This document shows positions 1 through 64,000 of a stretch of 64,000 bases of DNA, piece by piece. The stretch is taken from contig JAQUEL010000001.1 of NCBI GenBank assembly GCA_028685295.1, forward strand, positions 31,865-95,864. The letters are read 5' to 3'. The notes under the pieces are model-generated. The model had not been told where the DNA came from, searched no databases, and was given only the letters and a program-made list of their open reading frames with translations. How positions within the stretch are numbered: the first letter of the stretch is position 1; each line of letters opens with the position of its first letter. The position numbers and the translations under genes are program-made. This stretch comes from a bacterium (lineage in GTDB: Bacteria; UBP13; UBA5359).

Positions 1-244
1 CTGAAAAACCGGCACAGCGTCCCATGCGGCGTCCAAGCATATAAATGATAAGATGCTCCAGAAGATGACAAAGACCGGTACCCTCTATAATCTCTTCTTT
101 GAAATCGTGTGCGTCTGTTGCAGCTAAGCCGCATATGTGTTGCAGCTCTTCGGCAGGCGCTTCCAGAATGCCTGGGAGCGCTGTTTCCATTTTTTTTACA
201 AGGCTGGGTATGGCGCTGGTAGAGATATTTGCATCATTCCCCAT
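1..244 (-). CDS. hypothetical protein, N-terminal part (runs off window start)
   Basis: Reverse-complement reading frame opens with ATG at 244..242 and stays open to position 1 (MGNDANISTSAIPSLVKKMETALPGILEAPAEELQHICGLAATDAHDF...). No strong SD; no recognisable family. Confidence 0.3.
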   Translation of the reverse strand, partial: MGNDANISTSAIPSLVKKMETALPGILEAPAEELQHICGLAATDAHDFKEEIIEGTGLCHLLEHLIIYMLGRRMGRCAGFS

Positions 245-488
245 ATCCAGATGAATTATCGCTCTTTTTGAACCTTGCTGCAGATTACGAATGCTCTCGC
301 TTTGCGGAGTATCTTGAAAAACTATATTAATAATATGCAAAATACCTTCCCCCTTGCTACAATTATATCTTCAAGTGATAGAGGGCGCAATGACGGGGAT
401 ACGCTTGCCTCTCGGCAGCATTCCGGTATGGTTTATTGTCATGTCTATGCTATAATAATGACATTAATACATAGTTGTAGGAGTCGCA

Positions 489-2834
489 ATGGAGGCTGCA
501 AATTCTGCAAGGTATGATCTCCTGCAAATATTTAATACGCAGGATATCATTGATCTTGAAAGGGCATCAGCACATTTGATTGGTGCTGATATTCATATAT
601 GGGGTCCTTCGGGGAGCATTTCCGGTACCGGTATTGATAATACAACAATCTCCTGGGAAGAGATTGTTGCTGCCGTAGGTGGCGGTAACTTTATTCGTTG
701 CGGTATTTCCGGCAGGGATTATTGTCTGGCGCCTATTATGCTGAAAGATAAGCTGTTGGCAGCTATCCTGGCCGGGCCCTTCGATGCTATGGAAGATGAT
801 TGGCGGGCGGCATCTTCTTTTCTGACCGCCCTCAGCCGCATAGTATCCAATATCATCGCTGCATCCAGGCGCAATTTTGATCTTTATCAGCAGGCGGAAG
901 CCGATCTTCATCTTAAAGTAAAGGAACTGTCATATCTGTTTGAGACAAGTAAATCTTTGCATGGTCAACTTGACTTTGAAGAGAATTCCAACTGTTTTCT
1001 GCATAAGGTAATGGAGTTTTCCGGGGCAAAAACCGGCATAATAATGATACTCGACGAAGAGAAACAGATCATTCGTCATTTGGCATCCGCCGGTTGCTCA
1101 CCCATGATAAGAAGCATGGAGCTGTCACCGGGAGAGGATCTCAGCGGGAAGATAATAGAGACCGGTGAATACGGCATTATTGCTGATATGAACGAAAGTG
1201 AGCTTCCAGAGCGGGATGATTTTCGTTTTTCGTTGGGTAAGACGGTGACAATAATATCGATACCTTTGAAAGTTGAAGGCAGAAGCCTGGGCGTTTTGCA
1301 CCTGGGTTACAGACAGAAATATGATCCTTCCACAGAGGAGATCAACCTTCTTACTGTAGTTGCCCATGAAGCGGCTGTTGTCATAGAGCACGGGCGCCTC
1401 TTCAAGGAAGTTTCCAGGCTGGCGATAACAGACGGTCTGACCAGACTTAATAACCACAGATACCTGCAGCAGCGCCTTGATGGTGAATTGGAGCGGGCTA
1501 AACGTTTCCAGCGACCACTTTCCGTATTGATGCTTGATATAGATCATTTCAAGAGATATAACGATCGCTTCGGGCATTTGGCCGGCGATATTCTGTTGAA
1601 GCGCCTTTCCAGACTTCTTGAGAACAATACCCGGAGTATAGATATTCTGGCTCGCTATGGCGGTGAAGAGTTTTGTGTCGTATTGCCTGAAACTAGTGTA
1701 GCTGAAGCGGAATTAGTGGCTGAACGCATAAGAAGGGAAGTCAGGGAAACTTTGCATTACCATAATCAGGAGGATGGATCGGAGGGCAAAGTAACAATAA
1801 GTATAGGCATATCGACATTTCCCACCGATGGGTCCAACAAAACCATGCTTCTAGCTGCTTCAGACAAAGCGCTTTATAGGGCCAAGCAGACTGGTCGTAA
1901 CAGGGTGGTCCTGGCTTCACGCTTATCCAAGGATCTGATTGAAGGGGTTGCGGATGCTTTTAGCGGCGTCTCGGAAACCCAACAAGATAGCGAAGTTAAG
2001 GACTCTTTTCTCAATCGTTACAAGGTTCATCTTATAGTTCTGGTCGCAATGATCAACCTCTTTTCCCAGTTTATCTTTCGTTATAGCTATAATGATCTTA
2101 GTGGGATGCCCTATCTCTATTTGCATACCGTGATGGAGCTTTATTCGTCAGCGGTAGGCGTAATAATTTTTTATATCGCTTTTTCTGCTGCCAGACGGAC
2201 AGGAGATAGCCGTCTTTCTTTGTTGGGGAAGGCTTTTCTGGTAATGGCTTTGCTCGATCTTTTGCATCTCATGACATTTCCCGGGGGCATATCTATTTTA
2301 TCTCAAGGAAACGATGGAATGACTATCGGGCTCTGGATATGCTCACGTTTGATAGGCGCGTTCATGATCATTACAGCAGTCTTTATGCCTAAGAGAAGAG
2401 ATTATCTTCTTGTAGAGAACCCTCTTCAGGAGGCCCTATTGCCTATACTTATAGCATTGCTGCTTTATCTTCTGCTGGAATCATTTGCTCAGTTGAGACC
2501 GTTTACCTATATTCCTGGCAAGAGTGCAGGTGAACCGGCCATGTATATGGAAGCTATTATAGCTTTTCTTTATGTAGTGGCTGCACTGGGATTTATGAAG
2601 CTGCATCGCCAAGGCGGCGGATCTTTGATGCTGATGTTTATCATCGGTATGTTTGCTATGGCTTTTTCGGCAGTTAGTGTCGTTACTATGCTTGGAACCC
2701 ATAATTTGCTGGCGCATGTATATAAATCACTGGCCTGTTTGATAATTTTGGCCGGTTTCTGGTTGCTGGAGAGAGCCAGCGCATTAGAATCCGGCACGGC
2801 AACAGCAATATCCGGTGGCAATACTCGCCAGTGA
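489..2834 (+). CDS. sensor diguanylate cyclase: N-terminal unknown domain + GAF + GGDEF, followed by a C-terminal ~300-aa polytopic membrane domain
   Basis: 781-aa ORF. SD TAGGAG 6 nt before ATG 489. GGDEF signature RYGGEEF with DHFKRYND and KALYRAKQTGRNRV motifs. GAF-like block before it. C-terminal third is strongly hydrophobic with about 7 predicted helices. Confidence 0.85.
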   Translation: MEAANSARYDLLQIFNTQDIIDLERASAHLIGADIHIWGPSGSISGTGIDNTTISWEEIVAAVGGGNFIRCGISGRDYCLAPIMLKDKLLAAILAGPFDAMEDDWRAASSFLTALSRIVSNIIAASRRNFDLYQQAEADLHLKVKELSYLFETSKSLHGQLDFEENSNCFLHKVMEFSGAKTGIIMILDEEKQIIRHLASAGCSPMIRSMELSPGEDLSGKIIETGEYGIIADMNESELPERDDFRFSLGKTVTIISIPLKVEGRSLGVLHLGYRQKYDPSTEEINLLTVVAHEAAVVIEHGRLFKEVSRLAITDGLTRLNNHRYLQQRLDGELERAKRFQRPLSVLMLDIDHFKRYNDRFGHLAGDILLKRLSRLLENNTRSIDILARYGGEEFCVVLPETSVAEAELVAERIRREVRETLHYHNQEDGSEGKVTISIGISTFPTDGSNKTMLLAASDKALYRAKQTGRNRVVLASRLSKDLIEGVADAFSGVSETQQDSEVKDSFLNRYKVHLIVLVAMINLFSQFIFRYSYNDLSGMPYLYLHTVMELYSSAVGVIIFYIAFSAARRTGDSRLSLLGKAFLVMALLDLLHLMTFPGGISILSQGNDGMTIGLWICSRLIGAFMIITAVFMPKRRDYLLVENPLQEALLPILIALLLYLLLESFAQLRPFTYIPGKSAGEPAMYMEAIIAFLYVVAALGFMKLHRQGGGSLMLMFIIGMFAMAFSAVSVVTMLGTHNLLAHVYKSLACLIILAGFWLLERASALESGTATAISGGNTRQ

Positions 2835-2860
2835 AACAGATATTAGTTGGAGGTAATAGT

Positions 2861-3958
2861 ATGTCTATTGATGCATTGGTACGTTCCTGTATAGCGGATC
2901 TGGAGCCGTATGAGCCGGGAAAACCGATTGAGGAAGTGGAGAGAGAACTGGGCATAACAGGGGTAATCAAGATGGCATCCAATGAGAATCCGCTTGGACC
3001 GTCGCCATTGGCTGTTGAAGCTGTTCGCAAGGCAGCGGCTGGAATGCAGATATATCCTGACGGCAATGCTCATTATTTGAAAAAAGCACTTGCTTCCATG
3101 TTGAAAGTAGAATCTAATCAGCTCTTTATCGGTAACGGTTCGGATGAGATAATACACTTTTTAGGGATAACTTATCTTCATCCGGGAGATGAGGTAATAG
3201 TGGCTGACCCGTCATTTTCACGTTACGATTCAGCTGTTATCCTGATGAACGCCAGACTTATAAAGGTGCCTCTGAAGGATTTTCGGCATGATTTGGATGC
3301 CATGGCATCTAAATTCAGTGACAGGACAAAGCTGATTTTTATTTGTAATCCCAACAACCCGACAGGGACTATAGTAAGGCAAAATGAGGTAGAGCGCTTC
3401 CTGAAAAAGCTACCGGCCGATGCCATTGCCGTCTTCGATGAAGCATACTATGAGTATGTGGAAGCTGAGGATTATCCGGATAGTCTTCGCTATATCGGTG
3501 AAGGACGTCATATAGTGACTTTGCGCACTTTCTCCAAAATTTACGGTTTAGCCGGTTTGCGCGTGGGATATGCGGTCTCTTCACCGGAGATAATTGCTCA
3601 TCTCAACCGTGTCAAGGAACCCTTTAACGTCAATAGCCTGGCGCTGGCAGCGGCACAGGCCTCTTTGAACGATCCGGATCAGGTTAGGCGTAGCCGGCAG
3701 CTTGTTTCTGAAGGAAAGCGGTTCTTACAACAGAGCTTTACCGCTATGGGCCTGGATTATATGCCAACAGAGGCTAATTTTATTATGGTCAGGGTCGGCC
3801 TGGATTCAAGAGAGGTTTTCAGAGCCTTAATGTCCAAGGGAGTAATTATCAGAACAGGCGATATATTCGGGCTTTCGGACTATATCCGTGTTACCGTAGG
3901 CACTATGGGACAGAATGAAAGGTTTATAAAAGCCCTTTCAGATGTGCTTGAGAGATAG
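2861..3958 (+). CDS. hisC: histidinol-phosphate/aromatic aminotransferase (HisC family, class II PLP aminotransferase)
   Basis: Motifs ASNENPLGPSP, ICNPNNPTGT, TFSKIYGLAGLRVGYAV (PLP lysine region). Start moved to ATG 2861 (SD GGAGGT 7 nt upstream) rather than the ORF-track GTG 2831. Sits in an aromatic amino-acid gene block. Confidence 0.85.
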   Translation: MSIDALVRSCIADLEPYEPGKPIEEVERELGITGVIKMASNENPLGPSPLAVEAVRKAAAGMQIYPDGNAHYLKKALASMLKVESNQLFIGNGSDEIIHFLGITYLHPGDEVIVADPSFSRYDSAVILMNARLIKVPLKDFRHDLDAMASKFSDRTKLIFICNPNNPTGTIVRQNEVERFLKKLPADAIAVFDEAYYEYVEAEDYPDSLRYIGEGRHIVTLRTFSKIYGLAGLRVGYAVSSPEIIAHLNRVKEPFNVNSLALAAAQASLNDPDQVRRSRQLVSEGKRFLQQSFTAMGLDYMPTEANFIMVRVGLDSREVFRALMSKGVIIRTGDIFGLSDYIRVTVGTMGQNERFIKALSDVLER

Positions 3959-3988
3959 TAGTTTGCGTAGGAAGAAGAGGTAGAGGAT

Positions 3989-5011
3989 ATGATAATTATC
4001 ATGAAGCGGGAGGCGACTGAAGCCGATATACGTCAGGTTGTCAGCCGTCTGGGTGATAAGGGCTATGGGACTCATGTCTCCGAAGGTGTAGAGAAGACGA
4101 TAATAGGCGCTATCGGCGTACATAACGATGAGAAAGCTCTGCTGGCAGAGCAACTGGAAGCCATAACCGCTGTTGAAAAAGTCGTACCCATATTAAAGCC
4201 TTTTCGGCTGGTCGGCAGGGAATTTCAGCCTGAGAATACGATTATTAAAGTTGGCGGTGTAACCATAGGGGGAAATGCAGTGGTTATTTCCGCCGGGCCG
4301 TGTGCTGTGGAGGATCAAGAGCAGTTGCTGGAAACGGCGCAGGCCATCAAAGCTGTAGGAGCAAGCATACTGCGTGGGGGCGCATTCAAGCCCAGGACCT
4401 CTCCGTATGCCTTCCAAGGGCTTGAAGAGGAGGGGCTGAAGATACTGGCTGCGGCCAGGCAGGAAACCGGACTGCCTATTGTCACTGAAATCATGGATCC
4501 CCGCAGCGTAGATCTGGTAATGGAATATTCGGATATGCTGCAGATAGGTGCCCGAAATATGCAGAACTTCTTTCTCCTGAGAGAGGTTGGCAAATCCAAA
4601 AAGCCTGTTTTATTGAAACGGGGGCTGTCGGCTACTATTGAAGAACTGCTCATGGCGGCAGAGTATATCATGTCGGAAGGCAATACATCCGTCATACTTT
4701 GTGAGCGTGGGATCAGGACATTCGAGCCATACACTCGCAATACTCTCGATCTTAGTGCGGTGCCCTTGATTCGGGAGCTTTCTCATCTGCCTGTATGGGT
4801 GGATCCCAGCCATGGCACAGGACATTGGCGTCTGGTGGCACCGATGGCGCGTGCGGCCATAGCCGCCGGTGCTGACGGTCTGATGATAGAAGTGCATCCT
4901 CGTCCGGGTGAAGCGCTCTCCGACGGATCGCAATCACTTACATATGCAAACTTTGCCAGGTTAATGGCAGAGATCAAGCCTATTGCCGAGATTCTAGGGA
5001 GGACAGTCTAG
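3989..5011 (+). CDS. 3-deoxy-7-phosphoheptulonate (DAHP) synthase, type I-beta with N-terminal regulatory extension
   Basis: KDO8PS-like core motifs KPRTSPYAFQG, LQIGARNMQNF, KPVLLKRG, and PSH near the C-terminus. About 60-aa N-terminal extra domain. Confidence 0.85.
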   Translation: MIIIMKREATEADIRQVVSRLGDKGYGTHVSEGVEKTIIGAIGVHNDEKALLAEQLEAITAVEKVVPILKPFRLVGREFQPENTIIKVGGVTIGGNAVVISAGPCAVEDQEQLLETAQAIKAVGASILRGGAFKPRTSPYAFQGLEEEGLKILAAARQETGLPIVTEIMDPRSVDLVMEYSDMLQIGARNMQNFFLLREVGKSKKPVLLKRGLSATIEELLMAAEYIMSEGNTSVILCERGIRTFEPYTRNTLDLSAVPLIRELSHLPVWVDPSHGTGHWRLVAPMARAAIAAGADGLMIEVHPRPGEALSDGSQSLTYANFARLMAEIKPIAEILGRTV

Positions 5012-5012
5012 A

Positions 5013-5864
5013 ATGTCTCTCTACCATCGCTGTGCCATTGCCGGTCTTGGTCTGATCGGCGGCTCGCTGGGAATGGCTGTCAGACAGAACGGATTGGCCG
5101 AAGAGGTAGTAGGCCTGGCCAGATGTGCCCGGACAATTGAGAGAGCATTGGATATGGGGGCAGTGGACCGTGGAACCCTGGACCCGATAGAGGCTGTTAA
5201 GGGCGCCGATATACTTGTGCTGGCTGCTCCGGTAATGGCGTCCATAGATCTCGGCAGAATAATGATACCTCATATGAAGTCCGGATCGTTGATCACGGAC
5301 GTTTGCAGCACAAAGTCCATGCTGATTAATGAACTGAAGAAGATCAAGCCTGAAGGCGTCTCTTTCATCGGTGGACATCCTATGGCTGGTGCAGAGAAGG
5401 CCGGTATAGCATATGCCTCCCCGGATCTCTTTATAAACGCCAGATATCTTCTGACGCCGGTTGATGATCATGACGATCATACCAGCTGTTTGACGACGCT
5501 GGTGAAAGGAGTAGGCGCTTTGCCGGAGATTGTGGGCTTAGCAGAACATGATACTCTGGTAGCCATGGTCAGCCATCTACCGCATGCTGTGGCGCAATGC
5601 CTGGTGAATACTGTTGCCGATATGCAATTAGAGGAGCTGACACGGCTTGCCGCCGGCGGCTTCAAAGATATTACCCGGGTGGCCGGCAGCGATTCTAAGA
5701 TGTGGAATGATATCTATGTTAGTAATAAAATGGAAGTTCTTAAAGCATTGGCTCTATTCAGGAAGCAGCTTGATTATTTATCGGATATGATCTCCAGCAG
5801 CGACGAAAAGTCTTTACTGGAATTTCTGGAGAACGCCAAAGAATATAGGAACGGATTAAGCTGA
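5013..5864 (+). CDS. tyrA: prephenate dehydrogenase
   Basis: Rossmann motif IAGLGLIGGSLGMA at the N-terminus; TyrA-like length and core; context with aroA/DAHP synthase. Confidence 0.8.
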   Translation: MSLYHRCAIAGLGLIGGSLGMAVRQNGLAEEVVGLARCARTIERALDMGAVDRGTLDPIEAVKGADILVLAAPVMASIDLGRIMIPHMKSGSLITDVCSTKSMLINELKKIKPEGVSFIGGHPMAGAEKAGIAYASPDLFINARYLLTPVDDHDDHTSCLTTLVKGVGALPEIVGLAEHDTLVAMVSHLPHAVAQCLVNTVADMQLEELTRLAAGGFKDITRVAGSDSKMWNDIYVSNKMEVLKALALFRKQLDYLSDMISSSDEKSLLEFLENAKEYRNGLS

Positions 5865-7159
5865 TGAGCTGCAGAACGATATTACCATGTAGAAGCCTTG
5901 GTGGCGTAATCAGGGTTCCGGGTGACAAATCGATATCACACAGGGCGATTATGTTGGGATCGTTGGCAGAAGGAGATTCCGTTATTCATAATTTTCTAGA
6001 TTCGGCAGATTGCCGTGCAACGGTGAATATCTTCAGAATGCTGGGTGTTTCCATTGTACAGGAAGGCACCCATATAATTGTAAAGGGTCAGGGTGTACAG
6101 GGGCTGCATGAACCCGAAGATATTTTGCAGGTGGGCAATTCAGGTACTACAGCCAGGCTTATGTTGGGGCTTTTGGCAGGGTTGGATATGTTTGCAGTCA
6201 TAACCGGAGATGGATCTCTGCGAGAAAGACCGATGGATCGCGTTACCAGACCGCTCTCTCTAAGGGGAGCGAGCTTTCAGGGGCGCAGCGCCAGGATTTT
6301 GGCACCGGTAGCAGTCCGGGGCAGGCATCCGCTAGCAGGTTTGAGCTATAAAATTCCTGTGGCCAGCGCTCAGATAAAAACATCATTGTTGCTCTCAGGC
6401 CTCTTTGCCGAGGAACCCACTAATATATGGGAGCCGTATAAATCACGCGACCATGGAGAGCGTATGTTGGCTGCCTTGGGGGCGGATATCTCTATCGACG
6501 GCAACAGCGTTGCTCTTAACCCCGGCGGCACTATGACAGGTAGAGAGATCAGTATACCGGGTGATATTTCGTCGGCTGCTTTCTTTATGGTACTGGCCGC
6601 ATCTCTTCCCGGTGCCGCCCTCACTTTAGTCGATATAGGGCTTAACCCTACCCGAACAGGTATCATAGATGTTCTTCGTGCTATGGGCGCCGAGTTGAAA
6701 GTAGTTAATGTCAGAGAGGAAGCCGGAGAGCCGGTAGGTAATATATCGATAACCGGTGGTAAATTGCGCGGGACAATAATCGATGCTCCGCTGATACCGC
6801 GACTTATCGATGAAATCCCGGCCCTTGCCGTGGCCGCTGCTCTGGCTGATGGGGAAACGCTGATCAAGGATGCCGCCGAGCTGCGGGTAAAGGAAACGGA
6901 TAGGATTGCTTCCGTATGCAGTATGCTGCACGCTTTTGGTGTGAGAGCTATGGAAAAGGAGGACGGTATGAGAATTACCGGCGGCGGCAGACTACAGAGT
7001 GCTGTTGTCGATAGCAACGGCGATCATCGCATTGCTATGTCAGCCTCGATAGCGGCAGCCTTGGCCTCGGGTGAAAGCCGTATTATGAACACGGATTGTA
7101 TAGATACTTCCTTCCCTAATTTTTATAAGATATTGGAGGAGGTATGTGCCGGTGCATAA
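5864..7159 (+). CDS. aroA: 3-phosphoshikimate 1-carboxyvinyltransferase (EPSP synthase)
   Basis: ATGA start/stop overlap with tyrA. Motifs VPGDKSISHRAIMLGSLAEG, LGNSGTTARL, RPMDRV. 431 aa. Confidence 0.9.
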   Translation: MSCRTILPCRSLGGVIRVPGDKSISHRAIMLGSLAEGDSVIHNFLDSADCRATVNIFRMLGVSIVQEGTHIIVKGQGVQGLHEPEDILQVGNSGTTARLMLGLLAGLDMFAVITGDGSLRERPMDRVTRPLSLRGASFQGRSARILAPVAVRGRHPLAGLSYKIPVASAQIKTSLLLSGLFAEEPTNIWEPYKSRDHGERMLAALGADISIDGNSVALNPGGTMTGREISIPGDISSAAFFMVLAASLPGAALTLVDIGLNPTRTGIIDVLRAMGAELKVVNVREEAGEPVGNISITGGKLRGTIIDAPLIPRLIDEIPALAVAAALADGETLIKDAAELRVKETDRIASVCSMLHAFGVRAMEKEDGMRITGGGRLQSAVVDSNGDHRIAMSASIAAALASGESRIMNTDCIDTSFPNFYKILEEVCAGA

Positions 7160-7838
7160 TATTGCAGGGGATCTGATTATTGCCATAGACGGCCCGGCCG
7201 GAGCCGGTAAGAGCAGTGTAGCAAGGGGCTTGGCTGAATATTTAGGCTATACTTATATAGATACTGGTGCCATGTACAGAGCTGTGGCCTGGCTCGGTTT
7301 GCGTTGCGGCATTGTGGAGAATGAAGAGGAGCTGACCAGGCTGGCGTCGGATATGAAATTCGAGTTTATCCGGCAAGACGGTGCTCAGCGGATAGTGGTA
7401 AACGGTTGTGACATCACTGATGAAATAAGGACGCCAAAGATATCACGTCTGGCTTCACCGATATCGGCTGTTGCTGGAGTCAGAGAACAACTGTCGGCGT
7501 TGCAACGGCGTTTCGGTAAGCGAGGCGGAGTAGTTATGGAGGGCAGAGATATCGGCACCGTTATCTTCCCTGAGGCACAGGTGAAGATATTCCTGACGGC
7601 CTCCGTGGAGGAACGTGCCAGAAGACGCTGGCTGGAACTGCAGAAAAGAGGCAGCGATATTCGTTATGAGCTGGTGCTTGCCGATATTGAAGAACGTGAT
7701 AATCGTGATAGTAATCGGGCGCTGGCGCCACTGCGCCCAGCGAAAGATGCGGTTCTTATAGATAGCGATAAAAAGAGTATCAATGACGTGATACAGGAGA
7801 TAATATCCGTATGTGAAGGAGTAACGGCAAAGAGATGA
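7146..7838 (+). CDS. cmk: cytidylate kinase
   Basis: P-loop IAIDGPAGAGKSSVAR, DTGAMYRA motif. GTG start overlapping the aroA end. Confidence 0.9.
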   Translation: MPVHNIAGDLIIAIDGPAGAGKSSVARGLAEYLGYTYIDTGAMYRAVAWLGLRCGIVENEEELTRLASDMKFEFIRQDGAQRIVVNGCDITDEIRTPKISRLASPISAVAGVREQLSALQRRFGKRGGVVMEGRDIGTVIFPEAQVKIFLTASVEERARRRWLELQKRGSDIRYELVLADIEERDNRDSNRALAPLRPAKDAVLIDSDKKSINDVIQEIISVCEGVTAKR

Positions 7839-8494
7839 TGCTATATCGTCCCGGACGAGCTATATCCTGGGCTTTTTTCAAAATATTCTGCAGGATGGAG
7901 GTTGTGGGAGCGGATATTCCAAGGAGCGGCGGCTGCTTGCTGGTAGCCAATCACATCAGCCATCTGGATCCCCCTCTTGTCGGCGCAGCTATCAGACGGA
8001 TGGTCTATTTCATGGCCAAGCAAGAGCTTTTTGAGATTCCTATACTGGGTTCTATCATTGCCGGAACGGGGGCCTTTCCCGTAAAACGCGGTACCGCTGA
8101 TAGAGGTGCGTTGAAGCGTGCTTGGACGTTGCTGCGTGACGGTAATGTAGTCTGTATATTTCCGGAAGGACGGCGCAGCCCGGACGGCACCTTGCAATCG
8201 GCTGAAGCCGGTGCAGCTCTGGTGGCAGCGCAAAGCAATGTGCCGGTAGTGCCGCTAGGTCTGATCGGCACGGCTGATGTTTTACCGCCGGGCGGAGTTG
8301 TTTTGCACCCGCATCCGGTAAAGGTAATTGTTGGTGAACCCTTGCACCTGGATGATCTACGCGCAGAAAAGTACGATCGCCTTTTACTGAATGAGATCGG
8401 GCGGCGTATGATGGATGGCATAGCCGGGGCCGTTAGGCAGGGCCTTAATGCCAACGCAGGGTTACAGAAGAGAGGAAATCATAAATCGAAATGA
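7835..8494 (+). CDS. plsC: 1-acyl-sn-glycerol-3-phosphate acyltransferase
   Basis: HxxxxD acyltransferase motif (NHISHLDPP) and FPEGRRS motif. ATGA overlap with cmk. Confidence 0.8.
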   Translation: MMLYRPGRAISWAFFKIFCRMEVVGADIPRSGGCLLVANHISHLDPPLVGAAIRRMVYFMAKQELFEIPILGSIIAGTGAFPVKRGTADRGALKRAWTLLRDGNVVCIFPEGRRSPDGTLQSAEAGAALVAAQSNVPVVPLGLIGTADVLPPGGVVLHPHPVKVIVGEPLHLDDLRAEKYDRLLLNEIGRRMMDGIAGAVRQGLNANAGLQKRGNHKSK

Positions 8495-8521
8495 TATATG
8501 CATCTACGTATTCGGGCGGGG

Positions 8522-8550
8522 TTGGAGGAAAAGCAATCCTGTATTATAAT
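8522..8550 (+). promoter_or_regulatory. sigma70-like promoter (TTGGAG-17nt-TATAAT) upstream of the SurA-N/TPR gene
   Basis: TTGGAG at 8522..8527 and TATAAT at 8545..8550, spacing 17 nt, in a 184-nt intergenic region. Confidence 0.4.
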
Positions 8551-8678
8551 GAGATGGCTGATCAGCGAAAAGAATTCCGTGGCCAGGATTAACATTTCCG
8601 CTTTGTTTGAGAAGTGTGCTCAGGATAACCGGAATTCCGGCCTCTGATTTCTTAAGACTAAAGGAGAAGAGATAGGAT

Positions 8679-9881
8679 ATGTCGATAATCTATATCCGAA
8701 AAAAATTCGGAACTACTATGAAATGGGGAATGGGCGTTATTGCCGCCATATTCCTCATCTCCGCCTTTTATATGTACGGCGGGAACATGATGTCGAATGC
8801 CGAAAAGGGGCAGAACTTATCCCGGGAGGTGGCGATTGTCGGCGGAAAACCCTTGCTCCGAGCAAACTTCGATAGGGAGTTTGCCAGGCGTGTTGCAGCA
8901 TATAAGGAACAGCCGGGTGGTGGGCAATTTAAAGAGACCAATGCTACATCTGTGAAAGCACAACTACTGGAAGAAATGTCGGATAGAGTGCTACTTCTGC
9001 AGGAGGCCGACAGGACGAGGATCAAAATCGGTCGTAAAGATGTGCAGAAACAGATAGATGAAATTAAAAAATCTTTCCCTTCGGATAAAGCGTTCCGTGA
9101 GCGTCTGAGATCTCTAGGCTATGATATCAATATGCTGCGGCGTGAAATCACTGAAGGCATGAGACTTCAGGCATTGGTAGATAAACAGAAACAGGCTGTC
9201 AGCGTCAGCGATGCCGATGTCAAGAAAGCGTATAAAGATCAATACAAGAAGGAACCTGCCGGAAAAGAATTTAATGCCAAGGCTAAAGAGGTTCGCGAGC
9301 AATTGCTTGGAGAGAAGCAATCTACTGCTCTTGCCAAGTGGATGGCCGATCTTCGTAAGAAGGCCGACATACAGGTAGTCGATGCCGAAATCAGAGCTTA
9401 TAAGCATCTATCGGAGGGGAAGGACGATAAAGCTTTGCTGGCCTTTGAAAAGGCACTGAAGCAGAACCCTTACGATCCTTATATCGCTTCCGTCTATTAC
9501 CAGATAGGGCAGTTATATGAAAAAAAGAGTCGGCTTGCTAAAGCGGAAGAAGCCTATGATAGAGGTCTCAAACATGGGAGCAGCGCGGATTTACATTTGG
9601 CGCTGGGAAATATTTATCGCAAACAGGGCAAGCGGGATGCGGCGTTGCTTCAATATGAGGATGCGTCCGATCTATCCTATGCCGATTTCTTTATGCATTA
9701 TAATCTCTCCGGCATATATAAGGAGATGGGGCTGCAGAATAAAGCGGCGGATGAGGAGAAACGGGCTCAGGAGATATACGGCAAGCAGATGGCACAGATG
9801 ATGCAAGCTCAGCAACGGCAGCAGGCGGCACAGAACGCTGAACAGGGTTCCGCTAAGCCGGCGGATAAAGAAAAGAAGTAA
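8679..9881 (+). CDS. periplasmic chaperone-like protein: signal/TM anchor + SurA N-terminal-like domain + C-terminal TPR repeats (no PPIase domain)
   Basis: N-terminal hydrophobic segment, SurA/PpiD-like chaperone region, TPR-like repeats (ALLAFEKALKQNPYDPY..., LALGNIYRKQGKRDAALLQYEDA). Strong SD AAGGAGAAGAG upstream. Confidence 0.6.
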   Translation: MSIIYIRKKFGTTMKWGMGVIAAIFLISAFYMYGGNMMSNAEKGQNLSREVAIVGGKPLLRANFDREFARRVAAYKEQPGGGQFKETNATSVKAQLLEEMSDRVLLLQEADRTRIKIGRKDVQKQIDEIKKSFPSDKAFRERLRSLGYDINMLRREITEGMRLQALVDKQKQAVSVSDADVKKAYKDQYKKEPAGKEFNAKAKEVREQLLGEKQSTALAKWMADLRKKADIQVVDAEIRAYKHLSEGKDDKALLAFEKALKQNPYDPYIASVYYQIGQLYEKKSRLAKAEEAYDRGLKHGSSADLHLALGNIYRKQGKRDAALLQYEDASDLSYADFFMHYNLSGIYKEMGLQNKAADEEKRAQEIYGKQMAQMMQAQQRQQAAQNAEQGSAKPADKEKK

Positions 9882-9991
9882 AATCTCATTTGCGAAGGAC
9901 TTTAAGAGCTGGAGATGAGCAGGGCATATTTAAGAATATGCCCTGCTTTATATGCCGTTCTATTTTGCAGCCAGGGAGGTATGAACAAGAG

Positions 9992-11095
9992 ATGGTTGAT
10001 GATGGCATCAGCAGAGAGTTTGAACAGAAGAGAACTCGCATAAGAGGGTATATGCAAAGGCAGGGACTGGATGTTCTTTTGCTGGGGAGGCAGGCTAACG
10101 TTACATGGTATCTGTGTGGTGGTGAGGCGCACGTCTCTATTGCCTCTGAAAAAGCGGCGGCAACTTTGTTGCTGACGCAGGAAAAGGATTATCTCATTAC
10201 CAATAATATAGAAGCGCCCAGATTAAGAGAAGAAGAATTAAGCGGCGTGGAAATAAGTTTGATTGAAGAACCCTGGTATGCTGTGCCGTCAGCTGTACAG
10301 GAGCGCGTATCGGATAAATCGGCAGGATCGGATATTCCCTTTGCCGGTGCCGCGGATGTGTCAGCCGACATAGCAACTCTGCGATACTCACTATTGCCGG
10401 AGGAAATCGACAGATATACGCAAGTAGGAGCGGATACGGCCGCTGCTATGGATGAAGTGGCATTATCCATCAAACCCGGTATGACAGAGTGCGCCATTGC
10501 CGGTATTCTGGCAGAGGCTCTTATGGAGCGGCATGTTATTCCGGTAACATTATTGATAGCTGCGGATGAACGTATCGAGCGTTATCGCCATCCTTTGCCG
10601 ACTGATAAGGTTTTCAATCGTGTTGCCATGCTGGCGGTCTGCGGTCGTCACGGCGGATTGATAACCTCCATGACCAGAATGGTGCATATCGGTCAGATAC
10701 CCTCAGAATTGCGACGTAAGCATGACGCAGTAACCAGGGTGGATGCCGCTTATATCGAGGCTACCACGCCGGGAGTTGCAATAGCCAAGGTTTTCGATTG
10801 TGGCCGTCGTGTTTATGAAGAGAGCGGATATGCCGATGAATGGCGCTGGCATCACCAGGGTGGCGCTACCGGCTATACAGGTAGAGATTACAAGGGGATG
10901 CTCTCTTCAACAGAGATAGTGCAGCCCTACCAGGCCTTTGCTTGGAATCCGTCTATAAGCGGTACAAAATCAGAGGATACTATATTGGCTATGCCTGACG
11001 GATCTTGCATTATTTCCAAGACAAGTGCCTGGCCATTATTATCGCATGAGATAAACGGTAAAATCTATCATCGCCCGGATATATTGGTGCTTTGA
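9992..11095 (+). CDS. M24-family (creatinase/prolidase pita-bread fold) protein, possibly non-canonical metal site
   Basis: Creatinase/prolidase-like N- and C-terminal organisation. The H-G-x-G-H region is degenerate (WRWHHQGGATGYTG). Start uncertain (ORF opens at 9890; ATG 9992 chosen after GGGAGG). Confidence 0.5.
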   Translation: MVDDGISREFEQKRTRIRGYMQRQGLDVLLLGRQANVTWYLCGGEAHVSIASEKAAATLLLTQEKDYLITNNIEAPRLREEELSGVEISLIEEPWYAVPSAVQERVSDKSAGSDIPFAGAADVSADIATLRYSLLPEEIDRYTQVGADTAAAMDEVALSIKPGMTECAIAGILAEALMERHVIPVTLLIAADERIERYRHPLPTDKVFNRVAMLAVCGRHGGLITSMTRMVHIGQIPSELRRKHDAVTRVDAAYIEATTPGVAIAKVFDCGRRVYEESGYADEWRWHHQGGATGYTGRDYKGMLSSTEIVQPYQAFAWNPSISGTKSEDTILAMPDGSCIISKTSAWPLLSHEINGKIYHRPDILVL

Positions 11096-11200
11096 TATGA
11101 TGCCGAAGCAAAAGAGGTTATCTGCAAGAAACGACGGCCGAAGGTACTGTAGAAGGATATCTTCCCTTCTTAGAGAATAAGTATGTATACCGTTTAAGAG

Positions 11201-11986
11201 GTGAGGTACTTGTCGAATCTAAAAAAAGCATTGCCCGGAATTATGGTTTTGATACTCGGTTACTTAGCAATGAGTATCATCAGCAGTATAACTGGGAGCC
11301 AGGCAGGAATAAGCGGTGCATTACCTTATTTTATCGGCATAATTACGCTTTGCCTGTCGACATATTTTCTTTCAAGGATGGATTTCTCCAGTGGCTTGAT
11401 CGCCGGCTTGGTAATAAGCGGTCTACTCTTTCTTATTGCCTCCAGCTATCTGCTACATGAAGCCATGATTAACCTTTGGATAATGGCTTCTGCCATATGG
11501 ATGGCTTATATCGTAAGCCTGCTGATTCGGGAGGTGAATATACTTTTCCCTATAGCTTTGGTAGCTGCGTTGGCTGATATTTGGAGTGTTTACTACGGTC
11601 CCACTGCCAAGATGCTGCAGAATGAAGCCCTTGTTGATAAGATGATCGTTACTTATCCGGGACCCGCTGGTGGCCCGCATTTGCCGCTCTTCGGTTTGGG
11701 AGATGTGCTCTTCTTTTTCTTATTCGTTCTGGTAATGAGAAAGCTTAAGCTGTTTAATCCTTTCAGATATATTCTACTCTCCTTGTCCTTAGTCGTAGCC
11801 GGTATAATAGCTTTTGCTTACCGGCAAAGTGTTCCAGGCATTCCTTTCATGTCAGCAGCGTTGCTGTCAACTTTAAGTGGAGAGTTGAAGCTCAGCCATG
11901 ATGAGCGTCGCTATCTAGCTTATCTGTTTGGCCTGATCTGTTTCTTGATTGCGATTGGTATATCTTTCACTTTTTTGGGTAGGTGA
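11201..11986 (+). CDS. polytopic membrane protein with GxGD-type intramembrane aspartyl protease-like motifs (presenilin/SPP A22-like)
   Basis: About 9 predicted TM helices. Motifs AALADIWSVYYGP (compare presenilin YD-LVAVL-PKGPL) and LFGLGDVLFFFLFVLV (compare GLGDFIFYSVLV); PAL-like PGIPFMSAAL. The CDS itself is solid; the family assignment is by motif only. Confidence 0.45.
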   Translation: MRYLSNLKKALPGIMVLILGYLAMSIISSITGSQAGISGALPYFIGIITLCLSTYFLSRMDFSSGLIAGLVISGLLFLIASSYLLHEAMINLWIMASAIWMAYIVSLLIREVNILFPIALVAALADIWSVYYGPTAKMLQNEALVDKMIVTYPGPAGGPHLPLFGLGDVLFFFLFVLVMRKLKLFNPFRYILLSLSLVVAGIIAFAYRQSVPGIPFMSAALLSTLSGELKLSHDERRYLAYLFGLICFLIAIGISFTFLGR

Positions 11987-11992
11987 GGATTA

Positions 11993-13237
11993 TTGTCGGA
12001 ACCGGCTGCACTGTTGCCTCTGATCCTCATAAGCACTGTTGTTGTGGCCGCATATTTGTTTTATAGATTACGTCGGCGCTTGCTGCAACAGCAGAAAAAC
12101 TTAGAAGATCTTCTGCTGCAAAAGCAGAGAACGGAAAACATGCTTAGCCGGCGCCTTTCCGAGATGTCTGTTATTCACGAAGTAAGCCGTGCATTAGGTT
12201 CGAGCCTGGATCTTGAAAAAACGCTGGATATGATCGTTGATGTTGCTCTCAGGGTGATGGAGGCCGAATACGGTTCCCTTTATATGATTGATAATACGCG
12301 TAAAGTCCTTATCCCCAGGCGTGTGGAGCCTGTATGCTGCCCGGATGATACGGTAGAGCTGCCGCTGGGCGACAGCATAACCGGTTGGGTAGCTATGACT
12401 GGAGAAGCCCAGAACGTAGCGGATATCCATAAGGATTGGCGTTTCAGAGATCCTCTGGGACGCGGCAACCTGTTGCGAACGCAGTTGAGCGTGCCCCTAT
12501 GGTCAAAAGGATCGGTTATTGGTGTCCTCAATGTTTTTAATAAAAAAAGCGGGTCGGTCTTCGACACCGATGATATGCAATTTATGAATTTGCTGGCAGC
12601 CTCGGCAGCACGGGCAATAGAGAATGCTCGCCTTTATACCGAATTGAAGAATCAGGCGATAATTGATCATCTTACCGGGTTATATAATTTCAGCTATTTT
12701 CAGAAGCGTTTTGAAGAAGAGGTTAGAAGAGCCTTTCGTTACTCCAGAGCGCTGGCTTTAATCATGTTCGATCTGGATGATTTCAAGGCTTACAACGATC
12801 GTTTTGGGCATCTTCTAGGCAATGATGCTCTCTTTATTGTTGGACGAATTATCAAGGACAGCATACGGGATGTGGACATGGCCGCCAGGTTTGGTGGCGA
12901 AGAATTTGTGTTGCTTATGCCGGAAACAGGAGTTGAAGCTGTCCTTTCCGCCAACCGTATCAGGGAGAGGGTTAGCAAGGCGCATGAGCAGGCAACGAAT
13001 AAAATATGGTTGGCAGAAAGATTGACAATTAGTGGCGGAGTTGCTATCTTTCCTCAAGGCGGTTCAACATCGGCTGAATTGTTGGGTAATGCGGATAAGG
13101 CACTTTATTGCGCCAAGAGTACTGGTAAAAACAAGATAATAAATTTTGACGGGGGTATGTCAAAAACAGATGCTGGATATGAAACTTATAAGGCAGAATC
13201 CGGAAATAGTAGCGGAAGCACTGAGAAGACGCCATAG
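11993..13237 (+). CDS. diguanylate cyclase with N-terminal TM helix, coiled-coil, GAF domain and GGDEF domain
   Basis: TTG start 6 nt after the stop of the upstream gene, with SD AGGTGAGG overlapping that stop. GGDEF motif [32 protein letters not shown]. Confidence 0.85.
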
Positions 13238-14432
13238 CGATATTGATCTTACGAAATTTCAAGAGAACGATCGGCTTCGTCGAGAGTTGCTTATAGAAGT
13301 AGAAGCACTTAAGAATAAAAGAAACGAGTTCTCCAGAGTCATTGGCGAACGTAAGAGAAACAAGCAGAACGCCGATGAGTTGATTGCAGAAATGCAGGTG
13401 GTATCCTCTCGTATCAAGGAGCTTGATGAGCAACTGCAGGTCTGCGAAGCAACTTTGAACAGCTTGCTGCTGGAAATCCCTAATATACCGCTTCCCGATG
13501 TTCCTGAAGGTATCGGCGAGCAGGACAACGTTGAGTTAAGGCGATGGTCCGAGCCGCGCAGTTTTGCTTTTGAACCGCTGGCACATTGGGATCTGGGAGA
13601 GAAGCTGGATATTCTCGATTTCGAAAGAGGGGCTAGGCTGGCCGGTGCCAGGTTTACTGTTATGAAGGGTGCCGGAGCTCTTCTTGAAAGAGCATTAGTG
13701 AACTTCATGCTCGATCTTCATACCGGAAAGCACGGCTACAGGGAGATATTCCCACCTTTTCTAGTGAACGCCGATGCTATGACGGGTACGGGACAACTGC
13801 CTAAATTTGAAGAGGATCTCTTCAAAACCACTACAGGGTATTATCTTATACCTACGGCAGAGGTACCGGTAACCAATTTACATCGAGAAGAGATTCTGGA
13901 TGATAATGATCTGCCTGTATGTTATGCTGCCTATACAGCCTGTTTTCGTGCCGAAGCCGGCTCATATGGAAAGGATACCCGCGGGCTGATAAGGCAACAC
14001 CAATTTAATAAAGTGGAACTTGTCAAATTAACCCGCCCTGAAGATTCGGCTGCAGAACTGGAAAAACTTATTGCGGATGCCGAAGAGGTGTTGCAGCTGT
14101 TGGGGCTGCCATACCGGGTGATAATTCTGTGTACTGCCGATCTGGGCTTCTCCTCTGCAAAAACATATGATATTGAAGTTTGGTTCCCTCAGCAGGGGCT
14201 CTATCGGGAGATATCGTCCTGTAGCTCTTTTACCGATTTTCAAGCTCGTAGAGCGGGAATACGCTATCGTTCGGCATCAGGCCGTACAGAGTATGTTCAT
14301 ACTATCAACGGCTCCGGGCTGGCCGTCGGACGGTGTCTGGCGGCAATACTTGAGAACTATCAGACTGAAGGGGGTAATGTAATCATTCCAGAGGCTCTCA
14401 GACCATATATGGGGGGCAAGGGGATTATATAA
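13170..14432 (+). CDS. serS: seryl-tRNA synthetase
   Basis: Canonical N-terminus [12 protein letters not shown]; class II aaRS core. Start at ATG 13170 rather than the ORF-track TTG 13146. Overlaps the upstream GGDEF gene by 68 nt. Confidence 0.93.
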
Positions 14433-14486
14433 ATAAACCTGCATAATTTTATCTTCGTCAGGGAATGGTAATAGAGGTGAGCGCTA

Positions 14487-15377
14487 TTGCGAAGCTTGAA
14501 GAGATTGCCCGGTTACAGATTAACAGAGCATAACTGGAAGAGAATTGCGATTGATTATGCCGGTATATTTATCGGCGTGACGATGGTCGCAATCGGTCTG
14601 GATGTTTTTTTGGTTCCCAATAAGATCGCCGGTGGCGGCGTATCCGGCCTGGCGATAATTCTGCATCATCTGTTACGCGTTCCTGTGGGAACGGCCATTC
14701 TCGTCATCAATATACCGCTTTTCTATGCCGGCATAAAGATTTTGGGAGCCGGCTTTGGCCTCAGGACATTGATTGCCACTATTATCCTCTCCGTCGAGGT
14801 GGATCTCTTTGCACCGTTTATCCCGGTTATAACCCACGATCTGCTTTTGGCAGCCATATATGGAGGTCTGCTTACCGGTATAGGCATGGGTATTGTTTTC
14901 CGCTTTCGGGGTACTACGGGCGGCACGGATATGATAGCTCGGTTGGTACACCGGTTTACCTCTCTTACCGTTGGGCAAGCATTGCTGATTGTAGATTCCA
15001 TAATTATTGCTATAGCCGGAGTGGTTTTTAATGCCGAGTTGGCTCTTTTTGCCTTAATCAATCTGTATATTAATACCCGTGTGATAGATCTGATACAAGA
15101 GGGTGTCAGCGTTAGCAAAATGGCGATAATTATCTCAGATTATTCTGAAGATATTGCAGCCGGCATATTGGGAGACCTTGGTAGAGGCGTAACAGGGTTG
15201 GACGGCGAAGGGCTGTATAGCGGGCAGAAGCGTCAGGTGCTGCTTTGTGTCATCAATAGAGTCGAAGCAGGAAAACTTAAAGATATTATTAATGGGATTG
15301 ATCCGGATGCCTTCGTAATTATGACCGATACCCATGAGGTTCTAGGAGAAGGTTTTAAACGGCATCAGGTATTTTGA
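14487..15377 (+). CDS. YitT-family membrane protein (DUF161 + DUF2179)
   Basis: TTG start with SD AGAGGTGAG 6 nt upstream. YitT-like motifs IAIDYAGIFIGV, GGGVSGLAII; C-terminal soluble DUF2179-like domain. Confidence 0.8.
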   Translation: MRSLKRLPGYRLTEHNWKRIAIDYAGIFIGVTMVAIGLDVFLVPNKIAGGGVSGLAIILHHLLRVPVGTAILVINIPLFYAGIKILGAGFGLRTLIATIILSVEVDLFAPFIPVITHDLLLAAIYGGLLTGIGMGIVFRFRGTTGGTDMIARLVHRFTSLTVGQALLIVDSIIIAIAGVVFNAELALFALINLYINTRVIDLIQEGVSVSKMAIIISDYSEDIAAGILGDLGRGVTGLDGEGLYSGQKRQVLLCVINRVEAGKLKDIINGIDPDAFVIMTDTHEVLGEGFKRHQVF

Positions 15378-15402
15378 TTTATCTTTTTGACGGTTAAGCT
15401 GA

Positions 15403-15432
15403 TTGACAATCCTTTCTTACGTGCTTTATAAT
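15403..15432 (+). promoter_or_regulatory. strong sigma70-like promoter (TTGACA-18nt-TATAAT) for the bcd-etfBA operon
   Basis: TTGACA 15403..15408 and TATAAT 15427..15432, in the 132-nt gap upstream of bcd. Confidence 0.5.
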
Positions 15433-15509
15433 GCCAAAGAGTATGACGCCTGCAGCCGTCACTATTCCGCAGGCTGATCGTTAATGCACTTATTGGGGGA
15501 GTGGTAAGA

Positions 15510-16646
15510 GTGAATTTCAATCTTTCAGAAGAGCAACAGATGATTATGGAAATGGTCAAGGAATATGCCGACGGCGTTCTCAAACCCAGGGCTCGCGAGG
15601 TGGATGAGAGTGGAGAGATGCCCTGGGATAATATACGGCAGATGGCTGAAATGGATCTTATGGGAATACCCATACCTGAGGAATACGGCGGAGCCGGACT
15701 TGATTTTACAACCTGGGCCATGGTCGGTGAGGAGATTTCGCGGGCCTGTACTACTACCGGAGCAGTGTTTGGTGCCGATATGCTCTGTATCTATCCTATC
15801 TATTTTTTTGGAACCGAAGAGCAGAAGAAGAAATATCTGGTGCCGCTGGCCAAAGGAGAGGTTGTGGGCGCTTTCGGTTTGACGGAACCCAACGCAGGTT
15901 CCGATGCCGGAAATGTCAGAACCAGGGCGGTAGATGCCGGTGATCACTATCTTCTCAACGGCAGTAAGGTTTTCATCACTAATGCCGGAGAGGCAGATAT
16001 TTATGTAATTATTGCTAATATGGATATTAATAAAGGTGCTCGTGGCCTTACAGCTTTCATAGTTGAAAAGGGCACGCCCGGATTTGAGATCGGTAAGAAC
16101 GAAAAGAAGATGGCCTACAGCTCTCTGCCTAACCGTGAATTGATCTTCACCGATTGCAAGGTCCCCAAGGAGAACCTGCTGGGCAAGGAGAAGAGAGGTT
16201 TTCGTGTAGCCCTGGAAACTCTGGGCGTGGGACGTATCGGTATGGGTATAGGAGCTGTCGGTTTGGCTCAGGCAGCCCTGGATGAAGCGCTGGAGTATTC
16301 AAAGGTAAGGGTCCAGTTTGGTAAGCCTATATCCAGTTTTGAACTGATTCAGGCAATGCTCGCCGATATGGCTACTGAGGTTGATGCCTCTCGGTTGCTG
16401 GTCCTTAGAGCCGCCTTCCTGAAAGACCAGGGTATGTCTTATGAAAAGGAAGCAGCTATGGCCAAGCTCTTTGCCTCAGAAACGGCCATGAGAACAACTA
16501 CAAAAGCGGTCCAGATACATGGCGGTTACGGTTATACCAAAGAATATACGGTTGAGCGTCTCATGCGTGAAGCCAAGCTCTTTGAAATAGTCGAAGGAAC
16601 CTCGGAGATACAGAGGCTGGTTATCGCCAATCATCTTCTGAGGTAA
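15510..16646 (+). CDS. bcd: short-chain acyl-CoA (butyryl-CoA) dehydrogenase
   Basis: GTG start giving MNFNLSEEQQ (classic Bcd N-terminus). ACAD motifs GAFGLTEPNAGSDAG, catalytic region YGG..EIQRLVIA. Confidence 0.9.
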   Translation: MNFNLSEEQQMIMEMVKEYADGVLKPRAREVDESGEMPWDNIRQMAEMDLMGIPIPEEYGGAGLDFTTWAMVGEEISRACTTTGAVFGADMLCIYPIYFFGTEEQKKKYLVPLAKGEVVGAFGLTEPNAGSDAGNVRTRAVDAGDHYLLNGSKVFITNAGEADIYVIIANMDINKGARGLTAFIVEKGTPGFEIGKNEKKMAYSSLPNRELIFTDCKVPKENLLGKEKRGFRVALETLGVGRIGMGIGAVGLAQAALDEALEYSKVRVQFGKPISSFELIQAMLADMATEVDASRLLVLRAAFLKDQGMSYEKEAAMAKLFASETAMRTTTKAVQIHGGYGYTKEYTVERLMREAKLFEIVEGTSEIQRLVIANHLLR

Positions 16647-16662
16647 TGGACGGGGGAAGGAT

Positions 16663-17442
16663 ATGAATATAATTGTCTGCATAAAACAGGTGCCGGATAC
16701 CACCGATGTTAAGATAAATCCGGAAACAAATACTCTTGTACGGGATGGTGTCAAGAGTATTGTCAATCCGTTTGATGCCAATGCGCTGGAGGCAGCGCTT
16801 CAACTCAAGGAAGCTATGGGTGGCAAGGTGACGGCTATTACCATGGGGCCTCCCCAAGCAATGGATATTCTGAGAGAGGCTATAGCTATGGGGGCAGACG
16901 ATGCTGTTTTGCTTAGCGATAGAGCCTTCGCCGGTGCTGATACGCTGGCTACGGCCTATACACTGGCCATGGGCATTAGAAAGATTGGGGATTACGATCT
17001 TATTATCGGTGGCAAGCAGGCCATAGATGGCGATACCGCTCAGGTGGGCCCTGGAATTGCTGAGCAGCTTGGGATACCCCAGGTGACCTATGCCAGACGT
17101 ATGGAGATGGATGGCGATATGCTCTTGGTGGAACGTATGCTTGAAGATGGATATGAGGTAATGAAAACAGCCCTTCCGGTACTGGTAACCGTTGTCAAGC
17201 AGATAAACGAGCCTCGGTACCCTTCATTGCGAGGCTTGCTGGCTGCCAAGAAGAAGGAGATTAACGTTTGGAACGCGGCGGATATAGGCGCTGATGAAAA
17301 GCGAACAGGCCTGACCGGATCGCCTACCAGGGTGGTACGTATATTTACGCCACAGCGGAACACCAAAGCCGTTATGCTGGAGGGTGAACCTGAGAAGACC
17401 GTGGAGACCCTGGCTGAGGTTATAACGAAGTTGAATGTTTGA
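16663..17442 (+). CDS. etfB: electron transfer flavoprotein beta subunit
   Basis: MNIIVCIKQVPDT N-terminus typical of EtfB; 259 aa. Confidence 0.9.
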   Translation: MNIIVCIKQVPDTTDVKINPETNTLVRDGVKSIVNPFDANALEAALQLKEAMGGKVTAITMGPPQAMDILREAIAMGADDAVLLSDRAFAGADTLATAYTLAMGIRKIGDYDLIIGGKQAIDGDTAQVGPGIAEQLGIPQVTYARRMEMDGDMLLVERMLEDGYEVMKTALPVLVTVVKQINEPRYPSLRGLLAAKKKEINVWNAADIGADEKRTGLTGSPTRVVRIFTPQRNTKAVMLEGEPEKTVETLAEVITKLNV

Positions 17443-17554
17443 CCCTGGACAGCAGGGAATTCAGGAGTCGGAATGAAAAAGCTGTTGTTTATTGAAAAAG
17501 CGTATTCTGATCATTTTGAATTACAGCTTTCGACTTCTGTTATGGAGGATAATA

Positions 17555-18742
17555 ATGAGTGTTTATATTCTTGGTGATAAATGTGTGGGATGTAGTGCCT
17601 GTCTGAAAAGCTGCCCGTTCGGCGCTATTGAGATAAAGGATAAAAAAGCCGGATTGTTGAATAACTGCAGCGGGTGCGGTGCTTGTGCCGATTCCTGTAA
17701 ATTCGGTGCCATCGTTGTTGAAGATAACAGGCAGGCAGAGATCGATCTCAGTCAGTATAAGGGTGTATGGGTTATTGCCGAACATAATGAAGGGCGGCTG
17801 AAGAGCGTAACGCTGGAGTTGCTGGGCGAGGGCCGAAAACTGGCGGATAAGCTCAATCAGGATTTGTGTGCTCTTCTTCTGGGTGAAGAAACAGGTGATA
17901 TGGCCAATGAATTGACATACCACGGAGCTAAGAAGGTATATATAGTTCAGGAACCACGCCTGGCACATTACCAGACCGGACCTTATACGGATATTATCTC
18001 CAACCTGATAACCACTTATAAACCCAATATCGTACTGATAGGTGCAACAAATCAAGGTCGCGACCTGGCCTCGAGAATTGCGGCGCGAATTCACACAGGG
18101 TTAACGGCAGATTGTACTGAATTGGATATAAATGAAGATGGGTTGTTGGCACAAACCCGGCCTGCTTTTGGCGGCAACATTATGGCGACCATACTCTGCC
18201 CGTATCACCGCCCGCAGATGGCTACTGTTCGCCCCAAGGTTTTCAAGCCGGCCTTACGTGATACTTCCTGCGCCGGCGAGATTGTTCCGGTAGATTCTTG
18301 CCTTAACGGGAAGTGTCTGTTATGTGATCTACTGGAAGTTATCAAAGAGACCGGGCAGGGTGTTAATCTTGAAGAAGCCGAGATCATAGTAGCGGGTGGC
18401 CGCGGTTTGGGCAAACCCGAAAACCTTAATTTGATAACAGAGCTGGCAGAGGCATTGGGTGGAGCTGTGGGCGCTTCCAGAGCCATCGTTGATGCTGGAT
18501 GGATCCCGGCGATTCATCAGGTAGGGCAGACCGGAAAAACCGTTCAGCCCAAAGTATATATTGCCTGCGGTATATCCGGTGCCGTACAGCATCTCGCCGG
18601 CATGCAATCTTCAGATACGATAATAGCCATTAACAAGGATTCCGATGCTCCTATATTCAAGGTGGCGCACTATGGTATTGTAGGCGATTTGTTGGAGATA
18701 CTGCCTGCTCTTACGCGTCGGCTAAAGCAAACAGCCGTTTAG
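17555..18742 (+). CDS. etfA: electron transfer flavoprotein alpha subunit with N-terminal 2x[4Fe-4S] ferredoxin domain
   Basis: ATG 17555 with SD GGAGG. N-terminal CxxCxxCxxxCP x2, then EtfA FAD-binding domain. Fd-fused EtfA is typical of bifurcating Bcd-Etf complexes. Confidence 0.9.
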
Positions 18743-18764
18743 CGTTAATTAACCTAATTTATTG

Positions 18765-18792
18765 TCGGCCCGTCTTAGTTAAGGCGGGCCGA
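18765..18792 (+). terminator. hairpin after etfA (TCGGCCCG-12nt loop-CGGGCCGA), weak U-tract
   Basis: Perfect 8-bp stem seen directly; downstream tail not T-rich, so terminator function uncertain. Confidence 0.35.
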
Positions 18793-18819
18793 CGATTATA
18801 TCAGGAGACCGTAAACACT

Positions 18820-19935
18820 ATGAGTTGCGATCTTACTGTACAGTATGGGAATAATGGGGATGCCGATATGTTGCCGTATATGGTCGCTCTCGGCCAGCTC
18901 GATTTGAGCCCCAAGCGTAAAACGGAGCTGTTGAAATACTTCGGCGGCCCCGGTGCTCTCTGGAGAGCACCGGACACGGTCGTCAGGGGCTTCGACACAG
19001 ATCTGGCTGAACGCCTGTCTAAGTTGCGTGCATCCACTACTCCTGAAGCTGAAATGGAACGCCTGGCAGGAGCAGGCTGCCAGGCACTTTTACCAGGCGA
19101 TGATGGTTATCCTGTAAATCTAAAGGAAATATATGATCCTCCCATGCCTTTGTATGTGAAAGGCATCCTCAGTATGCGTGATCAAAAGTCTGTAGCCATT
19201 GTCGGCTCACGTAGGCCTACGCAGCAGGGGAAGGAGATTGCCGTCAGGCTGGCATACGGTTTGGCAGAGCAGGGTATAACTATTATCAGCGGCCTGGCCA
19301 GAGGTATAGATACGGCGGCGCACCGTGGCGCATTGAAGGCCGGCGGGCGGACCCTGGCGGTTCTGGGCAGCGGTCTGGATAACATTTATCCGCCGGAAAA
19401 TTGCCGTTTGGCTGATAAGATAGCCGAAAATGGGGCGTTACTATCGGAGTTTTGCCTGAGATCCATCCCTGCAGCCTGGCATTTCCCGCAGCGGAATCGT
19501 ATTATCAGCGGCCTGGCCCTGGCAGTGATCGTGGTAGAGGCAGGCGATAAGAGCGGAGCATTGATAACGGCTTATATGGCGCTGGAACAGGGGCGGGATG
19601 TGATGGCTGTTCCCGGTTCAATAGATAATCCCATGTCCCGTGGTCCTCATAAGCTTATCAGGCAGGGCGCTCTTCTAGTCGAAACAGTTGATGATATTAT
19701 TGAAGCGCTGGGTATGCAATTGTGTCTTTTCGATTCCTGTGAGAAAGAAACGCTTGAAACATTAACAGAGAGCCAGGCTGCATTGCTGAAATTTATAGAT
19801 TATAAACCTCGCTTTACAGAAGAGATAATAATGCTTGCCGACGGTTCCGCCGCTATGATAGGATCAGACTTGACATTATTGGAATTGAAAGGGTATATTA
19901 AACAACTATCCGGAGGCGCATATATCCGGGCATAA
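18820..19935 (+). CDS. dprA: DNA processing protein DprA (Smf)
   Basis: Motifs IVGSRRPT, GLARGIDTAAHRGAL, AVLGSGLDNIYPPEN. Classic dprA-topA arrangement. Confidence 0.9.
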   Translation: MSCDLTVQYGNNGDADMLPYMVALGQLDLSPKRKTELLKYFGGPGALWRAPDTVVRGFDTDLAERLSKLRASTTPEAEMERLAGAGCQALLPGDDGYPVNLKEIYDPPMPLYVKGILSMRDQKSVAIVGSRRPTQQGKEIAVRLAYGLAEQGITIISGLARGIDTAAHRGALKAGGRTLAVLGSGLDNIYPPENCRLADKIAENGALLSEFCLRSIPAAWHFPQRNRIISGLALAVIVVEAGDKSGALITAYMALEQGRDVMAVPGSIDNPMSRGPHKLIRQGALLVETVDDIIEALGMQLCLFDSCEKETLETLTESQAALLKFIDYKPRFTEEIIMLADGSAAMIGSDLTLLELKGYIKQLSGGAYIRA

Positions 19936-19955
19936 AGTGTAATAGGAGTGAAAAA

Positions 19956-22094
19956 ATGTCGAGAGCACTTATTATAGTAGAGTCTCCTGCAAAAATAAAG
20001 ACGATAAAATCTTTTCTTGGTGATAAATATGTCGTCAAGGCATCCATGGGACATGTAATGGATCTGCCCTCCAGCAAATTGGGCGTTGATATTGAGCATA
20101 ATTTTGCGCCTGCTTATGAGGTTATCCCGGAAAAGAAGAATGTCATCACAGATCTGAAGAAATCCGCTCAATCTGCTTCCGAAGTGTATCTGGCTACTGA
20201 CCCGGACAGAGAGGGTGAGGCAATTGCCTGGCATTTGGCCCGTGCGCTTGAACTTAAAGATCCACGCCGGATACAATTCAACCAGATCACGCGTTCGGCT
20301 GTTGAAGAGGCATTAAAACACCCGCAAGATATAGATAACAGCCGTGTTGATGCACAGCAGGCCAGACGTGTTTTAGACAGGCTGGTGGGCTATAAGCTCA
20401 GTCCATTGCTTTGGAAAAAGGTGCGCAAAGGCCTGAGTGCCGGCAGAGTTCAATCCGTTGCTGTACGTATGGTTGTTGATCGCGAACGAGAGATAACCGC
20501 CTTTATCCCCGAGGAATATTGGAGTATCATTGCTACTCTGGCAAAGGAAGGCCATGAAGAGAGTTTCGAGGCCAGGCTTCACGCAGCTGACGGCAAAAAA
20601 ATAGATAACAAGAAAAACAAGATTGCCGACAAGGCTGCAATGGAGGCCATACTGGCAGGATTGCACGATGCCGTGTGGCAAATTGCTAATGTAACTCGGA
20701 AAGAACAGAAACGGAATCCTGCGCCACCGTTCATTACCAGTACTTTGCAGCAGGAAGCTGCTCGCAAGCTCGGCTTTTCCGCCCGGCGGACGATGGCGGT
20801 AGCTCAGCAGCTTTATGAAGGAATAGAGATGGGAGAGGCCGGCCATGTAGGCTTGATAACCTATATGAGAACCGACTCAACCAATGTAGCGCCTGAGGCG
20901 CAACAGGAGAGTCGCAATTGTGTCATGGAACGTTTCGGCAAGGAGTATCTGCCGGAGAAGCCGCCCGTATATCGCAGCCGCCGTGGGGCGCAGGAGGCGC
21001 ACGAGGCCATACGGCCTGCTTCCGTGATGAGAAGCCCGGAGGATATGAAAAAGTGGTTGTCACACGATCAGATAAGGCTGTATGACCTTATATGGAAGCG
21101 TTTTCTGGCCAGCCAGATGTCGCCGCTGATACTGGACGGAGTAACTATCGATATTAATGTCGGATCATGCATATTCAGAGCTACAGGCTCTACGGTGAAG
21201 TTTCCCGGCTTCTCACGTCTTTACACTGAAGGAGCTGATGACAGTGTTGATGAAGAAGCCAGGCGTACCTTGCCTGCAATGAAGCCGGGCGAGCGATTGG
21301 ATTGCAAAGGAATTACCCCTAAGCAGCATTTTACGCAGGCGCCTCCTCGCTATACCGAGGCCACGCTGATAAAGACTCTTGAGGAGAAAGGCATAGGCAG
21401 GCCAAGTACATATGCTCCGATCATTTATACTATTCAGGAGCGCGGCTATGTAGAGCAGGAGGAGAAGCGTTTCCGGCCGACGGAGCTGGGTATTCTGGTA
21501 ACCGATCTGCTGGTTCAATATTTCCCCGCCATAATGGATACCGGCTTTACGGCAAGAGTTGAGCAGGATCTGGATCAGATAGAGGAGCAGGGCGAGGATT
21601 GGCATGAGGTTATATCCGCTTTTTATCATCCCTTTGAGACAGCACTGCATACAGCGGAAAAAGAGGCTGAGAAGCGCAGGCCTACTCCTGTGGAAACTGA
21701 AGAAGTATGTGAGAAATGCGGACGGAAGATGGTAATCAAGGAAGGCCGATTCGGTAAGTTTTTGGCCTGTCCAGGCTTTCCCGAGTGTCGCAATACCAGG
21801 CCGATCAGGAAGACTGTTGGCGCGCGATGTCCTCGTCCAGAGTGTGAAGGGGAGCTCGTTGAACGAAAAGGTAAGCGCAGCCGGATCTTCCATGGCTGCA
21901 GCCGTTATCCGGCATGCGATTTTGTTGTCTGGGGCAGGATATCCACAGAACATAAATGCAGCCGTTGTGGTGGACCTACCGCTGTCAAGGGATCCGAAAG
22001 AAAAGGCTTGACTTATACTTGCATCGACCCCGGCTGTCCAGAGTGCGGAGGCGCTGGCAACGATCAGGAGAAGCCGACTGAAGCGGCGGAGTGA
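19956..22094 (+). CDS. topA: DNA topoisomerase I with C-terminal zinc-ribbon repeats
   Basis: TOPRIM N-terminus ALIIVESPAKIKTI, active-site region, C-terminal CxxC zinc ribbons (CEKCGRKMV, CPRPECEGELV, CSRCGG). Confidence 0.95.
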   Translation: MSRALIIVESPAKIKTIKSFLGDKYVVKASMGHVMDLPSSKLGVDIEHNFAPAYEVIPEKKNVITDLKKSAQSASEVYLATDPDREGEAIAWHLARALELKDPRRIQFNQITRSAVEEALKHPQDIDNSRVDAQQARRVLDRLVGYKLSPLLWKKVRKGLSAGRVQSVAVRMVVDREREITAFIPEEYWSIIATLAKEGHEESFEARLHAADGKKIDNKKNKIADKAAMEAILAGLHDAVWQIANVTRKEQKRNPAPPFITSTLQQEAARKLGFSARRTMAVAQQLYEGIEMGEAGHVGLITYMRTDSTNVAPEAQQESRNCVMERFGKEYLPEKPPVYRSRRGAQEAHEAIRPASVMRSPEDMKKWLSHDQIRLYDLIWKRFLASQMSPLILDGVTIDINVGSCIFRATGSTVKFPGFSRLYTEGADDSVDEEARRTLPAMKPGERLDCKGITPKQHFTQAPPRYTEATLIKTLEEKGIGRPSTYAPIIYTIQERGYVEQEEKRFRPTELGILVTDLLVQYFPAIMDTGFTARVEQDLDQIEEQGEDWHEVISAFYHPFETALHTAEKEAEKRRPTPVETEEVCEKCGRKMVIKEGRFGKFLACPGFPECRNTRPIRKTVGARCPRPECEGELVERKGKRSRIFHGCSRYPACDFVVWGRISTEHKCSRCGGPTAVKGSERKGLTYTCIDPGCPECGGAGNDQEKPTEAAE

Positions 22095-22121
22095 TATGTG
22101 GGTATACGCTTGCAGGCCGGC

Positions 22122-22151
22122 TTGATAATGATCTGTAAATTATGATATACT
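22122..22151 (+). promoter_or_regulatory. candidate sigma70 promoter for rpsB (TTGATA-18nt-TATACT)
   Basis: TTGATA 22122..22127; TATACT 22146..22151. Confidence 0.35.
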
Positions 22152-22281
22152 ACGGCAGTAAAAACAACACACGCCGTTTGATCTGACCGGTGGTGGCCCG
22201 GCATGCAGATTTTGAATGCCGGGTTCCGGAGGAGATGAGAATGGCGGAGGTTGAAAACCGATAGGAAAGGAGGTGACCATA

Positions 22282-23133
22282 ATGGCGGTTGTATCCATGA
22301 AACAACTTTTGGAAGCAGGCGTACATTTTGGTCATCAGACCAGAAGATGGAATCCCAAGATGAAGAAGTATATCTTTGCCGATAGAAATGGGATTTACAT
22401 CATCGATCTACAGAAAACGGTACGGAAAGTAGATGAGGCATACAACTTCATCAAAGAGGTGGTGGATGGCGGCGGTATAGCCCTCTTTGTCGGCACTAAG
22501 AAGCAGGCACAGGAAACCGTAGCCGAGGAAGCTACCCGTTGCGGTATGTTCTACATCAACCAGCGTTGGCTGGGCGGTACCCTGACCAATTTCCAGACTA
22601 TTCAGAAGCGCATCAGACGGTTGAAAGATCTTGAGCGCATGAAAGAAGACGGATATTTTGAAGTGCTTCCCAAGAAGGAAGTCAGCTCTCTTCAGGACGA
22701 AATGGATAAGCTGGAGAGAAACCTGGGCGGTATCAAAAATATGCCGGGTGTACCATCTGTTCTCTTTATTACCGATACTAAAAAGGAGCATATCGCCGTA
22801 ACCGAGGCAAGGCGTCTGGATATACCCATTGTGGCTATTGTAGATACCAACTGTGATCCTGATGAGGTCGATTACGTTATTCCCGGAAACGACGATGCCA
22901 TCAGAGCGCTTCGCCTGTTGACTTCCAAGATGGCTGATGCCGTGCTGGAAGCCAAGCAGGGTGAACAGACGGAGGAAGAGGCTGCGGAGCCTATTGCGGC
23001 TCCAATTGAAGCAGCAGCCGCGGGTGAAGCGGCCGAAACGGCCCTGGCCGAGGCATTTAAAGCTGCTGCCGGTGAGCCTGAAGTTGAGAAGGAAACCGAA
23101 GAAACGACTGAGGAAGCGCCTCAGGCAGTGTGA
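22282..23133 (+). CDS. rpsB: 30S ribosomal protein S2 with acidic/Ala-rich C-terminal tail
   Basis: ATG 22282 with SD AAAGGAGGTGA 7 nt upstream. [27 protein letters not shown]. Confidence 0.95.
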
Positions 23134-23153
23134 AAAAGTATGCGAGTTAATGG

Positions 23154-23193
23154 AGGCAAGAGGCATACAGCCTCTTGCCTCTTTACTTGCTTT
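23154..23193 (+). terminator. rho-independent terminator-like hairpin after rpsB
   Basis: AGGCAAGAGGC-ATACA-GCCTCTTGCCT (11-bp stem) followed by CTTTACTTGCTTT. Confidence 0.55.
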
Positions 23194-23472
23194 AGAGGGA
23201 GCCAGGGGCCGGCAGTGAAAAGTGCAGCCGGTTATTAGCAAACCAGCTAAAAAACCTATAGGCCTGCCGTGGGGATGAAAGCGTCACATGGGATCAAGGG
23301 CCTTGCAATTAGCATTGGCTCAAATAGTTTTCAGTATCGTTGGGCGAACGGGAATTAACACTTGTGGAGATATAAGCAGTCGATAGACACTCAGCCCAAG
23401 GATCCTTCCGGGGTTTGCTCCGAGGAGCGTCAACCGGGCTTAGTTTTAAAAGTTGATTAGAGGGAGGAAAGA

Positions 23473-24078
23473 ATGGATATTTCTGCGGCCAAAGTTAAAG
23501 AATTGCGTGAAAAAACCGGTGCCGGTATGATGGATTGTAAAAAGGCGTTGACCGAGGCTAACGGCGATATGGGCAAGGCTGCCGATATACTTCGGACGAA
23601 GGGCCTGGCCTCAGTTGCCAAACGCACCAGTCGTGTTGCAGCCGAGGGTGTTATTGAGGCCTATATTCATGGTGGCGGCAAATTAGGTGTGCTTGTAGAA
23701 GTGAATTGTGAAACTGATTTTGTAGCCAAGACGGATGAATTCAAAGCGTTTGCACGGGATATAGCAATGCAAATAGCAGCCACTGATCCTGATTATGTCG
23801 GCAGAGATGATGTTCCGGCCGATATTCTCGATCGAGAGAAGAGCGTTTTAAAAGAGCAGGCGCTTCAAGAAGGCAAGCCGGCGAATATAGTTGACAAGAT
23901 CATAGAAGGCCGTCTTGATAAATTCTATAGCCGGGTTTGTCTTCTGGATCAGCCCTTCGTAAAGGATGATTCCCAAACGGTTGGTGATGTCCTTAAGGAA
24001 ACCATAGCTAAATTAGGCGAAAATATGGTGATTCGTCGCTTTGTGCGTTATGTCCTTGGTCAGGGAGTGCAAGAGTAG
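23473..24078 (+). CDS. tsf: elongation factor Ts (short form)
   Basis: [29 protein letters not shown]-like N-terminus and EF-Ts core; 201 aa. Confidence 0.95.
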
Positions 24079-24846
<768 letters not shown>

Positions 24847-24848
24847 TC

Positions 24849-25406
24849 ATGTTAAAAGATTTGCTCCATGATATGGAAGATAAGGCACGTAAGAGTATTG
24901 AGGCAAGCAAACGAGAAATAGCAAGTATTCGTACCGGGCGGGCAAATCCGGCGCTTCTGGACAGAATACATGTTGAATATTACGGCAATGAAACACCGTT
25001 GAACCAGGTAGCTAATATTTCTGTACCGGAACCACGGTTGCTGGTGATACAGCCCTGGGACAAAAGCATGGTATCCATAATTGAGCGTGCCATTGCTAAG
25101 TCGGATCTCGATCTTCCGACATCCAGCGATGGGCAGGTAATAAGAATAGCGATTCCTCAGTTGACGGAGGAACGGCGTCGCGATCTGGTCAAGGTGGTTG
25201 GGCGTAAGATAGAAGAAGGACGGGTGGCTATCCGTAATGTGAGACGTGATGTTAATGACCGGCTCAAGCAGATGGAGAAGAATGGTGATATATCCGAAGA
25301 TGATATGCATAGAGCTCAGGAACAGGCGCAGAAAATCACCGATAAAGCCATCGAGGATATAAATGAGGTTGAGAAGAATAAAGAAAAAGAGATAATGGAG
25401 GTCTGA
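24849..25406 (+). CDS. frr: ribosome recycling factor
   Basis: IASIRTGRANPALLD motif; 185 aa. Confidence 0.95.
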   Translation: MLKDLLHDMEDKARKSIEASKREIASIRTGRANPALLDRIHVEYYGNETPLNQVANISVPEPRLLVIQPWDKSMVSIIERAIAKSDLDLPTSSDGQVIRIAIPQLTEERRRDLVKVVGRKIEEGRVAIRNVRRDVNDRLKQMEKNGDISEDDMHRAQEQAQKITDKAIEDINEVEKNKEKEIMEV

Positions 25407-25651
25407 ACCGCGCTTTCAGCGGCCCGGTAGCTTCATTATGCGCGACCTGATTGCTTATACTTATGATAGAGCTCTGGAGATTATTTGCAATGAGGGTATT
25501 TGCCTGATGGGAGCGGAAATAACCTGCCCTGCCAGGCATTTGCCGCGGGGGATGGGACAGCTGAGAGTGATCAGCCAGCATGAAGATGGCGAGAACAGGC
25601 TTTTCCTGACCTTGGCTCATGAGGTTGAAACGGGGAAGGAGGTGGCTGAAG

Positions 25652-25825
25652 ATGGCCTACAAGATTTCTGATGAATGCGTTCAATGCGGCACTTGTGTGG
25701 ATACTTGCCCGGTGGGTGCCATCAAAGAGGAAAACGAAAATTTTCTTTTTATTGATCAGAACGGATGTACGAAATGCGGAACTTGCGTTAATGAATGTCC
25801 AATAGGAGCTATCAACGAAGAATAA
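25652..25825 (+). CDS. 2x[4Fe-4S] ferredoxin (57 aa)
   Basis: Two CxxCxxCxxxCP motifs (CVQCGTCVDTCP; CTKCGTCVNECP). SD GAAGGAGGTG upstream of ATG 25652. Confidence 0.8.
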   Translation: MAYKISDECVQCGTCVDTCPVGAIKEENENFLFIDQNGCTKCGTCVNECPIGAINEE

Positions 25826-25888
25826 GATAAATCCCCTCCTTGGAGGGGCTTTATCTTATTCTTTAAAAATTATGACGGAGATGGTGAG

Positions 25889-26680
25889 TTGAGTATAGTA
25901 GGAAAGCTATTATCATTATTCAAGCATAAAAGCGCAAGTAGTCCGGAATTGGATAATTCTATGGGCTCTCTTGACCAGAGTTCACTGCCGGCACATGTGG
26001 CCGTTATAATGGATGGCAATGGAAGATGGGCTTGCAAGCGCGGTATGCCCAGATCGGCCGGACATGCGGCTGGGGCTGAAACCGTAAGAGAGATAATTAA
26101 GGCCTGTAAAGATATCGGTATAAAGTATCTTACGCTTTATTCATTTTCAACTGAGAACTGGAAGCGTCCCACTGAAGAAGTGAGTATTCTTATGGAATTG
26201 TTCGAGCGTTATATGAAGGCTGAATTGGCTGAGATGAAGGCTAAAGGTGTGCGTGTAAGGGTAATTGGAGATATGGATAGGCTATCCGCATCGCTAGCTG
26301 AAGTTTTCAGAGCTTCTATGGAGGCAACAGCCGATAACGACTCTCTTATATTGAATCTAGCCGTCAGTTATTCCGGCAGAGATGAGCTTCGTCGGGCGAT
26401 GGGTGCCCTGGCCGGCGATATTCTTGACGGACGTCTCAAGGTTGAGGAACTGACCGAGGCATTTATAAGCGATAGGCTTGATACGGCAGGGCAGCCGGAC
26501 CCTGATTTGCTTATACGAACAGGAGGCGATTTCAGGGTAAGCAACTTTTTGCTCTGGCAGATAGCTTATACAGAGATAGCGGTCGTTGATGTCCTGTGGC
26601 CGGATTTTACCAGAGAGCATCTGGTTAAGGCTATAAGGGATTATCAGCAACGCGAGCGGCGATTTGGAGAGGTGAAATGA
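25889..26680 (+). CDS. uppS: undecaprenyl diphosphate synthase (isoprenyl transferase)
   Basis: HVAVIMDGNGRWA motif and IRTGG..RVSNFLLWQ motif. TTG start gives a ~37-aa leader before the core; alternative internal ATG possible. Confidence 0.9.
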   Translation: MSIVGKLLSLFKHKSASSPELDNSMGSLDQSSLPAHVAVIMDGNGRWACKRGMPRSAGHAAGAETVREIIKACKDIGIKYLTLYSFSTENWKRPTEEVSILMELFERYMKAELAEMKAKGVRVRVIGDMDRLSASLAEVFRASMEATADNDSLILNLAVSYSGRDELRRAMGALAGDILDGRLKVEELTEAFISDRLDTAGQPDPDLLIRTGGDFRVSNFLLWQIAYTEIAVVDVLWPDFTREHLVKAIRDYQQRERRFGEVK

Positions 26681-27843
26681 TTCCTGATCGAAGGAAAGGA
26701 ATAGCGGTTTTGGGGTCCACCGGTGTCATCGGCAGTCTGACACTGGCAATTATTGCCGCTCATGCCGACAAGTATCGTCTTGTCACCATGGCTGCCGGTA
26801 GGAATGTCGAAAAAGCGCTGGAGCAGGCTCGAGAGTTTCAACCGGATTATATCTGCATGTATGATTCAGCGGCTGCTCATGAACTGGAAGCAAGGCTGGA
26901 TGGATGTAAAGTGGGATGTGGTCGGGAAGGTCTGGCAGAAGCAGCTGTGTATCCATCCGTTGACATTGTTATGATGGCCGTCAGTGGGGCTGTAGGTCTG
27001 ATGCCGACTCTGGCAGCCATACGTTCAGGCAAGGATATTGCTTTGGCAAATAAGGAGACTTTAGTTCTGGGCGGTAGTGTGGTTATGCCGGAGGTATCGC
27101 GACACGGGGTGAAATTGCTGCCTGTTGATAGTGAGCATAGCGCCATTTTTCAGGCTTCCCGGGCAGAGCGAAAGAGCGATTTGGAAAGAATAATTTTGAC
27201 AGCATCTGGAGGTCCGTTTGTGCATATGACAATAGATGAGATGGCAGGAATAACGCCTGAAAGAGCTCTTTGTCATCCTACGTGGCGCATGGGACCGAAA
27301 ATTACGATAGATTCCGCTACCATGATGAATAAAGGTTTGGAGATAATAGAAGCCATGTGGCTTTTCAATATGCCGCTGGATAAAATAGAGGTTGTGGTAC
27401 ATCCCCAGAGCATTGTTCATTCTATGGTCGGTTTTATTGACGGCTCTGTGCTGGCACAATTGGGACCGGCCGATATGAAGATACCGATAAGTTATGCTTT
27501 AGGATATCCCGATCGGCTTGATTATTGTGGAGAACGTCTGGACCCGGCCGGTATCGGCAGCCTGACATTCGAACATCCGGATGAGAAAAGGTTCCCTTCC
27601 CTGCGCCTGGCACGAGAGGCGGCGGCAAAGGGTGGAACCGCTCCCGGAGTAATGAATGCTGCCAATGAAGTGGCTGTCGATCTCTTCCTGAAAGGCAAGA
27701 TTTCCTTTGTCGCTATAGCCGCGGTTACCGAAGCCGTTTTATCCGCCCACACCGTATGTTCCAACCCCTCTTTAGAGGAGTTATTGAATGCCGATAAATG
27801 GGCTCGGGAAGCAGCATTGTGTGCTGTCGGCTGCTTACATTGA
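26677..27843 (+). CDS. dxr: 1-deoxy-D-xylulose 5-phosphate reductoisomerase
   Basis: IAVLGSTGVIGSLTL NADPH motif, LANKETLV motif. ATGA overlap with uppS. Confidence 0.95.
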   Translation: MIPDRRKGIAVLGSTGVIGSLTLAIIAAHADKYRLVTMAAGRNVEKALEQAREFQPDYICMYDSAAAHELEARLDGCKVGCGREGLAEAAVYPSVDIVMMAVSGAVGLMPTLAAIRSGKDIALANKETLVLGGSVVMPEVSRHGVKLLPVDSEHSAIFQASRAERKSDLERIILTASGGPFVHMTIDEMAGITPERALCHPTWRMGPKITIDSATMMNKGLEIIEAMWLFNMPLDKIEVVVHPQSIVHSMVGFIDGSVLAQLGPADMKIPISYALGYPDRLDYCGERLDPAGIGSLTFEHPDEKRFPSLRLAREAAAKGGTAPGVMNAANEVAVDLFLKGKISFVAIAAVTEAVLSAHTVCSNPSLEELLNADKWAREAALCAVGCLH

Positions 27844-27978
27844 TGTTTGTAAATTGTGGCCTTTAGCATTATAATTGGGAATAATTAAATATCCGGTGCC
27901 TATAGCTCCGGATAGTGCCCCGGTTGCCGGCTCGGGCTGCTATATTCTGATTTCTGATTTCTGAACAGGGGAACTGTT

Positions 27979-29031
27979 ATGCTTGTTACACTTATCTCTT
28001 TTATCATCGTCATTGGCGTGCTCACTCTGGTACATGAGTTCGGACACTTTATTACCGCCAGGCGCTCCGGTATAGTGGTGGATGAATTTGCTCTGGGAAT
28101 GGGACCGATGCTTTTCAATCGGACTGTTGGTGAAACCAGGTATCAGGTAAATCTCTTCCCCATAGGAGGATATGTAAAGATCGCCGGTATGGATGGAGAA
28201 GAAGAAGACAGGGCAAACGGTTTTAATTCCAAGCCGTTATCCAGGCGTATGATGGTTATTATAGCGGGCTCCGTCATGAATCTCTTTCTTGCCGCCTTGG
28301 TATTTATTATTCTTGGTATGGTCGGCGGTCGTCCTGTCGGTGTTCTTTCTGTAGTCGATCGAGTGATTGCCGCCTCACCTGCAGATCGGGCTCAGATCAT
28401 GCGAGGAGATAAGATTCTGGGCGTGGACGGCAAACGCTTTGATACTACTGCTCAGATAACACGCTACATATCCGCTCGACCGGGGAAAACGGTTGTTTTA
28501 CTTATCGAGCGAAATAAGGTTGAGCATCAGGTAGAGTTAAAGACAGAAGTTTATAGCGGATCTGTTCAAGAGGGAGAAAAGATAGTCAAGAAGGATATCG
28601 GGCGCATAGGCGTAGTATTCAAAGTCCTTATGCGGCCGATGGGCTTTAGAGAATCTCTATCCGTGGGTGTATTACAAACTTACGAACTCACGAGGGATGT
28701 CATAAAATCGCTTTACTGGTTGATGACTTTCAAAGTGCCGGTTGATGCCGTTTCCGGACCCGTGGGCATTGCCAGAGTAGTGGGCGATGCTGCCAGAACC
28801 GGTGGAATAACGGGCCTGCTTTTCTGGCTGGCGGCATTAAGTGCCAACGTGGGCGTTTTCAATCTTCTGCCTTTGCCGGCACTTGACGGCGGCCGTTTGG
28901 CTTTTCTGATATTAGAGGCGTTCCGCGGCGGAAAAAAGATAGACCCCAAGAAAGAGGGACTCGTGCATCTGATCGGATTGGTTCTTTTGCTGGCCCTGAT
29001 AGCCGCCATAACCCTCAGGGAGATATTCTAA
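27979..29031 (+). CDS. rseP: RIP zinc metalloprotease RseP (site-2 protease, M50) with PDZ domain
   Basis: HEFGHF zinc motif in TM1; PDZ region; LDGG motif near the C-terminus. Confidence 0.9.
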   Translation: MLVTLISFIIVIGVLTLVHEFGHFITARRSGIVVDEFALGMGPMLFNRTVGETRYQVNLFPIGGYVKIAGMDGEEEDRANGFNSKPLSRRMMVIIAGSVMNLFLAALVFIILGMVGGRPVGVLSVVDRVIAASPADRAQIMRGDKILGVDGKRFDTTAQITRYISARPGKTVVLLIERNKVEHQVELKTEVYSGSVQEGEKIVKKDIGRIGVVFKVLMRPMGFRESLSVGVLQTYELTRDVIKSLYWLMTFKVPVDAVSGPVGIARVVGDAARTGGITGLLFWLAALSANVGVFNLLPLPALDGGRLAFLILEAFRGGKKIDPKKEGLVHLIGLVLLLALIAAITLREIF

Positions 29032-30126
29032 ATGATTGTTCGGAGAGATGCCAGACGTATTGCTTTAGGTACGCGTTACATCGGGGGAAATGGGCCTGTA
29101 ATGGTGCAATCGATGGCCAATACCGATACCAGAAATGTAAAAGAGACGGCTGAGCAAATAGCCCGACTCAGAGACCTTGGCTGTGAGGCTATTAGAGTAG
29201 CCGTGCCGGATATGGAAGCCGCTCATGCGCTGGGTAAGATAAAGGCAACTGCCGGTATGCCGTTGATAGCGGATATACATTTCGATTATCGTCTGGCGCT
29301 GGAGGCGCTGAAGCAGGGCGTGGATAAACTGCGGCTTAATCCCGGCAATATCAGTGATGCCGGCAAGGTTAAGGAAATTGCCTGTGAGGCTAAGGCTAGA
29401 GGTGTACCTATCAGGGTGGGTGCCAATGCCGGCTCGCTCTCTCCGGATATCGTGGAGAGATATGGTGGTGCCGTAAGCGAAGCTATAGTCGAAAGTGCCT
29501 GGGAGCAGGTCCGTTTGCTGGAGGAGAATGGCTTTGAAGATATTGTCATATCTTTGAAGGCCTTTGATATAGAGAAGACCGTAGATGCATATGCCAGGAT
29601 GGCTGAAAGAACGGATTATCCTTTTCATATAGGTATAACTGAGGCAGGACGGGCCTGGGCCGGAACGATAAGGTCTTCTATCGGCATAGGCATACTGCTT
29701 TATAAAGGGCTGGGCGATACTCTGCGCGTTTCATTGACGGCTGAGCCGGAAGAAGAGGTTAAAACAGCCTGGGAGATATTGAAATCTTTAGGCATACGCC
29801 AGCGTGGTCCCATAATAATCTCCTGTCCAACCTGTGGCCGCTGTGAAGTAGATGTTATAGGCATGGCCCAGGAGGTGGAGAATCGCCTTAGCGGTGTCGC
29901 GGAACCGATAAAAATAGCCGTTATGGGATGCGTTGTAAACGGACCTGGTGAAGCCAGGGATGCCGATGTGGGGATAGCTGGCGGGCGTGGACGCGGTATG
30001 CTCTTTCGGCATGGGAAGATGCTCAAAGTGCTGCCGGAGCGTCTTCTGATACCGGCGCTTATGGCAGAAATAGATGATATATTGTTGAATCGGGAAGCGG
30101 GAGGAACGAAAAATGCGCATGAGTAA
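29032..30126 (+). CDS. ispG: 4-hydroxy-3-methylbut-2-en-1-yl diphosphate synthase
   Basis: GcpE motifs VQSMANTDT, RVGANAGSL, CPTCGRC ([4Fe-4S] ligands). Confidence 0.95.
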   Translation: MIVRRDARRIALGTRYIGGNGPVMVQSMANTDTRNVKETAEQIARLRDLGCEAIRVAVPDMEAAHALGKIKATAGMPLIADIHFDYRLALEALKQGVDKLRLNPGNISDAGKVKEIACEAKARGVPIRVGANAGSLSPDIVERYGGAVSEAIVESAWEQVRLLEENGFEDIVISLKAFDIEKTVDAYARMAERTDYPFHIGITEAGRAWAGTIRSSIGIGILLYKGLGDTLRVSLTAEPEEEVKTAWEILKSLGIRQRGPIIISCPTCGRCEVDVIGMAQEVENRLSGVAEPIKIAVMGCVVNGPGEARDADVGIAGGRGRGMLFRHGKMLKVLPERLLIPALMAEIDDILLNREAGGTKNAHE

Positions 30127-31840
30127 TCTCTTTTTGACTACTTTAAGGGAGATACCGGCAGAGGCGGAAACATCCGGCCATCGGCTCATGCTCAGGGCAG
30201 GAATGATAAGAAAACTGGCGGCAGGTATATACTCCTTTTTGCCGTTGGGATACAGAACTTTGGAAAAGATCTCTAATATCGTACGTCAGGAGATGAATGC
30301 AACAGGAGCGCAGGAGATACTTCTACCGGCTTTGCAGCCGGCGGAGTTGTGGCAGGAATCCGGACGGTGGTTCAAGGGAGGCAAAGAGGTCATTCGCTTA
30401 AAGGACAGGAACGATCGGGATTTTTGTCTGGGGCCTACTCATGAAGAGGTTATTACCGATCTGATCCGTCATGAAGTTCGTTCCTATCGGCAACTGCCGC
30501 TGATGCTTTATCAGATACAGACAAAGTTTCGTGATGAATTACGTCCCCGTTCAGGAGTGATAAGATCGCGGGAGTTTATAATGAAGGATTTGTACTCCTT
30601 TGACCGTGACCGGGAAGGTTTAGATGAGAGCTATAACAAAATGTATACGGCCTATGATGCAGCCTTCAGACGCTGTGGGTTACAAACTCTGGTTGTCGAA
30701 GCCGATCCGGGTATGATTGGCGGCACGGATTCGATGGAATTCATGGCTCCTTCTGATGCCGGAGAAGATATTGTTATTATCTGCAATACCTGTAAATATG
30801 CTGCTAATCGAGAGGCAGCCAGGATCAGGACGGCAACGGCGGAGAATGGGCCGGAGAAGGAAATGGAAACCGTTCTGACCCCGGAAGTAAGGACCATAAG
30901 TCAATTGGCAGACTTTCTGAACCTTCCGGCTGAGCGTATGGTAAAGACCCTTATCTATCGGAATGGTGAAGGAAGAATGATTGCTGTTCTGATACGGGGA
31001 GATAGGGAAGTCAATGAATTTAAGCTGGCAAAGCTGCTTAATTCCAGCGAATTGATTCTGGCTGAGCCGGAAGAAATAGAAGCACTGACCGGAGCTCCGG
31101 TAGGTTTTTCAGGGCCTGTTGGACTTGAGGAGAAAGCAACTATTGTCGTGGATTCAGATGTTACCGAAATGCGCAACTTCGTTACCGGAGCCAATGAAGC
31201 TAATGCTCATTTTATAAACGTTAATATAGGCAGAGATTTCTCGCCGGATATAATCGATGATGTGAAACTGGCCAGATCGGGAGACCCCTGTCCTAAATGC
31301 AATGGATTTTTGGTAGAAGAGCGGGGGATAGAGATAGGACATATCTTTAAGCTGGGTACCAGGTATACCGAAGCCATGCACGCCGTTTACCTTGATGAGA
31401 CCGGAACCGAGCAGACGATTATCATGGGGTGCTACGGCATAGGTATAAGTCGTCTGGTAGCTGCCATTATTGAGCAGAACCATGATGAGCAAGGCATTGT
31501 CTGGCCTGCCTCAGTGGCGCCTTACCACGTTTATATCGTGCAGATCTCTCCCGGTGACGAGGGGCAGGCAGAGATGATACGGCAATTATGTGCTACTTTT
31601 GACAGTAGCGGCATAGAGTATATCCTCGATGATAGAGATGAGCGACCGGGTGTTAAATTTAAAGACGCAGATCTTATAGGATTGCCTGTCAGAGCGGTAA
31701 TCGGGCCCAGATCTCTGGAAAGTAAGCTGGTAGAGATAAAGTGTCGTCGAAGTAGCGAGGAAAAGAAGGTCTCACTGGCAGATGCAGCTATGGAGGTCAA
31801 GTCCATATTGGGAGGGGACGCTTTTGTTTGTACTATCTGA
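30113..31840 (+). CDS. proS: prolyl-tRNA synthetase (bacterial type with INS editing domain)
   Basis: MRMSNLFLTTLRE N-terminus; class II motifs; 575 aa. Confidence 0.95.
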   Translation: MRMSNLFLTTLREIPAEAETSGHRLMLRAGMIRKLAAGIYSFLPLGYRTLEKISNIVRQEMNATGAQEILLPALQPAELWQESGRWFKGGKEVIRLKDRNDRDFCLGPTHEEVITDLIRHEVRSYRQLPLMLYQIQTKFRDELRPRSGVIRSREFIMKDLYSFDRDREGLDESYNKMYTAYDAAFRRCGLQTLVVEADPGMIGGTDSMEFMAPSDAGEDIVIICNTCKYAANREAARIRTATAENGPEKEMETVLTPEVRTISQLADFLNLPAERMVKTLIYRNGEGRMIAVLIRGDREVNEFKLAKLLNSSELILAEPEEIEALTGAPVGFSGPVGLEEKATIVVDSDVTEMRNFVTGANEANAHFINVNIGRDFSPDIIDDVKLARSGDPCPKCNGFLVEERGIEIGHIFKLGTRYTEAMHAVYLDETGTEQTIIMGCYGIGISRLVAAIIEQNHDEQGIVWPASVAPYHVYIVQISPGDEGQAEMIRQLCATFDSSGIEYILDDRDERPGVKFKDADLIGLPVRAVIGPRSLESKLVEIKCRRSSEEKKVSLADAAMEVKSILGGDAFVCTI

Positions 31841-32486
31841 TCTATCAGTAATCATACGTTTGTTGGCGGCCGTTGTTCTGGGAGGGCTGATCGGCCTGGA
31901 ACGAGAGATGCATGATAAACCGGCAGGTTTCAGGACACATATCCTGGTTAGTGTGGGAGCAGCTTTATATATGATAGTTTCGCTCAGTTTCAACGGACCG
32001 AACATGGACCCGGCCAGAATTGCAGCTCAGGTGGTAACCGGCATAGGCTTTCTGGGTGCGGGCACTATTTTTCGTTCCGGCAGTGCCACCAAAGGTTTGA
32101 CCACAGCAGCCAGTCTATGGGCCGCAGCCGGTATAGGTCTGTCGGTAGGAATAGGTGGAGTTTTCTTTCGTGTAGCGATTTATGCCACGCTTATAGTTTT
32201 ATCTGCGCTAATACTGCTGGCTAGATTCGAGAGCCTCTTTGTGCCTCGTGACCGTCGTCGCCTTTTCACGCTGACCATGGTGGATCGTCCCGGGCAGCTC
32301 GGTATAGTCGGTACCAAGCTGGGAGAAATAGGGGTAAATATCCGCAATGTGGATATTTCTCAAGGTGAGGAAAATAATACTCTGACCATGAGTTTGCTGT
32401 TGAGCATACCACCCGATTTCACCTTTGATGATATTAAGTCTATAATAAGAGATATAGAGGGGGTTAAAGCGGTTAACTGGGAGTGA
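31824..32486 (+). CDS. MgtC/SapB-family membrane protein with C-terminal ACT-like extension
   Basis: Motifs IRLLAAVVLGGLIGLERE, GIGFLGAGTIF, TTAASLWAAAGIGL. Start set at TTG 31824 (SD GGGAGGGG 7 nt upstream), overlapping the proS end by 17 nt. Confidence 0.75.
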   Translation: MFVLSDLSVIIRLLAAVVLGGLIGLEREMHDKPAGFRTHILVSVGAALYMIVSLSFNGPNMDPARIAAQVVTGIGFLGAGTIFRSGSATKGLTTAASLWAAAGIGLSVGIGGVFFRVAIYATLIVLSALILLARFESLFVPRDRRRLFTLTMVDRPGQLGIVGTKLGEIGVNIRNVDISQGEENNTLTMSLLLSIPPDFTFDDIKSIIRDIEGVKAVNWE

Positions 32487-32544
32487 TCGCTATTGTATTG
32501 CCCGTTGAATTATGATATTATACTTTAAGCTTATATGTTTTCTG

Positions 32545-32581
32545 CAAAGAGTGGGAGTTCGCCCACTCTTTGTTGTTGTTA
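32545..32581 (+). terminator. hairpin + T-rich tail between mgtC-like gene and rimP (terminator or leader structure)
   Basis: CAAAGAGTGGG-AGTTCG-CCCACTCTTTG (11-bp perfect stem) followed by TTGTTGTTGTT. Confidence 0.5.
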
Positions 32582-32608
32582 AGGGTTTTCGAAAGGAAGC
32601 GTGTCTCT

Positions 32609-33061
32609 ATGAAGCTTGTTGAGCGTCTGGAAGCGATTATCGAACCGATACTGGCAAGAGAGAATTACGAATTGGTGGATATAGAATTCGTTAGAGCCGG
32701 TCGGCATAGTTATCTCCGTCTTTTTGTTGATAAGGATGGTGGTGTGACTTTGGATGATTGTGAGCATATCAGCTGCACGGTCGGTGCTTATCTTGATGAG
32801 AGCGATCTGATGACCGAAGCTTATCATTTGGAAGTATCTTCGCCCGGATTGGATAGAGTAATAAAGAAAGAGAAGGACTTTCGACGCTTTGCCGGCAGGA
32901 AGGCAAGCATAACCACTTTTTATCCTATAGAGGATCGCAGGAAGTTCAACGGAATGCTTAAAGGGCTGAAAGAGGGAAAAGTTTTGATAGAGGTGGAAGA
33001 TGTCGTCTATGCCATACCTCTTGAAGATATAAGCAAGACTAGATTGGTTGCAGATATATAA
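32609..33061 (+). CDS. rimP: ribosome maturation factor RimP
   Basis: N-terminus MKLVERLEAIIEPI; motifs YLRLFVDKDGGVTLDDCE, LEVSSPGLDR. Confidence 0.9.
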   Translation: MKLVERLEAIIEPILARENYELVDIEFVRAGRHSYLRLFVDKDGGVTLDDCEHISCTVGAYLDESDLMTEAYHLEVSSPGLDRVIKKEKDFRRFAGRKASITTFYPIEDRRKFNGMLKGLKEGKVLIEVEDVVYAIPLEDISKTRLVADI

Positions 33062-33079
33062 GGAGAGGAGTAAATAGTT

Positions 33080-34561
33080 ATGAATATGGAACTGATGGAT
33101 GCGCTCCACCAGATAGCCGAGGAGCGTGGCGTGCCTATAGAGATGCTGAAAGAAGCTCTTGAGGCTGCGCTTATTTCTGCTTATCGTAAGAATTATGGCG
33201 GTGCGCAGGCCATTCGCATAGATCTTGATAGTGGTGACAACATCAAGGTAATAGCAGAGAAGAGCATCGTTGATGTTGTCGAAGATTCAGCTGCTGAAGT
33301 GAGTCTTGAAGAAGCCAAGGAGGTCGATGCCGCTGCGGAAGTGGGTTCGATCATGGAGTATGAAGTTACTCCAGGTGAATTCGGACGAATTGCCGCACAA
33401 ACCGCCAAGCAGGTTATTATGCAACGAGTTAGGGAAGCCGAACGCGATGTAATATATGAGGAATATTCTCGTCGTATAGGTGAGATTGTTACCGGTGTTG
33501 TTCAGCGAGTGGAGAACCGTCATGTGCTGGTTAATCTTGGAAAGACGGACGCTGTGATCCCTCCGGGTGAACAGGCCCCTCAGGACCGCTATCGCCACAA
33601 CGAGAGAATAAAAATTTATGTTATGGAAGCGGCTAAAACACCCAGGGGCCCGCAAGTAAAAGTATCCAGGACCCATCCCGGGCTGGTAAAGCGCCTGTTC
33701 GAGATAGAAGTGCCTGAGATCCATGACGGCATTGTGGAGATTAAGTCGGTAGCCCGTGAAGCCGGCTCTCGTTCCAAAATTGCTGTTGTTTCCAGAGACG
33801 TAAGCGTAGATGCGGTAGGGTCTTGTGTTGGCGCTAAGGGTTCGCGAGTGCAGATGGTTGTTGATGAGCTTAAGGGCGAGAAAATTGATATCGTACCGTG
33901 GGATTCTGACATATCCCGCTTTATTTCATCGGCTCTCAGCCCGGCCAAGGTAACGTTTGTCAAGTTGAATTCCGATGAAGAGAGTGCCGTTGTTGTGGTT
34001 CCGGACGATCAGTTGTCTCTGGCTATCGGAAAGAGCGGACAGAATGTACGTCTGGCTGTAAAGCTTACCGGATGGAAGATAGATATCAAGAGCGCTACTG
34101 ATTACAAGGAGATCGAGGCCCAGGAGGCACAGCGCCATAAAGAAGAGATGGAGCGGTTGATGGATAGTATTACCGCTGAAATGCATAAAGAAAGCGAAGT
34201 GACTCAGGCTGAAACAGCTGAAGCGGAAGAGCTGCCCATAAGCGAGCTCAAGCCCGAGGAACTGGATGCGACCCTTTCTGCTGCCGCTCTTCTGAAAGAA
34301 GAGGGACAGGATACTGAGCAGGATAATCTAATAACCATGGCAGATATCAACAGCGTCATTACCTTTGATGATCTGGCGGTGGATATCAATGCCCATAGCT
34401 TGGGCATTATAGATGAAGAAGAGGGGCCGGGTACCGGTAAAGGAAAGCGAAAGAAGAAATCCGGGCGCTCCGAAGAGGAGAAGATGCTCGGTAAGCCGAG
34501 GACAAAGAAGAGGAGCCGTAAGGCTATGGTGGAAGAGGATGAGGAAGATCTCTATTTATAA
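33080..34561 (+). CDS. nusA: transcription termination/antitermination factor NusA with acidic C-terminal extension
   Basis: NusA N-domain, S1 and two KH domains (GPQVKVSRTHP, IGKSGQNVRLA). Long Glu/Asp-rich tail. Confidence 0.95.
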   Translation: MNMELMDALHQIAEERGVPIEMLKEALEAALISAYRKNYGGAQAIRIDLDSGDNIKVIAEKSIVDVVEDSAAEVSLEEAKEVDAAAEVGSIMEYEVTPGEFGRIAAQTAKQVIMQRVREAERDVIYEEYSRRIGEIVTGVVQRVENRHVLVNLGKTDAVIPPGEQAPQDRYRHNERIKIYVMEAAKTPRGPQVKVSRTHPGLVKRLFEIEVPEIHDGIVEIKSVAREAGSRSKIAVVSRDVSVDAVGSCVGAKGSRVQMVVDELKGEKIDIVPWDSDISRFISSALSPAKVTFVKLNSDEESAVVVVPDDQLSLAIGKSGQNVRLAVKLTGWKIDIKSATDYKEIEAQEAQRHKEEMERLMDSITAEMHKESEVTQAETAEAEELPISELKPEELDATLSAAALLKEEGQDTEQDNLITMADINSVITFDDLAVDINAHSLGIIDEEEGPGTGKGKRKKKSGRSEEEKMLGKPRTKKRSRKAMVEEDEEDLYL

Positions 34562-34573
34562 GGAGAGATCGCG

Positions 34574-34840
34574 GTGAAGACACGACATGAGCCGATACGC
34601 ATGTGTGCAGGGTGTGGAGTATCCAGACCTAAACGGGAATTGATCAGGATGGTAAGGACGCCGGAAGGCCGTGTCCAGGTAGATGAAAGCGGTAAAAAGT
34701 CCGGGCGCGGTATCTATATTTGTCCATCATCGGAGTGCTACGCCCGGGCGTTGAAAAGTAGAAGGCTTCATAGAGCCTTTGGAGGAGAACCCGATCCCGA
34801 ATTGGCTGAAGTAGTCTTAAAATTATCAGGAAAGGGGTGA
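34574..34840 (+). CDS. ylxR: YlxR-family (DUF448) RNA-binding protein
   Basis: RMCAGCG..RPKRELIR...GRGIYIC motif; GTG start; position between nusA and infB. Confidence 0.8.
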   Translation: MKTRHEPIRMCAGCGVSRPKRELIRMVRTPEGRVQVDESGKKSGRGIYICPSSECYARALKSRRLHRAFGGEPDPELAEVVLKLSGKG

Positions 34841-34845
34841 GTGCG

Positions 34846-36924
34846 ATGAAGGTGCGCGTATATGAATTAGCAAAGAAGGTAAATCTTTCTAATAAAGATT
34901 TGCTTGACATATTGCATGATCTGGGAATTCAAGCTGTGAATCATTCCAGCAGCATCGACGAATCGGAAGCTCAACTTGTCAGGGAATATTTGGAAGAGGA
35001 GCGGAAAAACTCGGACGAAGGCGGTGAATTGCCGCCTAATTTCGTCAGGGTGGATGATAAGATAACCATTAAAAATTTGGCTGTTGCTATGGAGATAGAT
35101 CCGGTGGAAATATTGAAAAAACTTTTGGTTCTTGGAGTGGCAGCCAATGAAAACCAGGCGGTTGATCAACGGGTGGCAGCGCATTTAGCGGCGCAGTTCG
35201 ACTTTATAGCCGGCGGAGAAGAGATGATTCCTAAAGCCAGAGAGGCCTATCAGGTAAAGCTGGCTGAAAAGGCGGCGGCAGAGGAGAAGACAGCGGTATC
35301 CGCGGGGGTGGGTGCTGATAATGTTCAGGCCGGCGAAGGCAGAGCAGTGGTTCATACAGAAGACGAAATCAAATCGGAGATTGATCAAATCAGCGAAGGT
35401 ATACAAGTGGGTCCTGCAGAGGAGCGTCCGCCTATTGTTACAATCATGGGACACGTAGACCACGGCAAGACCTCTTTGCTCGATGCGATAAGAAAGACAA
35501 ATGTAACCGAGAGCGAATCGGGTGGAATCACTCAGCATATCGGTGCTTATCAGGTTATACTGTCCGGCAAGCGAATAACTTTTCTGGATACGCCGGGCCA
35601 TGAAGCCTTTACGTCTATGAGGGCCAGAGGTGCGCAGGTAACCGACATTGCTGTCTTGGTGGTAGCCGCTGACGATGGCTTGATGCCTCAATCGATTGAA
35701 GCTATTGATCATGCCAGGGCCGCCGGGGTGCCGATAGTAGTGGCTATCAACAAAATTGATAGGCCTGATGCTAATACGGAGCGGGTAAGACAGCAATTAG
35801 CCGAGCATAATCTGCTTCCCGAAGATTGGGGTGGCGATACTATCTGCGTAGAAGTATCTGCTCTCAAAAAAATGGGAATTGACAATCTCCTGGAAATGAT
35901 ACTTCTGGTGGCTGAGATGGCCGAACTCAAAGCCTGGCCCAAGGGACAGGTTATGGGAACAGTTGTAGAGGCCAGTATGGATAAGAGCAAGGGTGCATTG
36001 GCTACCGTTCTCATAAGTAATGGTACTTTAAGAGTAGGCGATAATATCATTGTTGGAACGGTCAGCGGAAAAGTACGTGCCATGATTAACGACAGAGGAG
36101 AACGCGTCAAGGCGGCAGGTCCCGCTATGCCTGTGGAAATCTTCGGTCTTTCTGAAGTACCGCAGGCGGGAGATGAATTGAACGTAGTTGAAGATGAACG
36201 TATTGCACGTCAAATAGCTGCCGGGCGCCAAATAAGAGATAGGGAGAAGAAGCTGGCACAGGGGCAGCGTATGTCTCTTGATGATCTCTTTAAGCAGGTT
36301 CAGGAAGGTGTTACGCATACACTGAACATAATTTTGAAAGCGGATGTCCAGGGTACTGTTGAGGCTGTCAGACAGTCGCTGGAGAACCTGGCGACAGATG
36401 AAGTAACCGTGAATATTATCCACGAGGGTGTAGGTGGCATATCCGAATCAGACGTGACGCTGGCGACGGCGTCAAATGCCATTGTGGTAGGCTTTAACGT
36501 AAAACCGGACGGCAAAGCCGCTAAAGCGGCTCAGACGGAGAATATCGATCTGCGGCTTTACAAGGTTATTTATGAATTGCTTGATAATGTAAATGCTGCG
36601 ATCAACGGTATGTTGGAACCGGAACAGCATGAGGTAATGCTGGGTACAGCCGAGGTCAGGGCTATCTTTAAGACGCCGAAGGGTATTGTGGCAGGGTCTT
36701 ACGTTCTGGATGGCAAAGTTGTCAGAGGTGCTAGAGTAAGGCTTATAAGATCTGATGAGGTTATATTTGAAGGTCGTATAAATACATTGCGGCGCTTTAA
36801 AGAGGATGTGCGCGAAGTGACGGCCGGTTACGAGTGCGGTATAGGTCTTGATGGAAATAACGATATACAGGAAGGCGATCGCATGATAGCCTTCACTATT
36901 GAGGAAACGGCCAGAGCCGTTTAG
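34846..36924 (+). CDS. infB: translation initiation factor IF-2
   Basis: ATG 34846 giving [11 protein letters not shown]; G-domain motifs [24 protein letters not shown]. Confidence 0.95.
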
Positions 36925-36936
36925 TAAGGTTATTAA

Positions 36937-36975
36937 AACCGGCAGGCGTCTTCACAAGGCCTGCCGGTTCTTCTA
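36937..36975 (+). terminator. rho-independent terminator after infB
   Basis: AACCGGCAGGC-11nt loop-GCCTGCCGGTT then CTTCT; perfect 11-bp stem. Confidence 0.65.
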
Positions 36976-37008
36976 TAATGTGATAAGAGACCTTAGGGAG
37001 TATAGCTA

Positions 37009-38310
37009 ATGATTTACAACGCCTCCGCTGAATGTATGGACCGCAAGGCGCTTGAAAGGCTGCAAATGGAGCGGTTGCAGCAGACTGTCAAGCACGTATA
37101 TGAAAATGTACCACTTTACAAAGAACGATTTGATGCCAAAGGGATAACACCGGGAGATATTAAAACCCTTGAGGATTTAGAGCTTCTTCCTTTTACAGTA
37201 AAGGATGACCTTCGTCAAACGTATCCATTCGGCATGTTTGCCGTTTCAATGCGTCAAGTTGCCAGGATTCATGCCTCTTCAGGTACTACCGGCCATCCAA
37301 TAGTCGTAGGCTACACATCTGAAGATATCAATACCTGGGCCGAAGCTATTGCCAGAACTCTGTCTGCAGGAGGGACTACAGTCGGAGATATAGTGCACAA
37401 TGCTTATGGCTACGGACTCTTTACCGGTGGCCTGGGGATTCATTACGGCGCCGAAAGATTAGGCGCCGCTGTAGTCCCTATCTCCGGCGGGCAGACCAAG
37501 CGGCAGGTACAACTGCTGCAGGATTTTGGCAGCAATGTCATCTGTTGTACCCCATCATATGCTCTCTATATAGGTGAAATGGCTGCTGAAGCAGAGCTCG
37601 ATCTGGAGAAGCTCCCATTGAGGGCCGGTTTTTTCGGTGCCGAGCCCTGGACTGAGGCCATGCGAAAGACGATTGAAGATTGTCTTGGAATAGAGGCGCT
37701 GGATATATACGGTCTGAGTGAGGTTATGGGACCGGGAGTGTCATACAACTGTCTCTTGAAATGCGGATTGCATATTAATGAAGATTTTTTCATCCCTGAA
37801 ATAATTGATCCCATTACCGGAAAGCCATTACCTCCCGGCGAAACGGGAGAGCTGGTCTTTACCACTATCACCAAAGAGGCCTTTCCCGTTATTAGATATC
37901 GCACCAGAGACATTACCAGTCTGTCATACGAGAAATGCTCCTGTGGAAGAACGTTTGCACGTATGCAAAGAGTGAGTGGTCGTACTGATGATATGCTGAT
38001 TATTCGTGGTGTAAATATCTTTCCATCTCAGATTGAGAGCGTTCTTATGGAGATAGAGGAGACGGAACCCCACTACCAGCTTATCGTTGATCGTCAAGAG
38101 AAGAGTCTTGATACTCTTGAAGTGTGGGTAGAGGTATCAGCAAATATATTTTCTGATGAAATGCGTAAATTAGAAGCTCTTCAGAAAAAAGTTCGGCATG
38201 AGATTGAAGCCCTTTTGGGGATATCTGTCAGCGTGAAGCTGGTTGAGCCTAGGACTATTGCCCGCAGTGAGGGCAAAGCCAAAAGAATAATCGACAAGCG
38301 AGAGATATAG
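37009..38310 (+). CDS. paaK: phenylacetate-CoA ligase family (PaaK / coenzyme F390 synthetase-like adenylate-forming enzyme)
   Basis: N-terminus with [25 protein letters not shown]; SSGTTG AMP-binding motif; 433 aa; followed by an ACT-domain gene, the typical pairing. Confidence 0.85.
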
Positions 38311-38322
38311 CGGAGGTTAGCC

Positions 38323-38754
38323 ATGGCTGTTACCCAGATTTCAGTTTTTCTGGAGAATAAATCCGGCCGCTTGGCCGAATTGACGGAGATTCTGGCTGAA
38401 GCGAGCATTAATATAAGAGCGCTATCAGTGGCAGAGACGGTGGATTACGGTGTGCTGCGATTGATTGTCGACAAGCCTGATCTCGCTTGCGAACGTCTTC
38501 GACAAGCCGGATTTACCATTACGGAAACGCAGGTCCTGGCATTAGAAATCCCGGATCGGCCAGGTGGCCTGGCCGATGTTATAAGGCTGCTGTCCAATGC
38601 CGGCATCAATGTCGAGTACGTCTATGCTTTTGTAGGCAAGGCAAAAGATAATGCCATTGTTGTTCTTAGACTTGAAGAGATTGACCAGGCGGTAAAACTT
38701 CTTAAAAAGCATGGCCTTGAGGCTGTTCCGGCTGAAAATATCTACCGGATGTGA
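38323..38754 (+). CDS. ACT domain protein (PaaK-associated)
   Basis: 143 aa, two ACT-like beta-alpha-beta-beta-alpha-beta halves; SD GGAGG upstream. Confidence 0.75.
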   Translation: MAVTQISVFLENKSGRLAELTEILAEASINIRALSVAETVDYGVLRLIVDKPDLACERLRQAGFTITETQVLALEIPDRPGGLADVIRLLSNAGINVEYVYAFVGKAKDNAIVVLRLEEIDQAVKLLKKHGLEAVPAENIYRM

Positions 38755-38773
38755 GTTGCCGAAGGAGTAAGCG

Positions 38774-40129
38774 ATGCTGACATATAATTACTTGAGTCGT
38801 TATTTACAAATTACAAGACATTGCCGGTCGTATCTGTTAAGGGCCGGCTACCTCTATGCATTAGCGATCCTCTCTCTTTTTACGGGCATTATTCTTACTT
38901 CTCCATCACCGGTGAGAGCGGAAGCAGCTGCTTTACAGGTAAATGCAACAAGCGCTTTACTTATAGATGTCATTACCGGAAAAATTCTCTGGCAGAAGAA
39001 CTCACATAAACGCTGGCCTCCCGCCAGCACGACGAAGATAATGACGGCTATTCTGATCCTTGAGAATGCAAACCTTAATGAAAAGACTATCATCAGCCAA
39101 AGAGCGCAGGATGCAACAACGGAATCCTCTATCTGGCTGCAGGCTGGAGAAGAGTTGACGATAAGCGATCTGTTAAATGCGTTGTTGATAAAATCCGCTA
39201 ATGATGCAGCTGTAGCTCTGGCCGAACACACCAGCGGTTCCGTGGAAAGCTTCGTTGATATGATGAACAGGCGAGCGGCACAGTTGGGAGCGGTGGATAC
39301 ACATTTTATGAATCCTAACGGACTATACCATCCGGATCATCTCACCACCGCTTACGATCTATCGATTATGGCTCGGCACGCTATGCGCTACAAGATATTT
39401 AATGAAGTTATTGCCGCCAAGAAAGCGGTTATCGCTTGGCCGGGGAAAAAATGGGACAGAACTCTGGTAAACCGTAATCGCTTACTCTGGACTTATAAAG
39501 GCGCTGATGGTGTTAAGACAGGGTTTGTTCGTCAGTCTGGCAGGTGCCTGGTTTCCTCTGCTACGAGAAATGGCTGGCGTATTATGGGAGTAGTTTTGGG
39601 AAGCAGTGACGCCATTAAAGACAGCGCATCCCTGCTGGATTACGGTTTTAAGCATTTCGAGCCGCAGTATATTGCTAAAAAGGATCGTATCTTTACTCAG
39701 ATATCCGTACGCGGCGGAGAAAAAAATAAATTATCTCTGGTTTCTGATAGAGATTTACTGACGGTTGTTCCTGTAGGAAAGAGAGCAGCACCACGTAAGG
39801 AAATAAAGCTGATCAGGGCACGGGCACCCATAAAGAAAGGTGCTAGGTGCGGATATATAATACTCTATGAAGGTCGGGAGCAGATCGGCCGTGCCGAATT
39901 GCTGGCAGTGGGTAATATAGAAAAATCATGGCTGTTCAAAGCATTGGATGCTTTGAAATTTCTTGCTTTATTAGGCTTTATAACAATCACGGGAGTGCGC
40001 ATATATGCCGGAAGAACGTTTACAAAAGATACTTGCAAGGGCAGGTATAGCTTCCCGCAGAGGGAGCGAGGAACTGATCAGAGCTGGTCGCGTTACCGTA
40101 AACGGTCATATCGGTCTGATAGGGGATAG
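38774..40129 (+). CDS. D-alanyl-D-alanine carboxypeptidase (S11, PBP5/DacB-like) with C-terminal extension
   Basis: Signal/TM segment, active-site SxxK (ASTTKIMTA), SAND-like (KSANDAA) and KTG motifs. ORF continues 125 nt into the rluB start. Confidence 0.8.
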   Translation: MLTYNYLSRYLQITRHCRSYLLRAGYLYALAILSLFTGIILTSPSPVRAEAAALQVNATSALLIDVITGKILWQKNSHKRWPPASTTKIMTAILILENANLNEKTIISQRAQDATTESSIWLQAGEELTISDLLNALLIKSANDAAVALAEHTSGSVESFVDMMNRRAAQLGAVDTHFMNPNGLYHPDHLTTAYDLSIMARHAMRYKIFNEVIAAKKAVIAWPGKKWDRTLVNRNRLLWTYKGADGVKTGFVRQSGRCLVSSATRNGWRIMGVVLGSSDAIKDSASLLDYGFKHFEPQYIAKKDRIFTQISVRGGEKNKLSLVSDRDLLTVVPVGKRAAPRKEIKLIRARAPIKKGARCGYIILYEGREQIGRAELLAVGNIEKSWLFKALDALKFLALLGFITITGVRIYAGRTFTKDTCKGRYSFPQRERGTDQSWSRYRKRSYRSDRG

Positions 40130-40721
40130 GGCGGATCCGGAGACGGATGAAATATGCCTGGATGGACAACCGGTTGCTCCCTTACTTAAATTCATATACT
40201 TAGCCCTTAATAAGCCGTGCGGATATCTCTCTACAAGGCATGATCCTCAGGGAAGAAGAACGTTAATGGATCTTGTGCCGTTTAAGAACGTTTACCCGGT
40301 CGGCAGATTGGACAAGGATACCTCCGGGCTTATCCTTCTAACAAATGACGGTGAATTTGCCTATTTGATGGCTCATCCGAGCCATGAAGTGGATAAAACG
40401 TACTTGGCCAGAGTAGAAGGGAAGCCGGCTATGACCGACCTGCAGCGACTAAGAAAGGGCATCATTCTTGATGATGGTATAACCTCTCCTGCCCGGGTAC
40501 GAATAATACAGGCCGGTCCTAATGCGGCACTGGTAGAGATAGTGATACACGAGGGGCGCAAGCGGCAGGTGAGAAGAATGTTTGAAGCCGTTGGTCATCC
40601 GGTTCTTGAGTTATGTCGTATAGCCATAAACGGCTTGAAACTGGGTAATCTGGAGCCAGGCAAATATCGTGAGCTGGCCCCGTCGGAGATAATGGAGCTA
40701 CGTAAGGCTGTCCGAAAATAA
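40005..40721 (+). CDS. rluB: 23S rRNA pseudouridine synthase, RsuA/RluB family (S4 + PseudoU_synth_2)
   Basis: S4 N-terminus ERLQKILARAGIASRR; catalytic Asp motif VGRLDKDTSGLILLTNDG. Confidence 0.85.
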   Translation: MPEERLQKILARAGIASRRGSEELIRAGRVTVNGHIGLIGDRADPETDEICLDGQPVAPLLKFIYLALNKPCGYLSTRHDPQGRRTLMDLVPFKNVYPVGRLDKDTSGLILLTNDGEFAYLMAHPSHEVDKTYLARVEGKPAMTDLQRLRKGIILDDGITSPARVRIIQAGPNAALVEIVIHEGRKRQVRRMFEAVGHPVLELCRIAINGLKLGNLEPGKYRELAPSEIMELRKAVRK

Positions 40722-40899
40722 GAGGTGAGGCATCGGAAACCGATCGCTCATTTTCACTCTTCGATAACGGACACTTATCGCTTGCTTTATATTGGAAATG
40801 CTGTTATCTCTGGAAGTATAGACGGCTTTCAGGTAAAATTAATCAGGAATAAGATTATATCATATCCGGATTTTAATCCGGGAGAGGTTTTGTTGGAAT

Positions 40900-41406
40900 A
40901 TGAAACACTGGTATGCCGTGCACACCAGATCAAGACATGAGGAAAGGGTTGCCGAACGTCTTCAAAAGAAGAGATTTGATATTTTTCTGCCCCGCCTGAA
41001 CTGCTGGAGCAGACGTAAGGACAGGCGTAAGCTTATCAGGATACCGATGTTTCCCGGTTATCTCTTCATCAATTGCCGAATGACCGGTAATCATTGGTTG
41101 GATATACTTAAGACGGATGGTGTGGCCGGAATAGTGGGATATGAACATCACCCTGCAATTATACCAGCAGAGCAGATCAAATCGCTTCGAATTATCGATG
41201 TATCTAATATCGAAGCAGAGCCTTACCCTATGTTGCGACAGGGCGATAGGGTCGTAGTAACGCGCGGTCCTCTGGCAGGCACTGTCGGGATCCTTATTGA
41301 TAAACGTGAACATGGGCATTCTATCGTTATTAATGTTGAGGCAATCGGACGGGCTGTTACTATTCATATCGACGGTTCCGTGGTAGATCGCATTCACGAT
41401 GCCTGA
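40900..41406 (+). CDS. NusG-family paralog (NGN + KOW; specialised antiterminator of the RfaH/UpxY/LoaP type)
   Basis: N-terminus WYAVHTRSRHEERVAERLQ characteristic of specialised NusG paralogs; KOW motif GDRVVVTRGPLAGTVG. A housekeeping nusG is not in this window. Confidence 0.7.
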   Translation: MKHWYAVHTRSRHEERVAERLQKKRFDIFLPRLNCWSRRKDRRKLIRIPMFPGYLFINCRMTGNHWLDILKTDGVAGIVGYEHHPAIIPAEQIKSLRIIDVSNIEAEPYPMLRQGDRVVVTRGPLAGTVGILIDKREHGHSIVINVEAIGRAVTIHIDGSVVDRIHDA

Positions 41407-41516
41407 TAGAGCTACGGCTGTGCGCTAATTCTCAGTATTGATTTCTCCTATATGCCATGATATGTTTAAGCCGTTATACTCCGGGGTAGATATATAAAAA
41501 ATTATTGGAGGAGAAA

Positions 41517-42128
41517 ATGGCTCCCTCCGTTAAGCTGCCTATGCCTGTATTTAAAGGGAAGCAATCAGTGGAAAGCGCCCTTTACTATCGTCGTTCCCGA
41601 AGGAATTATATTTGCAAGCCTTTATCTTTACAGAAAACCGGCCAGATGCTATGGGCCGCAGGCGGTGTAGGCAAAAGCGGTGTTACCGGCAGCAACAGAA
41701 CTTTCCCCTCAGCCGGAGCTACCTATGCCACGGAGATCTATCTTGTCGCTGGAAATATCGAAGGTTTAGAGGCAGGTTTATACAGATACGTATGCATGGA
41801 GCATAGCCTGGAACCACGATATAAAGGTGATATACGCTCCGGTTTATCCGAGGCGGCCTACGGACAGATGTTTATAGCCGAAGCAGCGGCATCTATTCTG
41901 CTTATTGCCGTGCCCCAGAGAACTATCCGACGCTACCGTGAAAGGGGGGTGCGATATATTTATATGGAAACAGGCTGCATCGCTCAGAACATTTATCTGC
42001 AGGCAGAGGCGCTCGGTTTGGGCACCGTATGCGTAGGCGCCTTTGATGACGATAGAATAAGAAACCTGATTGATTTGAACCCCGAAGAGGAACCCGAAAT
42101 GATAATGCCTATCGGCGCATATTCTTAA
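41517..42128 (+). CDS. nitroreductase-superfamily protein of the SagB-type dehydrogenase kind (FMN-dependent)
   Basis: ATG 41517 after SD GGAGGAG. About 204 aa with nitroreductase fold hallmarks (RRSRRNY near the N-terminus, GLGTVCVGAFDD near the C-terminus). Confidence 0.6.
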   Translation: MAPSVKLPMPVFKGKQSVESALYYRRSRRNYICKPLSLQKTGQMLWAAGGVGKSGVTGSNRTFPSAGATYATEIYLVAGNIEGLEAGLYRYVCMEHSLEPRYKGDIRSGLSEAAYGQMFIAEAAASILLIAVPQRTIRRYRERGVRYIYMETGCIAQNIYLQAEALGLGTVCVGAFDDDRIRNLIDLNPEEEPEMIMPIGAYS

Positions 42129-42145
42129 TTACAGGAGGCAAAAGG

Positions 42146-42775
42146 ATGGAACTGCAACCTAAGATTATAAAGGACGGCTTGCTAAAAATGGAAGGGATAT
42201 CATCGAATCAAATTGTCCAGCACTACGATATTCTCTATAAAGGATATGTGAATAAAACCAATGAGATCAATAAGAAGCTAATTTTAGCTGAACGGGATAA
42301 GGCTAACCAAACATATAGCGAACTCAGAGAATTGAAAGTAGAGCTTAGCTTTGCTCTCAATGGGGTCAAGCTTCATGAAGCTTATTTTGACAATCTTGCC
42401 GGCGCCGGTACTGTAATCGATGAGGGGCTGAAAGCGGAACTGACAAAGGTTTATGGTTCTTATGAGAACTGGGAAGAGGATTTTAAGGCTTCCGGTATGG
42501 CTGCACGCGGATGGGTTATAGCGGCATATGAGCCTGCAGATGGCCGGATATACAATTATATTGCTGATGATCATAATACCTATGGTATATGGTGGGCAAT
42601 ACCGTTGTTGATACTGGATGTATATGAACATGCATATTTTATTGATTATGGTGCCAGCAGAGTGTCTTATATCAATGCCTTTATGCATAATATAGATTGG
42701 AACGTTATCAATCAGCGTTTTAAGGATATTCAGGCCTGTCGCTTCATATCAAAAGCCCTCGAAGCTGATAATTGA
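42146..42775 (+). CDS. Fe/Mn-type superoxide dismutase-like protein (divergent)
   Basis: Aligns to the Fe/Mn SOD fold: DVYEHAYF (canonical DVWEHAYY), ligand-equivalent His present in QHYD and KLHEAYF. The canonical HHxKHH N-terminal motif is degenerate. Confidence 0.65.
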   Translation: MELQPKIIKDGLLKMEGISSNQIVQHYDILYKGYVNKTNEINKKLILAERDKANQTYSELRELKVELSFALNGVKLHEAYFDNLAGAGTVIDEGLKAELTKVYGSYENWEEDFKASGMAARGWVIAAYEPADGRIYNYIADDHNTYGIWWAIPLLILDVYEHAYFIDYGASRVSYINAFMHNIDWNVINQRFKDIQACRFISKALEADN

Positions 42776-42825
42776 CAATATATTTATCATTGGCTACTAT
42801 ATTAATGATAATTCTTTGGGGGGGT

Positions 42826-44298
42826 ATGGATATGCACCGTTTGAGTCTTGTGTCATTATGGCGTCGAGGCAATGTATCGGCATTCGTTGCGGCCATTATA
42901 ATCACTTTGACAATAGGATTTTATGCTGAAGCCGCACAGGCTCCTGCAACAGTTCAGGCGCCGACATTGCGTGCTATCAGCAATGAGTTTGTTAAAGTAG
43001 TCGAGCAAGTACGTCCAGCAGTAGTGTTCATACGTGTGGTTACTATTGAAAAGGGGCAACCTTCAGCCTCTCAAGATCCCTTCAATTTCAATCCCTTTGA
43101 ATTTTTCTTCGGGCCGCGCAGTCAGAACAGCGAGCCTAAGAGCTATCGCAAGCAGGGCGCAGGCTCAGGCGTTATCGTCAGCAAAGATGGTTATATATTG
43201 ACCAATAATCACGTTGTAGGCAATGCGGATGAGATCAATGTCGAGCTGTCGGATGGCAGAAAATTGTCGGCAAAGCTTATAGGCAGCGATCAACCGACCG
43301 ATGTTGCTGTTATCAAAATTGATGCTGACAATCTACCGGTGGCACCGTTGGGGGCATCTGCGGAGCTGAAGGTTGGTGAGTGGGTCCTGGCTATCGGAAA
43401 CCCATTCGGTCTCAGCCAGACGGTAACAGCAGGTATCGTGAGCTATACCGGAAGGCATAATCTGGGTATATCTGCGTATGAGAATTTTATTCAAACGGAT
43501 GCAGCTATTAATCCCGGCAATAGCGGTGGCCCCCTGGTAAATATGGACGGCGAAGTCATTGGCATTAATACCGCTATTGTAACGGGTGGGGTGGTACAGG
43601 CTAATGCAGGCATAGGTTTGGCCATACCTATTGATATGGCTAAAGATATTATGAATCAACTTGTGAAGGATGGAAAAGTCGTCCGTGGTTATTTAGGCGT
43701 AGGCATTCAGGACATGACCTCTGAATTGGCCAAAGCCATGGGTGTCAAAGATATTAAGGGCGTTTTGGTAACGCAGGTGTTTCCCGATGCACCAGCAGCC
43801 GCTGCCGGGGTGCGCGAGGGTGATATTATTATTTCCTGGGATGGAAAAAGGGTAGCTAATACCAATGAGCTTCGCAATGCCGTTGCCGCTTCCGCTCCCG
43901 GCAACAAGGTCTTTATGGTTGTAAATCGTGAGGGAAAGGAACTAAAGCTGAAGATAACAGTGCAGGAGCGTAATGAGGCGGATCTAGACGGAGGAAACCG
44001 GGATAAGGATACAGCGGTTTCCAGAACGGGCATTATGGTGCAGAATGTTACTTCTGAACTGGCTGGCAAGTTCGGTATTAATGGAGAGGTGACAGGTGTC
44101 CTGATTGTTGCTGTTGAGCAGAACAGCAAGGCGGCGGATCTGGGGTTGCGTCCGGGTATGCTTATTGAAACGGTAGATCGCAAGCAGATTAAAGATACGG
44201 ACGATTATAAAAAGGCTATAGCCGCTGCAGGCGATAAAGTACTTCTTCTGGTAAGGCAACAAAGCAGCAAGTTTTTTATAATTTTGCCTTTAAAATAG
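42826..44298 (+). CDS. htrA: periplasmic serine endoprotease HtrA/DegP family with two PDZ domains
   Basis: Signal peptide. Catalytic triad motifs TNNHVV, D, GNSGGPL. Two PDZ-like regions. Start chosen at ATG 42826. Confidence 0.9.
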   Translation: MDMHRLSLVSLWRRGNVSAFVAAIIITLTIGFYAEAAQAPATVQAPTLRAISNEFVKVVEQVRPAVVFIRVVTIEKGQPSASQDPFNFNPFEFFFGPRSQNSEPKSYRKQGAGSGVIVSKDGYILTNNHVVGNADEINVELSDGRKLSAKLIGSDQPTDVAVIKIDADNLPVAPLGASAELKVGEWVLAIGNPFGLSQTVTAGIVSYTGRHNLGISAYENFIQTDAAINPGNSGGPLVNMDGEVIGINTAIVTGGVVQANAGIGLAIPIDMAKDIMNQLVKDGKVVRGYLGVGIQDMTSELAKAMGVKDIKGVLVTQVFPDAPAAAAGVREGDIIISWDGKRVANTNELRNAVAASAPGNKVFMVVNREGKELKLKITVQERNEADLDGGNRDKDTAVSRTGIMVQNVTSELAGKFGINGEVTGVLIVAVEQNSKAADLGLRPGMLIETVDRKQIKDTDDYKKAIAAAGDKVLLLVRQQSSKFFIILPLK

Positions 44299-44340
44299 TT
44301 CTCCTATCCATATGCTGAGCCTCTTTGACTATCTGGAAGG

Positions 44341-44373
44341 CGCCGGTAAAGCTACTTTACCGGCGTTTTCTTT
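44341..44373 (+). terminator. rho-independent terminator after htrA
   Basis: CGCCGGTAAAG-CTA-CTTTACCGGCG (11-bp perfect stem, 3-nt loop) followed by TTTTCTTT. Confidence 0.7.
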
Positions 44374-44426
44374 GTCGCCCGCATAGCGGAATATTAAAGA
44401 GGAAAAATTATTCAATCCGGCGAATA

Positions 44427-45251
44427 TATATAACTATGCTTAAACGTATTACGATATGCCTAGCCTTTATCCTTATATTTTCCTTTCTACCTAGCCTTAG
44501 CATGGCGGCACAATATACGGTTAAGAGCGGTGATACTTTATGGTCTATCGCCAAAATGCTCGGTACAAGTGTTGAGGCCCTTTGTAAGCTTAACGGCATA
44601 GAAGATCCCGGGCGAATAACTCCCGGGCAAATTCTTGATATTAATAATGAAACCTTAAAGAGATCGCAAAGGGCAGGTATTCTTAATGCCGATGCAGTTA
44701 ACCTTCGTTCCGGACCAGGTCTTAATTACAGTTCGCTGACATTATTGGAAAGAGGAACGAGAGTAACTCTTTTAAATGAGACGGAAGACTGGAGCAATGT
44801 CAGGATTGATAATGGTAGGGAAGGCTGGGTTTGGAAGGCCTTCATAAGCAGCAGATCTGTAGAGAATATCAGCCGCAGCGGTCGTCTCGCAGATGCCATA
44901 CTCGAAAATGCTAAAAGATGTCTCGGCATCCCATATGTATGGGGAGGAGCCGCTCTTTCAGGATATGATTGCTCAGGGTTTGTACAGGCCGTTTTTCTGG
45001 CTGTTGGCGTTCGCCTGCCCCGCGTGTCATTTGATCAGTTTCGTGAAGGCCGGTCTGTCGTTTTTGAAGACCTTCGTCCCGGAGATGCAGTATTCTTTAC
45101 AACTTACGCCTCCGGCGCCTCTCATGTAGGCATATATATGGGGGATGAATCCTTTATTCACGCCTCTTCAGCAGCCGGTAAGGTGGTGATTACCCGCTTT
45201 ACATCATACTACAGAACGCATTTTGTCGGTGCCAGGCGCTACATTTTATGA
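44427..45251 (+). CDS. secreted LysM + SH3b + NlpC/P60 peptidoglycan endopeptidase
   Basis: Signal peptide; LysM ([17 protein letters not shown]...LNGI); SH3-like ([12 protein letters not shown]...WSNV); NlpC/P60 Cys-His motifs (YDCSGFV; HVGIYMG..FIHAS). Confidence 0.8.
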
Positions 45252-45289
45252 TGCCCAATAGTAAATACTTAGCAAGGAGGGCAATTAAA

Positions 45290-46045
45290 GTGAAAAGAAT
45301 AAATGTTATTTCTATTACCATGTTGATATTCTTAAGTATCATACTTACCATTGCCCGCAGGGCGGATGCAGAGTTGAGCAAGCTTTTGCGCATTCCAACA
45401 ATCGATATCGTTTGTGACGGGAGCTATTATCTCGATTTTGGTGTGGACGGAAAGATCAATGATCTAAATAACTCTTATAAATATATATGTAGCGAGTTTG
45501 GCTATAGCGATAGATTTGAAGCAGGAGTAGATATAGATCTTGACGACCTTTCCAGATCCTTAATCAATGCCAAGTACCTTGTATTCTCTGATGAAGATAG
45601 AAAATACGGGGTCGCTTTGGGAGTATACGATATAACCTCGGATAGAGTATCCACTCCTTACATAGTAACCGCTTATACGATCTCCGATTACAGGGTGCAT
45701 CTTGGTGCAATGCGTCAGGATAGAAAAACTCGTTTCTTTACCGGCATAGAAGGAAACTTTGGGGATAAATTTATCCTCAAAGCGGATCATATCGAGGGAG
45801 AAGGAAATGTTAGCGCTGTCGGCCTGGGATATAATATCAATGATCGCACCGGGCTTACTCTGGGACATATATTTTCTAATACCGGAGGAGAAGGGCTTAT
45901 CGGTCTGGAGTTCTCCCGGCAGATGAGTGAACAGAGAGGCCTTACGGCCAGTGTGACTCTTCCCGATAGAGGAGGCGATATGTTTTTCAGCATATTGCTG
46001 ACCAATACGTGCTCATATAAAAAAGCAAAAACAGGTGTTGATTAA
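45290..46045 (+). CDS. hypothetical secreted protein (signal peptide; Gly/Tyr/Asp-rich, beta-rich)
   Basis: GTG start after SD AAGGAGGG. N-terminal signal peptide ending ARRADA. No recognisable family. Confidence 0.5.
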   Translation: MKRINVISITMLIFLSIILTIARRADAELSKLLRIPTIDIVCDGSYYLDFGVDGKINDLNNSYKYICSEFGYSDRFEAGVDIDLDDLSRSLINAKYLVFSDEDRKYGVALGVYDITSDRVSTPYIVTAYTISDYRVHLGAMRQDRKTRFFTGIEGNFGDKFILKADHIEGEGNVSAVGLGYNINDRTGLTLGHIFSNTGGEGLIGLEFSRQMSEQRGLTASVTLPDRGGDMFFSILLTNTCSYKKAKTGVD

Positions 46046-46064
46046 AGAGTATCAGGGAGATAGC

Positions 46065-46153
46065 TGGTGCCGAAGGTCGGAGTCGAACCGACACGGGGTC
46101 ACCCCCAACGGTTTTTGAGACCGTCGTGTATACCAATTCCACCACTTCGGCAC
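46065..46153 (-). tRNA. tRNA-Leu (anticodon CAA), class II with long variable arm, CCA encoded
   Basis: Reverse complement GTGCCGA...GGTTCGACTCCGACCTTCGGCACCA. 7-bp acceptor stem; anticodon loop CUCAAAA (CAA); long variable arm; T-loop GGTTCGACTCC. Confidence 0.8.
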
Positions 46154-46252
46154 TGACAGAAATTATAACCTGCCGTAAATCTTTAGTCAACATATTTGCG
46201 ACAGGGAAAGAATTAGATGTATCCTAAACGAGTAAGCTACCTTACGTACGTG

Positions 46253-46281
46253 TTGACATCCTATAGGCGATATATTAAAAT
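46253..46281 (+). promoter_or_regulatory. sigma70-like promoter (TTGACA-17nt-TAAAAT) for rplM-rpsI
   Basis: TTGACA 46253..46258 and TAAAAT 46276..46281, upstream of rplM. Confidence 0.45.
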
Positions 46282-46314
46282 AGGTAGGTCATTAGCAACG
46301 GGAGAGGTAGAGGT

Positions 46315-46743
46315 ATGAGAACTTACTCGGCAAAACCGACCGAGATTAACAGAAAATGGTATGTGGTCGATGCCACCGATGTGCCGCTGGGGCGTTTAGC
46401 ATCCAAGGTTGCGCAAGTCCTGATAGGCAAACATAAGCCCATCTTTACTCCTAATATGGATACAGGAGATCATGTCATAGTTTTGAATGCGGCCAGAGTC
46501 CGGGTTACCGGGAATAAGGCTGCGGATAAGATGTATTATCGACATTCCCAGTATCCTGGAGGATTGAAGACCATAAGTTTTGAAAAGCTTATGGCAAAGC
46601 ATCCGGAAAGGATTATTGAACTGGCTGTTAAGGGAATGTTACCTCACAATAGCCTGGGAAGAGCGATGTACCGCAAGCTAAGGGTGTATAAGGATGCGAG
46701 ACATGGCCAAGATGCTCAGAAGCCGGAAGTAATGGAAATATAG
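46315..46743 (+). CDS. rplM: 50S ribosomal protein L13
   Basis: [20 protein letters not shown]; 142 aa. Confidence 0.95.
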
Positions 46744-46847
46744 AGTTTTCGTTAAGGTTGACAGTATTTACCGCAATGTATTCAGGATAATATTGATATC
46801 GGATTAATATATTCGGATTAATATACGCGGTTTTTTGAAGGAGTGGA

Positions 46848-47264
46848 TTGAATTTGGCGCGGACAAAAGCTGCAGCAGCAGTAAAATATTATGGCACCGG
46901 GCGCCGTAAAGAGGCAATTGCCAAAGTTTGGTTAATTCCCGGTACCGGCGAAATAACAGTTAACAATAAGCCGCTTAGAGATTACGTAGGGCGTGAAACG
47001 CTGGCTATGCTTGTTAAGCAGCCTTTGGTGGCAGTAGCTATGGCTGATAAATTCAATGTCGTTGCCAGGACGCTCGGTGGCGGTGTTGCTGGTCAGGCCG
47101 GCGCTATACGACATGGTATTGCCAGGGCGTTAGTCTCTTCCGATGAGGCATTACGAACGGTATTGCGTCGAGCAGGGTTTCTTACCAGAGATCCGCGTGA
47201 GAAGGAACGTAAAAAGTACGGCCTGAAGAGAGCTCGTAAAGCATTCCAATTCTCTAAACGATAA
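46848..47264 (+). CDS. rpsI: 30S ribosomal protein S9
   Basis: [13 protein letters not shown]-terminal [21 protein letters not shown] start (46848 or 46854) after SD AAGGAG. Confidence 0.95.
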
Positions 47265-47285
47265 AGAAAGAGACAGAGGACAATT

Positions 47286-47320
47286 AAAGGCCGCGTACGG
47301 AGTACGCGGCCTTTGTGCGG
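47286..47320 (+). terminator. rho-independent terminator after rpsI
   Basis: AAAGGCCGCGTAC-GGA-GTACGCGGCCTTT perfect stem followed by GTGCGGTTTC. Confidence 0.6.
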
Positions 47321-47422
47321 TTTCGGGCGATATGCAACATAAGATAGAAATGTCTCTCGGCATGCATCTTGCATGAGGCATGCCGGGTAAATTATTAAGT
47401 TCTGTTTTTAGGAGAAAATAAC

Positions 47423-47893
47423 TTGTCGCAGTTATGCATTAAAATATATATCGTTATAACCCTTATATTTATGACATACCCGCCCGCCTTTGGTGCTGGT
47501 GATTCGAGCCGTGCAGGGAAAGCCCCGAAAGACGGTAGATGCGATATCGTCACCTGGGCCAAACGCTGCCTGGGCAAACCTTATGTCTGGGGCGGCAACG
47601 GCAGGAAGGGCTACGATTGTTCCGGTTTTGTCAGGGCTGCTTACAATCGTTATGGTCTAAGATTGCCCAGATCTTCAGCCGCGCAATACAGGGTTGGCAC
47701 TTCGGTAAGCCGGAGCGCTTTACGCCCTGGAGACAGAGTCTTCTTCAGCACCTATCGACGTGGGCCGTCTCACGTCGGCATATATATAGGTAACGATAAA
47801 TTCATCCACGCATCATCCTCAAAACGACGTATCACCATAGACCGGTTATCATCTCGGTATTACAGGGCACGCTACATCGGCGCCAGGCGTTAG
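47423..47893 (+). CDS. secreted NlpC/P60 family peptidase
   Basis: TTG start after SD AGGAG. Signal peptide. Motifs YDCSGFVRAAY, HVGIYIGNDKFIHAS. Confidence 0.8.
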   Translation: MSQLCIKIYIVITLIFMTYPPAFGAGDSSRAGKAPKDGRCDIVTWAKRCLGKPYVWGGNGRKGYDCSGFVRAAYNRYGLRLPRSSAAQYRVGTSVSRSALRPGDRVFFSTYRRGPSHVGIYIGNDKFIHASSSKRRITIDRLSSRYYRARYIGARR

Positions 47894-47973
47894 GCCCTAT
47901 CCGGGCATAATAATTGCCTTTTAAATTACCGGCTAATAAATGATCCATATGTTGCTTTGAGGAGGAACTCCGG

Positions 47974-49308
47974 TTGCGTTATAAGACGTTTCCTCAGGGT
48001 ATTCATCTCAGATACCATAAGCAGGCAACCGCCGGTAAGCCGACAGTAACAGCTAAAGCACCTGCTGTAGCTGTAGTACCGCTGATTCAACATATCGGTG
48101 TCCCTTGTATTCCTCAAATAAACGTAGGCGACCATGTATTTATGGGGCAAAAGATCGGTGATGCCGAAGCTTTGATAACCGCACCGATACATTCGCCTAT
48201 ATCTGGAAAGGTGATGGCGCTGGAGGCGCGTCCTCACGTTATGCGACGAGACGTGTTGAGCGTAGTCATCGAAAACGATGGAGAGGATGAACTGTATCCG
48301 GATATAATGCCGTACCCTGACTGGGAACGCCTTGATCCTGACACACTTAGAAACATTATCAGGGAAGGTGGTATTGTCGGCATGGGCGGAGCTGCATTCC
48401 CAACGCATATCAAGCTGGCACCTCAATCTGATAAAAGCATCGATGCCGTACTTATTAATGGAGCAGAATGTGAAGATTATCTTACTGATGATAACTGCCT
48501 GATGGTAGAGCATCCTGAGTGGGTGATTGGCGGCGCCCGGATCATCTCTCATATACTCGGTAATGTTAAAATCGTTGTCGGTATTGAAGCTAATAAGCCA
48601 GATGCACTAGCGGCAATAAGGCAAGCTGCCGGAGAGGGTGACGACATAAGCGTAATTGCTCTTGATACCAAATATCCACAGGGCGGAGAGAAACAGATGG
48701 TCAAAGCACTCCTGGACAGAGAAGTGCCTTCAGGTGGTTTGCCGTCTGAAGTAGGAGTTGTGGTCAACAATGTAGCTACCGTTGCTAAAATTTTTGAGTT
48801 GATAACAACCGGGATGCCGCTGATATCCAGGGGAGTAACTCTTTCCGGGCCGGGTGTAAGTGCGCCCGGGAATCTGATTGCCCGTATTGGTACCAGTATG
48901 GAGGATCTTATAAGCGAATGCGGTGGTTATAAGGGAAAAATCGCTAAGGTCATTATGGGCGGCCCGATGACAGGCATATCTGTATTTACAACACTTGTAA
49001 CTCTTACCAAGAGTATAGGCGGCGTTGTGGTAATGCGGCATGAGGATATATGTCATGAGGACCCGGTGGTATGCATAAGATGCGCTCGTTGTGTGGATGC
49101 CTGTCCGGTTTATCTGATGCCGATTTCTCTTTACCACTACTCTCGTTCTCTAAATTATGACCAAGCGGTGGAGGCATATGGATTGTTCGATTGCATCGAG
49201 TGCGGTTGCTGCTCTTACGTATGTCCGGGCAGGTTACCGCTTATGGAATCGATAAAGCATGCCAAAGCTGAGATAAATAATAAAAGGCAAAAGCAGCATG
49301 GAAGGTGA
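47974..49308 (+). CDS. rnfC: Rnf electron transport complex subunit C
   Basis: TTG start after SD GAGGAGG. NADH/FMN-binding core; two CxxCxxCxxxCP clusters near the C-terminus. Confidence 0.9.
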   Translation: MRYKTFPQGIHLRYHKQATAGKPTVTAKAPAVAVVPLIQHIGVPCIPQINVGDHVFMGQKIGDAEALITAPIHSPISGKVMALEARPHVMRRDVLSVVIENDGEDELYPDIMPYPDWERLDPDTLRNIIREGGIVGMGGAAFPTHIKLAPQSDKSIDAVLINGAECEDYLTDDNCLMVEHPEWVIGGARIISHILGNVKIVVGIEANKPDALAAIRQAAGEGDDISVIALDTKYPQGGEKQMVKALLDREVPSGGLPSEVGVVVNNVATVAKIFELITTGMPLISRGVTLSGPGVSAPGNLIARIGTSMEDLISECGGYKGKIAKVIMGGPMTGISVFTTLVTLTKSIGGVVVMRHEDICHEDPVVCIRCARCVDACPVYLMPISLYHYSRSLNYDQAVEAYGLFDCIECGCCSYVCPGRLPLMESIKHAKAEINNKRQKQHGR

Positions 49309-49311
49309 AGA

Positions 49312-50280
49312 ATGGCTGATCCCTTATCAAGGGAGCTTATAGTCTCATCGGCACCTCATGTTAGAGGGCGGGATAATATACGTCGCATGATGTATGATGT
49401 CGCCATCGCTCTCATTCCAGCCGGTATTGCGGCAGTATATTTTTTTGGCCTGCGCAGTCTGCTCATCGTTCTCATCACCGTTGCCAGTGCACTGGGTGCT
49501 GAGGCGCTGATACAGAGGGCCATGGGAAGGCGTGTGACTATAACTGACGGTAGTGCTCTGGTAACAGCCGTTCTGCTTGCCTATAACCTGCCTCCGACCG
49601 TGCCGCTTTGGTTACCCTTTATCGGAGCGTCGATAGCTATCGGGCTCGGTAAAATGGTTTATGGCGGTTTGGGATACAATCCATTCAACCCGGCTCTGAT
49701 ATCCAGGACAATCTTACTTGCGGCATGGCCCGTGCTTATGACCAGTTGGGTTGTTCCGTTCGATGCCGTCGCTACCGCCACGCCGCTTGCTGTGATTAAG
49801 ATGGGAGATAATCTGCAGGCCGTCAAAGACCTGCTGCATGTTGACAGCAATCTATCGCTTTACCGGCAGATGTTTTGGGGGAACCATGGCGGTTGTCTTG
49901 GAGAGACATCTATTCCGGCCCTATTATTAGGTGGCGTATATCTTATGTATAGGCGTGTGATAACATGGCATATACCCATAACCTATGTATCGACAGTGGC
50001 AGTTACCGCCTTGCTTCTGGGGCGGGACCCCATCTTCCATCTTCTGGCTGGAGGGCTCATTCTAGGTGCTCTTTATATGGCTACCTGTCCGGTAACAACA
50101 CCTGTTACTCCTCGGGGGAGGATATATTTCGGACTGGGGGCCGGATTGTTAACCATGCTGATAAGGGCTTTCGGTTCACTGCCGGAGGGGATTATGTATT
50201 CTATTCTATTGATGAATGCGGCCACACCGCTGCTGGACAGATATACGCGGCCTCGCATTTACGGCAAGGGGGCGAGATGA
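49312..50280 (+). CDS. rnfD: Rnf complex subunit D
   Basis: Polytopic NqrB/RnfD-like; 322 aa; position after rnfC. Confidence 0.9.
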   Translation: MADPLSRELIVSSAPHVRGRDNIRRMMYDVAIALIPAGIAAVYFFGLRSLLIVLITVASALGAEALIQRAMGRRVTITDGSALVTAVLLAYNLPPTVPLWLPFIGASIAIGLGKMVYGGLGYNPFNPALISRTILLAAWPVLMTSWVVPFDAVATATPLAVIKMGDNLQAVKDLLHVDSNLSLYRQMFWGNHGGCLGETSIPALLLGGVYLMYRRVITWHIPITYVSTVAVTALLLGRDPIFHLLAGGLILGALYMATCPVTTPVTPRGRIYFGLGAGLLTMLIRAFGSLPEGIMYSILLMNAATPLLDRYTRPRIYGKGAR

Positions 50281-50813
50281 AAGAGGTGATCAAGCTCGGT
50301 CTGGCATTGTTGGTGATATGTGCCATAGCCGGATTGGCGCTGGGGCTTACATATAATATAACATTACCCAGGATAAAGGCACAGGAGGAAGCGGCCAGGC
50401 AAAGATTATACCGGAATCTTCTTCCCGGGGCCGATATTTTCAAAGAGATTACAATCGGTACCCATAAATACCAGATGGGGTTGCTGCATGGCCAAAGGAT
50501 AGGCGTGGTTTCTACTGTTACGGGCAAGGGCTATGGCGGTGACATTGTTATCGTAGTCGGCATAGACCAGGTAGGAAGGGTAACCGGGGTCAGTATCTTA
50601 TCGCAAAATGAAACACCAGGGTTAGGCAGCAAAGCGGCACAGCTACCCTTTCTCAGGCAGTATGCCGGTAAAGGTGCGGAAGAACTGAAATTGAGGGTAG
50701 ATGGAGGAAAGATCGATGCTGTAACTGCAGCCACAATAACTTCCAGGGCTGTGACAAGCGGGGTGAAGGGTGCGGTGGATCAGTATCTCCACGATAAAGA
50801 GAGGTTGAAATGA
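50277..50813 (+). CDS. rnfG: Rnf complex subunit G (FMN-binding)
   Basis: ATGA overlap with rnfD. N-terminal TM; FMN-binding motif region TGKGYGG...TPGLG; AVTAATITS motif. Confidence 0.85.
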   Translation: MKEVIKLGLALLVICAIAGLALGLTYNITLPRIKAQEEAARQRLYRNLLPGADIFKEITIGTHKYQMGLLHGQRIGVVSTVTGKGYGGDIVIVVGIDQVGRVTGVSILSQNETPGLGSKAAQLPFLRQYAGKGAEELKLRVDGGKIDAVTAATITSRAVTSGVKGAVDQYLHDKERLK

Positions 50814-51433
50814 GACCTATCGAAGATTTTAGCAACGGACTTTTCCGGGAAAACCCGACCTTCAGGCTTATTCTGGGAATGTGTCCTGCATTGGCGGTTA
50901 CCACCGCCGCCATTAACGGTCTCGGCATGGGTCTGGCCACTACTTTTGTGTTGGTATGCTCCAATACCATCATCTCTCTTTTACGTAAAGTTATCCCGGA
51001 GGATATAAGGATACCTGCCTATATCGTCGTGATTTCCAGTTTCGTAACGGTTGTTCAATTGGTAATGCAGGGGTTCGCTCCAGAACTATACGGCATTCTG
51101 GGAATTTTCGTTCCCCTTATTGTGGTCAATTGTATTATTCTGGCCAGGGCTGAGGCATTTGCCGGAAAATATGGTGTTGTGCGATCGGCAGCCGATGGCC
51201 TGGGGATGGGATTAGGATTTACCTGGGCGCTTACTTTGCTGGGCGCTGTACGTGAAGTCATCGGTACCGGCAGTCTGTCCAATACATATCGGTTGTTTCT
51301 CATACCGCAGTTCTCTTTAAAAATTATCCGTGGGTTCTATGATCCGGCTTTGATAACGATCCTGGCTCCGGGAGCGTTTATCACGCTTGGTCTGATGATA
51401 GGCTTAATGAATCTTCTTACAAAGCATCGTTGA
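50810..51433 (+). CDS. rnfE: Rnf complex subunit E
   Basis: ATGA overlap with rnfG; NqrD/RnfE-like 6-TM protein. Confidence 0.9.
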   Translation: MRPIEDFSNGLFRENPTFRLILGMCPALAVTTAAINGLGMGLATTFVLVCSNTIISLLRKVIPEDIRIPAYIVVISSFVTVVQLVMQGFAPELYGILGIFVPLIVVNCIILARAEAFAGKYGVVRSAADGLGMGLGFTWALTLLGAVREVIGTGSLSNTYRLFLIPQFSLKIIRGFYDPALITILAPGAFITLGLMIGLMNLLTKHR

Positions 51434-51445
51434 GGTGAACAACGT

Positions 51446-52030
51446 ATGGATATCAGAGAGATAATGATTGTTATCATCAGTGCTGTTCTAATAAATAATT
51501 ATGTCTTGCAGCGTTTTTTAGGTTGCTGTCCTTATCTGGGGGTATCCAAGCAACTGGAAACCGCTCTGGGCATGGGTATGGCCGTCACCTTTGTCATGGC
51601 TATAGCTTCAGCCTTTACCTGGATAGTGCAACATTATATCCTGCTGCCGTTGGATCTAATTTTTCTGCAAACTATAGCCTTTATTCTGGTCATAGCTGCG
51701 CTTGTTCAATTTGTTGAGCTGGTGATCAGGAAAAGCAGCCCGACTTTATATCAGGCGCTGGGCATCTATCTGCCTTTAATAACGACCAATTGTGCTGTTC
51801 TTGGCGTGGCGGTAATTAATATCAGAGCCGGTTACGGCTTTTTACCCAGTTTGGTTAACGGAACTGCAGCAGCAATAGGTTTTACCTTAGCTATAATATT
51901 GATGGCTGGAATAAGAGAGCGGATTGAATTGAGCGATGTCCCACCGGCCTTGCGTGGCGTACCGATAGCATTAATAACCGCCGGCCTTCTTTCTCTGGCA
52001 TTCTTCGGATTTGCCGGCATGGTAAAATGA
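51446..52030 (+). CDS. rnfA: Rnf complex subunit A
   Basis: NqrE/RnfA-like 6-TM protein; 194 aa. Confidence 0.9.
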
Positions 52031-52088
52031 GGGCGGCAGTGGATATTGTGCGACGATGTGGTTATAATGGCATGAGGGGGCTGCACCG

Positions 52089-52901
52089 ATGAGTTCCAAT
52101 ATAATTTTATCGGTGGCTGTCCTAGCTGCGTTGGGCTTTATTCTAGGTGCCGGCCTGGCTTATGCCGCCAGAGCTTTTGCCATTACCAGAGATCCGCGCA
52201 TTGATGCCGTGTTGGCGGAGTTGCCCGGCGCCAACTGTGGTGCCTGTGGCTATCCAGGATGCTCCGGGTATGCTGAAGCTCTCGTTATCGGCAGCGCTCT
52301 TATAACCGGGTGTCCGGTTTCCAGAAAGGAGGCCAGCGAACGTATAGCAGATATTATCGGGCAGGAAGAGAGAATGAACATTAACTCCGATAAACTGATA
52401 TCGGTAGTCAAATGCTGTGGTAATAACAATACGTCTGCCAGGATCTTTAATTATTCCGGTCTGGAGGATTGCCGAGCTGCGACACGCTTTTACGATGGCC
52501 CTAAAAAATGCCGGCATGGGTGCCTGGGTATGGGTACATGTATAAGCGTTTGTCCGTTTAACGCTATAACGATGTCTCCCCTCAAGTTACCTGTTATAGA
52601 CAGAGATAGGTGTGCCGGATGCGGTCTATGCGTTGATGCTTGTCCAAGGCAAGTTATGGTCATGATGCCGGAAAGAAGCGGCATACAAGTGCTTTGCAAT
52701 TCAGGAGAAGCGGCCAAAGCGGCACGGCAAGTTTGTAGCAAGAGCTGTATTAAGTGTCATAAATGCGCTAATATCTGTCCTGCCGAAGCTATCTTCTTTG
52801 ATAATGGCCCGGCAAAGATCAATTTCGATTTATGCACTAATTGCGGGTTATGTGTGCAAGAATGCCCCGTAAAGTGTATTTACGAAACTAATAGAGGGTA
52901 G
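52089..52901 (+). CDS. rnfB: Rnf complex subunit B (ferredoxin-like, multiple [4Fe-4S] motifs)
   Basis: N-terminal TM, CGACGYPGCSGY motif, several CxxCxxCxxxCP clusters. Confidence 0.85.
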   Translation: MSSNIILSVAVLAALGFILGAGLAYAARAFAITRDPRIDAVLAELPGANCGACGYPGCSGYAEALVIGSALITGCPVSRKEASERIADIIGQEERMNINSDKLISVVKCCGNNNTSARIFNYSGLEDCRAATRFYDGPKKCRHGCLGMGTCISVCPFNAITMSPLKLPVIDRDRCAGCGLCVDACPRQVMVMMPERSGIQVLCNSGEAAKAARQVCSKSCIKCHKCANICPAEAIFFDNGPAKINFDLCTNCGLCVQECPVKCIYETNRG

Positions 52902-52933
52902 AATAAATATATATTATCAAAAAGGGGTGTATT

Positions 52934-54358
52934 ATGCCGGCAAATATTGTCTTTGCGGGGATTGTACCACATCCACCACTGCTGATCCCGGCTGTGGGCG
53001 GAAAAAAGGTGGACGACGTAGCTGCAACCGTTGCGGGTATGCAGGAGATGGTAAGACAGCTACATGGTTCCGGTGCTGAGACGGTTGTTATAATTACTCC
53101 TCACAGCCCTTATGTCGACAGCAGCATTACTGTTCTGGATCTGCCCGTTCTACAAGGAGATCTCTCCTCTTTTGGTGTTCCTGAAGCTGAGTATGAGATT
53201 GCAGGGGATAAGGAATTGGCTGGAGAGATATTGAATCAGGCTAATTTGGCAAATGTAGCTGTAAATGGTGTTACTCCGGAAACGGTAAGTGCTGTCGTTT
53301 GGCCGACTCTGGATCATGGAATATTAGTATTTCTGTACTATCTGCAGGAAGCAGGTTTACAGATCCCTATGGTAGCTCTTTCAATAGGTCTGGATACATC
53401 ATATGAGGATCACTACGTTATGGGAGAAGCTGTCCAGAAGGCCGCTATTGTTCTGGATCGGAAAGTTGCTTTCGTTGCCAGCGGAGATTTGTCTCACAGA
53501 TTGACGTTATCGGCACCGGCGGGATACAGCCCCAGAGCATATGAGTTCGATGAAGCCGTCATAGCGGCTCTGTTAAAAGCCGATCCTATTTCTCTGGTAA
53601 CCATTGATCCGGATTTGCGTAAGGAGGCCGGGGAATGCGGTTATCGCTCAGCTATGGCGCTACTGGGAGCGGTCAACGGATTAGATGTTGAAGCTGTCAA
53701 ACTTTCATATGAAGGGCCTTACGGCGTTGGATATCTGAATCTGTATTATCGCATTAAGGGCTTGAAGCCGAAACGAAACCTGGCCGCCGCTGTCTACAGT
53801 GCAGAGCGTTTCTCTGAAGATGCGGATATTATCAGAGGAAAGGAACTACTTACCTTAGCCAGATATGCAGTGGAAAGCTACGTTAATACAGGGGAGAAGC
53901 TTGATAATCCCAGCCGAATAGCTCCTCATTGGCAGCAGAGCAAGGCAGGAGCCTTTGTCTGTATAAAGCATGAGGGTGGATTGCGCGGATGCATAGGCAC
54001 TGTTTATCCAACCGAGGAGAGCATTGCGGAAGAGGTGTGCCGTAATGCCATCAATGCCGCTGTTGCAGATCCTCGTTTTCCCGGCATAAGCCGGCACGAA
54101 TTGTCCCGGTTGTCTTATGCAGTAGATCTCCTCCATGAGCCTGAGCTCATATCCGGTCCGGAGGAACTGGATCCTGTTGTATATGGAGTTATCGTTAAAG
54201 CAGGTGCCAAAAGCGGCTTGCTGCTGCCCAATCTTGAGGGGGTTGATACGCCGGAACAGCAGATAGATATTGCCAGACGTAAAGCCGGTATACGAAATAA
54301 CGAAGATATTCAGCTGTGGCGTTTCAAAGTGGATAGATACGAGGAATATCAAGATTGA
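52934..54358 (+). CDS. fusion protein: class III extradiol dioxygenase (LigB/Memo-like) domain + C-terminal AMMECR1 domain
   Basis: N-terminal HPPLL/HSP and SGDLSH motifs (LigB family). C-terminal AMMECR1 hallmark GAFVCIKHEGGLRGCIGT. Confidence 0.7.
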   Translation: MPANIVFAGIVPHPPLLIPAVGGKKVDDVAATVAGMQEMVRQLHGSGAETVVIITPHSPYVDSSITVLDLPVLQGDLSSFGVPEAEYEIAGDKELAGEILNQANLANVAVNGVTPETVSAVVWPTLDHGILVFLYYLQEAGLQIPMVALSIGLDTSYEDHYVMGEAVQKAAIVLDRKVAFVASGDLSHRLTLSAPAGYSPRAYEFDEAVIAALLKADPISLVTIDPDLRKEAGECGYRSAMALLGAVNGLDVEAVKLSYEGPYGVGYLNLYYRIKGLKPKRNLAAAVYSAERFSEDADIIRGKELLTLARYAVESYVNTGEKLDNPSRIAPHWQQSKAGAFVCIKHEGGLRGCIGTVYPTEESIAEEVCRNAINAAVADPRFPGISRHELSRLSYAVDLLHEPELISGPEELDPVVYGVIVKAGAKSGLLLPNLEGVDTPEQQIDIARRKAGIRNNEDIQLWRFKVDRYEEYQD

Positions 54359-54389
54359 CCGTAACGGCGACTCAGTATAAAATAGCTTT

Positions 54390-54995
54390 ATGAGTTCGGT
54401 AATGATGCTCCATTGCACGAAAGGAACAATCCGAGTGATTAAGCATATAAATAAGAATAGGGTTCTGCTGCTGGTGATCGATATGCAGGAGCAGCTGATG
54501 CCGGTTGTCTGTAATAGTATGGAAGTAATCGGCCAGGCTGAAAGAGCCGTAGCCGTTTTTCAGGCTTTAGATCTGCCGATAATGGTAACAGAGCAATACC
54601 CCAAAGGACTGGGAGCAACGGTCGCCAGGCTTCAGCCTTTTCTGAATCGATGCAACCTCTTTGAGAAAATGAGCTTTAGTTGCTGTGGCGAAGAGAGCTT
54701 CAGCAGGGCTCTTGACGATTTAGGCAAAACGGATATAGTGATCGCTGGTGTGGAGGCACATGTCTGTGTGTTGCAGACGGCCCTTGATTTGACGGATAAG
54801 GGGTATAATCCGTATATTATGGTGGATGCCGTTTCATCGCAGCGTGAGATGGATATGGATATCGCGTTGAAACGAGCGGAATCATCCGGGGTTGTTCTCA
54901 CAACTGTGGAAAGCGTAATCTTTGAGATAATAAGAACGGCGGGAAGTAAGGAGTTTAAGGCATATCGCTCAGCTCTTGCTCGTCTTGTTCCATAA
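54390..54995 (+). CDS. isochorismatase-family cysteine hydrolase
   Basis: LLLVIDMQ N-terminal motif, catalytic Cys in GVEAHVCVLQT. True start possibly GTG 54435 (SD AAGGAA 8 nt upstream). Confidence 0.75.
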   Translation: MSSVMMLHCTKGTIRVIKHINKNRVLLLVIDMQEQLMPVVCNSMEVIGQAERAVAVFQALDLPIMVTEQYPKGLGATVARLQPFLNRCNLFEKMSFSCCGEESFSRALDDLGKTDIVIAGVEAHVCVLQTALDLTDKGYNPYIMVDAVSSQREMDMDIALKRAESSGVVLTTVESVIFEIIRTAGSKEFKAYRSALARLVP

Positions 54996-55010
54996 ATAAC
55001 TGGTGGTATT

Positions 55011-56099
55011 ATGGCTAAAAAAATCTTTGTTGCCGCTACTATGCGCAATGACGGCAAAACCATGCTTTCGTTGGGGCTTATATCGGCTCTACGGAAGAGA
55101 AATTTGCGTGTCGGTTTTATCAAGCCGGTGGGGCAACGTTATCTGGAGATCGACGGACATAAAGTAGACGAAGATTCCATTCTGGCAAAAGAGGTTTTCA
55201 ATCTTGACGATGCCTTGTCGGATATGAGTCCCCTTGCGATAGCAAGGGGGTTTACCGAGGATTACATTGAATCCGGGAATTACAAGCCTTTGCGTGAGCG
55301 GATTATGGATTCCTATGCCAGAGTGGCTGCCGGTAAAGACTTTGTTGTTGTAGAAGGTACGGGACATGCTGGTGTGGGCTCTGTTTTTGATCTATCCAAC
55401 GCTACTGTTGCCGGAATGCTTGGAGCAAAGGTAGTGATTGTCTCCCAGGGAGGCGTCGGCAGACCGATAGATGAGATAAGTCTTAGCTCAGCCTTATTCA
55501 AGCTTGAAGGTGTGGATGTCATAGGCACGGTTATCAATAAGGTTTTACCGGCCAAGTATGAAAAAATCAGTCATTATCTGAGATTAGGTCTGGGGAGGAA
55601 GAATATAAGCCTGCTTGGATCGTTACCATATAATGATGTGCTCTCCAATCCTACTATAGATCAGATAGTGGAGGGGTTGGAGTGCGAAATTCTCAGCGGC
55701 AGCGAAGTCCTTAACAGAATGGTTAAGGATTTCTTCATTGGTGCCATGACCCCGCATCAGGCTTTGACCGTTATAAAGCCGGGCTCTTTGCTGATAGCGC
55801 CGGGAGATCGTGAAGATATGCTTTTGGCGGCTATGATCAAGCATAATTTGTCAGATGAGCCTATGATCGCCGGGATACTCCTGACAGGCGGCATAATGCC
55901 GCATACTTCTATTCTGGATTTATTGAAGAAGGTTAACTTGCCTATTCTGGCTACGACAATGGATACGTATAAGGCAGCTTCGGCCATTAACGATCTAACG
56001 GTTAAGATACGCGGCACAGACAGTGTAAAGATAGCACTCGCTGCTGAGATAATCGAGAGTTATATTAATGTTGATGCGCTTTTGGATTTATTGAATTAA
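55011..56099 (+). CDS. phosphotransacetylase N-terminal regulatory domain protein (AAA_26 + DRTGG), stand-alone
   Basis: Resembles the N-terminal ~350 aa of long-form Pta: KTMLSLGLISAL...KPVGQ P-loop-like region, DRTGG-like LLTGG. Confidence 0.7.
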   Translation: MAKKIFVAATMRNDGKTMLSLGLISALRKRNLRVGFIKPVGQRYLEIDGHKVDEDSILAKEVFNLDDALSDMSPLAIARGFTEDYIESGNYKPLRERIMDSYARVAAGKDFVVVEGTGHAGVGSVFDLSNATVAGMLGAKVVIVSQGGVGRPIDEISLSSALFKLEGVDVIGTVINKVLPAKYEKISHYLRLGLGRKNISLLGSLPYNDVLSNPTIDQIVEGLECEILSGSEVLNRMVKDFFIGAMTPHQALTVIKPGSLLIAPGDREDMLLAAMIKHNLSDEPMIAGILLTGGIMPHTSILDLLKKVNLPILATTMDTYKAASAINDLTVKIRGTDSVKIALAAEIIESYINVDALLDLLN

Positions 56100-56123
56100 G
56101 CGCAAAAGCATCGGGAGGTAAGA

Positions 56124-57125
56124 ATGAGCATTATTGAAAGGATCAGACAGGAAGCGGTCTCTTTGGATAAGCGGATAGTCTATCCGGAAGGTGAGGATGA
56201 ACGATTGATAATCGCATCCTCTATGGTAACAAGTGAGGGAATAGCCAGAGTCTTTTTACTGGGTGATGAAAAAGTTATTAGAGAGAAAGCTGCTGAAAGA
56301 GGTGTTTCTCTATCCGCTGTGCAGATCATAAACCCTCTTCTTTCCGAAAATTTAGAGAAATACGCCGAATTGCTCTACGAATTGCGCCGCAGCAAAGGAA
56401 TGACCCGCGAAGAGGCGCTGGAAACAGCTAAAGATCCCATGTATTATGCTGTACTTATGGTAAAGAACGGTGACGCCGATGGAGAGGTAGCAGGAGCTTC
56501 CCATGCAACGGCGGATACAGTAAGGCCTGCATTACAGGTGATCAAGACGGCGCCCGGAGTGAATCAGGTATCCAGCTTTTTTGCTATGGTCGTACCTGAT
56601 CATAGATTTGGTGAAGATGGAACTTTTATTTTTGCGGATTGCGGCTTGACACCTGATCCCACTGCTGAGGGTTTGGCTGATATAGCTATTGCCTCAGCAG
56701 ATACGGCTGTAAGGCTGCTGGGATTTTCAGAGGCCAAAGTGGCGCTGCTCTCTTTTTCTACCAAGGGAAGCGCCAGCCATCCTCTGGTGGATAAGGTAGT
56801 GGAGGCAACCCGTATTGCGCATGAAAAACGCCCGGATCTGAAGCTTGATGGCGAATTACAGGCAGATGCAGCGATTATTCCTGATGTGGCTGCTAAAAAG
56901 GCCGAAAGCAGCCCTCTGAAGGGCCGGGCCAATGTTTTGATCTTTCCAGATCTGCAGGCGGGCAATATAGGTTACAAGCTGGTGGAACGGCTGGCAAAGG
57001 CTGAGGCTTATGGACCTATACTACAGGGGCTTGCCAAACCGGTGAACGATTTATCGCGTGGATGCAATGTAGAGGACATCGTGAATGTTACTGCCATAAC
57101 GGCGTTGCAAGCTAAGCAGATCTAA
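56124..57125 (+). CDS. pta: phosphate acetyltransferase (catalytic domain only)
   Basis: Pta core motifs [41 protein letters not shown]. Confidence 0.9.
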
Positions 57126-57260
57126 GGGCCTCTGGTCGGGTGATAAGACAAAGAAGGGCTTGTGCGCTGAGTTACCGGCTGGAGTTGTTTCACAGCAGCC
57201 GTGTTGGCTCTTGCCAGAAATACGGATTAGTGGTTAATATATGAAGCATCCGGTCCGTTT

Positions 57261-57281
57261 GAGAAGTGAGAAGTGAGAAGT
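57261..57281. repeat. tandem heptamer GAGAAGT x3 in the leader of the MeTr methyltransferase gene
   Basis: gagaagtgagaagtgagaagt read directly; lies in a 267-nt non-coding leader. Confidence 0.5.
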
Positions 57282-57392
57282 GAAATCGGAGTGAATTCTT
57301 TGAAATTGGGGCACGTTTGCAGGTTAAGGCACTCGCCGATGCTTTGCGAGCTTTGACGCGATAGGCACAAAGACACTGAAAGTGAGGAACAA

Positions 57393-58211
57393 ATGATCAT
57401 AATTGGTGAAAAGATAAATACCAGCCGTAAGGAAGTCGAAGCTGCTGTAAGGAATGGCGATTCACATTTTATCGGTAACCTCGCTCGCATGCAGGCTGAG
57501 GCAGGTGCCGACTATATCGATGTCAATGCAGGTACCTTTGTAAATGATGAACCTGTGATGTTGGAATGGCTGGTGAAGACGGTTCAGGCTGTTGCAGATA
57601 AGCCTTTATGCATCGACACTCCGAACCCTCTGGCTCTGGCAAAGGCGCTTGAAGTTCATAAAGGCAAGGCTATGATCAATTCAATAACTGCCGAGACGGC
57701 GCGTTATGATAATACGCTGCCTCTGATAAGGGATTACGGCTGTGCTGTTATTGCCCTCTGTATGGATGACAGAGGCATTCCCGAAGGGGCGACGGAAAGA
57801 ATTGACATAGCAGGCAGGCTTTACAACAGTCTGCTTGCCGGCGGTGTGAAAGCCGAAGATATTTATTTCGATCCCCTGCTTCGTCCCATCAGTACAGGAG
57901 GAGATAGCGCCAAGGTGGCTTTAACCGTCATAGAAGGTATTATGCGTCTTTATCCAAGCGTACATACTATATGTGGTTTAAGCAATATCTCCTACGGTCT
58001 TCCTCACAGAAGACTGCTGAACAGAGCATTCCTTGCTATGGCGGTGATGGTTGGTCTGGATGCGGTCATACTGGACCCGAACGATAAGGATCTGATGGCG
58101 GAATTGCTGGCTGCGGAAGCTTTGTCGGGTCGGGATGAATTCTGTATTAATTATATAACAGCATCAAGAGGGTCTGCTCTCGGCACCTGTAACGGCTTGT
58201 CGGAGGCATAG
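57393..58211 (+). CDS. pterin-binding (MeTr) domain methyltransferase, AcsE/MtrH-like methyltetrahydrofolate:corrinoid methyltransferase
   Basis: Pterin-binding domain motifs: IIGEKIN, GADYIDVNAG, MINSIT, YFDPL, GLSNISYGLP. 272 aa stand-alone. Confidence 0.75.
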   Translation: MIIIGEKINTSRKEVEAAVRNGDSHFIGNLARMQAEAGADYIDVNAGTFVNDEPVMLEWLVKTVQAVADKPLCIDTPNPLALAKALEVHKGKAMINSITAETARYDNTLPLIRDYGCAVIALCMDDRGIPEGATERIDIAGRLYNSLLAGGVKAEDIYFDPLLRPISTGGDSAKVALTVIEGIMRLYPSVHTICGLSNISYGLPHRRLLNRAFLAMAVMVGLDAVILDPNDKDLMAELLAAEALSGRDEFCINYITASRGSALGTCNGLSEA

Positions 58212-58270
58212 CCGGTAAATTATTGTGCTTATTGGGGATACTAAAAAGGAAGGCAGGATAGATAATAGTT

Positions 58271-59116
58271 ATGTATAAGATAGAATATGCAGCTGATCTG
58301 GCCGAGAGTATCAAGCTCCTGGTCGTATTGGCTCCAATGGTGGCGGCCAAGGCACAGGCCGGGCATTTTGTAGTTGTAAGAAATGGAGAAAAGGGTGAGC
58401 GCATCCCGCTGACCATTGCAGGTTATGATCGTCAAAAGGGCACGATAACTCTGGTGGTGCAGAGTGTAGGCAAGAGTTCTTCCGAAATCTGTGCTTTACA
58501 GGAGGGCGATGCTTTGACCGATGTGCTGGGGCCGCTGGGACATGCTACACATATAGAACGTGTTGGGACCGTTCTGTGTGTCGCGGGCGGCGTGGGGGTT
58601 GCGCCTGTATATCCTATAGCGAAGGCCTTCAAGGAAGCAGGAAACAGGCTTATCTCTGTTATAGGCGCACGATCAAAAGATTTGATTTTTTTTCAGACCG
58701 AGATGAAAGCCGTAAGCGATGTGGTTCACTATACTACGGATGACGGCAGTTACGGGCTACATGGCTTTGTAACTGATGCTGTCAAGAATATCGTCGAGGG
58801 CGGAGAGAAGGTGGATAAGGTTATTGCCATCGGACCTCTGCCGATGATGAAAGCGGTAGCTGACCTTACCCGAAATTATGGCATATCCACTGTGGTGAGT
58901 CTCAATGCCTTAATGGTGGATGGTACCGGCATGTGTGGCGGTTGTCGTGTTACCGTAGGCGGAGAGACAAAGTTCTCCTGTGTTGATGGACCGGATTTTG
59001 ATGGGCATAAAGTTGATTTTGCAGAGCTGCTGAGAAGACAGACTCGTTTCAGTGAGGAAGAAAAGATGGCCTATGGCAGGTACAGAAAAGAGGAACACAA
59101 GTGTCGGATAAGGTAA
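58271..59116 (+). CDS. nfnA: NfnA/SudB-like ferredoxin-NADP+ reductase subunit (PyrK-like FAD/[2Fe-2S] protein)
   Basis: PyrK-like FAD/NAD fold with C-terminal CGGC..C cluster (GTGMCGGCRV...CVDGP). Paired with the GltD-like gene downstream. Confidence 0.75.
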   Translation: MYKIEYAADLAESIKLLVVLAPMVAAKAQAGHFVVVRNGEKGERIPLTIAGYDRQKGTITLVVQSVGKSSSEICALQEGDALTDVLGPLGHATHIERVGTVLCVAGGVGVAPVYPIAKAFKEAGNRLISVIGARSKDLIFFQTEMKAVSDVVHYTTDDGSYGLHGFVTDAVKNIVEGGEKVDKVIAIGPLPMMKAVADLTRNYGISTVVSLNALMVDGTGMCGGCRVTVGGETKFSCVDGPDFDGHKVDFAELLRRQTRFSEEEKMAYGRYRKEEHKCRIR

Positions 59117-60492
59117 GAATGCGGGAACAATCTCCCGAAGAGCGGATAAAGAACTTTAATGAGGTGCCTTACGGTTATGATGAACGTGAGGCTTTACAGG
59201 AAGCTTCGCGTTGCCTGGGCTGCAAGAAGCATCCCTGTACCCGGGGATGCCCGGTTGAGGTGAATATCCCCGAGTTCATTGCCAGGATAAAGGAGAGCGA
59301 TTTTATAGGCGCTGTTGAAGTTATTAAGCGCAAGAACAGCCTGCCTGCCATTTGTGGACGTGTCTGCCCCCAGGAGAATCAGTGTGAATCTTATTGTGTT
59401 CTAGGCCGCAAGGGTGAGCCGGTAGCCATAGGCAGGCTGGAGAGGTTTGCGGCTGATTATGAGAGAGAGCATCGTCAGACCGGTATGACGGCTGCACCAT
59501 CCTCTGGAAGTAAAACCAAAGTGGCGGTTATCGGTGCTGGCCCGGCCGGCCTTACTGCAGCTGCCGATCTGGCCTTGTTGGGATACGAGGTTGTCCTCTT
59601 TGAGGCGTTGCATGCCCCTGGAGGTGTTCTTAGATACGGTATACCGGAATTTCGGCTGCCCAAGGCCATTCTTGATGAAGAGGTGGGATATATCCGTAGT
59701 CTCGGGGTGGATATCAGATATAATATGCTGGTGGGCGCTACGCTGTCCATTGATGATCTCTTTGCCGATGGCTATAAGGCCGTCTTTATCGGTACAGGCG
59801 CCGGGCTGCCGTACTTTTTGGGTATCCCCGGTGAAAATTTAAACGGCGTTTACTCTGCCAATGAATTTTTGACCCGTGTAAATCTGATGCGAGCCTACCG
59901 TTTCCCGGAGTATGACACTCCGGTACGCATCGGGCGGCATGTTGCCGTAGTAGGCGGCGGCAATGTGGCCATGGATGCTGCCAGAACAGCTTTACGCCTG
60001 GGTGCGGATAAAGTGAGCATAGTTTATAGACGCGCCTGGGAAGAGATGCCGGCTCGTGCGGAAGAAAAACATCATGGGCGCGAGGAGGGTATTGATTTTA
60101 AGCTTCTGAACAACCCTGTTGCCATTCTGGGCGATGAGAAGGGCTGGGTCAAGGGTATGGAATGTGTTCGTATGGAACTGGGCGAACCGGATGAAAGCGG
60201 TAGGCGTCGGCCTGTGGTTATTGAAGGATCGGAATATGTGCTTGATGTGGATACGGTTGTCGTGTCCATCGGTCAGGGACCAAACCCATTGCTTGTGCAG
60301 AGCACCAGCGGTCTGGAGACGAATAAACGGGGTAATATAACGGCTGACCCCGATACTATGGCCACCAGCATTCCCGGCGTTTATGCCGGTGGCGATATTG
60401 TTACCGGAGCAGCTACTGTCATAGCCGCTATGGGTGCCGGTAAGATTGCTGCCGGGAATATAGATAAATATTTAAAGATCAAAGGCTTGTGA
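59101..60492 (+). CDS. nfnB: NfnB/SudA-like NADPH-dependent oxidoreductase (glutamate synthase small-subunit family)
   Basis: GltD-like N-terminal Fe-S motifs (CLGCKKHPCTRGCPVEVNIP; CGRVCPQENQCESYC); FAD/NADPH motifs VAVIGAGPAGL and VVGGGNVAMD. Confidence 0.8.
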   Translation: MSDKVRMREQSPEERIKNFNEVPYGYDEREALQEASRCLGCKKHPCTRGCPVEVNIPEFIARIKESDFIGAVEVIKRKNSLPAICGRVCPQENQCESYCVLGRKGEPVAIGRLERFAADYEREHRQTGMTAAPSSGSKTKVAVIGAGPAGLTAAADLALLGYEVVLFEALHAPGGVLRYGIPEFRLPKAILDEEVGYIRSLGVDIRYNMLVGATLSIDDLFADGYKAVFIGTGAGLPYFLGIPGENLNGVYSANEFLTRVNLMRAYRFPEYDTPVRIGRHVAVVGGGNVAMDAARTALRLGADKVSIVYRRAWEEMPARAEEKHHGREEGIDFKLLNNPVAILGDEKGWVKGMECVRMELGEPDESGRRRPVVIEGSEYVLDVDTVVVSIGQGPNPLLVQSTSGLETNKRGNITADPDTMATSIPGVYAGGDIVTGAATVIAAMGAGKIAAGNIDKYLKIKGL

Positions 60493-60531
60493 ATTTGATC
60501 ATAGGCTTAACTAGCACAGAGGAGGTTGGAT

Positions 60532-61374
60532 ATGGCGGTTGTTATCGATGGTAGGACAGTAGCTGACACCGTTTATAGCGAATTGACGGTGCGTATGAAT
60601 GTTCTTATACGAAAGGGTGTGCGTCCCGGGCTGGCGGTAGTGCTGGTCGGCGATGATCCAGCCTCGAGAATATATGTCAATATGAAGAAAAGAGCTTGTG
60701 AGCGTTTTGGTCTTTATTCGGAAGAACATAAACTGGAAGCAAAAGTGCCCCAGCGCGAACTTCTGAACTTGATAAAGCGGCTGAACGCTGATCCAGCCAT
60801 ACACGGCATATTGGTTCAATTGCCGTTGCCTCCCGGATTTAATGCCGGTGAGGTTATCAATGCTATTGATCCGCGGAAGGATGTAGATGGTCTGCATCCG
60901 TTGAATATCGGCAAGCTGTTGATAGATAATACAGCTTTTATCCCCTGTACGCCGGCTGGTATCATCAAGCTGATAGAGCATACCGGCGTACCGATGGTCG
61001 GCAAACAGGCCGTAGTAGTGGGACGGAGCAATATGGTCGGCAAGCCTGCGGCTATTCTGTTGCTAAGAGAGAATGCCACGGTGACGATATGTCACTCAAA
61101 AACGGCTAACCTGTCGGAGGTATGCCGGCAGGCGGATATTCTGGTAGCTGCAGTCGGTAAGCCTGAAATTGTTACCGGGGATATGGTAAAGCCCGGGGCC
61201 GTGGTGATCGATGTCGGCACAAATAAAGTAGGCGATCGTCAGGTAGGAGATGTCAATTTCGACCAGGTGGAAAAGGTAGCCGGCTATATTACTCCTGTGC
61301 CGCGCGGCGTAGGGCCGATGACCATAGCCATGCTGATGAGCAATACTGTGGAAGCTGCGGAAAGGTCGTTATAG
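60532..61374 (+). CDS. folD: bifunctional methylenetetrahydrofolate dehydrogenase / methenyl-THF cyclohydrolase
   Basis: ATG 60532 after SD GGAGG; motifs [27 protein letters not shown]. Confidence 0.93.
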
Positions 61375-61378
61375 TGAA

Positions 61379-61945
61379 ATGATAGATAAGGACAAAATTG
61401 AAACAGCCGTGCGAATGATACTGGAAGCTGTAGGCGAGGACCCTGAGCGCGAAGGCTTGCGCGATACTCCGGCCCGGGTAGCCAGAATGTACGGCGAAAT
61501 CCTTAAGGGGACCGGCGTGGACCCTACCAGTATCGTGCGTGTTTTTACTGAAAAAGAGTATGATGAGATGGTACTGGTGAAGGATATTCCTCTTTATTCG
61601 CTCTGTGAGCATCATATGCTTCCCTTCGTAGGCAAGGCCCATGTGGCATATATACCGCAGAGCGGCAGAGTGACCGGTCTTTCCAAACTTATCAGGATTG
61701 TTGATATGTATGCCAGGCGATTACAGGTACAGGAGCGCCTGACTGCGCAGATTGCCGATGCTCTGGAGCAGCAATTGAATCCCATGGGCGTTATGGTAAT
61801 CATTGAGGCAGAGCACATGTGTATGTCCATGCGTGGCGTACAGAAACCGGGTACATCGACCGTTACATCGGCTGTTCGTGGTATATTCAGAACAAAGATG
61901 GCGACTAGGTCGGAGATGATGGATCTGCTTGTTAAAGATAAGTAG
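61379..61945 (+). CDS. folE: GTP cyclohydrolase I
   Basis: Motifs [30 protein letters not shown]. Confidence 0.9.
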
Positions 61946-61959
61946 AGAAAGGATAAAAT

Positions 61960-63654
61960 ATGCTGAGTGATCTGGAGATTGCCCAGGCTGCCAAACTGAA
62001 ACCTATAACTGATATTGCTGCGTCACTGGGATTGGATAGTGACGACATCGAACTGTACGGCAAATATAAGGCTAAAATAAATTTAGATGTCATAGAGAAG
62101 TATGAGCAGAGGCAGGGTGCTAAATATATCGATGTTACCGCCATAACACCTACGCCCCTTGGTGAAGGTAAAACCACTACCACTATCGGATTAGTAGAGG
62201 CTCTGAACCATATAGGTCAGAAGGCAATTGCCACTATACGGCAACCCTCCATGGGACCGACGTTCGGTATCAAAGGCGGGGCTGCAGGAGGAGGGTATGC
62301 GCAGGTAATCCCGATGGAAGATTTCAATCTTCATCTTACCGGTGATGTGCATGCCGTCAGTGCGGCACATAATCTTTTGTCCGCCATGCTGGATAACAGT
62401 ATTATTAAAGGTAACCGGCTGGGTATCGACAGCAATACCATAAATTGGCGGCGTGTCATCGATATATCCGATAGATCTCTTCGGCATATAGTAACCGGTC
62501 TTGGCGGCAAAGAAAACGGCGTGCCTTTGGAATCCGGATTCGATATATCGGTATCTTCTGAAGTGATGGCTATTCTAGCCTTAACAGTCGGTCTAAAGGA
62601 CCTTCGCAAGCGGCTGGGTCGCATAGTTGTAGCTGCTGCAGAAAACGGCCGGCCGGTTACGGCTGAAGACCTGAAAGCGGCAGGAGCTATGGCTGTTCTT
62701 TTACGGGAAGCTATCAAGCCAAATCTCTTGCAGACGCTGGAGAACAATCCTTGTATTGTCCATACCGGCCCCTTTGCCAATATAGCTCACGGCAACAGCT
62801 CCATTCTGGCAGATATGATCGCTATGCGTTTGGGGCGGTATGTTGTGACGGAAAGCGGCTTTGGAGCCGATATCGGGGCAGAGAAATTCATGAATATCAA
62901 ATGCCGCTATAGCAATATGCGTCCGAACGCTGTGGTTCTTGTAGCAACGGTAAGGGCCTTGAAGAGCCATAGCGGAGATTTCAAAATTGTGGCCGGCCAG
63001 CCTCTTGACAGGGGGTTGCTGGAAGAAAATATCGACGCATTGTCCAGAGGGTGCGCCAATTTGCAAAAGCAGGTCCGGAATGCAGCATTATTTGGAGTTC
63101 CGGTAGTTGTGGCCATTAATTCATTCCCTACCGACACGCAGGCGGAGATAGATATGGTCGTCGAGCAGGCGTTGTCTGCCGGTGCTTTTGATGCTGTGAT
63201 CAGCAATGTCTGGTCTGACGGCGGCCAAGGCGGCCTTCAACTGGCCGAAGCTGTAATCCGGGCGGCCGAGACTCCGGCTGATTTTCGTTTTTTGTACGAT
63301 CTGAATATTCCGATAAAGGAAAAGATAGAGATTATTGCCACCAGAGTGTATGGGGCAGAGGGTGTTGATTATCTGCCCGCAGCTGAGAAAGGGATAGCCA
63401 GGTATACGGAAATGGGATATGATAGGCTGCCTGTCTGTATGGCCAAGACGCACCTTTCGCTCTCGCATGATCCATTATTGAAAGGATGTCCGTCGGGCTT
63501 CCGGCTGCCGATCAAAGAGATTCGTGCTTCTGTCGGTGCAGGATTCCTTTATCCGCTCTGCGGTGATATACGTACTATGCCCGGTTTGCCGACAAAACCT
63601 GCTGCAGAGGGGATTGATCTGGATGACGAGGGGAGAGTTATCGGTCTTTTCTGA
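61960..63654 (+). CDS. fhs: formate-tetrahydrofolate ligase
   Basis: Motifs TPTPLGEGKTTTTIGL, PSMGPTFGIKGGAAGGGY; 564 aa. Confidence 0.95.
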   Translation: MLSDLEIAQAAKLKPITDIAASLGLDSDDIELYGKYKAKINLDVIEKYEQRQGAKYIDVTAITPTPLGEGKTTTTIGLVEALNHIGQKAIATIRQPSMGPTFGIKGGAAGGGYAQVIPMEDFNLHLTGDVHAVSAAHNLLSAMLDNSIIKGNRLGIDSNTINWRRVIDISDRSLRHIVTGLGGKENGVPLESGFDISVSSEVMAILALTVGLKDLRKRLGRIVVAAAENGRPVTAEDLKAAGAMAVLLREAIKPNLLQTLENNPCIVHTGPFANIAHGNSSILADMIAMRLGRYVVTESGFGADIGAEKFMNIKCRYSNMRPNAVVLVATVRALKSHSGDFKIVAGQPLDRGLLEENIDALSRGCANLQKQVRNAALFGVPVVVAINSFPTDTQAEIDMVVEQALSAGAFDAVISNVWSDGGQGGLQLAEAVIRAAETPADFRFLYDLNIPIKEKIEIIATRVYGAEGVDYLPAAEKGIARYTEMGYDRLPVCMAKTHLSLSHDPLLKGCPSGFRLPIKEIRASVGAGFLYPLCGDIRTMPGLPTKPAAEGIDLDDEGRVIGLF

Positions 63655-63743
63655 TTGCTGAAAAAAGGTATCCGCATACAATGTGCAGAATTATGTACGG
63701 TGGCTAATTTTCAGATTGAGAAGATAACTATGAGGTGAGCGTT

Positions 63744-64000
63744 ATGAACGACCGGTTACGGAAAGCGTTAAGTATAGGAGTGCTTGCTGTTCTCCTTACT
63801 TCTGCTGTCGCAATTGTTGCTGCCGGGGCGGATGATACTGCCGACGCCAAGGAACAGTATTATTTTGCTGTCGGTCTCTATGATAAGGAATTGTATGAAG
63901 AGGCTGCAAAGCAGTTTAGCAATTACATTGCCACTTTCCCCAAGGGAGATAGAAAGGGAGATGCAGTCTTCCTTATCGGCGAGTGTAACAATAAGCTGAA
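63744..64000 (+). CDS. secreted TPR-repeat protein (YbgF/TPR-like), N-terminal part; runs off window end
   Basis: Not in the ORF track. ATG 63744 after SD GAGGTGAG; open frame to the window end. MNDRLRKALSIGVLAVLLTSAVAIVAAGADD signal peptide then TPR-like EQYYFAVGLYDKELYEEAAKQFSNYIATFP. Confidence 0.5.
   Translation, partial: MNDRLRKALSIGVLAVLLTSAVAIVAAGADDTADAKEQYYFAVGLYDKELYEEAAKQFSNYIATFPKGDRKGDAVFLIGECNNKL

Follow-up and report, generated by a model that had tools for sequence, protein, structure and literature searches.

The gene near the beginning of the window, the 64,000-nucleotide stretch of contig JAQUEL010000001.1 (assembly GCA_028685295.1, a bacterium of the UBP13 lineage) that was analyzed here, is a single genuine gene for a membrane-attached diguanylate cyclase, in which the soluble sensor, GAF, and GGDEF part is followed by a C-terminal membrane domain of the MASE3 type. 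This C-terminal order of MASE3 is rare and is limited to one narrow lineage. The best explanation, held with moderate confidence, is an active cyclase that is controlled from its N-terminal side and is held at the membrane by MASE3, a putative role for this domain, and that arose by gene fusion.

Gene and Reading Frame

The open reading frame and its signals are given in Table 1. Reading of the sequence finds no internal stop codon, and the start of the protein (MEAAN or MGAAN) is common to both orthologues. An identical 781-aa protein is present in three independent assemblies. The orthologue P0002, 78% identical and found in two further assemblies, aligns without an indel at the junction, and GGDEF and the membrane domain are also in one frame in a third lineage whose DNA is 90% identical. 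Altogether, six contigs that represent three lineages read through the GGDEF-MASE3 junction in one intact frame. Because of this agreement among assemblies, orthologue, and third lineage, a frameshift near the junction, raised as a possibility in the first-pass annotation, is excluded, and an assembly artifact is ruled out likewise.

Table 1. Features of the cyclase gene and its surroundings (positions are those of the window).
Feature	Position	Strand	Residues	Basis or remark
Promoter-like extended -10, TGcTATAAT	448..456	+		Predicted; consensus match only
Shine-Dalgarno AGGAG	479..483	+		Sequence; 5 nt 5′ of the ATG at 489
Cyclase ORF (N-domain, GAF, GGDEF, linker, 8-TM MASE3)	489..2834	+	1-781	781 aa; stop included
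N-terminal soluble domain	489..938	+	1-150	Followed by a helix into GAF; possibly divergent PocR-like sensor
GAF	999..1388	+	171-300	PF13185 GAF_2, E 6e-14, 52.9 bits vs cutoff 28.6
GGDEF	1422..1904	+	312-472	PF00990, E 4e-50, 170 bits; TIGR00254, 180 bits
GGDEF I-site RSID	1632-1643	+	382-385	RxxD motif, five residues before GGDEF
GGDEF active site GGEEF	1659-1673	+	391-395	Motif scan
Cytoplasmic linker	1905..2033	+	473-515	Alignments
8-TM membrane module (TM0 + 7 MASE3-profile helices)	2034..2774	+	516-762	Hydropathy, Pfam
Cytoplasmic tail	2775..2831	+	763-781	Poorly conserved; without output domain
hisC-like aminotransferase	2861..3958	+		Own RBS GGAGG at 2849-2853; start 26 nt after the cyclase stop

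Comparison with the orthologue by the Nei-Gojobori method gave dN/dS values of 0.03 for GAF, 0.04 for GGDEF, 0.10 for the linker, 0.105 for the TM region, 0.26 for the N-terminal domain, and 0.3 for the C-terminal tail, figures that are approximate since dS is close to saturation. Constraint is strongest in GAF and GGDEF (0.03-0.04). By these estimates, the membrane part also evolves under purifying selection (about 0.10).

Downstream, the aminotransferase opens a row of genes for aromatic amino-acid biosynthesis (DAHP synthase, prephenate dehydrogenase, EPSP synthase), and no terminator-like site was seen between it and the cyclase. The order from the cyclase into this row is the same in all three lineages, in which the fusion of GGDEF to the membrane domain is kept together with the conserved synteny.

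Soluble Part

An intact GGEEF active site had been read in this protein in the first-pass annotation; it is indeed found at residues 391-395, and the I-site RSID is found as well. The metal- and GTP-binding motifs DxDxFKxxNDxxGHxxGD and KALYRAK..GRN (KALYRAKQTGRN) are also present in GGDEF. Judging from these motifs, the cyclase is most likely catalytically competent and product-inhibited via the I-site.

The N-terminal domain resembles PocR below the thresholds of Pfam, a custom HMM, and hhalign. The Pfam match to PocR (PF10114) has 13 bits (E 0.07, cutoff 23.9) and spans just 40 residues, while hhalign against the PocR domains of 10 homologues (P = 0.048) places residues 56-97 on PocR 60-102, the equivalent position. 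An AF2 model of the domain built from three sequences (pLDDT 47) was too poor for fold comparison, and homology searches found no homologues of the domain beyond close orthologues.

Membrane Domain

The layout of a soluble part followed by a membrane part, as first proposed, is real: the first ~510 residues are devoid of hydrophobic segments and the membrane domain lies at residues 541-756 by Pfam. The two strings quoted from it, LLDLLHLMTFPGG and YLLLESFAQLRPFTY, are found at residues 588-600 and 660-674. The suggestion of a novel output or anchor module fails, since the profile search gives MASE3, one of the families that had been proposed for comparison. The match to PF17159 (nt 2109-2756) scores 109.8 bits, where the cutoff is 31, and spans profile positions 5-217, i.e., 213 of 226, and the orthologue P0002 scores 97.1 bits. 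With a match so far above the cutoff a novel membrane module is ruled out; as judged by its profile, the C-terminal domain is a divergent MASE3 and no new kind of domain.

A hydropathy scan finds eight hydrophobic segments in the module, instead of the approximately seven helices counted in the first-pass annotation, and the alignments to MASE3 homologues extend over the additional helix, TM0. The numbers of Lys plus Arg per loop are 3, 3, and 2 in the loops assigned to the cytoplasm and 0, 0, 1-2, and 0 in those assigned to the outside, following the positive-inside rule. An AF2 model of the module is all-helical (pLDDT 87, pTM 0.85). The MASE3 of the cyclase is thus predicted to consist of eight TM helices with both ends in the cytoplasm, and a domain of this topology can be attached through its N-terminus with the topology unchanged.

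The linker between GGDEF and TM0 is 74% identical to that of P0002. All three lineages share its start (SRLSKDLIEGVADAF) and the FLNRYK that precedes TM0, while its middle is variable and polar or acidic. In the first blocks of the linker the AF2 pLDDT is 54-78. Behind TM7, the Pro conserved in 93% of the MASE3 family is missing from the cyclase, and the 19-residue tail is 37% identical to that of the orthologue.

Twelve of the 22 family positions with at least 90% conservation are retained in the cyclase. Neither the cyclase nor P0002 has lost any of the near-invariant H546, E550, D590, H593, W616, R620, E688, H743, and K746; these residues make up the family pairs H..E in TM1, D..H in TM2, and W...R in TM3, the E in TM5, and H..K in TM7. 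The consensus is left at M600G, P601I, G679S, L680A, T681G, K684A, E728A, F731V, and G742A, and P0002 is off consensus at the same nine positions, with V instead of A at 680. These changes remove the family motifs GMP after TM2 and GxGLTxxK in the TM4-TM5 loop, both predicted on the outer side, as well as SExxFT in TM6 (E728/F731) and G742 before the His of TM7. By manual check, the alignment to P0122 over residues 671-688 is gapless.

Rarity and Probable Origin of the Fusion

Exhaustive phmmer search found 1481 MASE3 homologues in a library of 1.84 billion. Relatives were counted in this way; word-index searches with sub-fragments missed even the parent protein and were used for no counts. 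Domain position was read for the best 150 of the 1481 matches, and in all 149 other representatives among them MASE3 is N-terminal, with the match starting at residues 4-79, while in the cyclase it occupies residues 500-781 of 781. Among 5.8 billion clusters, the order GAF-GGDEF-MASE3 was confined to this protein and a single orthologue cluster, and no fused homologue turned up when species-representative genomes were scanned. The domain order is therefore as unusual as had been noted at first sight, and the homologues that carry the same C-terminal domain are the orthologue and the third lineage, which keep GGDEF-MASE3. In the literature searched, there was neither a GGDEF protein with a polytopic domain at its C-terminus nor a paper on the MASE3 domain.

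In a neighbor-joining tree without bootstrapping, the cyclase falls in a 10-member clade, the eight other members of which are membrane-only MASE3 proteins (P0122, P0123, P0126, P0128, P0179, P0237, P0243, and P0135). These stand-alone proteins are the nearest relatives of the cyclase MASE3 by score as well as by tree and, like the cyclase, have no output domain after TM7. Their genes adjoin a gene for a cytoplasmic signaling protein, which directly precedes MASE3 in three of the five neighborhoods with context. The stop codon of a histidine kinase gene overlaps the MASE3 start at locus L007, and a gene for a KaiC-like ATPase abuts MASE3 at L015 and L017-19. Because the cyclase MASE3 groups with output-less MASE3 proteins whose genes follow or abut signaling genes, it is likely, on the basis of this unbootstrapped tree and the five neighborhoods, that two neighboring genes were fused, one for GAF-GGDEF and, downstream of it, one for MASE3. 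Probably, loss of the stop codon of the first gene extended its reading frame into the second, a stand-alone MASE3 gene. The DNA of the linker was searched for a stop codon, an RBS, or a start codon left over from the gene boundary, with no convincing result.

Proposed Mechanism and Alternative Roles of MASE3

GGDEF domains are regulated through the helix on their N-terminal side. In the mechanism that we favor, the activity of the cyclase would be set mainly by the N-terminal route, from the sensor via GAF to the helix entering GGDEF at the DxLT motif, and product bound at the I-site would keep it in check. Such N-terminal control is suggested because the closest GAF-GGDEF homologues, PocR/REC/Cache-GAF-GGDEF proteins, have their C-terminus at GGDEF, and because GAF and GGDEF are under the strongest constraint. 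The C-terminal MASE3 would be a covalently attached membrane partner that holds the enzyme at the membrane, and c-di-GMP would consequently be made locally, as we propose. MASE3 may also affect GGDEF dimerization via its own oligomeric state or its retained polar residues. A rigid signaling helix from MASE3 to GGDEF is unlikely: a tether rather than a rigid relay is indicated by the variable and polar middle of the linker, the loss of the Pro after TM7, and the unconstrained tail. Nevertheless, MASE3 would be more than a passive anchor because of the 12 conserved positions kept and its dN/dS of 0.105.

The same retained polar residues could equally mean that MASE3 still senses and regulates the cyclase. 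It may be a working membrane sensor and a second input, in which a signal from the membrane or envelope, perceived at its polar core, changes the conformation or oligomerization of the bundle and is passed through TM0 and the linker to GGDEF dimerization. We regard this as unlikely, though deserving serious attention: the family polar residues are kept, the purifying selection exceeds the need of a plain anchor, and the conservation of both ends of the linker in three lineages is in its favor, but the near-invariant GMP and GxGLTxxK of the outer side and E728 are lost, the polar middle of the linker varies, GGDEF domains are regulated from their N-terminal helix, and a literature search gave no precedent for control of GGDEF from its C-terminal side.

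It is improbable, but of wider consequence, that MASE3, instead of being primarily an N-terminal sensor, is a general membrane partner or effector subunit of cytoplasmic signaling enzymes. It would act in cis, attached to either terminus, or in trans, as a stand-alone protein beside a histidine kinase or KaiC-like ATPase. In the cyclase, such a complex would have been captured covalently, with information flowing from the enzyme to the bundle or both ways.

More narrowly, and quite improbably, MASE3 may be an output, i.e., the 7/8-TM bundle would have an activity of its own in the membrane, such as the passage of ions or solutes or an enzymatic reaction, and c-di-GMP or the cyclase through its state would control this activity, as the neighboring kinase or KaiC-like ATPase would control a stand-alone MASE3. 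The position of the stand-alone genes downstream of or beside cytoplasmic signaling enzymes agrees with this, as do the predicted GPCR-like seven-helix bundle fold with its conserved charged residues and the lack of an output domain after MASE3 in the cyclase. However, MASE3 precedes further sequence in 140 of the 149 representatives listed (>300 aa; best 150 of 1481); where checked, this sequence consists of HK/PAS output domains and therefore fits an input role. Furthermore, MASE3 matches no transporter or enzyme family, and c-di-GMP-binding motifs apart from the I-site were not found.

Finally, it is hardly credible that a soluble GAF-GGDEF gene and a MASE3 gene were joined by sequencing or assembly error or that the gene is decaying: in a related MAG (L100), codon 173 of the cyclase gene is an in-frame TAG and 21 nt of the gene are deleted, so that some copies may be damaged, but this damage is distant from the junction, which is in frame in every lineage without nearby indels, and the TM part is constrained in the fused frame.

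Significance and Comparison with Known Systems

Membrane domains of the MASE type are common among bacterial signaling proteins. A 2022 review lists them among the domains without discernible purpose (PMC8846402). As this natural, N-terminally attached, and output-less protein shows, the MASE3 module tolerates either attachment point, since both of its ends face the cytoplasm. The link of the attached MASE3 to a stand-alone clade beside kinases and KaiC-like ATPases suggests partnerships between MASE3 and upstream enzymes, in tethered or split form, and the cyclase is a candidate for membrane-localized c-di-GMP synthesis. If MASE3 were a general membrane partner or effector, the cyclase would offer a first approach to what this large orphan domain family does. 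The general importance is limited because the fusion occurs in only three closely related uncultured lineages and involves no new domain.

In layout, the cyclase is comparable to the membrane-bound globin-coupled sensor of Geobacter sulfurreducens, in which a globin, likewise a soluble N-terminal sensor, is followed by a C-terminal polytopic domain, the 4-TM PsiE domain (PMC8076648). The sensor and membrane families are different there and GGDEF is absent, and the analogy is one of layout only.

The soluble part is closest to PocR/REC/Cache-GAF-GGDEF cyclases (e.g., P0042 and P0072, PocR-GAF-GGDEF proteins of 531 aa), whose layout is like that of residues 1-480. The core is 35-40% identical with equal spacing, and the active-site and I-site motifs are shared. 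These cyclases stop directly after GGDEF, whereas the window protein continues into MASE3; in the PocR-GAF-GGDEF type, a genuine PocR stands where the window protein has a domain below the PocR threshold.

With MASE3 proteins (PF17159; NF047874, MASE3-PAS histidine kinases), the cyclase shares the number and order of helices, including the helix before the profile, although canonical members score 200-218 bits and the cyclase copy about half of this, 110 bits. The stand-alone MASE3 proteins differ from the cyclase MASE3 in being separate polypeptides and in retaining the family loop motifs. As partners they have a histidine kinase or KaiC-like ATPases together with V4R proteins, whereas the partner in the cyclase is GGDEF.

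Domain Organization of the Cyclase

In the GGDEF domain of the window protein, the DxDxFKxxND and KALYRAK..GRN motifs are both intact, in addition to the two sites listed in the table. The GAF and GGDEF domains are joined by the usual helix, which ends in a DxLT motif (TDGLTRL). The first-pass annotation had described GAF, GGDEF with an intact GGEEF site, and a C-terminal membrane domain, and this architecture is accurate, with eight hydrophobic segments (516–762) instead of about seven. The closest GAF-GGDEF homologues include PocR-GAF-GGDEF proteins, whose spacing is the same as that of window residues 1–480. The N-terminal 150 residues match PocR with only 13 bits, short of the threshold, and hhalign gives P = 0.048 at the corresponding position. 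An AF2 model of this region, based on three sequences, has a pLDDT of 47, too low for use, so the N-terminal domain may be called PocR-like at most.

Features of the cyclase gene and its product, including MASE3 positions that differ from the family consensus
Feature	Location	Strand	Basis or state
Extended -10-like TGcTATAAT	448–456	+	sequence resemblance
Shine-Dalgarno AGGAG	5 nt 5′ of cyclase ATG	+	sequence
Cyclase ORF, 781 aa	489–2834	+	uninterrupted, read from sequence
GAF domain	residues 171–300	+	Pfam and NCBIfam profiles
GGDEF domain	residues 312–472	+	E 4e-50; TIGR00254, 180 bits
RxxD inhibitory site RSID	residues 382–385	+	intact
GGEEF active site	residues 391–395	+	intact
Membrane domain	residues 541–756	+	Pfam and NCBIfam profiles
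GMP motif after TM2	M600G, P601I		changed
GxGLTxxK motif, TM4-TM5 loop	G679S, L680A, T681G, K684A		changed
TM6	E728A, F731V		changed
Gly742	G742A		changed
Post-TM7 Pro			changed

A Divergent MASE3 Domain at the C-Terminus

The membrane domain matches MASE3 (PF17159; gathering score 31) over profile positions 5–217 of 226, scoring 109.8 bits, and the NCBIfam model of MASE3-PAS histidine kinases matches the same stretch. A new membrane module, one of two possibilities raised earlier, is ruled out by these profiles, which place the domain in a described family. An exhaustive phmmer search with residues 500–781 against 1.84 billion representatives gave 1481 matches at E ≤ 1e-3. Many of the matches listed begin ahead of the Pfam match and take in TM0 (516–536), the first hydrophobic segment, so that the natural unit is eight helices. 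Lysine and arginine residues number 3, 3, and 2 in the loops assigned to the cytoplasm and 0, 0, 1–2, and 0 in those assigned to the outside, a distribution that fits the predicted N-in/C-in topology. With both ends inside, MASE3 can be attached via either end, so that a C-terminal placement no longer poses the topological problem it seemed to. A search of a literature library for the MASE3 domain found no paper, and a review from 2022 on the sensory domains of c-di-GMP signaling (PMC8846402) counts MASE-type domains among those without discernible purpose.

When the window domain is aligned to 149 representatives, 22 positions are conserved at ≥90%, and 12 of them are kept (H546, E550, F561, D590, H593, W616, R620, P671, E688, N739, H743, and K746). 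The other 10 are changed (table); in P0002, the orthologue of the window protein, none of them shows the consensus residue either, and the substitute differs at 680 and 768. Stand-alone MASE3 relatives keep the motifs that the window domain has lost. Under the predicted topology the lost loop motifs are on the outer side, and the lost post-TM7 Pro is the site where canonical MASE3 proteins run on into output domains; in the window protein, TM7 is followed by an unconstrained tail of 19 residues. Nei-Gojobori dN/dS values against P0002, which are rough since dS is near saturation, are 0.03 for GAF, 0.04 for GGDEF, 0.10 for the linker, and 0.105 for the TM region, with 0.26 for the N-domain and 0.3 for the tail. 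Even at this precision, the ratios show the membrane part to be translated in the cyclase frame and constrained.

Linker and Possible Mechanism

The linker between GGDEF and TM0 (473–515) opens with a conserved stretch (SRLSKDLIEGVADAF), continues with a variable polar/acidic middle, and closes with a conserved FLNRYK just before TM0. The comparisons show an intact cyclase with an I-site that is linked covalently to an 8-TM MASE3 domain, which is both divergent and constrained. Probably, the N-terminal sensor and GAF are the main control on cyclase activity, acting via the canonical helix, and activity would be capped by product inhibition; MASE3 would be a built-in membrane partner that localizes c-di-GMP synthesis and may influence GGDEF dimerization. 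Retained polar residues and low dN/dS argue for a role of MASE3 beyond that of a greasy anchor, and a rigid relay from it is disfavored by the flexible linker and by the fact that the outward-facing and post-TM7 motifs are gone. A true second sensory input from MASE3 to the cyclase is conceivable though rather unlikely. An arrangement with MASE3 as an output under control of the enzyme is improbable.

Reality and Rarity of the Fused Gene

The protein occurs in identical form in three independent assemblies, two of them from JGI and one from ENA. P0002 (788 aa, 78% identical) is present in one NCBI MAG and one Logan assembly, and in a third lineage (L100; DNA 90% identical) GGDEF and the membrane domain are likewise in a single frame. 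No indels are found near the GGDEF-membrane domain junction in the compared lineages, and all share a neighborhood of an opposite-strand cyanophycin-synthetase-like gene, then the cyclase, then genes for a hisC-like protein, DAHP synthase, prephenate dehydrogenase, and EPSP synthase. The possibility of a frameshift between two genes does not survive the three assemblies, the fused frame of the orthologues, the junction without indels, and the constrained TM part, and an artefact or pseudogene is extremely improbable.

Among the best 150 of the 1481 phmmer matches, MASE3 begins at residues 4–79 in all 149 other proteins and lies at 500–781 in the window protein only. In a full-length search of 5.8 billion clusters, GAF, GGDEF, and MASE3 are combined only in the window protein and P0002, every other top match terminating at GGDEF, and a fused homologue is absent from a scan of 185,579 species-representative genomes. 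A word-index search with protein fragments missed both the parent and its orthologue, which are in the database, and negatives for such short or hydrophobic queries do not equal absence. The C-terminal placement is indeed as unusual as first suggested: the GAF-GGDEF-MASE3 fusion is real, rare, and confined to one narrow lineage, new in domain order and built from an already known family.

The L100 gene (1391–3715, NCBI MAG GCA_036783425.1) has an in-frame TAG at the position of window Lys173 (AAG) and a 21-nt in-frame deletion of seven residues (window 289–295, AHEAAVV) at the end of GAF; these could reflect faulty sequencing, a gene split in two, or incipient decay.

Genomic Surroundings

The hisC-like gene carries an RBS of its own and begins 26 nt after the cyclase, with no terminator-like site between the two. 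The cyclase may be co-transcribed with the aromatic amino-acid genes. Window 2861–7159 comprises genes for the hisC-like aminotransferase, DAHP synthase, prephenate dehydrogenase, EPSP synthase, and then cytidylate kinase, and the gene order is kept in 3/3 lineages. The rest of the window carries housekeeping chromosomal genes (topA, proS, nusA, infB, fhs, and others), almost all on the + strand, as are nearly all ORFs of ≥200 aa in 1–64000. GC skew is positive in the first 8 kb sampled, and the sole tRNA is Leu-CAA (46065–46151, - strand). A terminator-like hairpin with a T-run is located at 156–189 (+). The upstream minus-strand cyanophycin-synthetase-like gene (PF18921) was compared in window 1–340 and in matching loci of other assemblies, L003 (7241–7546) and L004 (907–1515); it has 202 aa in two assemblies vs 101 aa, without a Pfam match, in a 171-kb JGI contig, where it may be disrupted or miscalled. 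In L003, the region a few kb before the window start contains a DDE transposase (PF01609).

Stand-Alone Relatives and Possible Origin of the Fusion

Among the matches listed, the closest relatives of the window MASE3 are MASE3-only proteins of 255–344 aa. In a neighbor-joining tree of 151 domains, drawn without bootstrap, the window protein and P0002 belong to a 10-member clade whose other members (8/8) are membrane-only MASE3 proteins. Such stand-alone genes lie together with cytoplasmic signaling genes. P0123 overlaps a HAMP-HisKA-HATPase kinase gene, starting 4 nt before that gene ends, the P0128 and P0243 genes each abut a KaiC-like ATPase (PF06745) gene, and P0126 and P0179 are in operons with members of this ATPase family and V4R proteins. 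Separate genes in the order cytoplasmic enzyme, then MASE3, are therefore already in existence. The window architecture would, we infer, result if the stop codon between them were lost, an origin kept conditional because no gene-boundary relic is seen in the linker DNA.

Stand-alone MASE3 with the PF06745 ATPase, often with V4R, is found in L015 (25–1637), L017/L018/L019 (~3216–4846), L012 (1765–4730), and L016 (3254–5572), and in two cases the end coordinate of the ATPase gene is the MASE3 start. ATPase, V4R, and MASE3 genes thus seem to make up a conserved module. Downstream of P0123 (L007, 3118–7686) are dCache_1 and hemerythrin genes, and the cluster also has three receiver-domain genes and another hemerythrin gene. 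The tie between stand-alone MASE3 proteins and adjacent signaling enzymes is the broader lead. For the layout of the fusion itself, a precedent is the Geobacter globin sensor with a C-terminal 4-TM PsiE domain (PMC8076648).

What the first reader, a model, noticed from the sequence alone, without database searches (positions are those of the whole stretch)
11201..13237. Putative GxGD intramembrane aspartyl-protease-like protein translationally coupled to a GGDEF-GAF diguanylate cyclase
Seen in sequence: the 261-aa polytopic protein (about 9 TM) carries two Asp motifs in adjacent helices, AALADIWSVYYGP and LFGLGDVLFFF, plus a PAL-like PGIPFMSAAL. These resemble the YD / GxGD / PAL signature of presenilin and signal-peptide-peptidase (A22) proteases. 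Its stop codon is embedded in the SD (AGGTGAGG) of the downstream membrane-anchored GAF-GGDEF cyclase, whose TTG start lies 6 nt later, implying co-translation. A presenilin-like protease paired with a c-di-GMP synthase is, to my knowledge, not a described module. It could be a regulated-proteolysis/second-messenger pair or a new membrane sensor complex.
Basis: partly seen in the sequence, partly recalled or inferred. Interest (0 to 1): 0.6.

Follow-up and report, generated by a model that had tools for sequence, protein, structure and literature searches.

The report
Unannotated bacterial presenilin-like membrane protease gene
The small membrane protein is a distant bacterial relative of presenilin and signal-peptide peptidase, from a protein family with no Pfam or NCBIfam model, but its position next to a c-di-GMP synthase gene is found only in this organism and one sister species, not across the family.

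Summary
A 258-aa (not 261-aa) nine-helix membrane protein is encoded at 11210..11986. Its stop codon lies inside the Shine-Dalgarno sequence of a membrane-anchored GAF-GGDEF gene that starts 6 nt later.

The protein alone hits nothing in Pfam, NCBIfam or the PDB. An exhaustive HMMER search found 216 distant relatives (15-29% identical in the alignment). In 122 of them aligned:
- both Asp and the first Gly of GxGD are invariant;
- the third motif reads P-A-L-P by consensus (the window protein has PGIP).

The GGDEF pairing is not a conserved module. It occurs only here and in one sister species with the same wider gene order. It is absent from the flanking DNA held for the 38 other family loci, where the usual downstream gene is leuS. 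The cyclase's anchor also has the wrong orientation for an SPP-like enzyme.

The parts
11200..11206 (+). Shine-Dalgarno GGTGAGG for the presenilin-like gene.
   Evidence: Sequence read. The same motif, then ATAC and TTG, occurs in the sister species, where the GTG is out of frame.
11210..11986 (+). Presenilin/SPP-like GxGD membrane protein gene (258 aa, TTG start, nine transmembrane helices).
11576..11578 (+). It lies in helix 5 (aa 109-128), within the motif A-D-I-W-S-V-Y-Y-G-P.
   Evidence: Asp in 122 of 122 family members. A sub-threshold profile stretch aligns it with the YD Asp of presenilin.
11693..11704 (+). G162-L-G-D165, the GxGD motif at the N-terminal cap of helix 6 (aa 163-178).
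   Evidence: G162 and D165 are each present in 122 of 122 members. Position 164 is G95, A11, T9, S6, M1. The motif aligns with GLGD of PS1/PS2.
11834..11845 (+). P209-G-I-P212, the PAL-motif equivalent, just before helix 8 (aa 211-221).
   Evidence: Family column counts: P 121/122; A64/G33/V16; L 117/122 (the window protein has I); P84/V30. The motif aligns with PALP of PS1/PS2.
11981..11988 (+). AGGTGAGG Shine-Dalgarno for the GGDEF gene. It contains the TGA stop (11984-11986) of the presenilin-like gene.
   Evidence: The sister species has AGGTGA (stop) followed by TTG 4-7 nt later.
11993..13237 (+). Membrane-anchored GAF-GGDEF diguanylate cyclase gene (414 aa, TTG start). One N-out/C-in anchor (about aa 7-24, nt about 12011-12064), GAF (nt 12206-12622), GGDEF (nt 12656-13135), I-site RDVD (12866-12877) and GGEEF (12893-12907).
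   Evidence: Pfam GGDEF 7.8e-41 and GAF_2 3.8e-19. NCBIfam TIGR00254 3.5e-45. Motif positions.
13179..14432 (+). serS (seryl-tRNA synthetase). Its start (ATG 13170 or 13179) overlaps the 3' end of the GGDEF gene by 59-68 nt. It marks the end of the tightly packed gene string.
   Evidence: Gene calls with Seryl_tRNA_N and tRNA-synt_2b. Start candidates.

Best explanation
Window 11210..11986 encodes a distant bacterial homologue of the presenilin / signal-peptide-peptidase (GxGD, MEROPS A22-like) intramembrane aspartyl proteases. It belongs to a protein family that no Pfam or NCBIfam model covers.

Proposed mechanism (inferred by homology):
- Asp123 in helix 5 and Asp165 in the GLGD motif at the start of helix 6 face each other inside the membrane and hydrolyse a transmembrane helix of a substrate.
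- The P-G-I-P (family consensus P-A-L-P) element before helix 8 shapes the active site, as PAL does in presenilin.

Orientation: positive-inside counts place the loop between the two catalytic helices, and the PAL loop, on the outer side of the membrane. That is the SPP orientation, not the presenilin one. The expected substrates are therefore N-in/C-out helices such as signal-peptide remnants or type II anchors.

Helix layout: the catalytic Asp sit in helices 5 and 6 of nine (four helices before, one extra after the PAL helix), not in helices 6 and 7.

The GAF-GGDEF gene 6 nt downstream is very probably co-transcribed and translationally coupled. I read that as operon packing specific to this lineage, inside a dense same-strand string of housekeeping genes (plsC, ppiD-like, M24 peptidase, this gene, the cyclase, serS, yitT). 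I do not read it as a conserved protease-cyclase module.

Shown: homology, fold, residue conservation, gene junction, and absence of the pairing elsewhere. Inferred: catalytic activity, orientation, substrate class and co-translation.
For: - Single-sequence searches are empty. An exhaustive phmmer search of 1.84 billion representatives gives 216 relatives at E<=1e-3, mostly 260-310 aa.
- In the 122-sequence alignment A2 (15-29% identity to the query apart from sister-species P0002 at 75%), D123, G162 and D165 are invariant and P209 and L211 are at least 96% conserved. The consensus reads DxWSVxxGPT ... GxGDFxF ... PALPF.
- The A2 profile against PDB sequences hits presenilin-1 CTF at E 4.7e-6 and PS2/PS1 at 3.5e-5 to 4.1e-5, aligned from GLGD through PALP. 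A sub-threshold stretch aligns the first Asp with the YD Asp and the following GP..MLVE.
- Three of 122 members give sub-threshold hits to Pfam Presenilin (best 4e-6). Two related Peptidase_A22B hits also appeared: one A2 member (0.0073) and P0087 (9e-4).
- The AlphaFold2 model has pLDDT 91.1, pTM 0.88 and nine transmembrane helices.
- In Foldseek against the PDB, the first 12 hits are all presenilin-1 or SPPL2a, with probability up to 0.97.
- Orientation: mean K+R per loop across the family is 1.6 (before the Asp helix), 2.7 (after the GxGD helix) and 2.4 (after the PAL helix), against 0.39 in the PAL loop.
- Pairing: a GGDEF gene sits next to this gene only in the window organism (L001-L006) and in sister species GCA_028699365.1, which shares the same wider gene order. 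No GGDEF domain occurs in the flanks held for the 38 other loci, even at E<=1.
- leuS lies directly downstream in at least 19 of those 38 loci, across several phyla, and also on one ENA contig with gene calls but no DNA.
Against: - No curated model (Pfam Presenilin, Peptidase_A22B or SPP; NCBIfam) reaches its threshold for this protein or for any relative tested. The Presenilin gathering score is 34.3 bits and the one score printed, for a weaker hit, was 13 bits.
- The Tyr of the YD motif is absent: the family has V or A before the Asp.
- The window protein has PGI rather than PAL.
- The helix count around the catalytic pair differs from the 9-TM presenilin plan.
- Foldseek E-values are weak (0.05) and global TM-scores are about 0.4.
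- I could not inspect model coordinates, so the Asp-Asp distance is unverified.
- No biochemical data exist for any family member.
- The 6-nt junction is kept in the sister species, so a lineage-specific functional link to the cyclase is not excluded.
- Thirty-four of the 38 comparison loci come from one motif-defined clade, found with the pattern G[MVI]GDFxF[LFM]AL.
Confidence: 0.75

Rival explanations
1. A lineage-specific protease-cyclase module. The presenilin-like protein cleaves, or forms a sensor complex with, the single-pass anchor of the co-translated GAF-GGDEF cyclase, and so controls its location or activity and thereby c-di-GMP.
For: The stop codon lies inside the cyclase's Shine-Dalgarno sequence, with the TTG start 6 nt later. 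The tight junction is kept in the sister species. The cyclase has one transmembrane helix, which is the kind of substrate intramembrane proteases use. It looks catalytically competent, with GGEEF and an I-site.
Against: The pairing is seen only in two closely related genomes in which about 20 kb of surrounding gene order is also the same, so the adjacency carries little information. No GGDEF gene occurs in the flanks held for the 38 other family loci. The family's predicted SPP-like orientation implies N-in/C-out substrates, but the cyclase anchor is N-out/C-in (MSEPAA-TM-RLRRR). The cyclase gene also overlaps serS, which points to general tight gene packing.
Confidence: 0.1
2. A presenilin-fold protein that is not a protease, for example a scaffold, channel or lipid-handling protein that kept the fold but took on another function.
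For: No curated protease family model passes its threshold. The YD Tyr is missing and the helix layout is shifted. The conserved position next to leuS gives no hint of a proteolytic pathway.
Against: The residues that stay invariant across relatives with about 15-29% overall identity are exactly the catalytic ones of GxGD proteases: both Asp, the motif Gly and the PAL Pro and Leu. That pattern is hard to explain without catalysis.
Confidence: 0.1
3. A type IV prepilin-peptidase / preflagellin-peptidase (A24) relative, the GxGD family usually found in bacteria.
For: It is a bacterial polytopic protein with a GxGD motif.
Confidence: 0.02
4. A chance resemblance of short motifs in an unrelated hydrophobic protein.
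For: The single sequence has no significant hit to any protease family.
Against: The family profile scores E 5e-6 against presenilin, in register over about 85 residues. The high-confidence model retrieves only presenilin-type folds at the top. The motif residues are invariant.
Confidence: 0.01

Closest known systems
Signal peptide peptidase / SPP-like proteases (MEROPS A22B; human SPPL2a structure 9k93)
Presenilin-1/2 (MEROPS A22A, catalytic subunit of gamma-secretase)
   Different: The predicted membrane orientation is opposite. There is no long cytoplasmic loop or endoproteolysis site. No homology search for nicastrin, APH-1 or PEN-2 was run; none of the neighbouring genes has domains suggesting one. 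All relatives tested score below Pfam's Presenilin gathering threshold.
Archaeal presenilin homologue PSH / MCMJR1 (PDB 4hyc/4hyg; PMC2947513)
   Different: No sequence-profile hit to PSH at E<=10. PSH has the canonical layout with Asp in TM6 and TM7 (my own knowledge), whereas here they are in helices 5 and 6. The family is bacterial (Armatimonadota, WS1, Hebobacteria, Abditibacteria, some Myxococcales and Bacillota MAGs).
Membrane-anchored GAF-GGDEF diguanylate cyclases
   Same: The downstream gene is an ordinary member, with full-length GGDEF and GAF hits, GGEEF and an RxxD I-site.
   Different: Nothing unusual apart from its upstream neighbour and its 59-68 nt overlap with serS.

Membership tests
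Presenilin/SPP-type GxGD intramembrane aspartyl proteases (MEROPS A22; Pfam PF01080, PF04258, PF06550) | Polytopic membrane protein with two conserved Asp in adjacent transmembrane helices | tested here: met
   D123 lies in helix 109-128 and D165 at the start of helix 163-178 of a pLDDT-91 model. Both are present in 122 of 122 relatives.
Presenilin/SPP-type GxGD intramembrane aspartyl proteases (MEROPS A22; Pfam PF01080, PF04258, PF06550) | Second Asp lies in a G-x-G-D motif | tested here: met
   GLGD at aa 162-165. G162 is present in 122/122 members, position 164 is G in 95/122 (otherwise A, T, S or M), and D165 in 122/122. It aligns to GLGD of PS1/PS2.
Presenilin/SPP-type GxGD intramembrane aspartyl proteases (MEROPS A22; Pfam PF01080, PF04258, PF06550) | First Asp lies in a Y-D motif | tested here: not met
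   The window protein has A-D. The family has V55/A46 before the Asp and no Tyr among the commonest residues listed. The Asp and the downstream G-P are conserved.
Presenilin/SPP-type GxGD intramembrane aspartyl proteases (MEROPS A22; Pfam PF01080, PF04258, PF06550) | P-A-L motif at the start of the helix after next from the GxGD helix | tested here: inconclusive
   The family consensus is P-A-L-P (P 121/122, A 64/122, L 117/122) and aligns with PALP of presenilin. The window protein itself has P-G-I-P, a conservative variant.
Presenilin/SPP-type GxGD intramembrane aspartyl proteases (MEROPS A22; Pfam PF01080, PF04258, PF06550) | Scores above the curated threshold of a family HMM | tested here: not met
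   The window protein gives no Pfam or NCBIfam hit even at E<=1. Among 122 relatives, only three hit Presenilin (best E 4e-6; gathering score 34.3 bits) and one hits A22B, at E 0.0073.
Presenilin/SPP-type GxGD intramembrane aspartyl proteases (MEROPS A22; Pfam PF01080, PF04258, PF06550) | Presenilin fold | tested here: met
Presenilin/SPP-type GxGD intramembrane aspartyl proteases (MEROPS A22; Pfam PF01080, PF04258, PF06550) | Nine transmembrane helices with the catalytic Asp in TM6 and TM7 | tested here: not met
   There are nine helices, but the Asp are in helices 5 and 6, with four helices before and three after (PAL before helix 8 and an extra helix 9). A crude hydropathy count gives four helices before the Asp helix in 70 of 122 relatives and three in 37.
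Presenilin/SPP-type GxGD intramembrane aspartyl proteases (MEROPS A22; Pfam PF01080, PF04258, PF06550) | Asp-dependent cleavage of transmembrane substrates that is sensitive to transition-state inhibitors | not testable with these tools
   Needs biochemistry, for example the MBP-TMD assay used for MCMJR1 (PMC2947513).
Type IV prepilin / preflagellin peptidases (MEROPS A24, Pfam Peptidase_A24) | Match to the family HMM or fold, with pilin or archaellin gene context | tested here: not met
Diguanylate cyclase (GGDEF) - downstream gene | Full-length GGDEF domain with a GG[DE]EF active-site motif | tested here: met
   PF00990 7.8e-41 over profile positions 1-161 of 161, and TIGR00254 3.5e-45. GGEEF at aa 301-305 and an RxxD I-site at aa 292-295.
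Proposed conserved 'presenilin-like protease + GGDEF cyclase' module | The two genes are adjacent across the protease family | tested here: not met
   They are adjacent only in the window organism and sister species GCA_028699365.1. None of the 38 other loci has a GGDEF domain in the flanks held (up to 4-6 kb each side), even at E<=1. leuS lies downstream in at least 19 of them.

The most novel reading that the evidence does not exclude
In this lineage the presenilin-like protease was recruited to control the co-translated membrane-anchored GAF-GGDEF cyclase. It would either clip the cyclase's single anchor to release or inactivate it, or act as its membrane-embedded sensor partner. That would make it the first link between GxGD intramembrane proteolysis and c-di-GMP signalling.

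More broadly, the whole family may be the missing bacterial counterpart of SPP. It could clear signal peptides or type II anchors in Armatimonadota, WS1 and related phyla.
Probability: 0.1. Interest if true: 0.75.

Novelty: new variant of a known kind. Interest (0 to 1): 0.5.

Why it matters
GxGD intramembrane proteases of the presenilin/SPP type are described in eukaryotes and, through PSH, in archaea. The reviews and papers I could search list only prepilin peptidases as the bacterial GxGD enzymes (PMC2947513, PMC4343526; searches).

This finding adds a bacterial family of at least 216 clusters at 50% identity. Its members are labelled 'hypothetical protein' in every database entry seen, and it has no Pfam or NCBIfam model. 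It keeps the catalytic signature and the fold, but has a shifted helix layout and an SPP-like orientation.

Why that could be useful:
- It offers small, cofactor-free bacterial models for the presenilin mechanism.
- It gives a candidate signal-peptide or type II anchor peptidase for poorly studied phyla.
- It justifies a new family model for genome annotation.

The c-di-GMP link, which made the finding look most exciting, is probably incidental.

Tried and rejected
- Single-sequence searches (Pfam, NCBIfam, PDB phmmer) found nothing.
- The word-indexed protein search found only the organism itself and its sister species. Repeating it with the family alignment added little.
- The search for related loci with the full 122-sequence alignment failed because no stretch was conserved enough. 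A 14-sequence sub-alignment worked, but it samples mainly one clade.
- The afdb50 fold library was unavailable.
- Two guesses at which relatives carry the sub-threshold Presenilin hits mostly missed. They did show that the gathering score (34.3 bits) is not reached.
- Apparent in-frame fusions of the presenilin-like gene to LeuRS in L035 and L014 looked like artefacts of my greedy ORF caller in GC-rich DNA. In L035 the long ORF is the LeuRS frame extended upstream in a different frame. L014 was not re-checked.
- GAF-domain proteins 1-5 kb from the gene in some Armatimonadota loci have no GGDEF domain and are not adjacent or on the same strand, so I dismissed them as a link.
- The promoter and terminator scan of 8400-14700 gave no more sites than shuffled sequence.
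- Rfam found only a distant tRNA.
- Literature searches found no description of bacterial presenilin homologues or of presenilin-type proteolysis of diguanylate cyclases. That is absence in the searched library only.
Full report
**1. The observation**

The ORFs are as described: 11201..11986 (+, 261 aa from GTG) and 11993..13237 (+, 414 aa from TTG). The three motifs (AALADIWSVYYGP, LFGLGDVLFFF, PGIPFMSAAL) are present.

The junction, read, is GGT-AGG-TGA-GGA-TTA-TTG:
- The TGA stop (11984-11986) lies inside AGGTGAGG (11981-11988).
- The TTG start follows after 6 nt.

The start needs one correction. GTG 11201 is part of a GGTGAGG Shine-Dalgarno sequence (11200-11206) that precedes TTG 11210. 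Gene callers in six public copies of this contig start at that TTG and give 258 aa (P0001, 100% identical). In the sister species the corresponding GTG is out of frame.

The downstream protein is an ordinary diguanylate cyclase:
- GAF and full-length GGDEF domains (Pfam 3.8e-19 and 7.8e-41; TIGR00254 3.5e-45).
- GGEEF at aa 301-305 and an RxxD I-site five residues upstream.
- A single N-terminal hydrophobic helix followed by RLRRR.

**2. What the membrane protein is**

On its own the sequence matches nothing: no Pfam family at E<=1, only noise in NCBIfam, and no PDB chain at E<=10. The word-indexed search of 5.8 billion proteins found only the same organism and one sister species at 74-88% identity.

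An exhaustive phmmer search of 1.84 billion cluster representatives found 216 proteins at E<=1e-3. Apart from the sister-species sequence, they are about 23-44% identical over the matched stretches and mostly 260-310 aa.

I aligned 122 of them (A2). They are 15-29% identical to the query, apart from sister-species P0002 at 75%, yet the motif columns are highly conserved:

| Position | Count in 122 sequences |
|---|---|
| D123 | D 122 |
| G162 | G 122 |
| 164 | G 95, A 11, T 9, S 6, M 1 |
| D165 | D 122 |
| P209 | P 121 |
| 210 | A 64, G 33, V 16 |
| L211 | L 117 (window protein has I) |

The consensus reads PVAxVAAxxDxWSVxxGPT ... GxGDFxFxALF ... PALPF.

The A2 profile against PDB sequences hits the presenilin-1 C-terminal fragment at E 4.7e-6, and full-length PS2 and PS1 at 3.5e-5 to 4.1e-5. 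The alignment runs in register from GLGDFIF to PALP. A sub-threshold stretch aligns the first Asp and its G-P...ML tail with presenilin's YD...KGPLRMLVE. Three of 122 members give sub-threshold hits to Pfam Presenilin (best 4e-6) and one to Peptidase_A22B. P0087, a longer relative, also hits A22B at 9e-4. None of the relatives tested reaches the Presenilin gathering score of 34.3 bits.

AlphaFold2 run with A2 gives a confident model, with pLDDT 91.1, pTM 0.88 and nine long helices. Structure searches agree with the sequence evidence:
- In Foldseek, the first 12 hits are all presenilin-1 or SPPL2a (probability up to 0.97), although E-values are weak.
- No prepilin-peptidase-type structure or model appears anywhere.

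Homology to the presenilin/SPP class is therefore well supported. Chance resemblance is excluded.

**3. How it differs from the known families**

- The catalytic Asp sit in helices 5 (aa 109-128) and 6 (aa 163-178) of nine.
- Four helices precede them.
- The PAL-type element precedes helix 8, and an extra helix 9 follows.
- Presenilin, SPP and PSH have the Asp in TM6 and TM7 and PAL at TM9 (my own knowledge).
- A crude hydropathy count finds four helices before the Asp helix in 70 of 122 relatives and three in 37.
- The Tyr of YD is replaced by V or A.

Orientation: mean Lys+Arg counts across the family are 1.6, 2.7 and 2.4 in the loops before the Asp helix, after the GxGD helix and after the PAL helix. 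The PAL loop has 0.39. By the positive-inside rule, the catalytic loop and the PAL loop face outward. That is the SPP orientation and the inverse of presenilin's. By analogy, N-in/C-out helices (signal-peptide remnants, type II anchors) are the expected substrates. This last step is inference.

**4. Who has it, and what lies next to it**

Every database name seen is 'hypothetical protein', apart from a few JGI 'SirB2' labels.

A genome scan with a 14-sequence sub-alignment returned 34 loci. Most are from Armatimonadota (Fimbriimonadales, Abditibacteriales, Armatimonadia). The rest include Candidatus Hebobacteria, Candidatus Zipacnadum and a Bacillota MAG. Other members come from candidate division WS1 and a Myxococcales MAG.

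| Test | Result |
|---|---|
| tblastn with the window's GGDEF domain against all loci, E<=1 | Hits only in the window organism (L001-L006) and the sister species (L007, L008); none in L009-L047 |
| Gene directly downstream on the same strand | leuS in at least 19 of the 38 other loci, with gaps of about -28 to +290 nt, often followed by comEA and comEC |
| Fimbriimonadales | A radical-SAM gene lies upstream |
| Myxococcales | MaoC and thiolase genes follow |

An ENA contig with gene calls but no DNA shows the same leuS arrangement.

The sister species (GCA_028699365.1) keeps the order membrane protein, cyclase, serS and the tight junction. It also keeps most of the surrounding 20 kb, except for a Crp-like gene inserted upstream. 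The adjacency therefore says little.

In the window the cyclase gene also overlaps serS by 59-68 nt. The whole stretch from 489 to 15377 is a dense same-strand gene string. Promoter and terminator scans show nothing above background.

**5. Mechanism and rivals**

Best explanation (confidence 0.75): this is a stand-alone GxGD intramembrane aspartyl protease homologue from a family that Pfam and NCBIfam do not cover. It has SPP-like orientation and is probably co-transcribed and translationally coupled with the cyclase, without a conserved functional tie to it.

Rivals:
- Protease-cyclase module (confidence about 0.1). The conserved 6-nt junction and the cyclase's single anchor speak for it. The lack of conservation across the family speaks against it. 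So does the cyclase anchor's N-out/C-in orientation, which is the wrong way round for an SPP-oriented enzyme.
- Non-catalytic presenilin-fold protein (about 0.1). This is disfavoured because the invariant residues are exactly the catalytic ones.
- A24 prepilin-peptidase relative, or chance resemblance. Both are effectively excluded.

**6. Comparison, novelty and verdict**

The protein works like SPP or PSH and shares their fold and signature. I do not file it as a member of Pfam Presenilin, Peptidase_A22B or SPP, for three reasons: the HMM thresholds are not met, the YD Tyr is missing and the TM6/TM7 layout is not met. It is best described as a new, distant family within the presenilin/SPP superfamily, which makes it a new variant of a known kind.

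Literature searches found bacterial GxGD enzymes described only as prepilin peptidases. They found no bacterial presenilin homologue and no presenilin-type processing of diguanylate cyclases. That is absence from the searched library only, not proof of novelty.

Interest is 0.5. The protease family is worth a model and an experiment. The c-di-GMP pairing that motivated the finding is most likely incidental.

Noticed in passing
L010-L015, L017-L020, L025, L034, L035, L037, L038, L040, L042, L045, L047 (e.g. L013 2733-3572 then 3585-6233): Across several phyla the presenilin-like gene lies directly upstream of leuS on the same strand, with gaps of about -28 to +290 nt (most under 75 nt). comEA and comEC often follow. 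This is the family's commonest gene context and it is unexplained. ComEA is itself a type II-anchored protein (my own knowledge).
   Followed up: partly
window 489-2834 (+): A second diguanylate cyclase lies about 8.4 kb upstream in the same gene string. It is 781 aa with MASE3, GAF and GGDEF domains. Its GGDEF domain is 44% identical to that of the 11993-13237 gene.
   Followed up: no
window 13170-13237: The 3' end of the GGDEF gene overlaps the start of serS (ATG 13170 or 13179) by 59-68 nt in a different frame. The sister species has a 35-nt overlap. A promoter-like site (TTGACA, 17 nt spacer, TATCTT, with an extended TG) lies at 13022-13050 inside the GGDEF gene.
   Followed up: partly
L008 9243-9938: The sister species has a Crp-family regulator gene (cNMP_binding + HTH_Crp_2, 231 aa) inserted between the M24 peptidase gene and the presenilin-like gene. 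It is absent from the window.
   Followed up: no
window 11200-11212 and 11981-11995: Both the presenilin-like gene and the GGDEF gene use a TTG start codon preceded by the same GGTGAGG Shine-Dalgarno core at very short spacing (3-4 nt).
   Followed up: no
proteins P0122, P0087, P0049 and one member of A2: Some family members carry extra domains: an N-terminal CarboxypepD_reg-like domain (P0122, P0087), a HisKA_7TM-like region (P0049), or a GT4 glycosyltransferase domain.
   Followed up: no
window 11210-11986, residues about 146 and 161-162 of the model: The AlphaFold model has a small beta-bridge joining the end of the catalytic loop to the residues just before GLGD. It resembles the strand before GLGD that pairs with substrate in gamma-secretase (my own knowledge). 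I could not inspect the coordinates.
   Followed up: no
window 46068-46151 (-): The only Rfam match in the window at gathering threshold is a single tRNA gene.
   Followed up: no

What the first reader, a model, noticed from the sequence alone, without database searches (positions are those of the whole stretch)
52934..54358. LigB/Memo-like extradiol-dioxygenase domain fused to AMMECR1, without a neighbouring radical-SAM partner
AMMECR1 (protein A) and Memo (protein B, LigB superfamily) usually occur as separate adjacent genes together with a radical-SAM enzyme (AmmeMemoRadiSam system). Here both domains are in one 474-aa polypeptide (SGDLSH motif N-terminal; GGLRGCIGT motif C-terminal). No CxxxCxxC radical-SAM gene is present within 10 kb on either side. 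The flanks are rnfB and an isochorismatase-family hydrolase.
Basis: partly seen in the sequence, partly recalled or inferred. Interest (0 to 1): 0.5.

Follow-up and report, generated by a model that had tools for sequence, protein, structure and literature searches.

The report
Common LigB–AMMECR1 fusion lacking neighbouring radical-SAM gene
This gene encodes a widespread, already catalogued two-domain protein of anaerobic bacteria (a dioxygenase-like domain fused to an AMMECR1 domain) whose function is still unknown; its only unusual feature is that its usual radical-SAM partner gene is not next to it, which is also true in roughly one species in ten.

Summary
ORF 52934..54358 (+) encodes 474 aa with PF02900 LigB (res 11-267) and PF01871 AMMECR1 (res 307-468). 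No radical-SAM gene lies in the 64 kb window or 10 kb beyond each end.

The interpretation that the fusion is unusual is wrong. All 120 best database hits share the architecture, and at least 599 species genomes encode a relative. The identical protein is already in NCBI as "AmmeMemoRadiSam system protein A" and in JGI as "protein A/protein B". Balaji & Aravind described the dioxygenase-AMMECR1 fusion and its radical-SAM neighbour in 2007.

The N-terminal half is LigB/TK2203-like, not Memo proper.

Of 76 testable species loci, 67 have the TIGR04337 radical-SAM gene immediately adjacent, 2 have it 3-4 kb away, and 7 (9%) have none nearby. These seven are scattered phylogenetically.

In the window's deep-branching, apparently Bacillota-related lineage, rnfCDGEAB-fusion-isochorismatase-pta is conserved. 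Both domains keep all catalytic residues and have dN/dS of 0.07-0.11, so the gene is functional. Synteny suggests the partner gene was lost from this locus.

Whether it survives elsewhere in the genome could not be tested. This is an ordinary member of a known, biochemically uncharacterised family, and interest is low.

The parts
52934..54358 (+). CDS of the 474-aa LigB-AMMECR1 fusion protein (stop codon included)
   Evidence: ORF list. Pfam and NCBIfam domain hits. 100% identical to P0121, NCBI MDD2485000.1, named 'AmmeMemoRadiSam system protein A'.
52922..52927 (+). Shine-Dalgarno-like AAGGGG, 6 nt upstream of the ATG and 20 nt after the rnfB stop codon
   Evidence: Read directly from the sequence printed.
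52964..53734 (+). LigB-type (class III extradiol dioxygenase / PCAD-Memo superfamily) domain, residues 11-267. Invariant residues: H13 (52970-52972), H57 (53102-53104), D127-H128, SGDLSH188 (H188 at 53495-53497), C235 (53636-53638; neighbouring E234 at 53633-53635 is conserved in at least 90% of sequences) and SYEGPxGVGY (258-267).
   Evidence: PF02900 E 1.9e-34. Invariant columns. Alignment to HpaD 8iq8 matches H13, H57 and SGDLSH. Foldseek top hit is TK2203 5hee, TM 0.84.
53735..53851 (+). Inter-domain linker, residues 268-306. It includes the start of a long predicted helix (283-319). This is the region where the gene is split in a few other species.
   Evidence: AF2 secondary structure, with lower pLDDT (64-73) around residues 281-300. 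Split ORFs in L044, L049, L051 and L073.
53852..54337 (+). AMMECR1 domain, residues 307-468. Predicted active site: L-R-G-C353-I-G-T (C353 at 53990-53992) and D379-P-R-F382 (54068-54079).
   Evidence: PF01871 E 2.8e-42. TIGR04335 120.8 bits against a cutoff of 99. Motifs invariant and matching the RGChG and DxRa signatures of PMC2034487. PDB 1vaj rmsd 2.0.
47974..52901 (+). rnfCDGEAB operon immediately upstream. This is context, probably co-transcribed, and not a conserved partner of the family.
   Evidence: Pfam families on the syntenic loci L001 and L006. No convincing terminator before the fusion. This neighbour occurs only in the window's lineage.
54390..54995 (+). Isochorismatase-family cysteine hydrolase immediately downstream, occupying the position the radical-SAM gene holds in most species. 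This is context, specific to the lineage.
   Evidence: PF00857. Only a weak YcaC match, 51 bits against a cutoff of 310. Found next to the fusion only in the window's lineage.

Best explanation
The ORF is an intact, functional member of the widespread bacterial LigB-type/AMMECR1 fusion family. This is the fused form of 'AmmeMemoRadiSam system' proteins B and A.

Shown: both domains are present with every family-invariant residue. Both are under purifying selection. The protein is encoded in a tight same-strand gene string behind rnfB in an anaerobe.

Inferred mechanism: the N-terminal domain binds a divalent metal through H13, H57 and E234 (with C235), and H188 acts as general base. Because the host is an Rnf/Wood-Ljungdahl anaerobe, this domain probably does not act as an O2-dependent ring-cleaving dioxygenase. 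The AMMECR1 domain uses the exposed Cys353, with D379 and R381, to carry or transfer a group on the same substrate. In most species a PFL-activase-like radical-SAM enzyme (TIGR04337), encoded immediately next door, supplies the radical step. The substrate is unknown; the only published prediction is an RNA or nucleotide base modification.

In this lineage the radical-SAM gene has been removed from the ancestral rplM-rpsI-...-fusion-rSAM locus. The rnf operon is inserted upstream and an isochorismatase-family gene sits downstream. I consider it somewhat more likely than not (about 55:45) that the partner survives elsewhere in the genome rather than being lost altogether.
For: Domain hits are above the curated cutoffs. 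All invariant residues are retained. H13, H57 and H188 align with the corresponding HpaD motifs. The AF2 model has pLDDT 88.6, and its halves match TK2203 and extradiol dioxygenases on one side and PH0010/MM0484 AMMECR1 on the other.

dN/dS is 0.10 against the 93%-identical relative and 0.07 against the 78% one. Both domains score similarly and are comparable to rnfB (0.12-0.13) and pta (0.05-0.07).

The family is common: 120 of 120 best hits are fusions and at least 599 species encode a relative. The partner is TIGR04337 (295 and 348 bits, cutoff 220). It is adjacent in 67 of 76 testable loci and within 4 kb in 2 more.

Synteny: rplM-rpsI lies upstream in 24 loci including the window, Amidase_3 upstream in 33, and argCJB downstream in about 16. 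That points to the rSAM gene having been lost from a conserved position.

L063 and L065 show that the partner can drift 3-4 kb away. AMMECR1 is the top anaerobe-indicator Pfam, at 50.7% of anaerobes against 3.4% of aerobes (PMC13386939). The published prediction of the Cys-based active site and RNA modification is in PMC2034487 and PMC4075521.
Against: No biochemical function is known for any member of the system, so every mechanistic step is inference. The Glu234 ligand assignment rests on position and conservation only; the HpaD alignment stopped at residue 214. The presence of the partner elsewhere in the genome is untested, because only about 84 kb of the genome could be screened. Domain orientation in the model is uncertain (pTM 0.66).
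Confidence: 0.7

Rival explanations
1. The lineage has lost the radical-SAM enzyme altogether. The LigB-AMMECR1 fusion then works on its own, as AMMECR1 and Memo apparently do in eukaryotes and as AMMECR1 does in most archaea. It would carry out the non-radical part of the chemistry, or act on a substrate that needs no radical activation.
For: No rSAM gene or remnant lies in about 84 kb around the gene. The rSAM-less context is conserved across relatives at 93% and 78% identity while both domains stay under purifying selection. Seven of 76 other species loci also lack a nearby partner, in at least six independent lineages. Archaeal AMMECR1, present in 429 of 524 genomes, is linked to PIN/Zn-ribbon and NFACT genes rather than to this rSAM.
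Against: Adjacency in 88% of species, and presence within 4 kb in 91%, implies tight functional coupling in bacteria. Absence from 84 kb says little about a genome of megabase size. L063 and L065 show that relocation happens.
Confidence: 0.3
2. In this lineage the fusion has been recruited into a new functional unit with its neighbours. Rnf would supply reduced ferredoxin and the isochorismatase-family hydrolase would act as a new partner, replacing the radical-SAM enzyme.
For: Intergenic gaps are 32 and 31 nt on the same strand, with no convincing terminator. The order rnfB-fusion-isochorismatase-pta is conserved down to 78% protein identity and on at least 22 contigs.
Against: None of the 80 other species loci has an rnf, isochorismatase or pta gene near the fusion, so there is no independent recurrence. 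Conservation within one narrow lineage is expected from shared ancestry alone. The downstream genes (pta, folD, FTHFS) are central-metabolism genes with no known link to the family. The isochorismatase has a more relaxed dN/dS of 0.20.
Confidence: 0.07
3. The gene is a decaying relic of a system that stopped working once the radical-SAM gene was lost.
For: The partner gene is missing from the locus.
Against: The 474-codon ORF is intact and has an SD site. All invariant catalytic residues are kept. dN/dS is 0.07-0.11 in both domains across two divergence levels. The identical protein was recovered from many samples.
Confidence: 0.02

Closest known systems
LigB-type/AMMECR1 fusion proteins of Bacillota, e.g. 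Desulforamulus reducens MI-1 (P0061) and Thermincola potens (P0070). PGAP annotates them 'AmmeMemoRadiSam system protein A'.
   Same: Same two-domain architecture and length (465-470 aa). 41-45% identity over 98-99% of the length. All invariant residues are shared. In T. potens the chromosomal position downstream of rplM-rpsI is the same.
   Different: Those genes are followed directly by the TIGR04337 radical-SAM gene. The window gene is followed by an isochorismatase-family gene and preceded by rnfCDGEAB.
AmmeMemoRadiSam three-gene system (TIGR04335 protein A, TIGR04336 protein B, TIGR04337 radical-SAM enzyme), also described as the Memo-AMMECR1-radical SAM association (Balaji & Aravind 2007, PMC2034487; Burroughs et al. 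2019 as cited in PMC7159879).
   Same: The A component scores above cutoff. A B-like component of the same superfamily is present. The 2007 paper already noted fusions of AMMECR1 with the dioxygenase.
   Different: The radical-SAM component is not in the neighbourhood. The B-like domain is LigB/TK2203-like rather than Memo proper and only just clears the TIGR04336 cutoff, at 30.5 against 26 bits.
TK2203 of Thermococcus kodakarensis (PDB 5hee), a stand-alone LigB-family protein of unknown function.
   Same: It is the best sequence match (E 3.6e-25 with the family profile) and the best structural match (TM 0.84) to the N-terminal half. The PH and SxDxxH motifs are shared.
   Different: TK2203 is not fused to AMMECR1. 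It has P-D-S where the fusion family has the conserved E-C-G motif.
Archaeal and eukaryotic stand-alone AMMECR1 (PH0010 1vaj, MM0484 1zq7, ST0229 1wsc; human AMMECR1).
   Same: Same fold (rmsd 2.0 A to 1vaj) and the same RGC-x-G and D-x-R-aromatic motifs.
   Different: These are single-domain proteins of about 200 aa. In archaea they are linked to PIN/Zn-ribbon and NFACT genes, not to a dioxygenase domain or this rSAM.
MEMO1 (PDB 3bcz, 7l5c, 7kq8).
   Same: Same superfamily fold. It is a non-dioxygenase, metal-binding member, which makes it a precedent for non-oxygenase roles of this fold.
   Different: It is only a distant structural match (TM ~0.6, rank 37-42). There is no sequence-level match to PF01875 or to PDB Memo chains.

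Membership tests
AMMECR1 domain family (PF01871) / AmmeMemoRadiSam system protein A (TIGR04335) | Profile match above the curated cutoff | tested here: met
   PF01871 scores 144.5 bits (cutoff 25) over residues 307-468, covering profile positions 2-167 of 168. TIGR04335 scores 120.8 bits (cutoff 99).
AMMECR1 domain family (PF01871) / AmmeMemoRadiSam system protein A (TIGR04335) | RGChG motif with the conserved cysteine, and the DxR-aromatic motif (predicted active site, PMC2034487) | tested here: met
   L350-R-G-C353-I-G-T356 and D379-P-R-F382 are present and invariant in 20 of 20 aligned fusions.
AMMECR1 domain family (PF01871) / AmmeMemoRadiSam system protein A (TIGR04335) | AMMECR1 fold as in the solved structures | tested here: met
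   For the AF2 model, Foldseek gives 1vaj at E 1.7e-15 with rmsd 2.0 over 190 columns, and 1zq7 at E 1.7e-16.
LigB / class III extradiol dioxygenase family (PF02900) | Profile match above the curated cutoff, and the fold | tested here: met
   PF02900 scores 119.4 bits (cutoff 26.3) over residues 11-267. Foldseek finds 5hee (TM 0.84), aminophenol dioxygenases, HpaD, DOPA dioxygenases and LigB 1bou_B.
LigB / class III extradiol dioxygenase family (PF02900) | Metal-binding 2-His-1-carboxylate residues plus the catalytic histidine | tested here: inconclusive
   H13, H57 and H188 are invariant and align with the PH, H and SGxLSH motifs of HpaD 8iq8. E234 is at least 90% conserved, but its equivalence to the Glu ligand was not covered by the alignment. 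Ligand identities in the reference enzymes are from my own knowledge, not from a tool.
LigB / class III extradiol dioxygenase family (PF02900) | O2-dependent aromatic ring-cleavage activity | not testable with these tools
   This needs an enzyme assay. The context argues against it. The host carries Rnf and Wood-Ljungdahl-type genes, and AMMECR1 is strongly enriched in anaerobes.
Memo family (PF01875) / AmmeMemoRadiSam system protein B (TIGR04336) | Profile match to Memo models | tested here: inconclusive
   PF01875 gives no hit at E<=0.01 for the window protein, though it is recorded as a weak precomputed hit on some homologues. TIGR04336 scores 30.5 bits against a cutoff of 26, so it passes marginally. 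NF001987 'MEMO1 family protein' scores 26.8 against 295 and fails.
Memo family (PF01875) / AmmeMemoRadiSam system protein B (TIGR04336) | Closest structural and sequence neighbours are Memo proteins | tested here: not met
   No Memo chain is found in the PDB profile search at E<=0.01. By Foldseek, Memo ranks 37-42 with TM ~0.6, behind about 30 LigB-type chains.
AmmeMemoRadiSam three-component system | TIGR04337 radical-SAM enzyme encoded with A and B | tested here: not met
   There is no homologue in the window, none in the flanking 10 kb on each side and none in the related loci L001-L003 and L006-L007. It is present and adjacent in 67 of 76 other species loci.
AmmeMemoRadiSam three-component system | TIGR04337 radical-SAM enzyme encoded anywhere in the same genome | not testable with these tools
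   Only about 84 kb of this genome is reachable. The whole MAGs cannot be fetched.

The most novel reading that the evidence does not exclude
This deep-branching anaerobic lineage has lost the TIGR04337 radical-SAM enzyme entirely, yet keeps the LigB-AMMECR1 fusion under strong purifying selection. If so, the two-domain core has a radical-independent activity, mirroring eukaryotes, which keep Memo and AMMECR1 without that enzyme. That would make it a natural minimal version for working out what AMMECR1 and Memo-superfamily proteins do.
Probability: 0.3. Interest if true: 0.4.

Novelty: already known. Interest (0 to 1): 0.12.

Why it matters
It matters little as a discovery. The fusion was published in 2007 and is common, and this exact protein is already deposited and named.

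The residual value is as a data point. AMMECR1 (mutated in a human X-linked syndrome) and the Memo superfamily still have no known biochemistry. About 9% of bacterial fusion loci, including this lineage, have lost linkage to the radical-SAM partner while remaining under selection. If whole-genome checks showed true loss of the partner, that would say the dioxygenase-like/AMMECR1 pair is the functional core and the radical-SAM enzyme is dispensable, which would help in designing assays.

The miaB-fusion-miaA arrangement seen in two other genomes is a small extra hint towards the predicted tRNA/RNA modification role.

Tried and rejected
1. Decaying pseudogene. Rejected: the ORF is intact, the catalytic residues are conserved and dN/dS is 0.07-0.11.

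2. A degraded radical-SAM remnant at the locus. Rejected: the intergenic gaps are 32 and 31 nt, and tblastn with 9 probes gave only noise.

3. A functional link to Rnf, isochorismatase or pta. Rejected: these neighbours occur only in the window's lineage and in none of 80 other species.

4. A single clade of rSAM-less fusions. Rejected: the cases are scattered. L025 is 82% identical to the rSAM-positive L053.

5. Filling the gap between the 78% and 47% relatives with metagenome contigs. Two scans yielded nothing and then one 1.3 kb fragment.

6. Reading Burroughs et al. 2019 (JBC, PCAD-Memo superfamily). The paper is not held, so its content is used only as cited by PMC7159879 and from my own memory of the abstract.

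7. Finding the partner elsewhere in the genome. This is not possible with the tools. Screening could only be extended to about 84 kb.

8. Promoter and terminator scans around the gene. The counts were close to the shuffled expectation, so nothing was concluded beyond 'no obvious terminator'.

9. Literature searches for any biochemical characterisation of AMMECR1 or the AmmeMemoRadiSam system. None was found.

Full report
OBSERVATION

An AAGGGG ribosome-binding site sits 6 nt before the ATG, only 32 nt after the rnfB stop codon.

Pfam gives two clean, non-overlapping domains. LigB (PF02900) covers residues 11-267 at E 1.9e-34. AMMECR1 (PF01871) covers residues 307-468 at E 2.8e-42. NCBIfam places the C-terminal half in TIGR04335, 'AmmeMemoRadiSam system protein A', at 120.8 bits against a cutoff of 99. 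The N-terminal half only just clears TIGR04336, 'protein B', at 30.5 against 26 bits.

The flanks are rnfB, the last gene of an rnfCDGEAB operon, and an isochorismatase-family hydrolase.

No radical-SAM gene is present:
- No ORF of 100 aa or more in the whole 64 kb has a CxxxCxxC motif, apart from a ferredoxin cluster in rnfB.
- phmmer with two verified TIGR04337 proteins finds nothing at E<=1e-5.
- tblastn with nine probes gives only noise, the best being 26.6 bits at E 0.067.
- The 10 kb beyond each end of the window, read from contigs that carry the window's own terminal genes, contain no Radical_SAM gene either.

IS THE FUSION UNUSUAL? NO.

A search of the 5.8-billion-protein collection scored 7361 proteins at E<=1e-10. 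All 120 best hits are 450-510 aa proteins with the same PF02900+PF01871 architecture. Many are named 'AmmeMemoRadiSam system protein A' by PGAP, in Pelotomaculum, Thermincola, Desulforamulus, Calderihabitans, Halanaerobacter and others.

They span Bacillota, Chloroflexota, Armatimonadota, Actinomycetota, Margulisiibacteriota and others.

The window protein is 100% identical to a sequence already deposited from four NCBI MAGs under that name. JGI labels it 'protein A/protein B', so the pipeline already recognises the fusion.

The literature is explicit.

WHAT THE N-TERMINAL HALF IS

It belongs to the LigB/Memo (PCAD-Memo) superfamily but is not Memo proper.
- PF01875 does not hit the window protein.
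- A family profile finds TK2203 (5hee, E 3.6e-25), HpaD and the aminophenol and DOPA dioxygenases in PDB, but no Memo chain.
- An AlphaFold2 model (mean pLDDT 88.6, pTM 0.66) matches TK2203 best (TM 0.84). About 30 class III extradiol dioxygenase chains follow. MEMO1 appears only at ranks 37-42 with TM ~0.6.

In a 20-sequence alignment the invariant residues are H13, H57, D127-H128, S183-G-D-L-S-H188, C235-G236 (with E234 in at least 90% of sequences) and SYEGPxGVGY. H13, H57 and the SGDLSH motif align with the corresponding motifs of HpaD. From my own knowledge of LigB-type enzymes, these are the two histidine metal ligands and the catalytic base. The Glu ligand equivalence of E234 is inferred, not shown.

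The AMMECR1 half carries the invariant LRGC353IGT and D379-P-R-F382 motifs. These are the RGChG and DxRa signatures predicted to form the active site. This half superposes on PH0010 at 2.0 A.

IS THE MISSING RADICAL-SAM NEIGHBOUR UNUSUAL? IT IS A MINORITY STATE, NOT A UNIQUE ONE.

In D. reducens and T. potens the fusion is followed directly by a gene that NCBIfam assigns to TIGR04337, 'AmmeMemoRadiSam system radical SAM enzyme'. It scores 295 and 348 bits against a cutoff of 220 and is related to PFL-activase-type enzymes.

I used those two proteins as probes against the 80 best species loci. Of the 76 loci that hold enough flanking sequence:
- 60 have the partner immediately downstream.
- 7, all Chloroflexota, have it immediately upstream.
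- 2 have it 3-4 kb away.
- 7 (9%) have none within the 4-10 kb held on each side.

The seven exceptions come from different phyla. Apart from one pair (L010/L016), their nearest relatives carry the partner; L025, for example, is 82% identical to the rSAM-positive L053. So uncoupling happened at least six times independently. The two halves are also split into separate in-frame ORFs in 4 of the 80 loci, with or without the partner. Fused and split forms therefore interconvert.

THE WINDOW'S OWN LINEAGE

IF-2 is 100% and 86% identical to unclassified 'bacterium' MAGs. It then drops to 50-56% against Thermincola, Thermanaerosceptrum, Sporomusa and other Bacillota. This is a deep, unnamed lineage, apparently allied to Bacillota.

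The gene order rnfCDGEAB-fusion-isochorismatase-DRTGG/pta-(pterin-binding, folD, folE, FTHFS) is conserved in relatives whose fusion is 93% and 78% identical, and on at least 22 contigs from many samples. None of these neighbours recurs near the fusion in any of the 80 other species. The context is therefore inherited gene order, not evidence of a functional link.

Across Bacillota the recurrent arrangement is rplM-rpsI-(Amidase_3)-fusion-rSAM-(argCJB). rplM-rpsI lies upstream in 24 loci, Amidase_3 upstream in 33 and argC downstream in 16. The window still has rplM-rpsI 5.6 kb upstream, with rnf inserted in between. The most parsimonious history is that the radical-SAM gene was lost from this locus rather than that the fusion moved.

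The gene is not decaying. dN/dS is 0.10 (LigB half 0.105, AMMECR1 half 0.109) against the 93% relative. It is 0.07 against the 78% relative, where dS is near saturation. Both values are in the range of rnfB (0.12-0.13) and pta (0.05-0.07).

HOW IT MOST LIKELY WORKS

No member of this system has been characterised biochemically in the literature I could search, so everything beyond domain identity is inference.

The family is strongly associated with anaerobes. PF01871 is the top anaerobe-indicator Pfam, found in 50.7% of anaerobes against 3.4% of aerobes (PMC13386939). The host here encodes Rnf and folate-branch Wood-Ljungdahl-type genes. An O2-dependent ring cleavage by the 'dioxygenase' domain is therefore unlikely.

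My working model has three parts:
- A metal centre in the LigB-type domain (H13, H57, E234, possibly C235), with H188 as base.
- The exposed Cys353 of the AMMECR1 domain acting on the same substrate.
- In most species, the adjacent TIGR04337 enzyme providing a radical step.

The published prediction is an RNA or nucleotide base modification. In passing, I saw two genomes (L010, L016) where the fusion lies between bona fide miaB and miaA. That fits the prediction, but it is a single lineage-level observation.

For the window's lineage I cannot tell whether the partner is encoded elsewhere or is gone. I put it at roughly 55:45 in favour of 'elsewhere'. The tight coupling in other bacteria and the relocated partner in L063 and L065 favour 'elsewhere'. 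Archaea and eukaryotes use AMMECR1 without this enzyme, which keeps true loss plausible.

COMPARISON, NOVELTY, VERDICT

The protein is a regular member of the LigB-type/AMMECR1 fusion family. Every defining feature of the AMMECR1 and LigB families that could be tested is met. Membership of Memo proper is not supported. The three-component system definition fails on the radical-SAM component within the reachable 84 kb.

The fusion is already known, both published and annotated. The rSAM-less context is shared by about one species in ten.

The finding is ordinary, and I score interest at 0.12. The only reading with some novelty is complete loss of the radical-SAM partner with retention of a functional core. 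A simple HMM search of the full MAGs would settle that.

Noticed in passing
L010:3802-7650 and L016:8461-12670: In two related MAGs ('Ca. Subteraquimicrobium carltonvillense' UBA2594 and an 'Actinomycetota' MAG), the fusion has no TIGR04337 partner. It sits directly between bona fide miaB (TIGR01574, 545 and 532 bits) and, in L010, a verified miaA (TIGR00174, 334 bits); the ORF downstream of the fusion in L016 looks miaA-like but was not scanned. Both are tRNA A37 modification genes. This fits the predicted RNA-modification role, but it is only one lineage.
   Followed up: partly
L044, L049, L051, L073 (fusion region around 9900-11400 in each): The LigB-type and AMMECR1 halves lie in separate stop-to-stop ORFs. 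In L051 and L073 they are separated by an in-frame stop and a few codons; the reading frames in L044 and L049 were not checked. L044 and L049 have the radical-SAM neighbour, while L051 and L073 do not. Fused and split forms of the same subfamily coexist, unless these are sequencing errors.
   Followed up: partly
window:47974-52901 and 55011-63654: The fusion is embedded in an energy-metabolism block. Upstream is rnfCDGEAB. Downstream are a pta split into a DRTGG/AAA_26 ORF (55011-56099) and a PTA_PTB ORF (56124-57125), a pterin-binding protein (57393-58211), an NAD-binding/FeS plus Pyr_redox_2 pair (58271-60492), folD, GTP cyclohydrolase I and formate-tetrahydrofolate ligase. This suggests an acetogenic or syntrophic anaerobe.
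   Followed up: partly
window:1-64000: Every long ORF is on the + strand, and GC skew is positive in all 32 consecutive 2-kb windows (0.09-0.23). This is a strongly strand-biased, leading-strand stretch with no skew switch in the window.
   Followed up: no
window:44325-45251 and 47423-47893: Two NlpC/P60 cell-wall hydrolase paralogues bracket rplM-rpsI. The first carries LysM and SH3 domains. In other Bacillota this position is usually held by an Amidase_3 (cwlD-like) gene upstream of the fusion.
   Followed up: no
window:17492-18739: An electron-transfer flavoprotein alpha subunit has an N-terminal 2x[4Fe-4S] ferredoxin domain (ETF + ETF_alpha + Fer4). This is a FixB-like arrangement.
   Followed up: no
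L076:5372-6538: In the rSAM-less locus of 'Bacterium HR10', the gene overlapping the end of the fusion resembles eRF1 and the MSMEG_1130-family ribosome hibernation factor (109 bits, below the cutoff of 480). It is another translation-related neighbour, but anecdotal.
   Followed up: no
window:54355-54440: Gene callers disagree on the isochorismatase start, giving products of 186, 196-197 or 201 aa in different records. A promoter-like TTGACC-17-TAAAAT overlaps the end of the fusion gene (54355-54383). Site counts in the region are near the shuffled expectation, so this is not significant.
   Followed up: no
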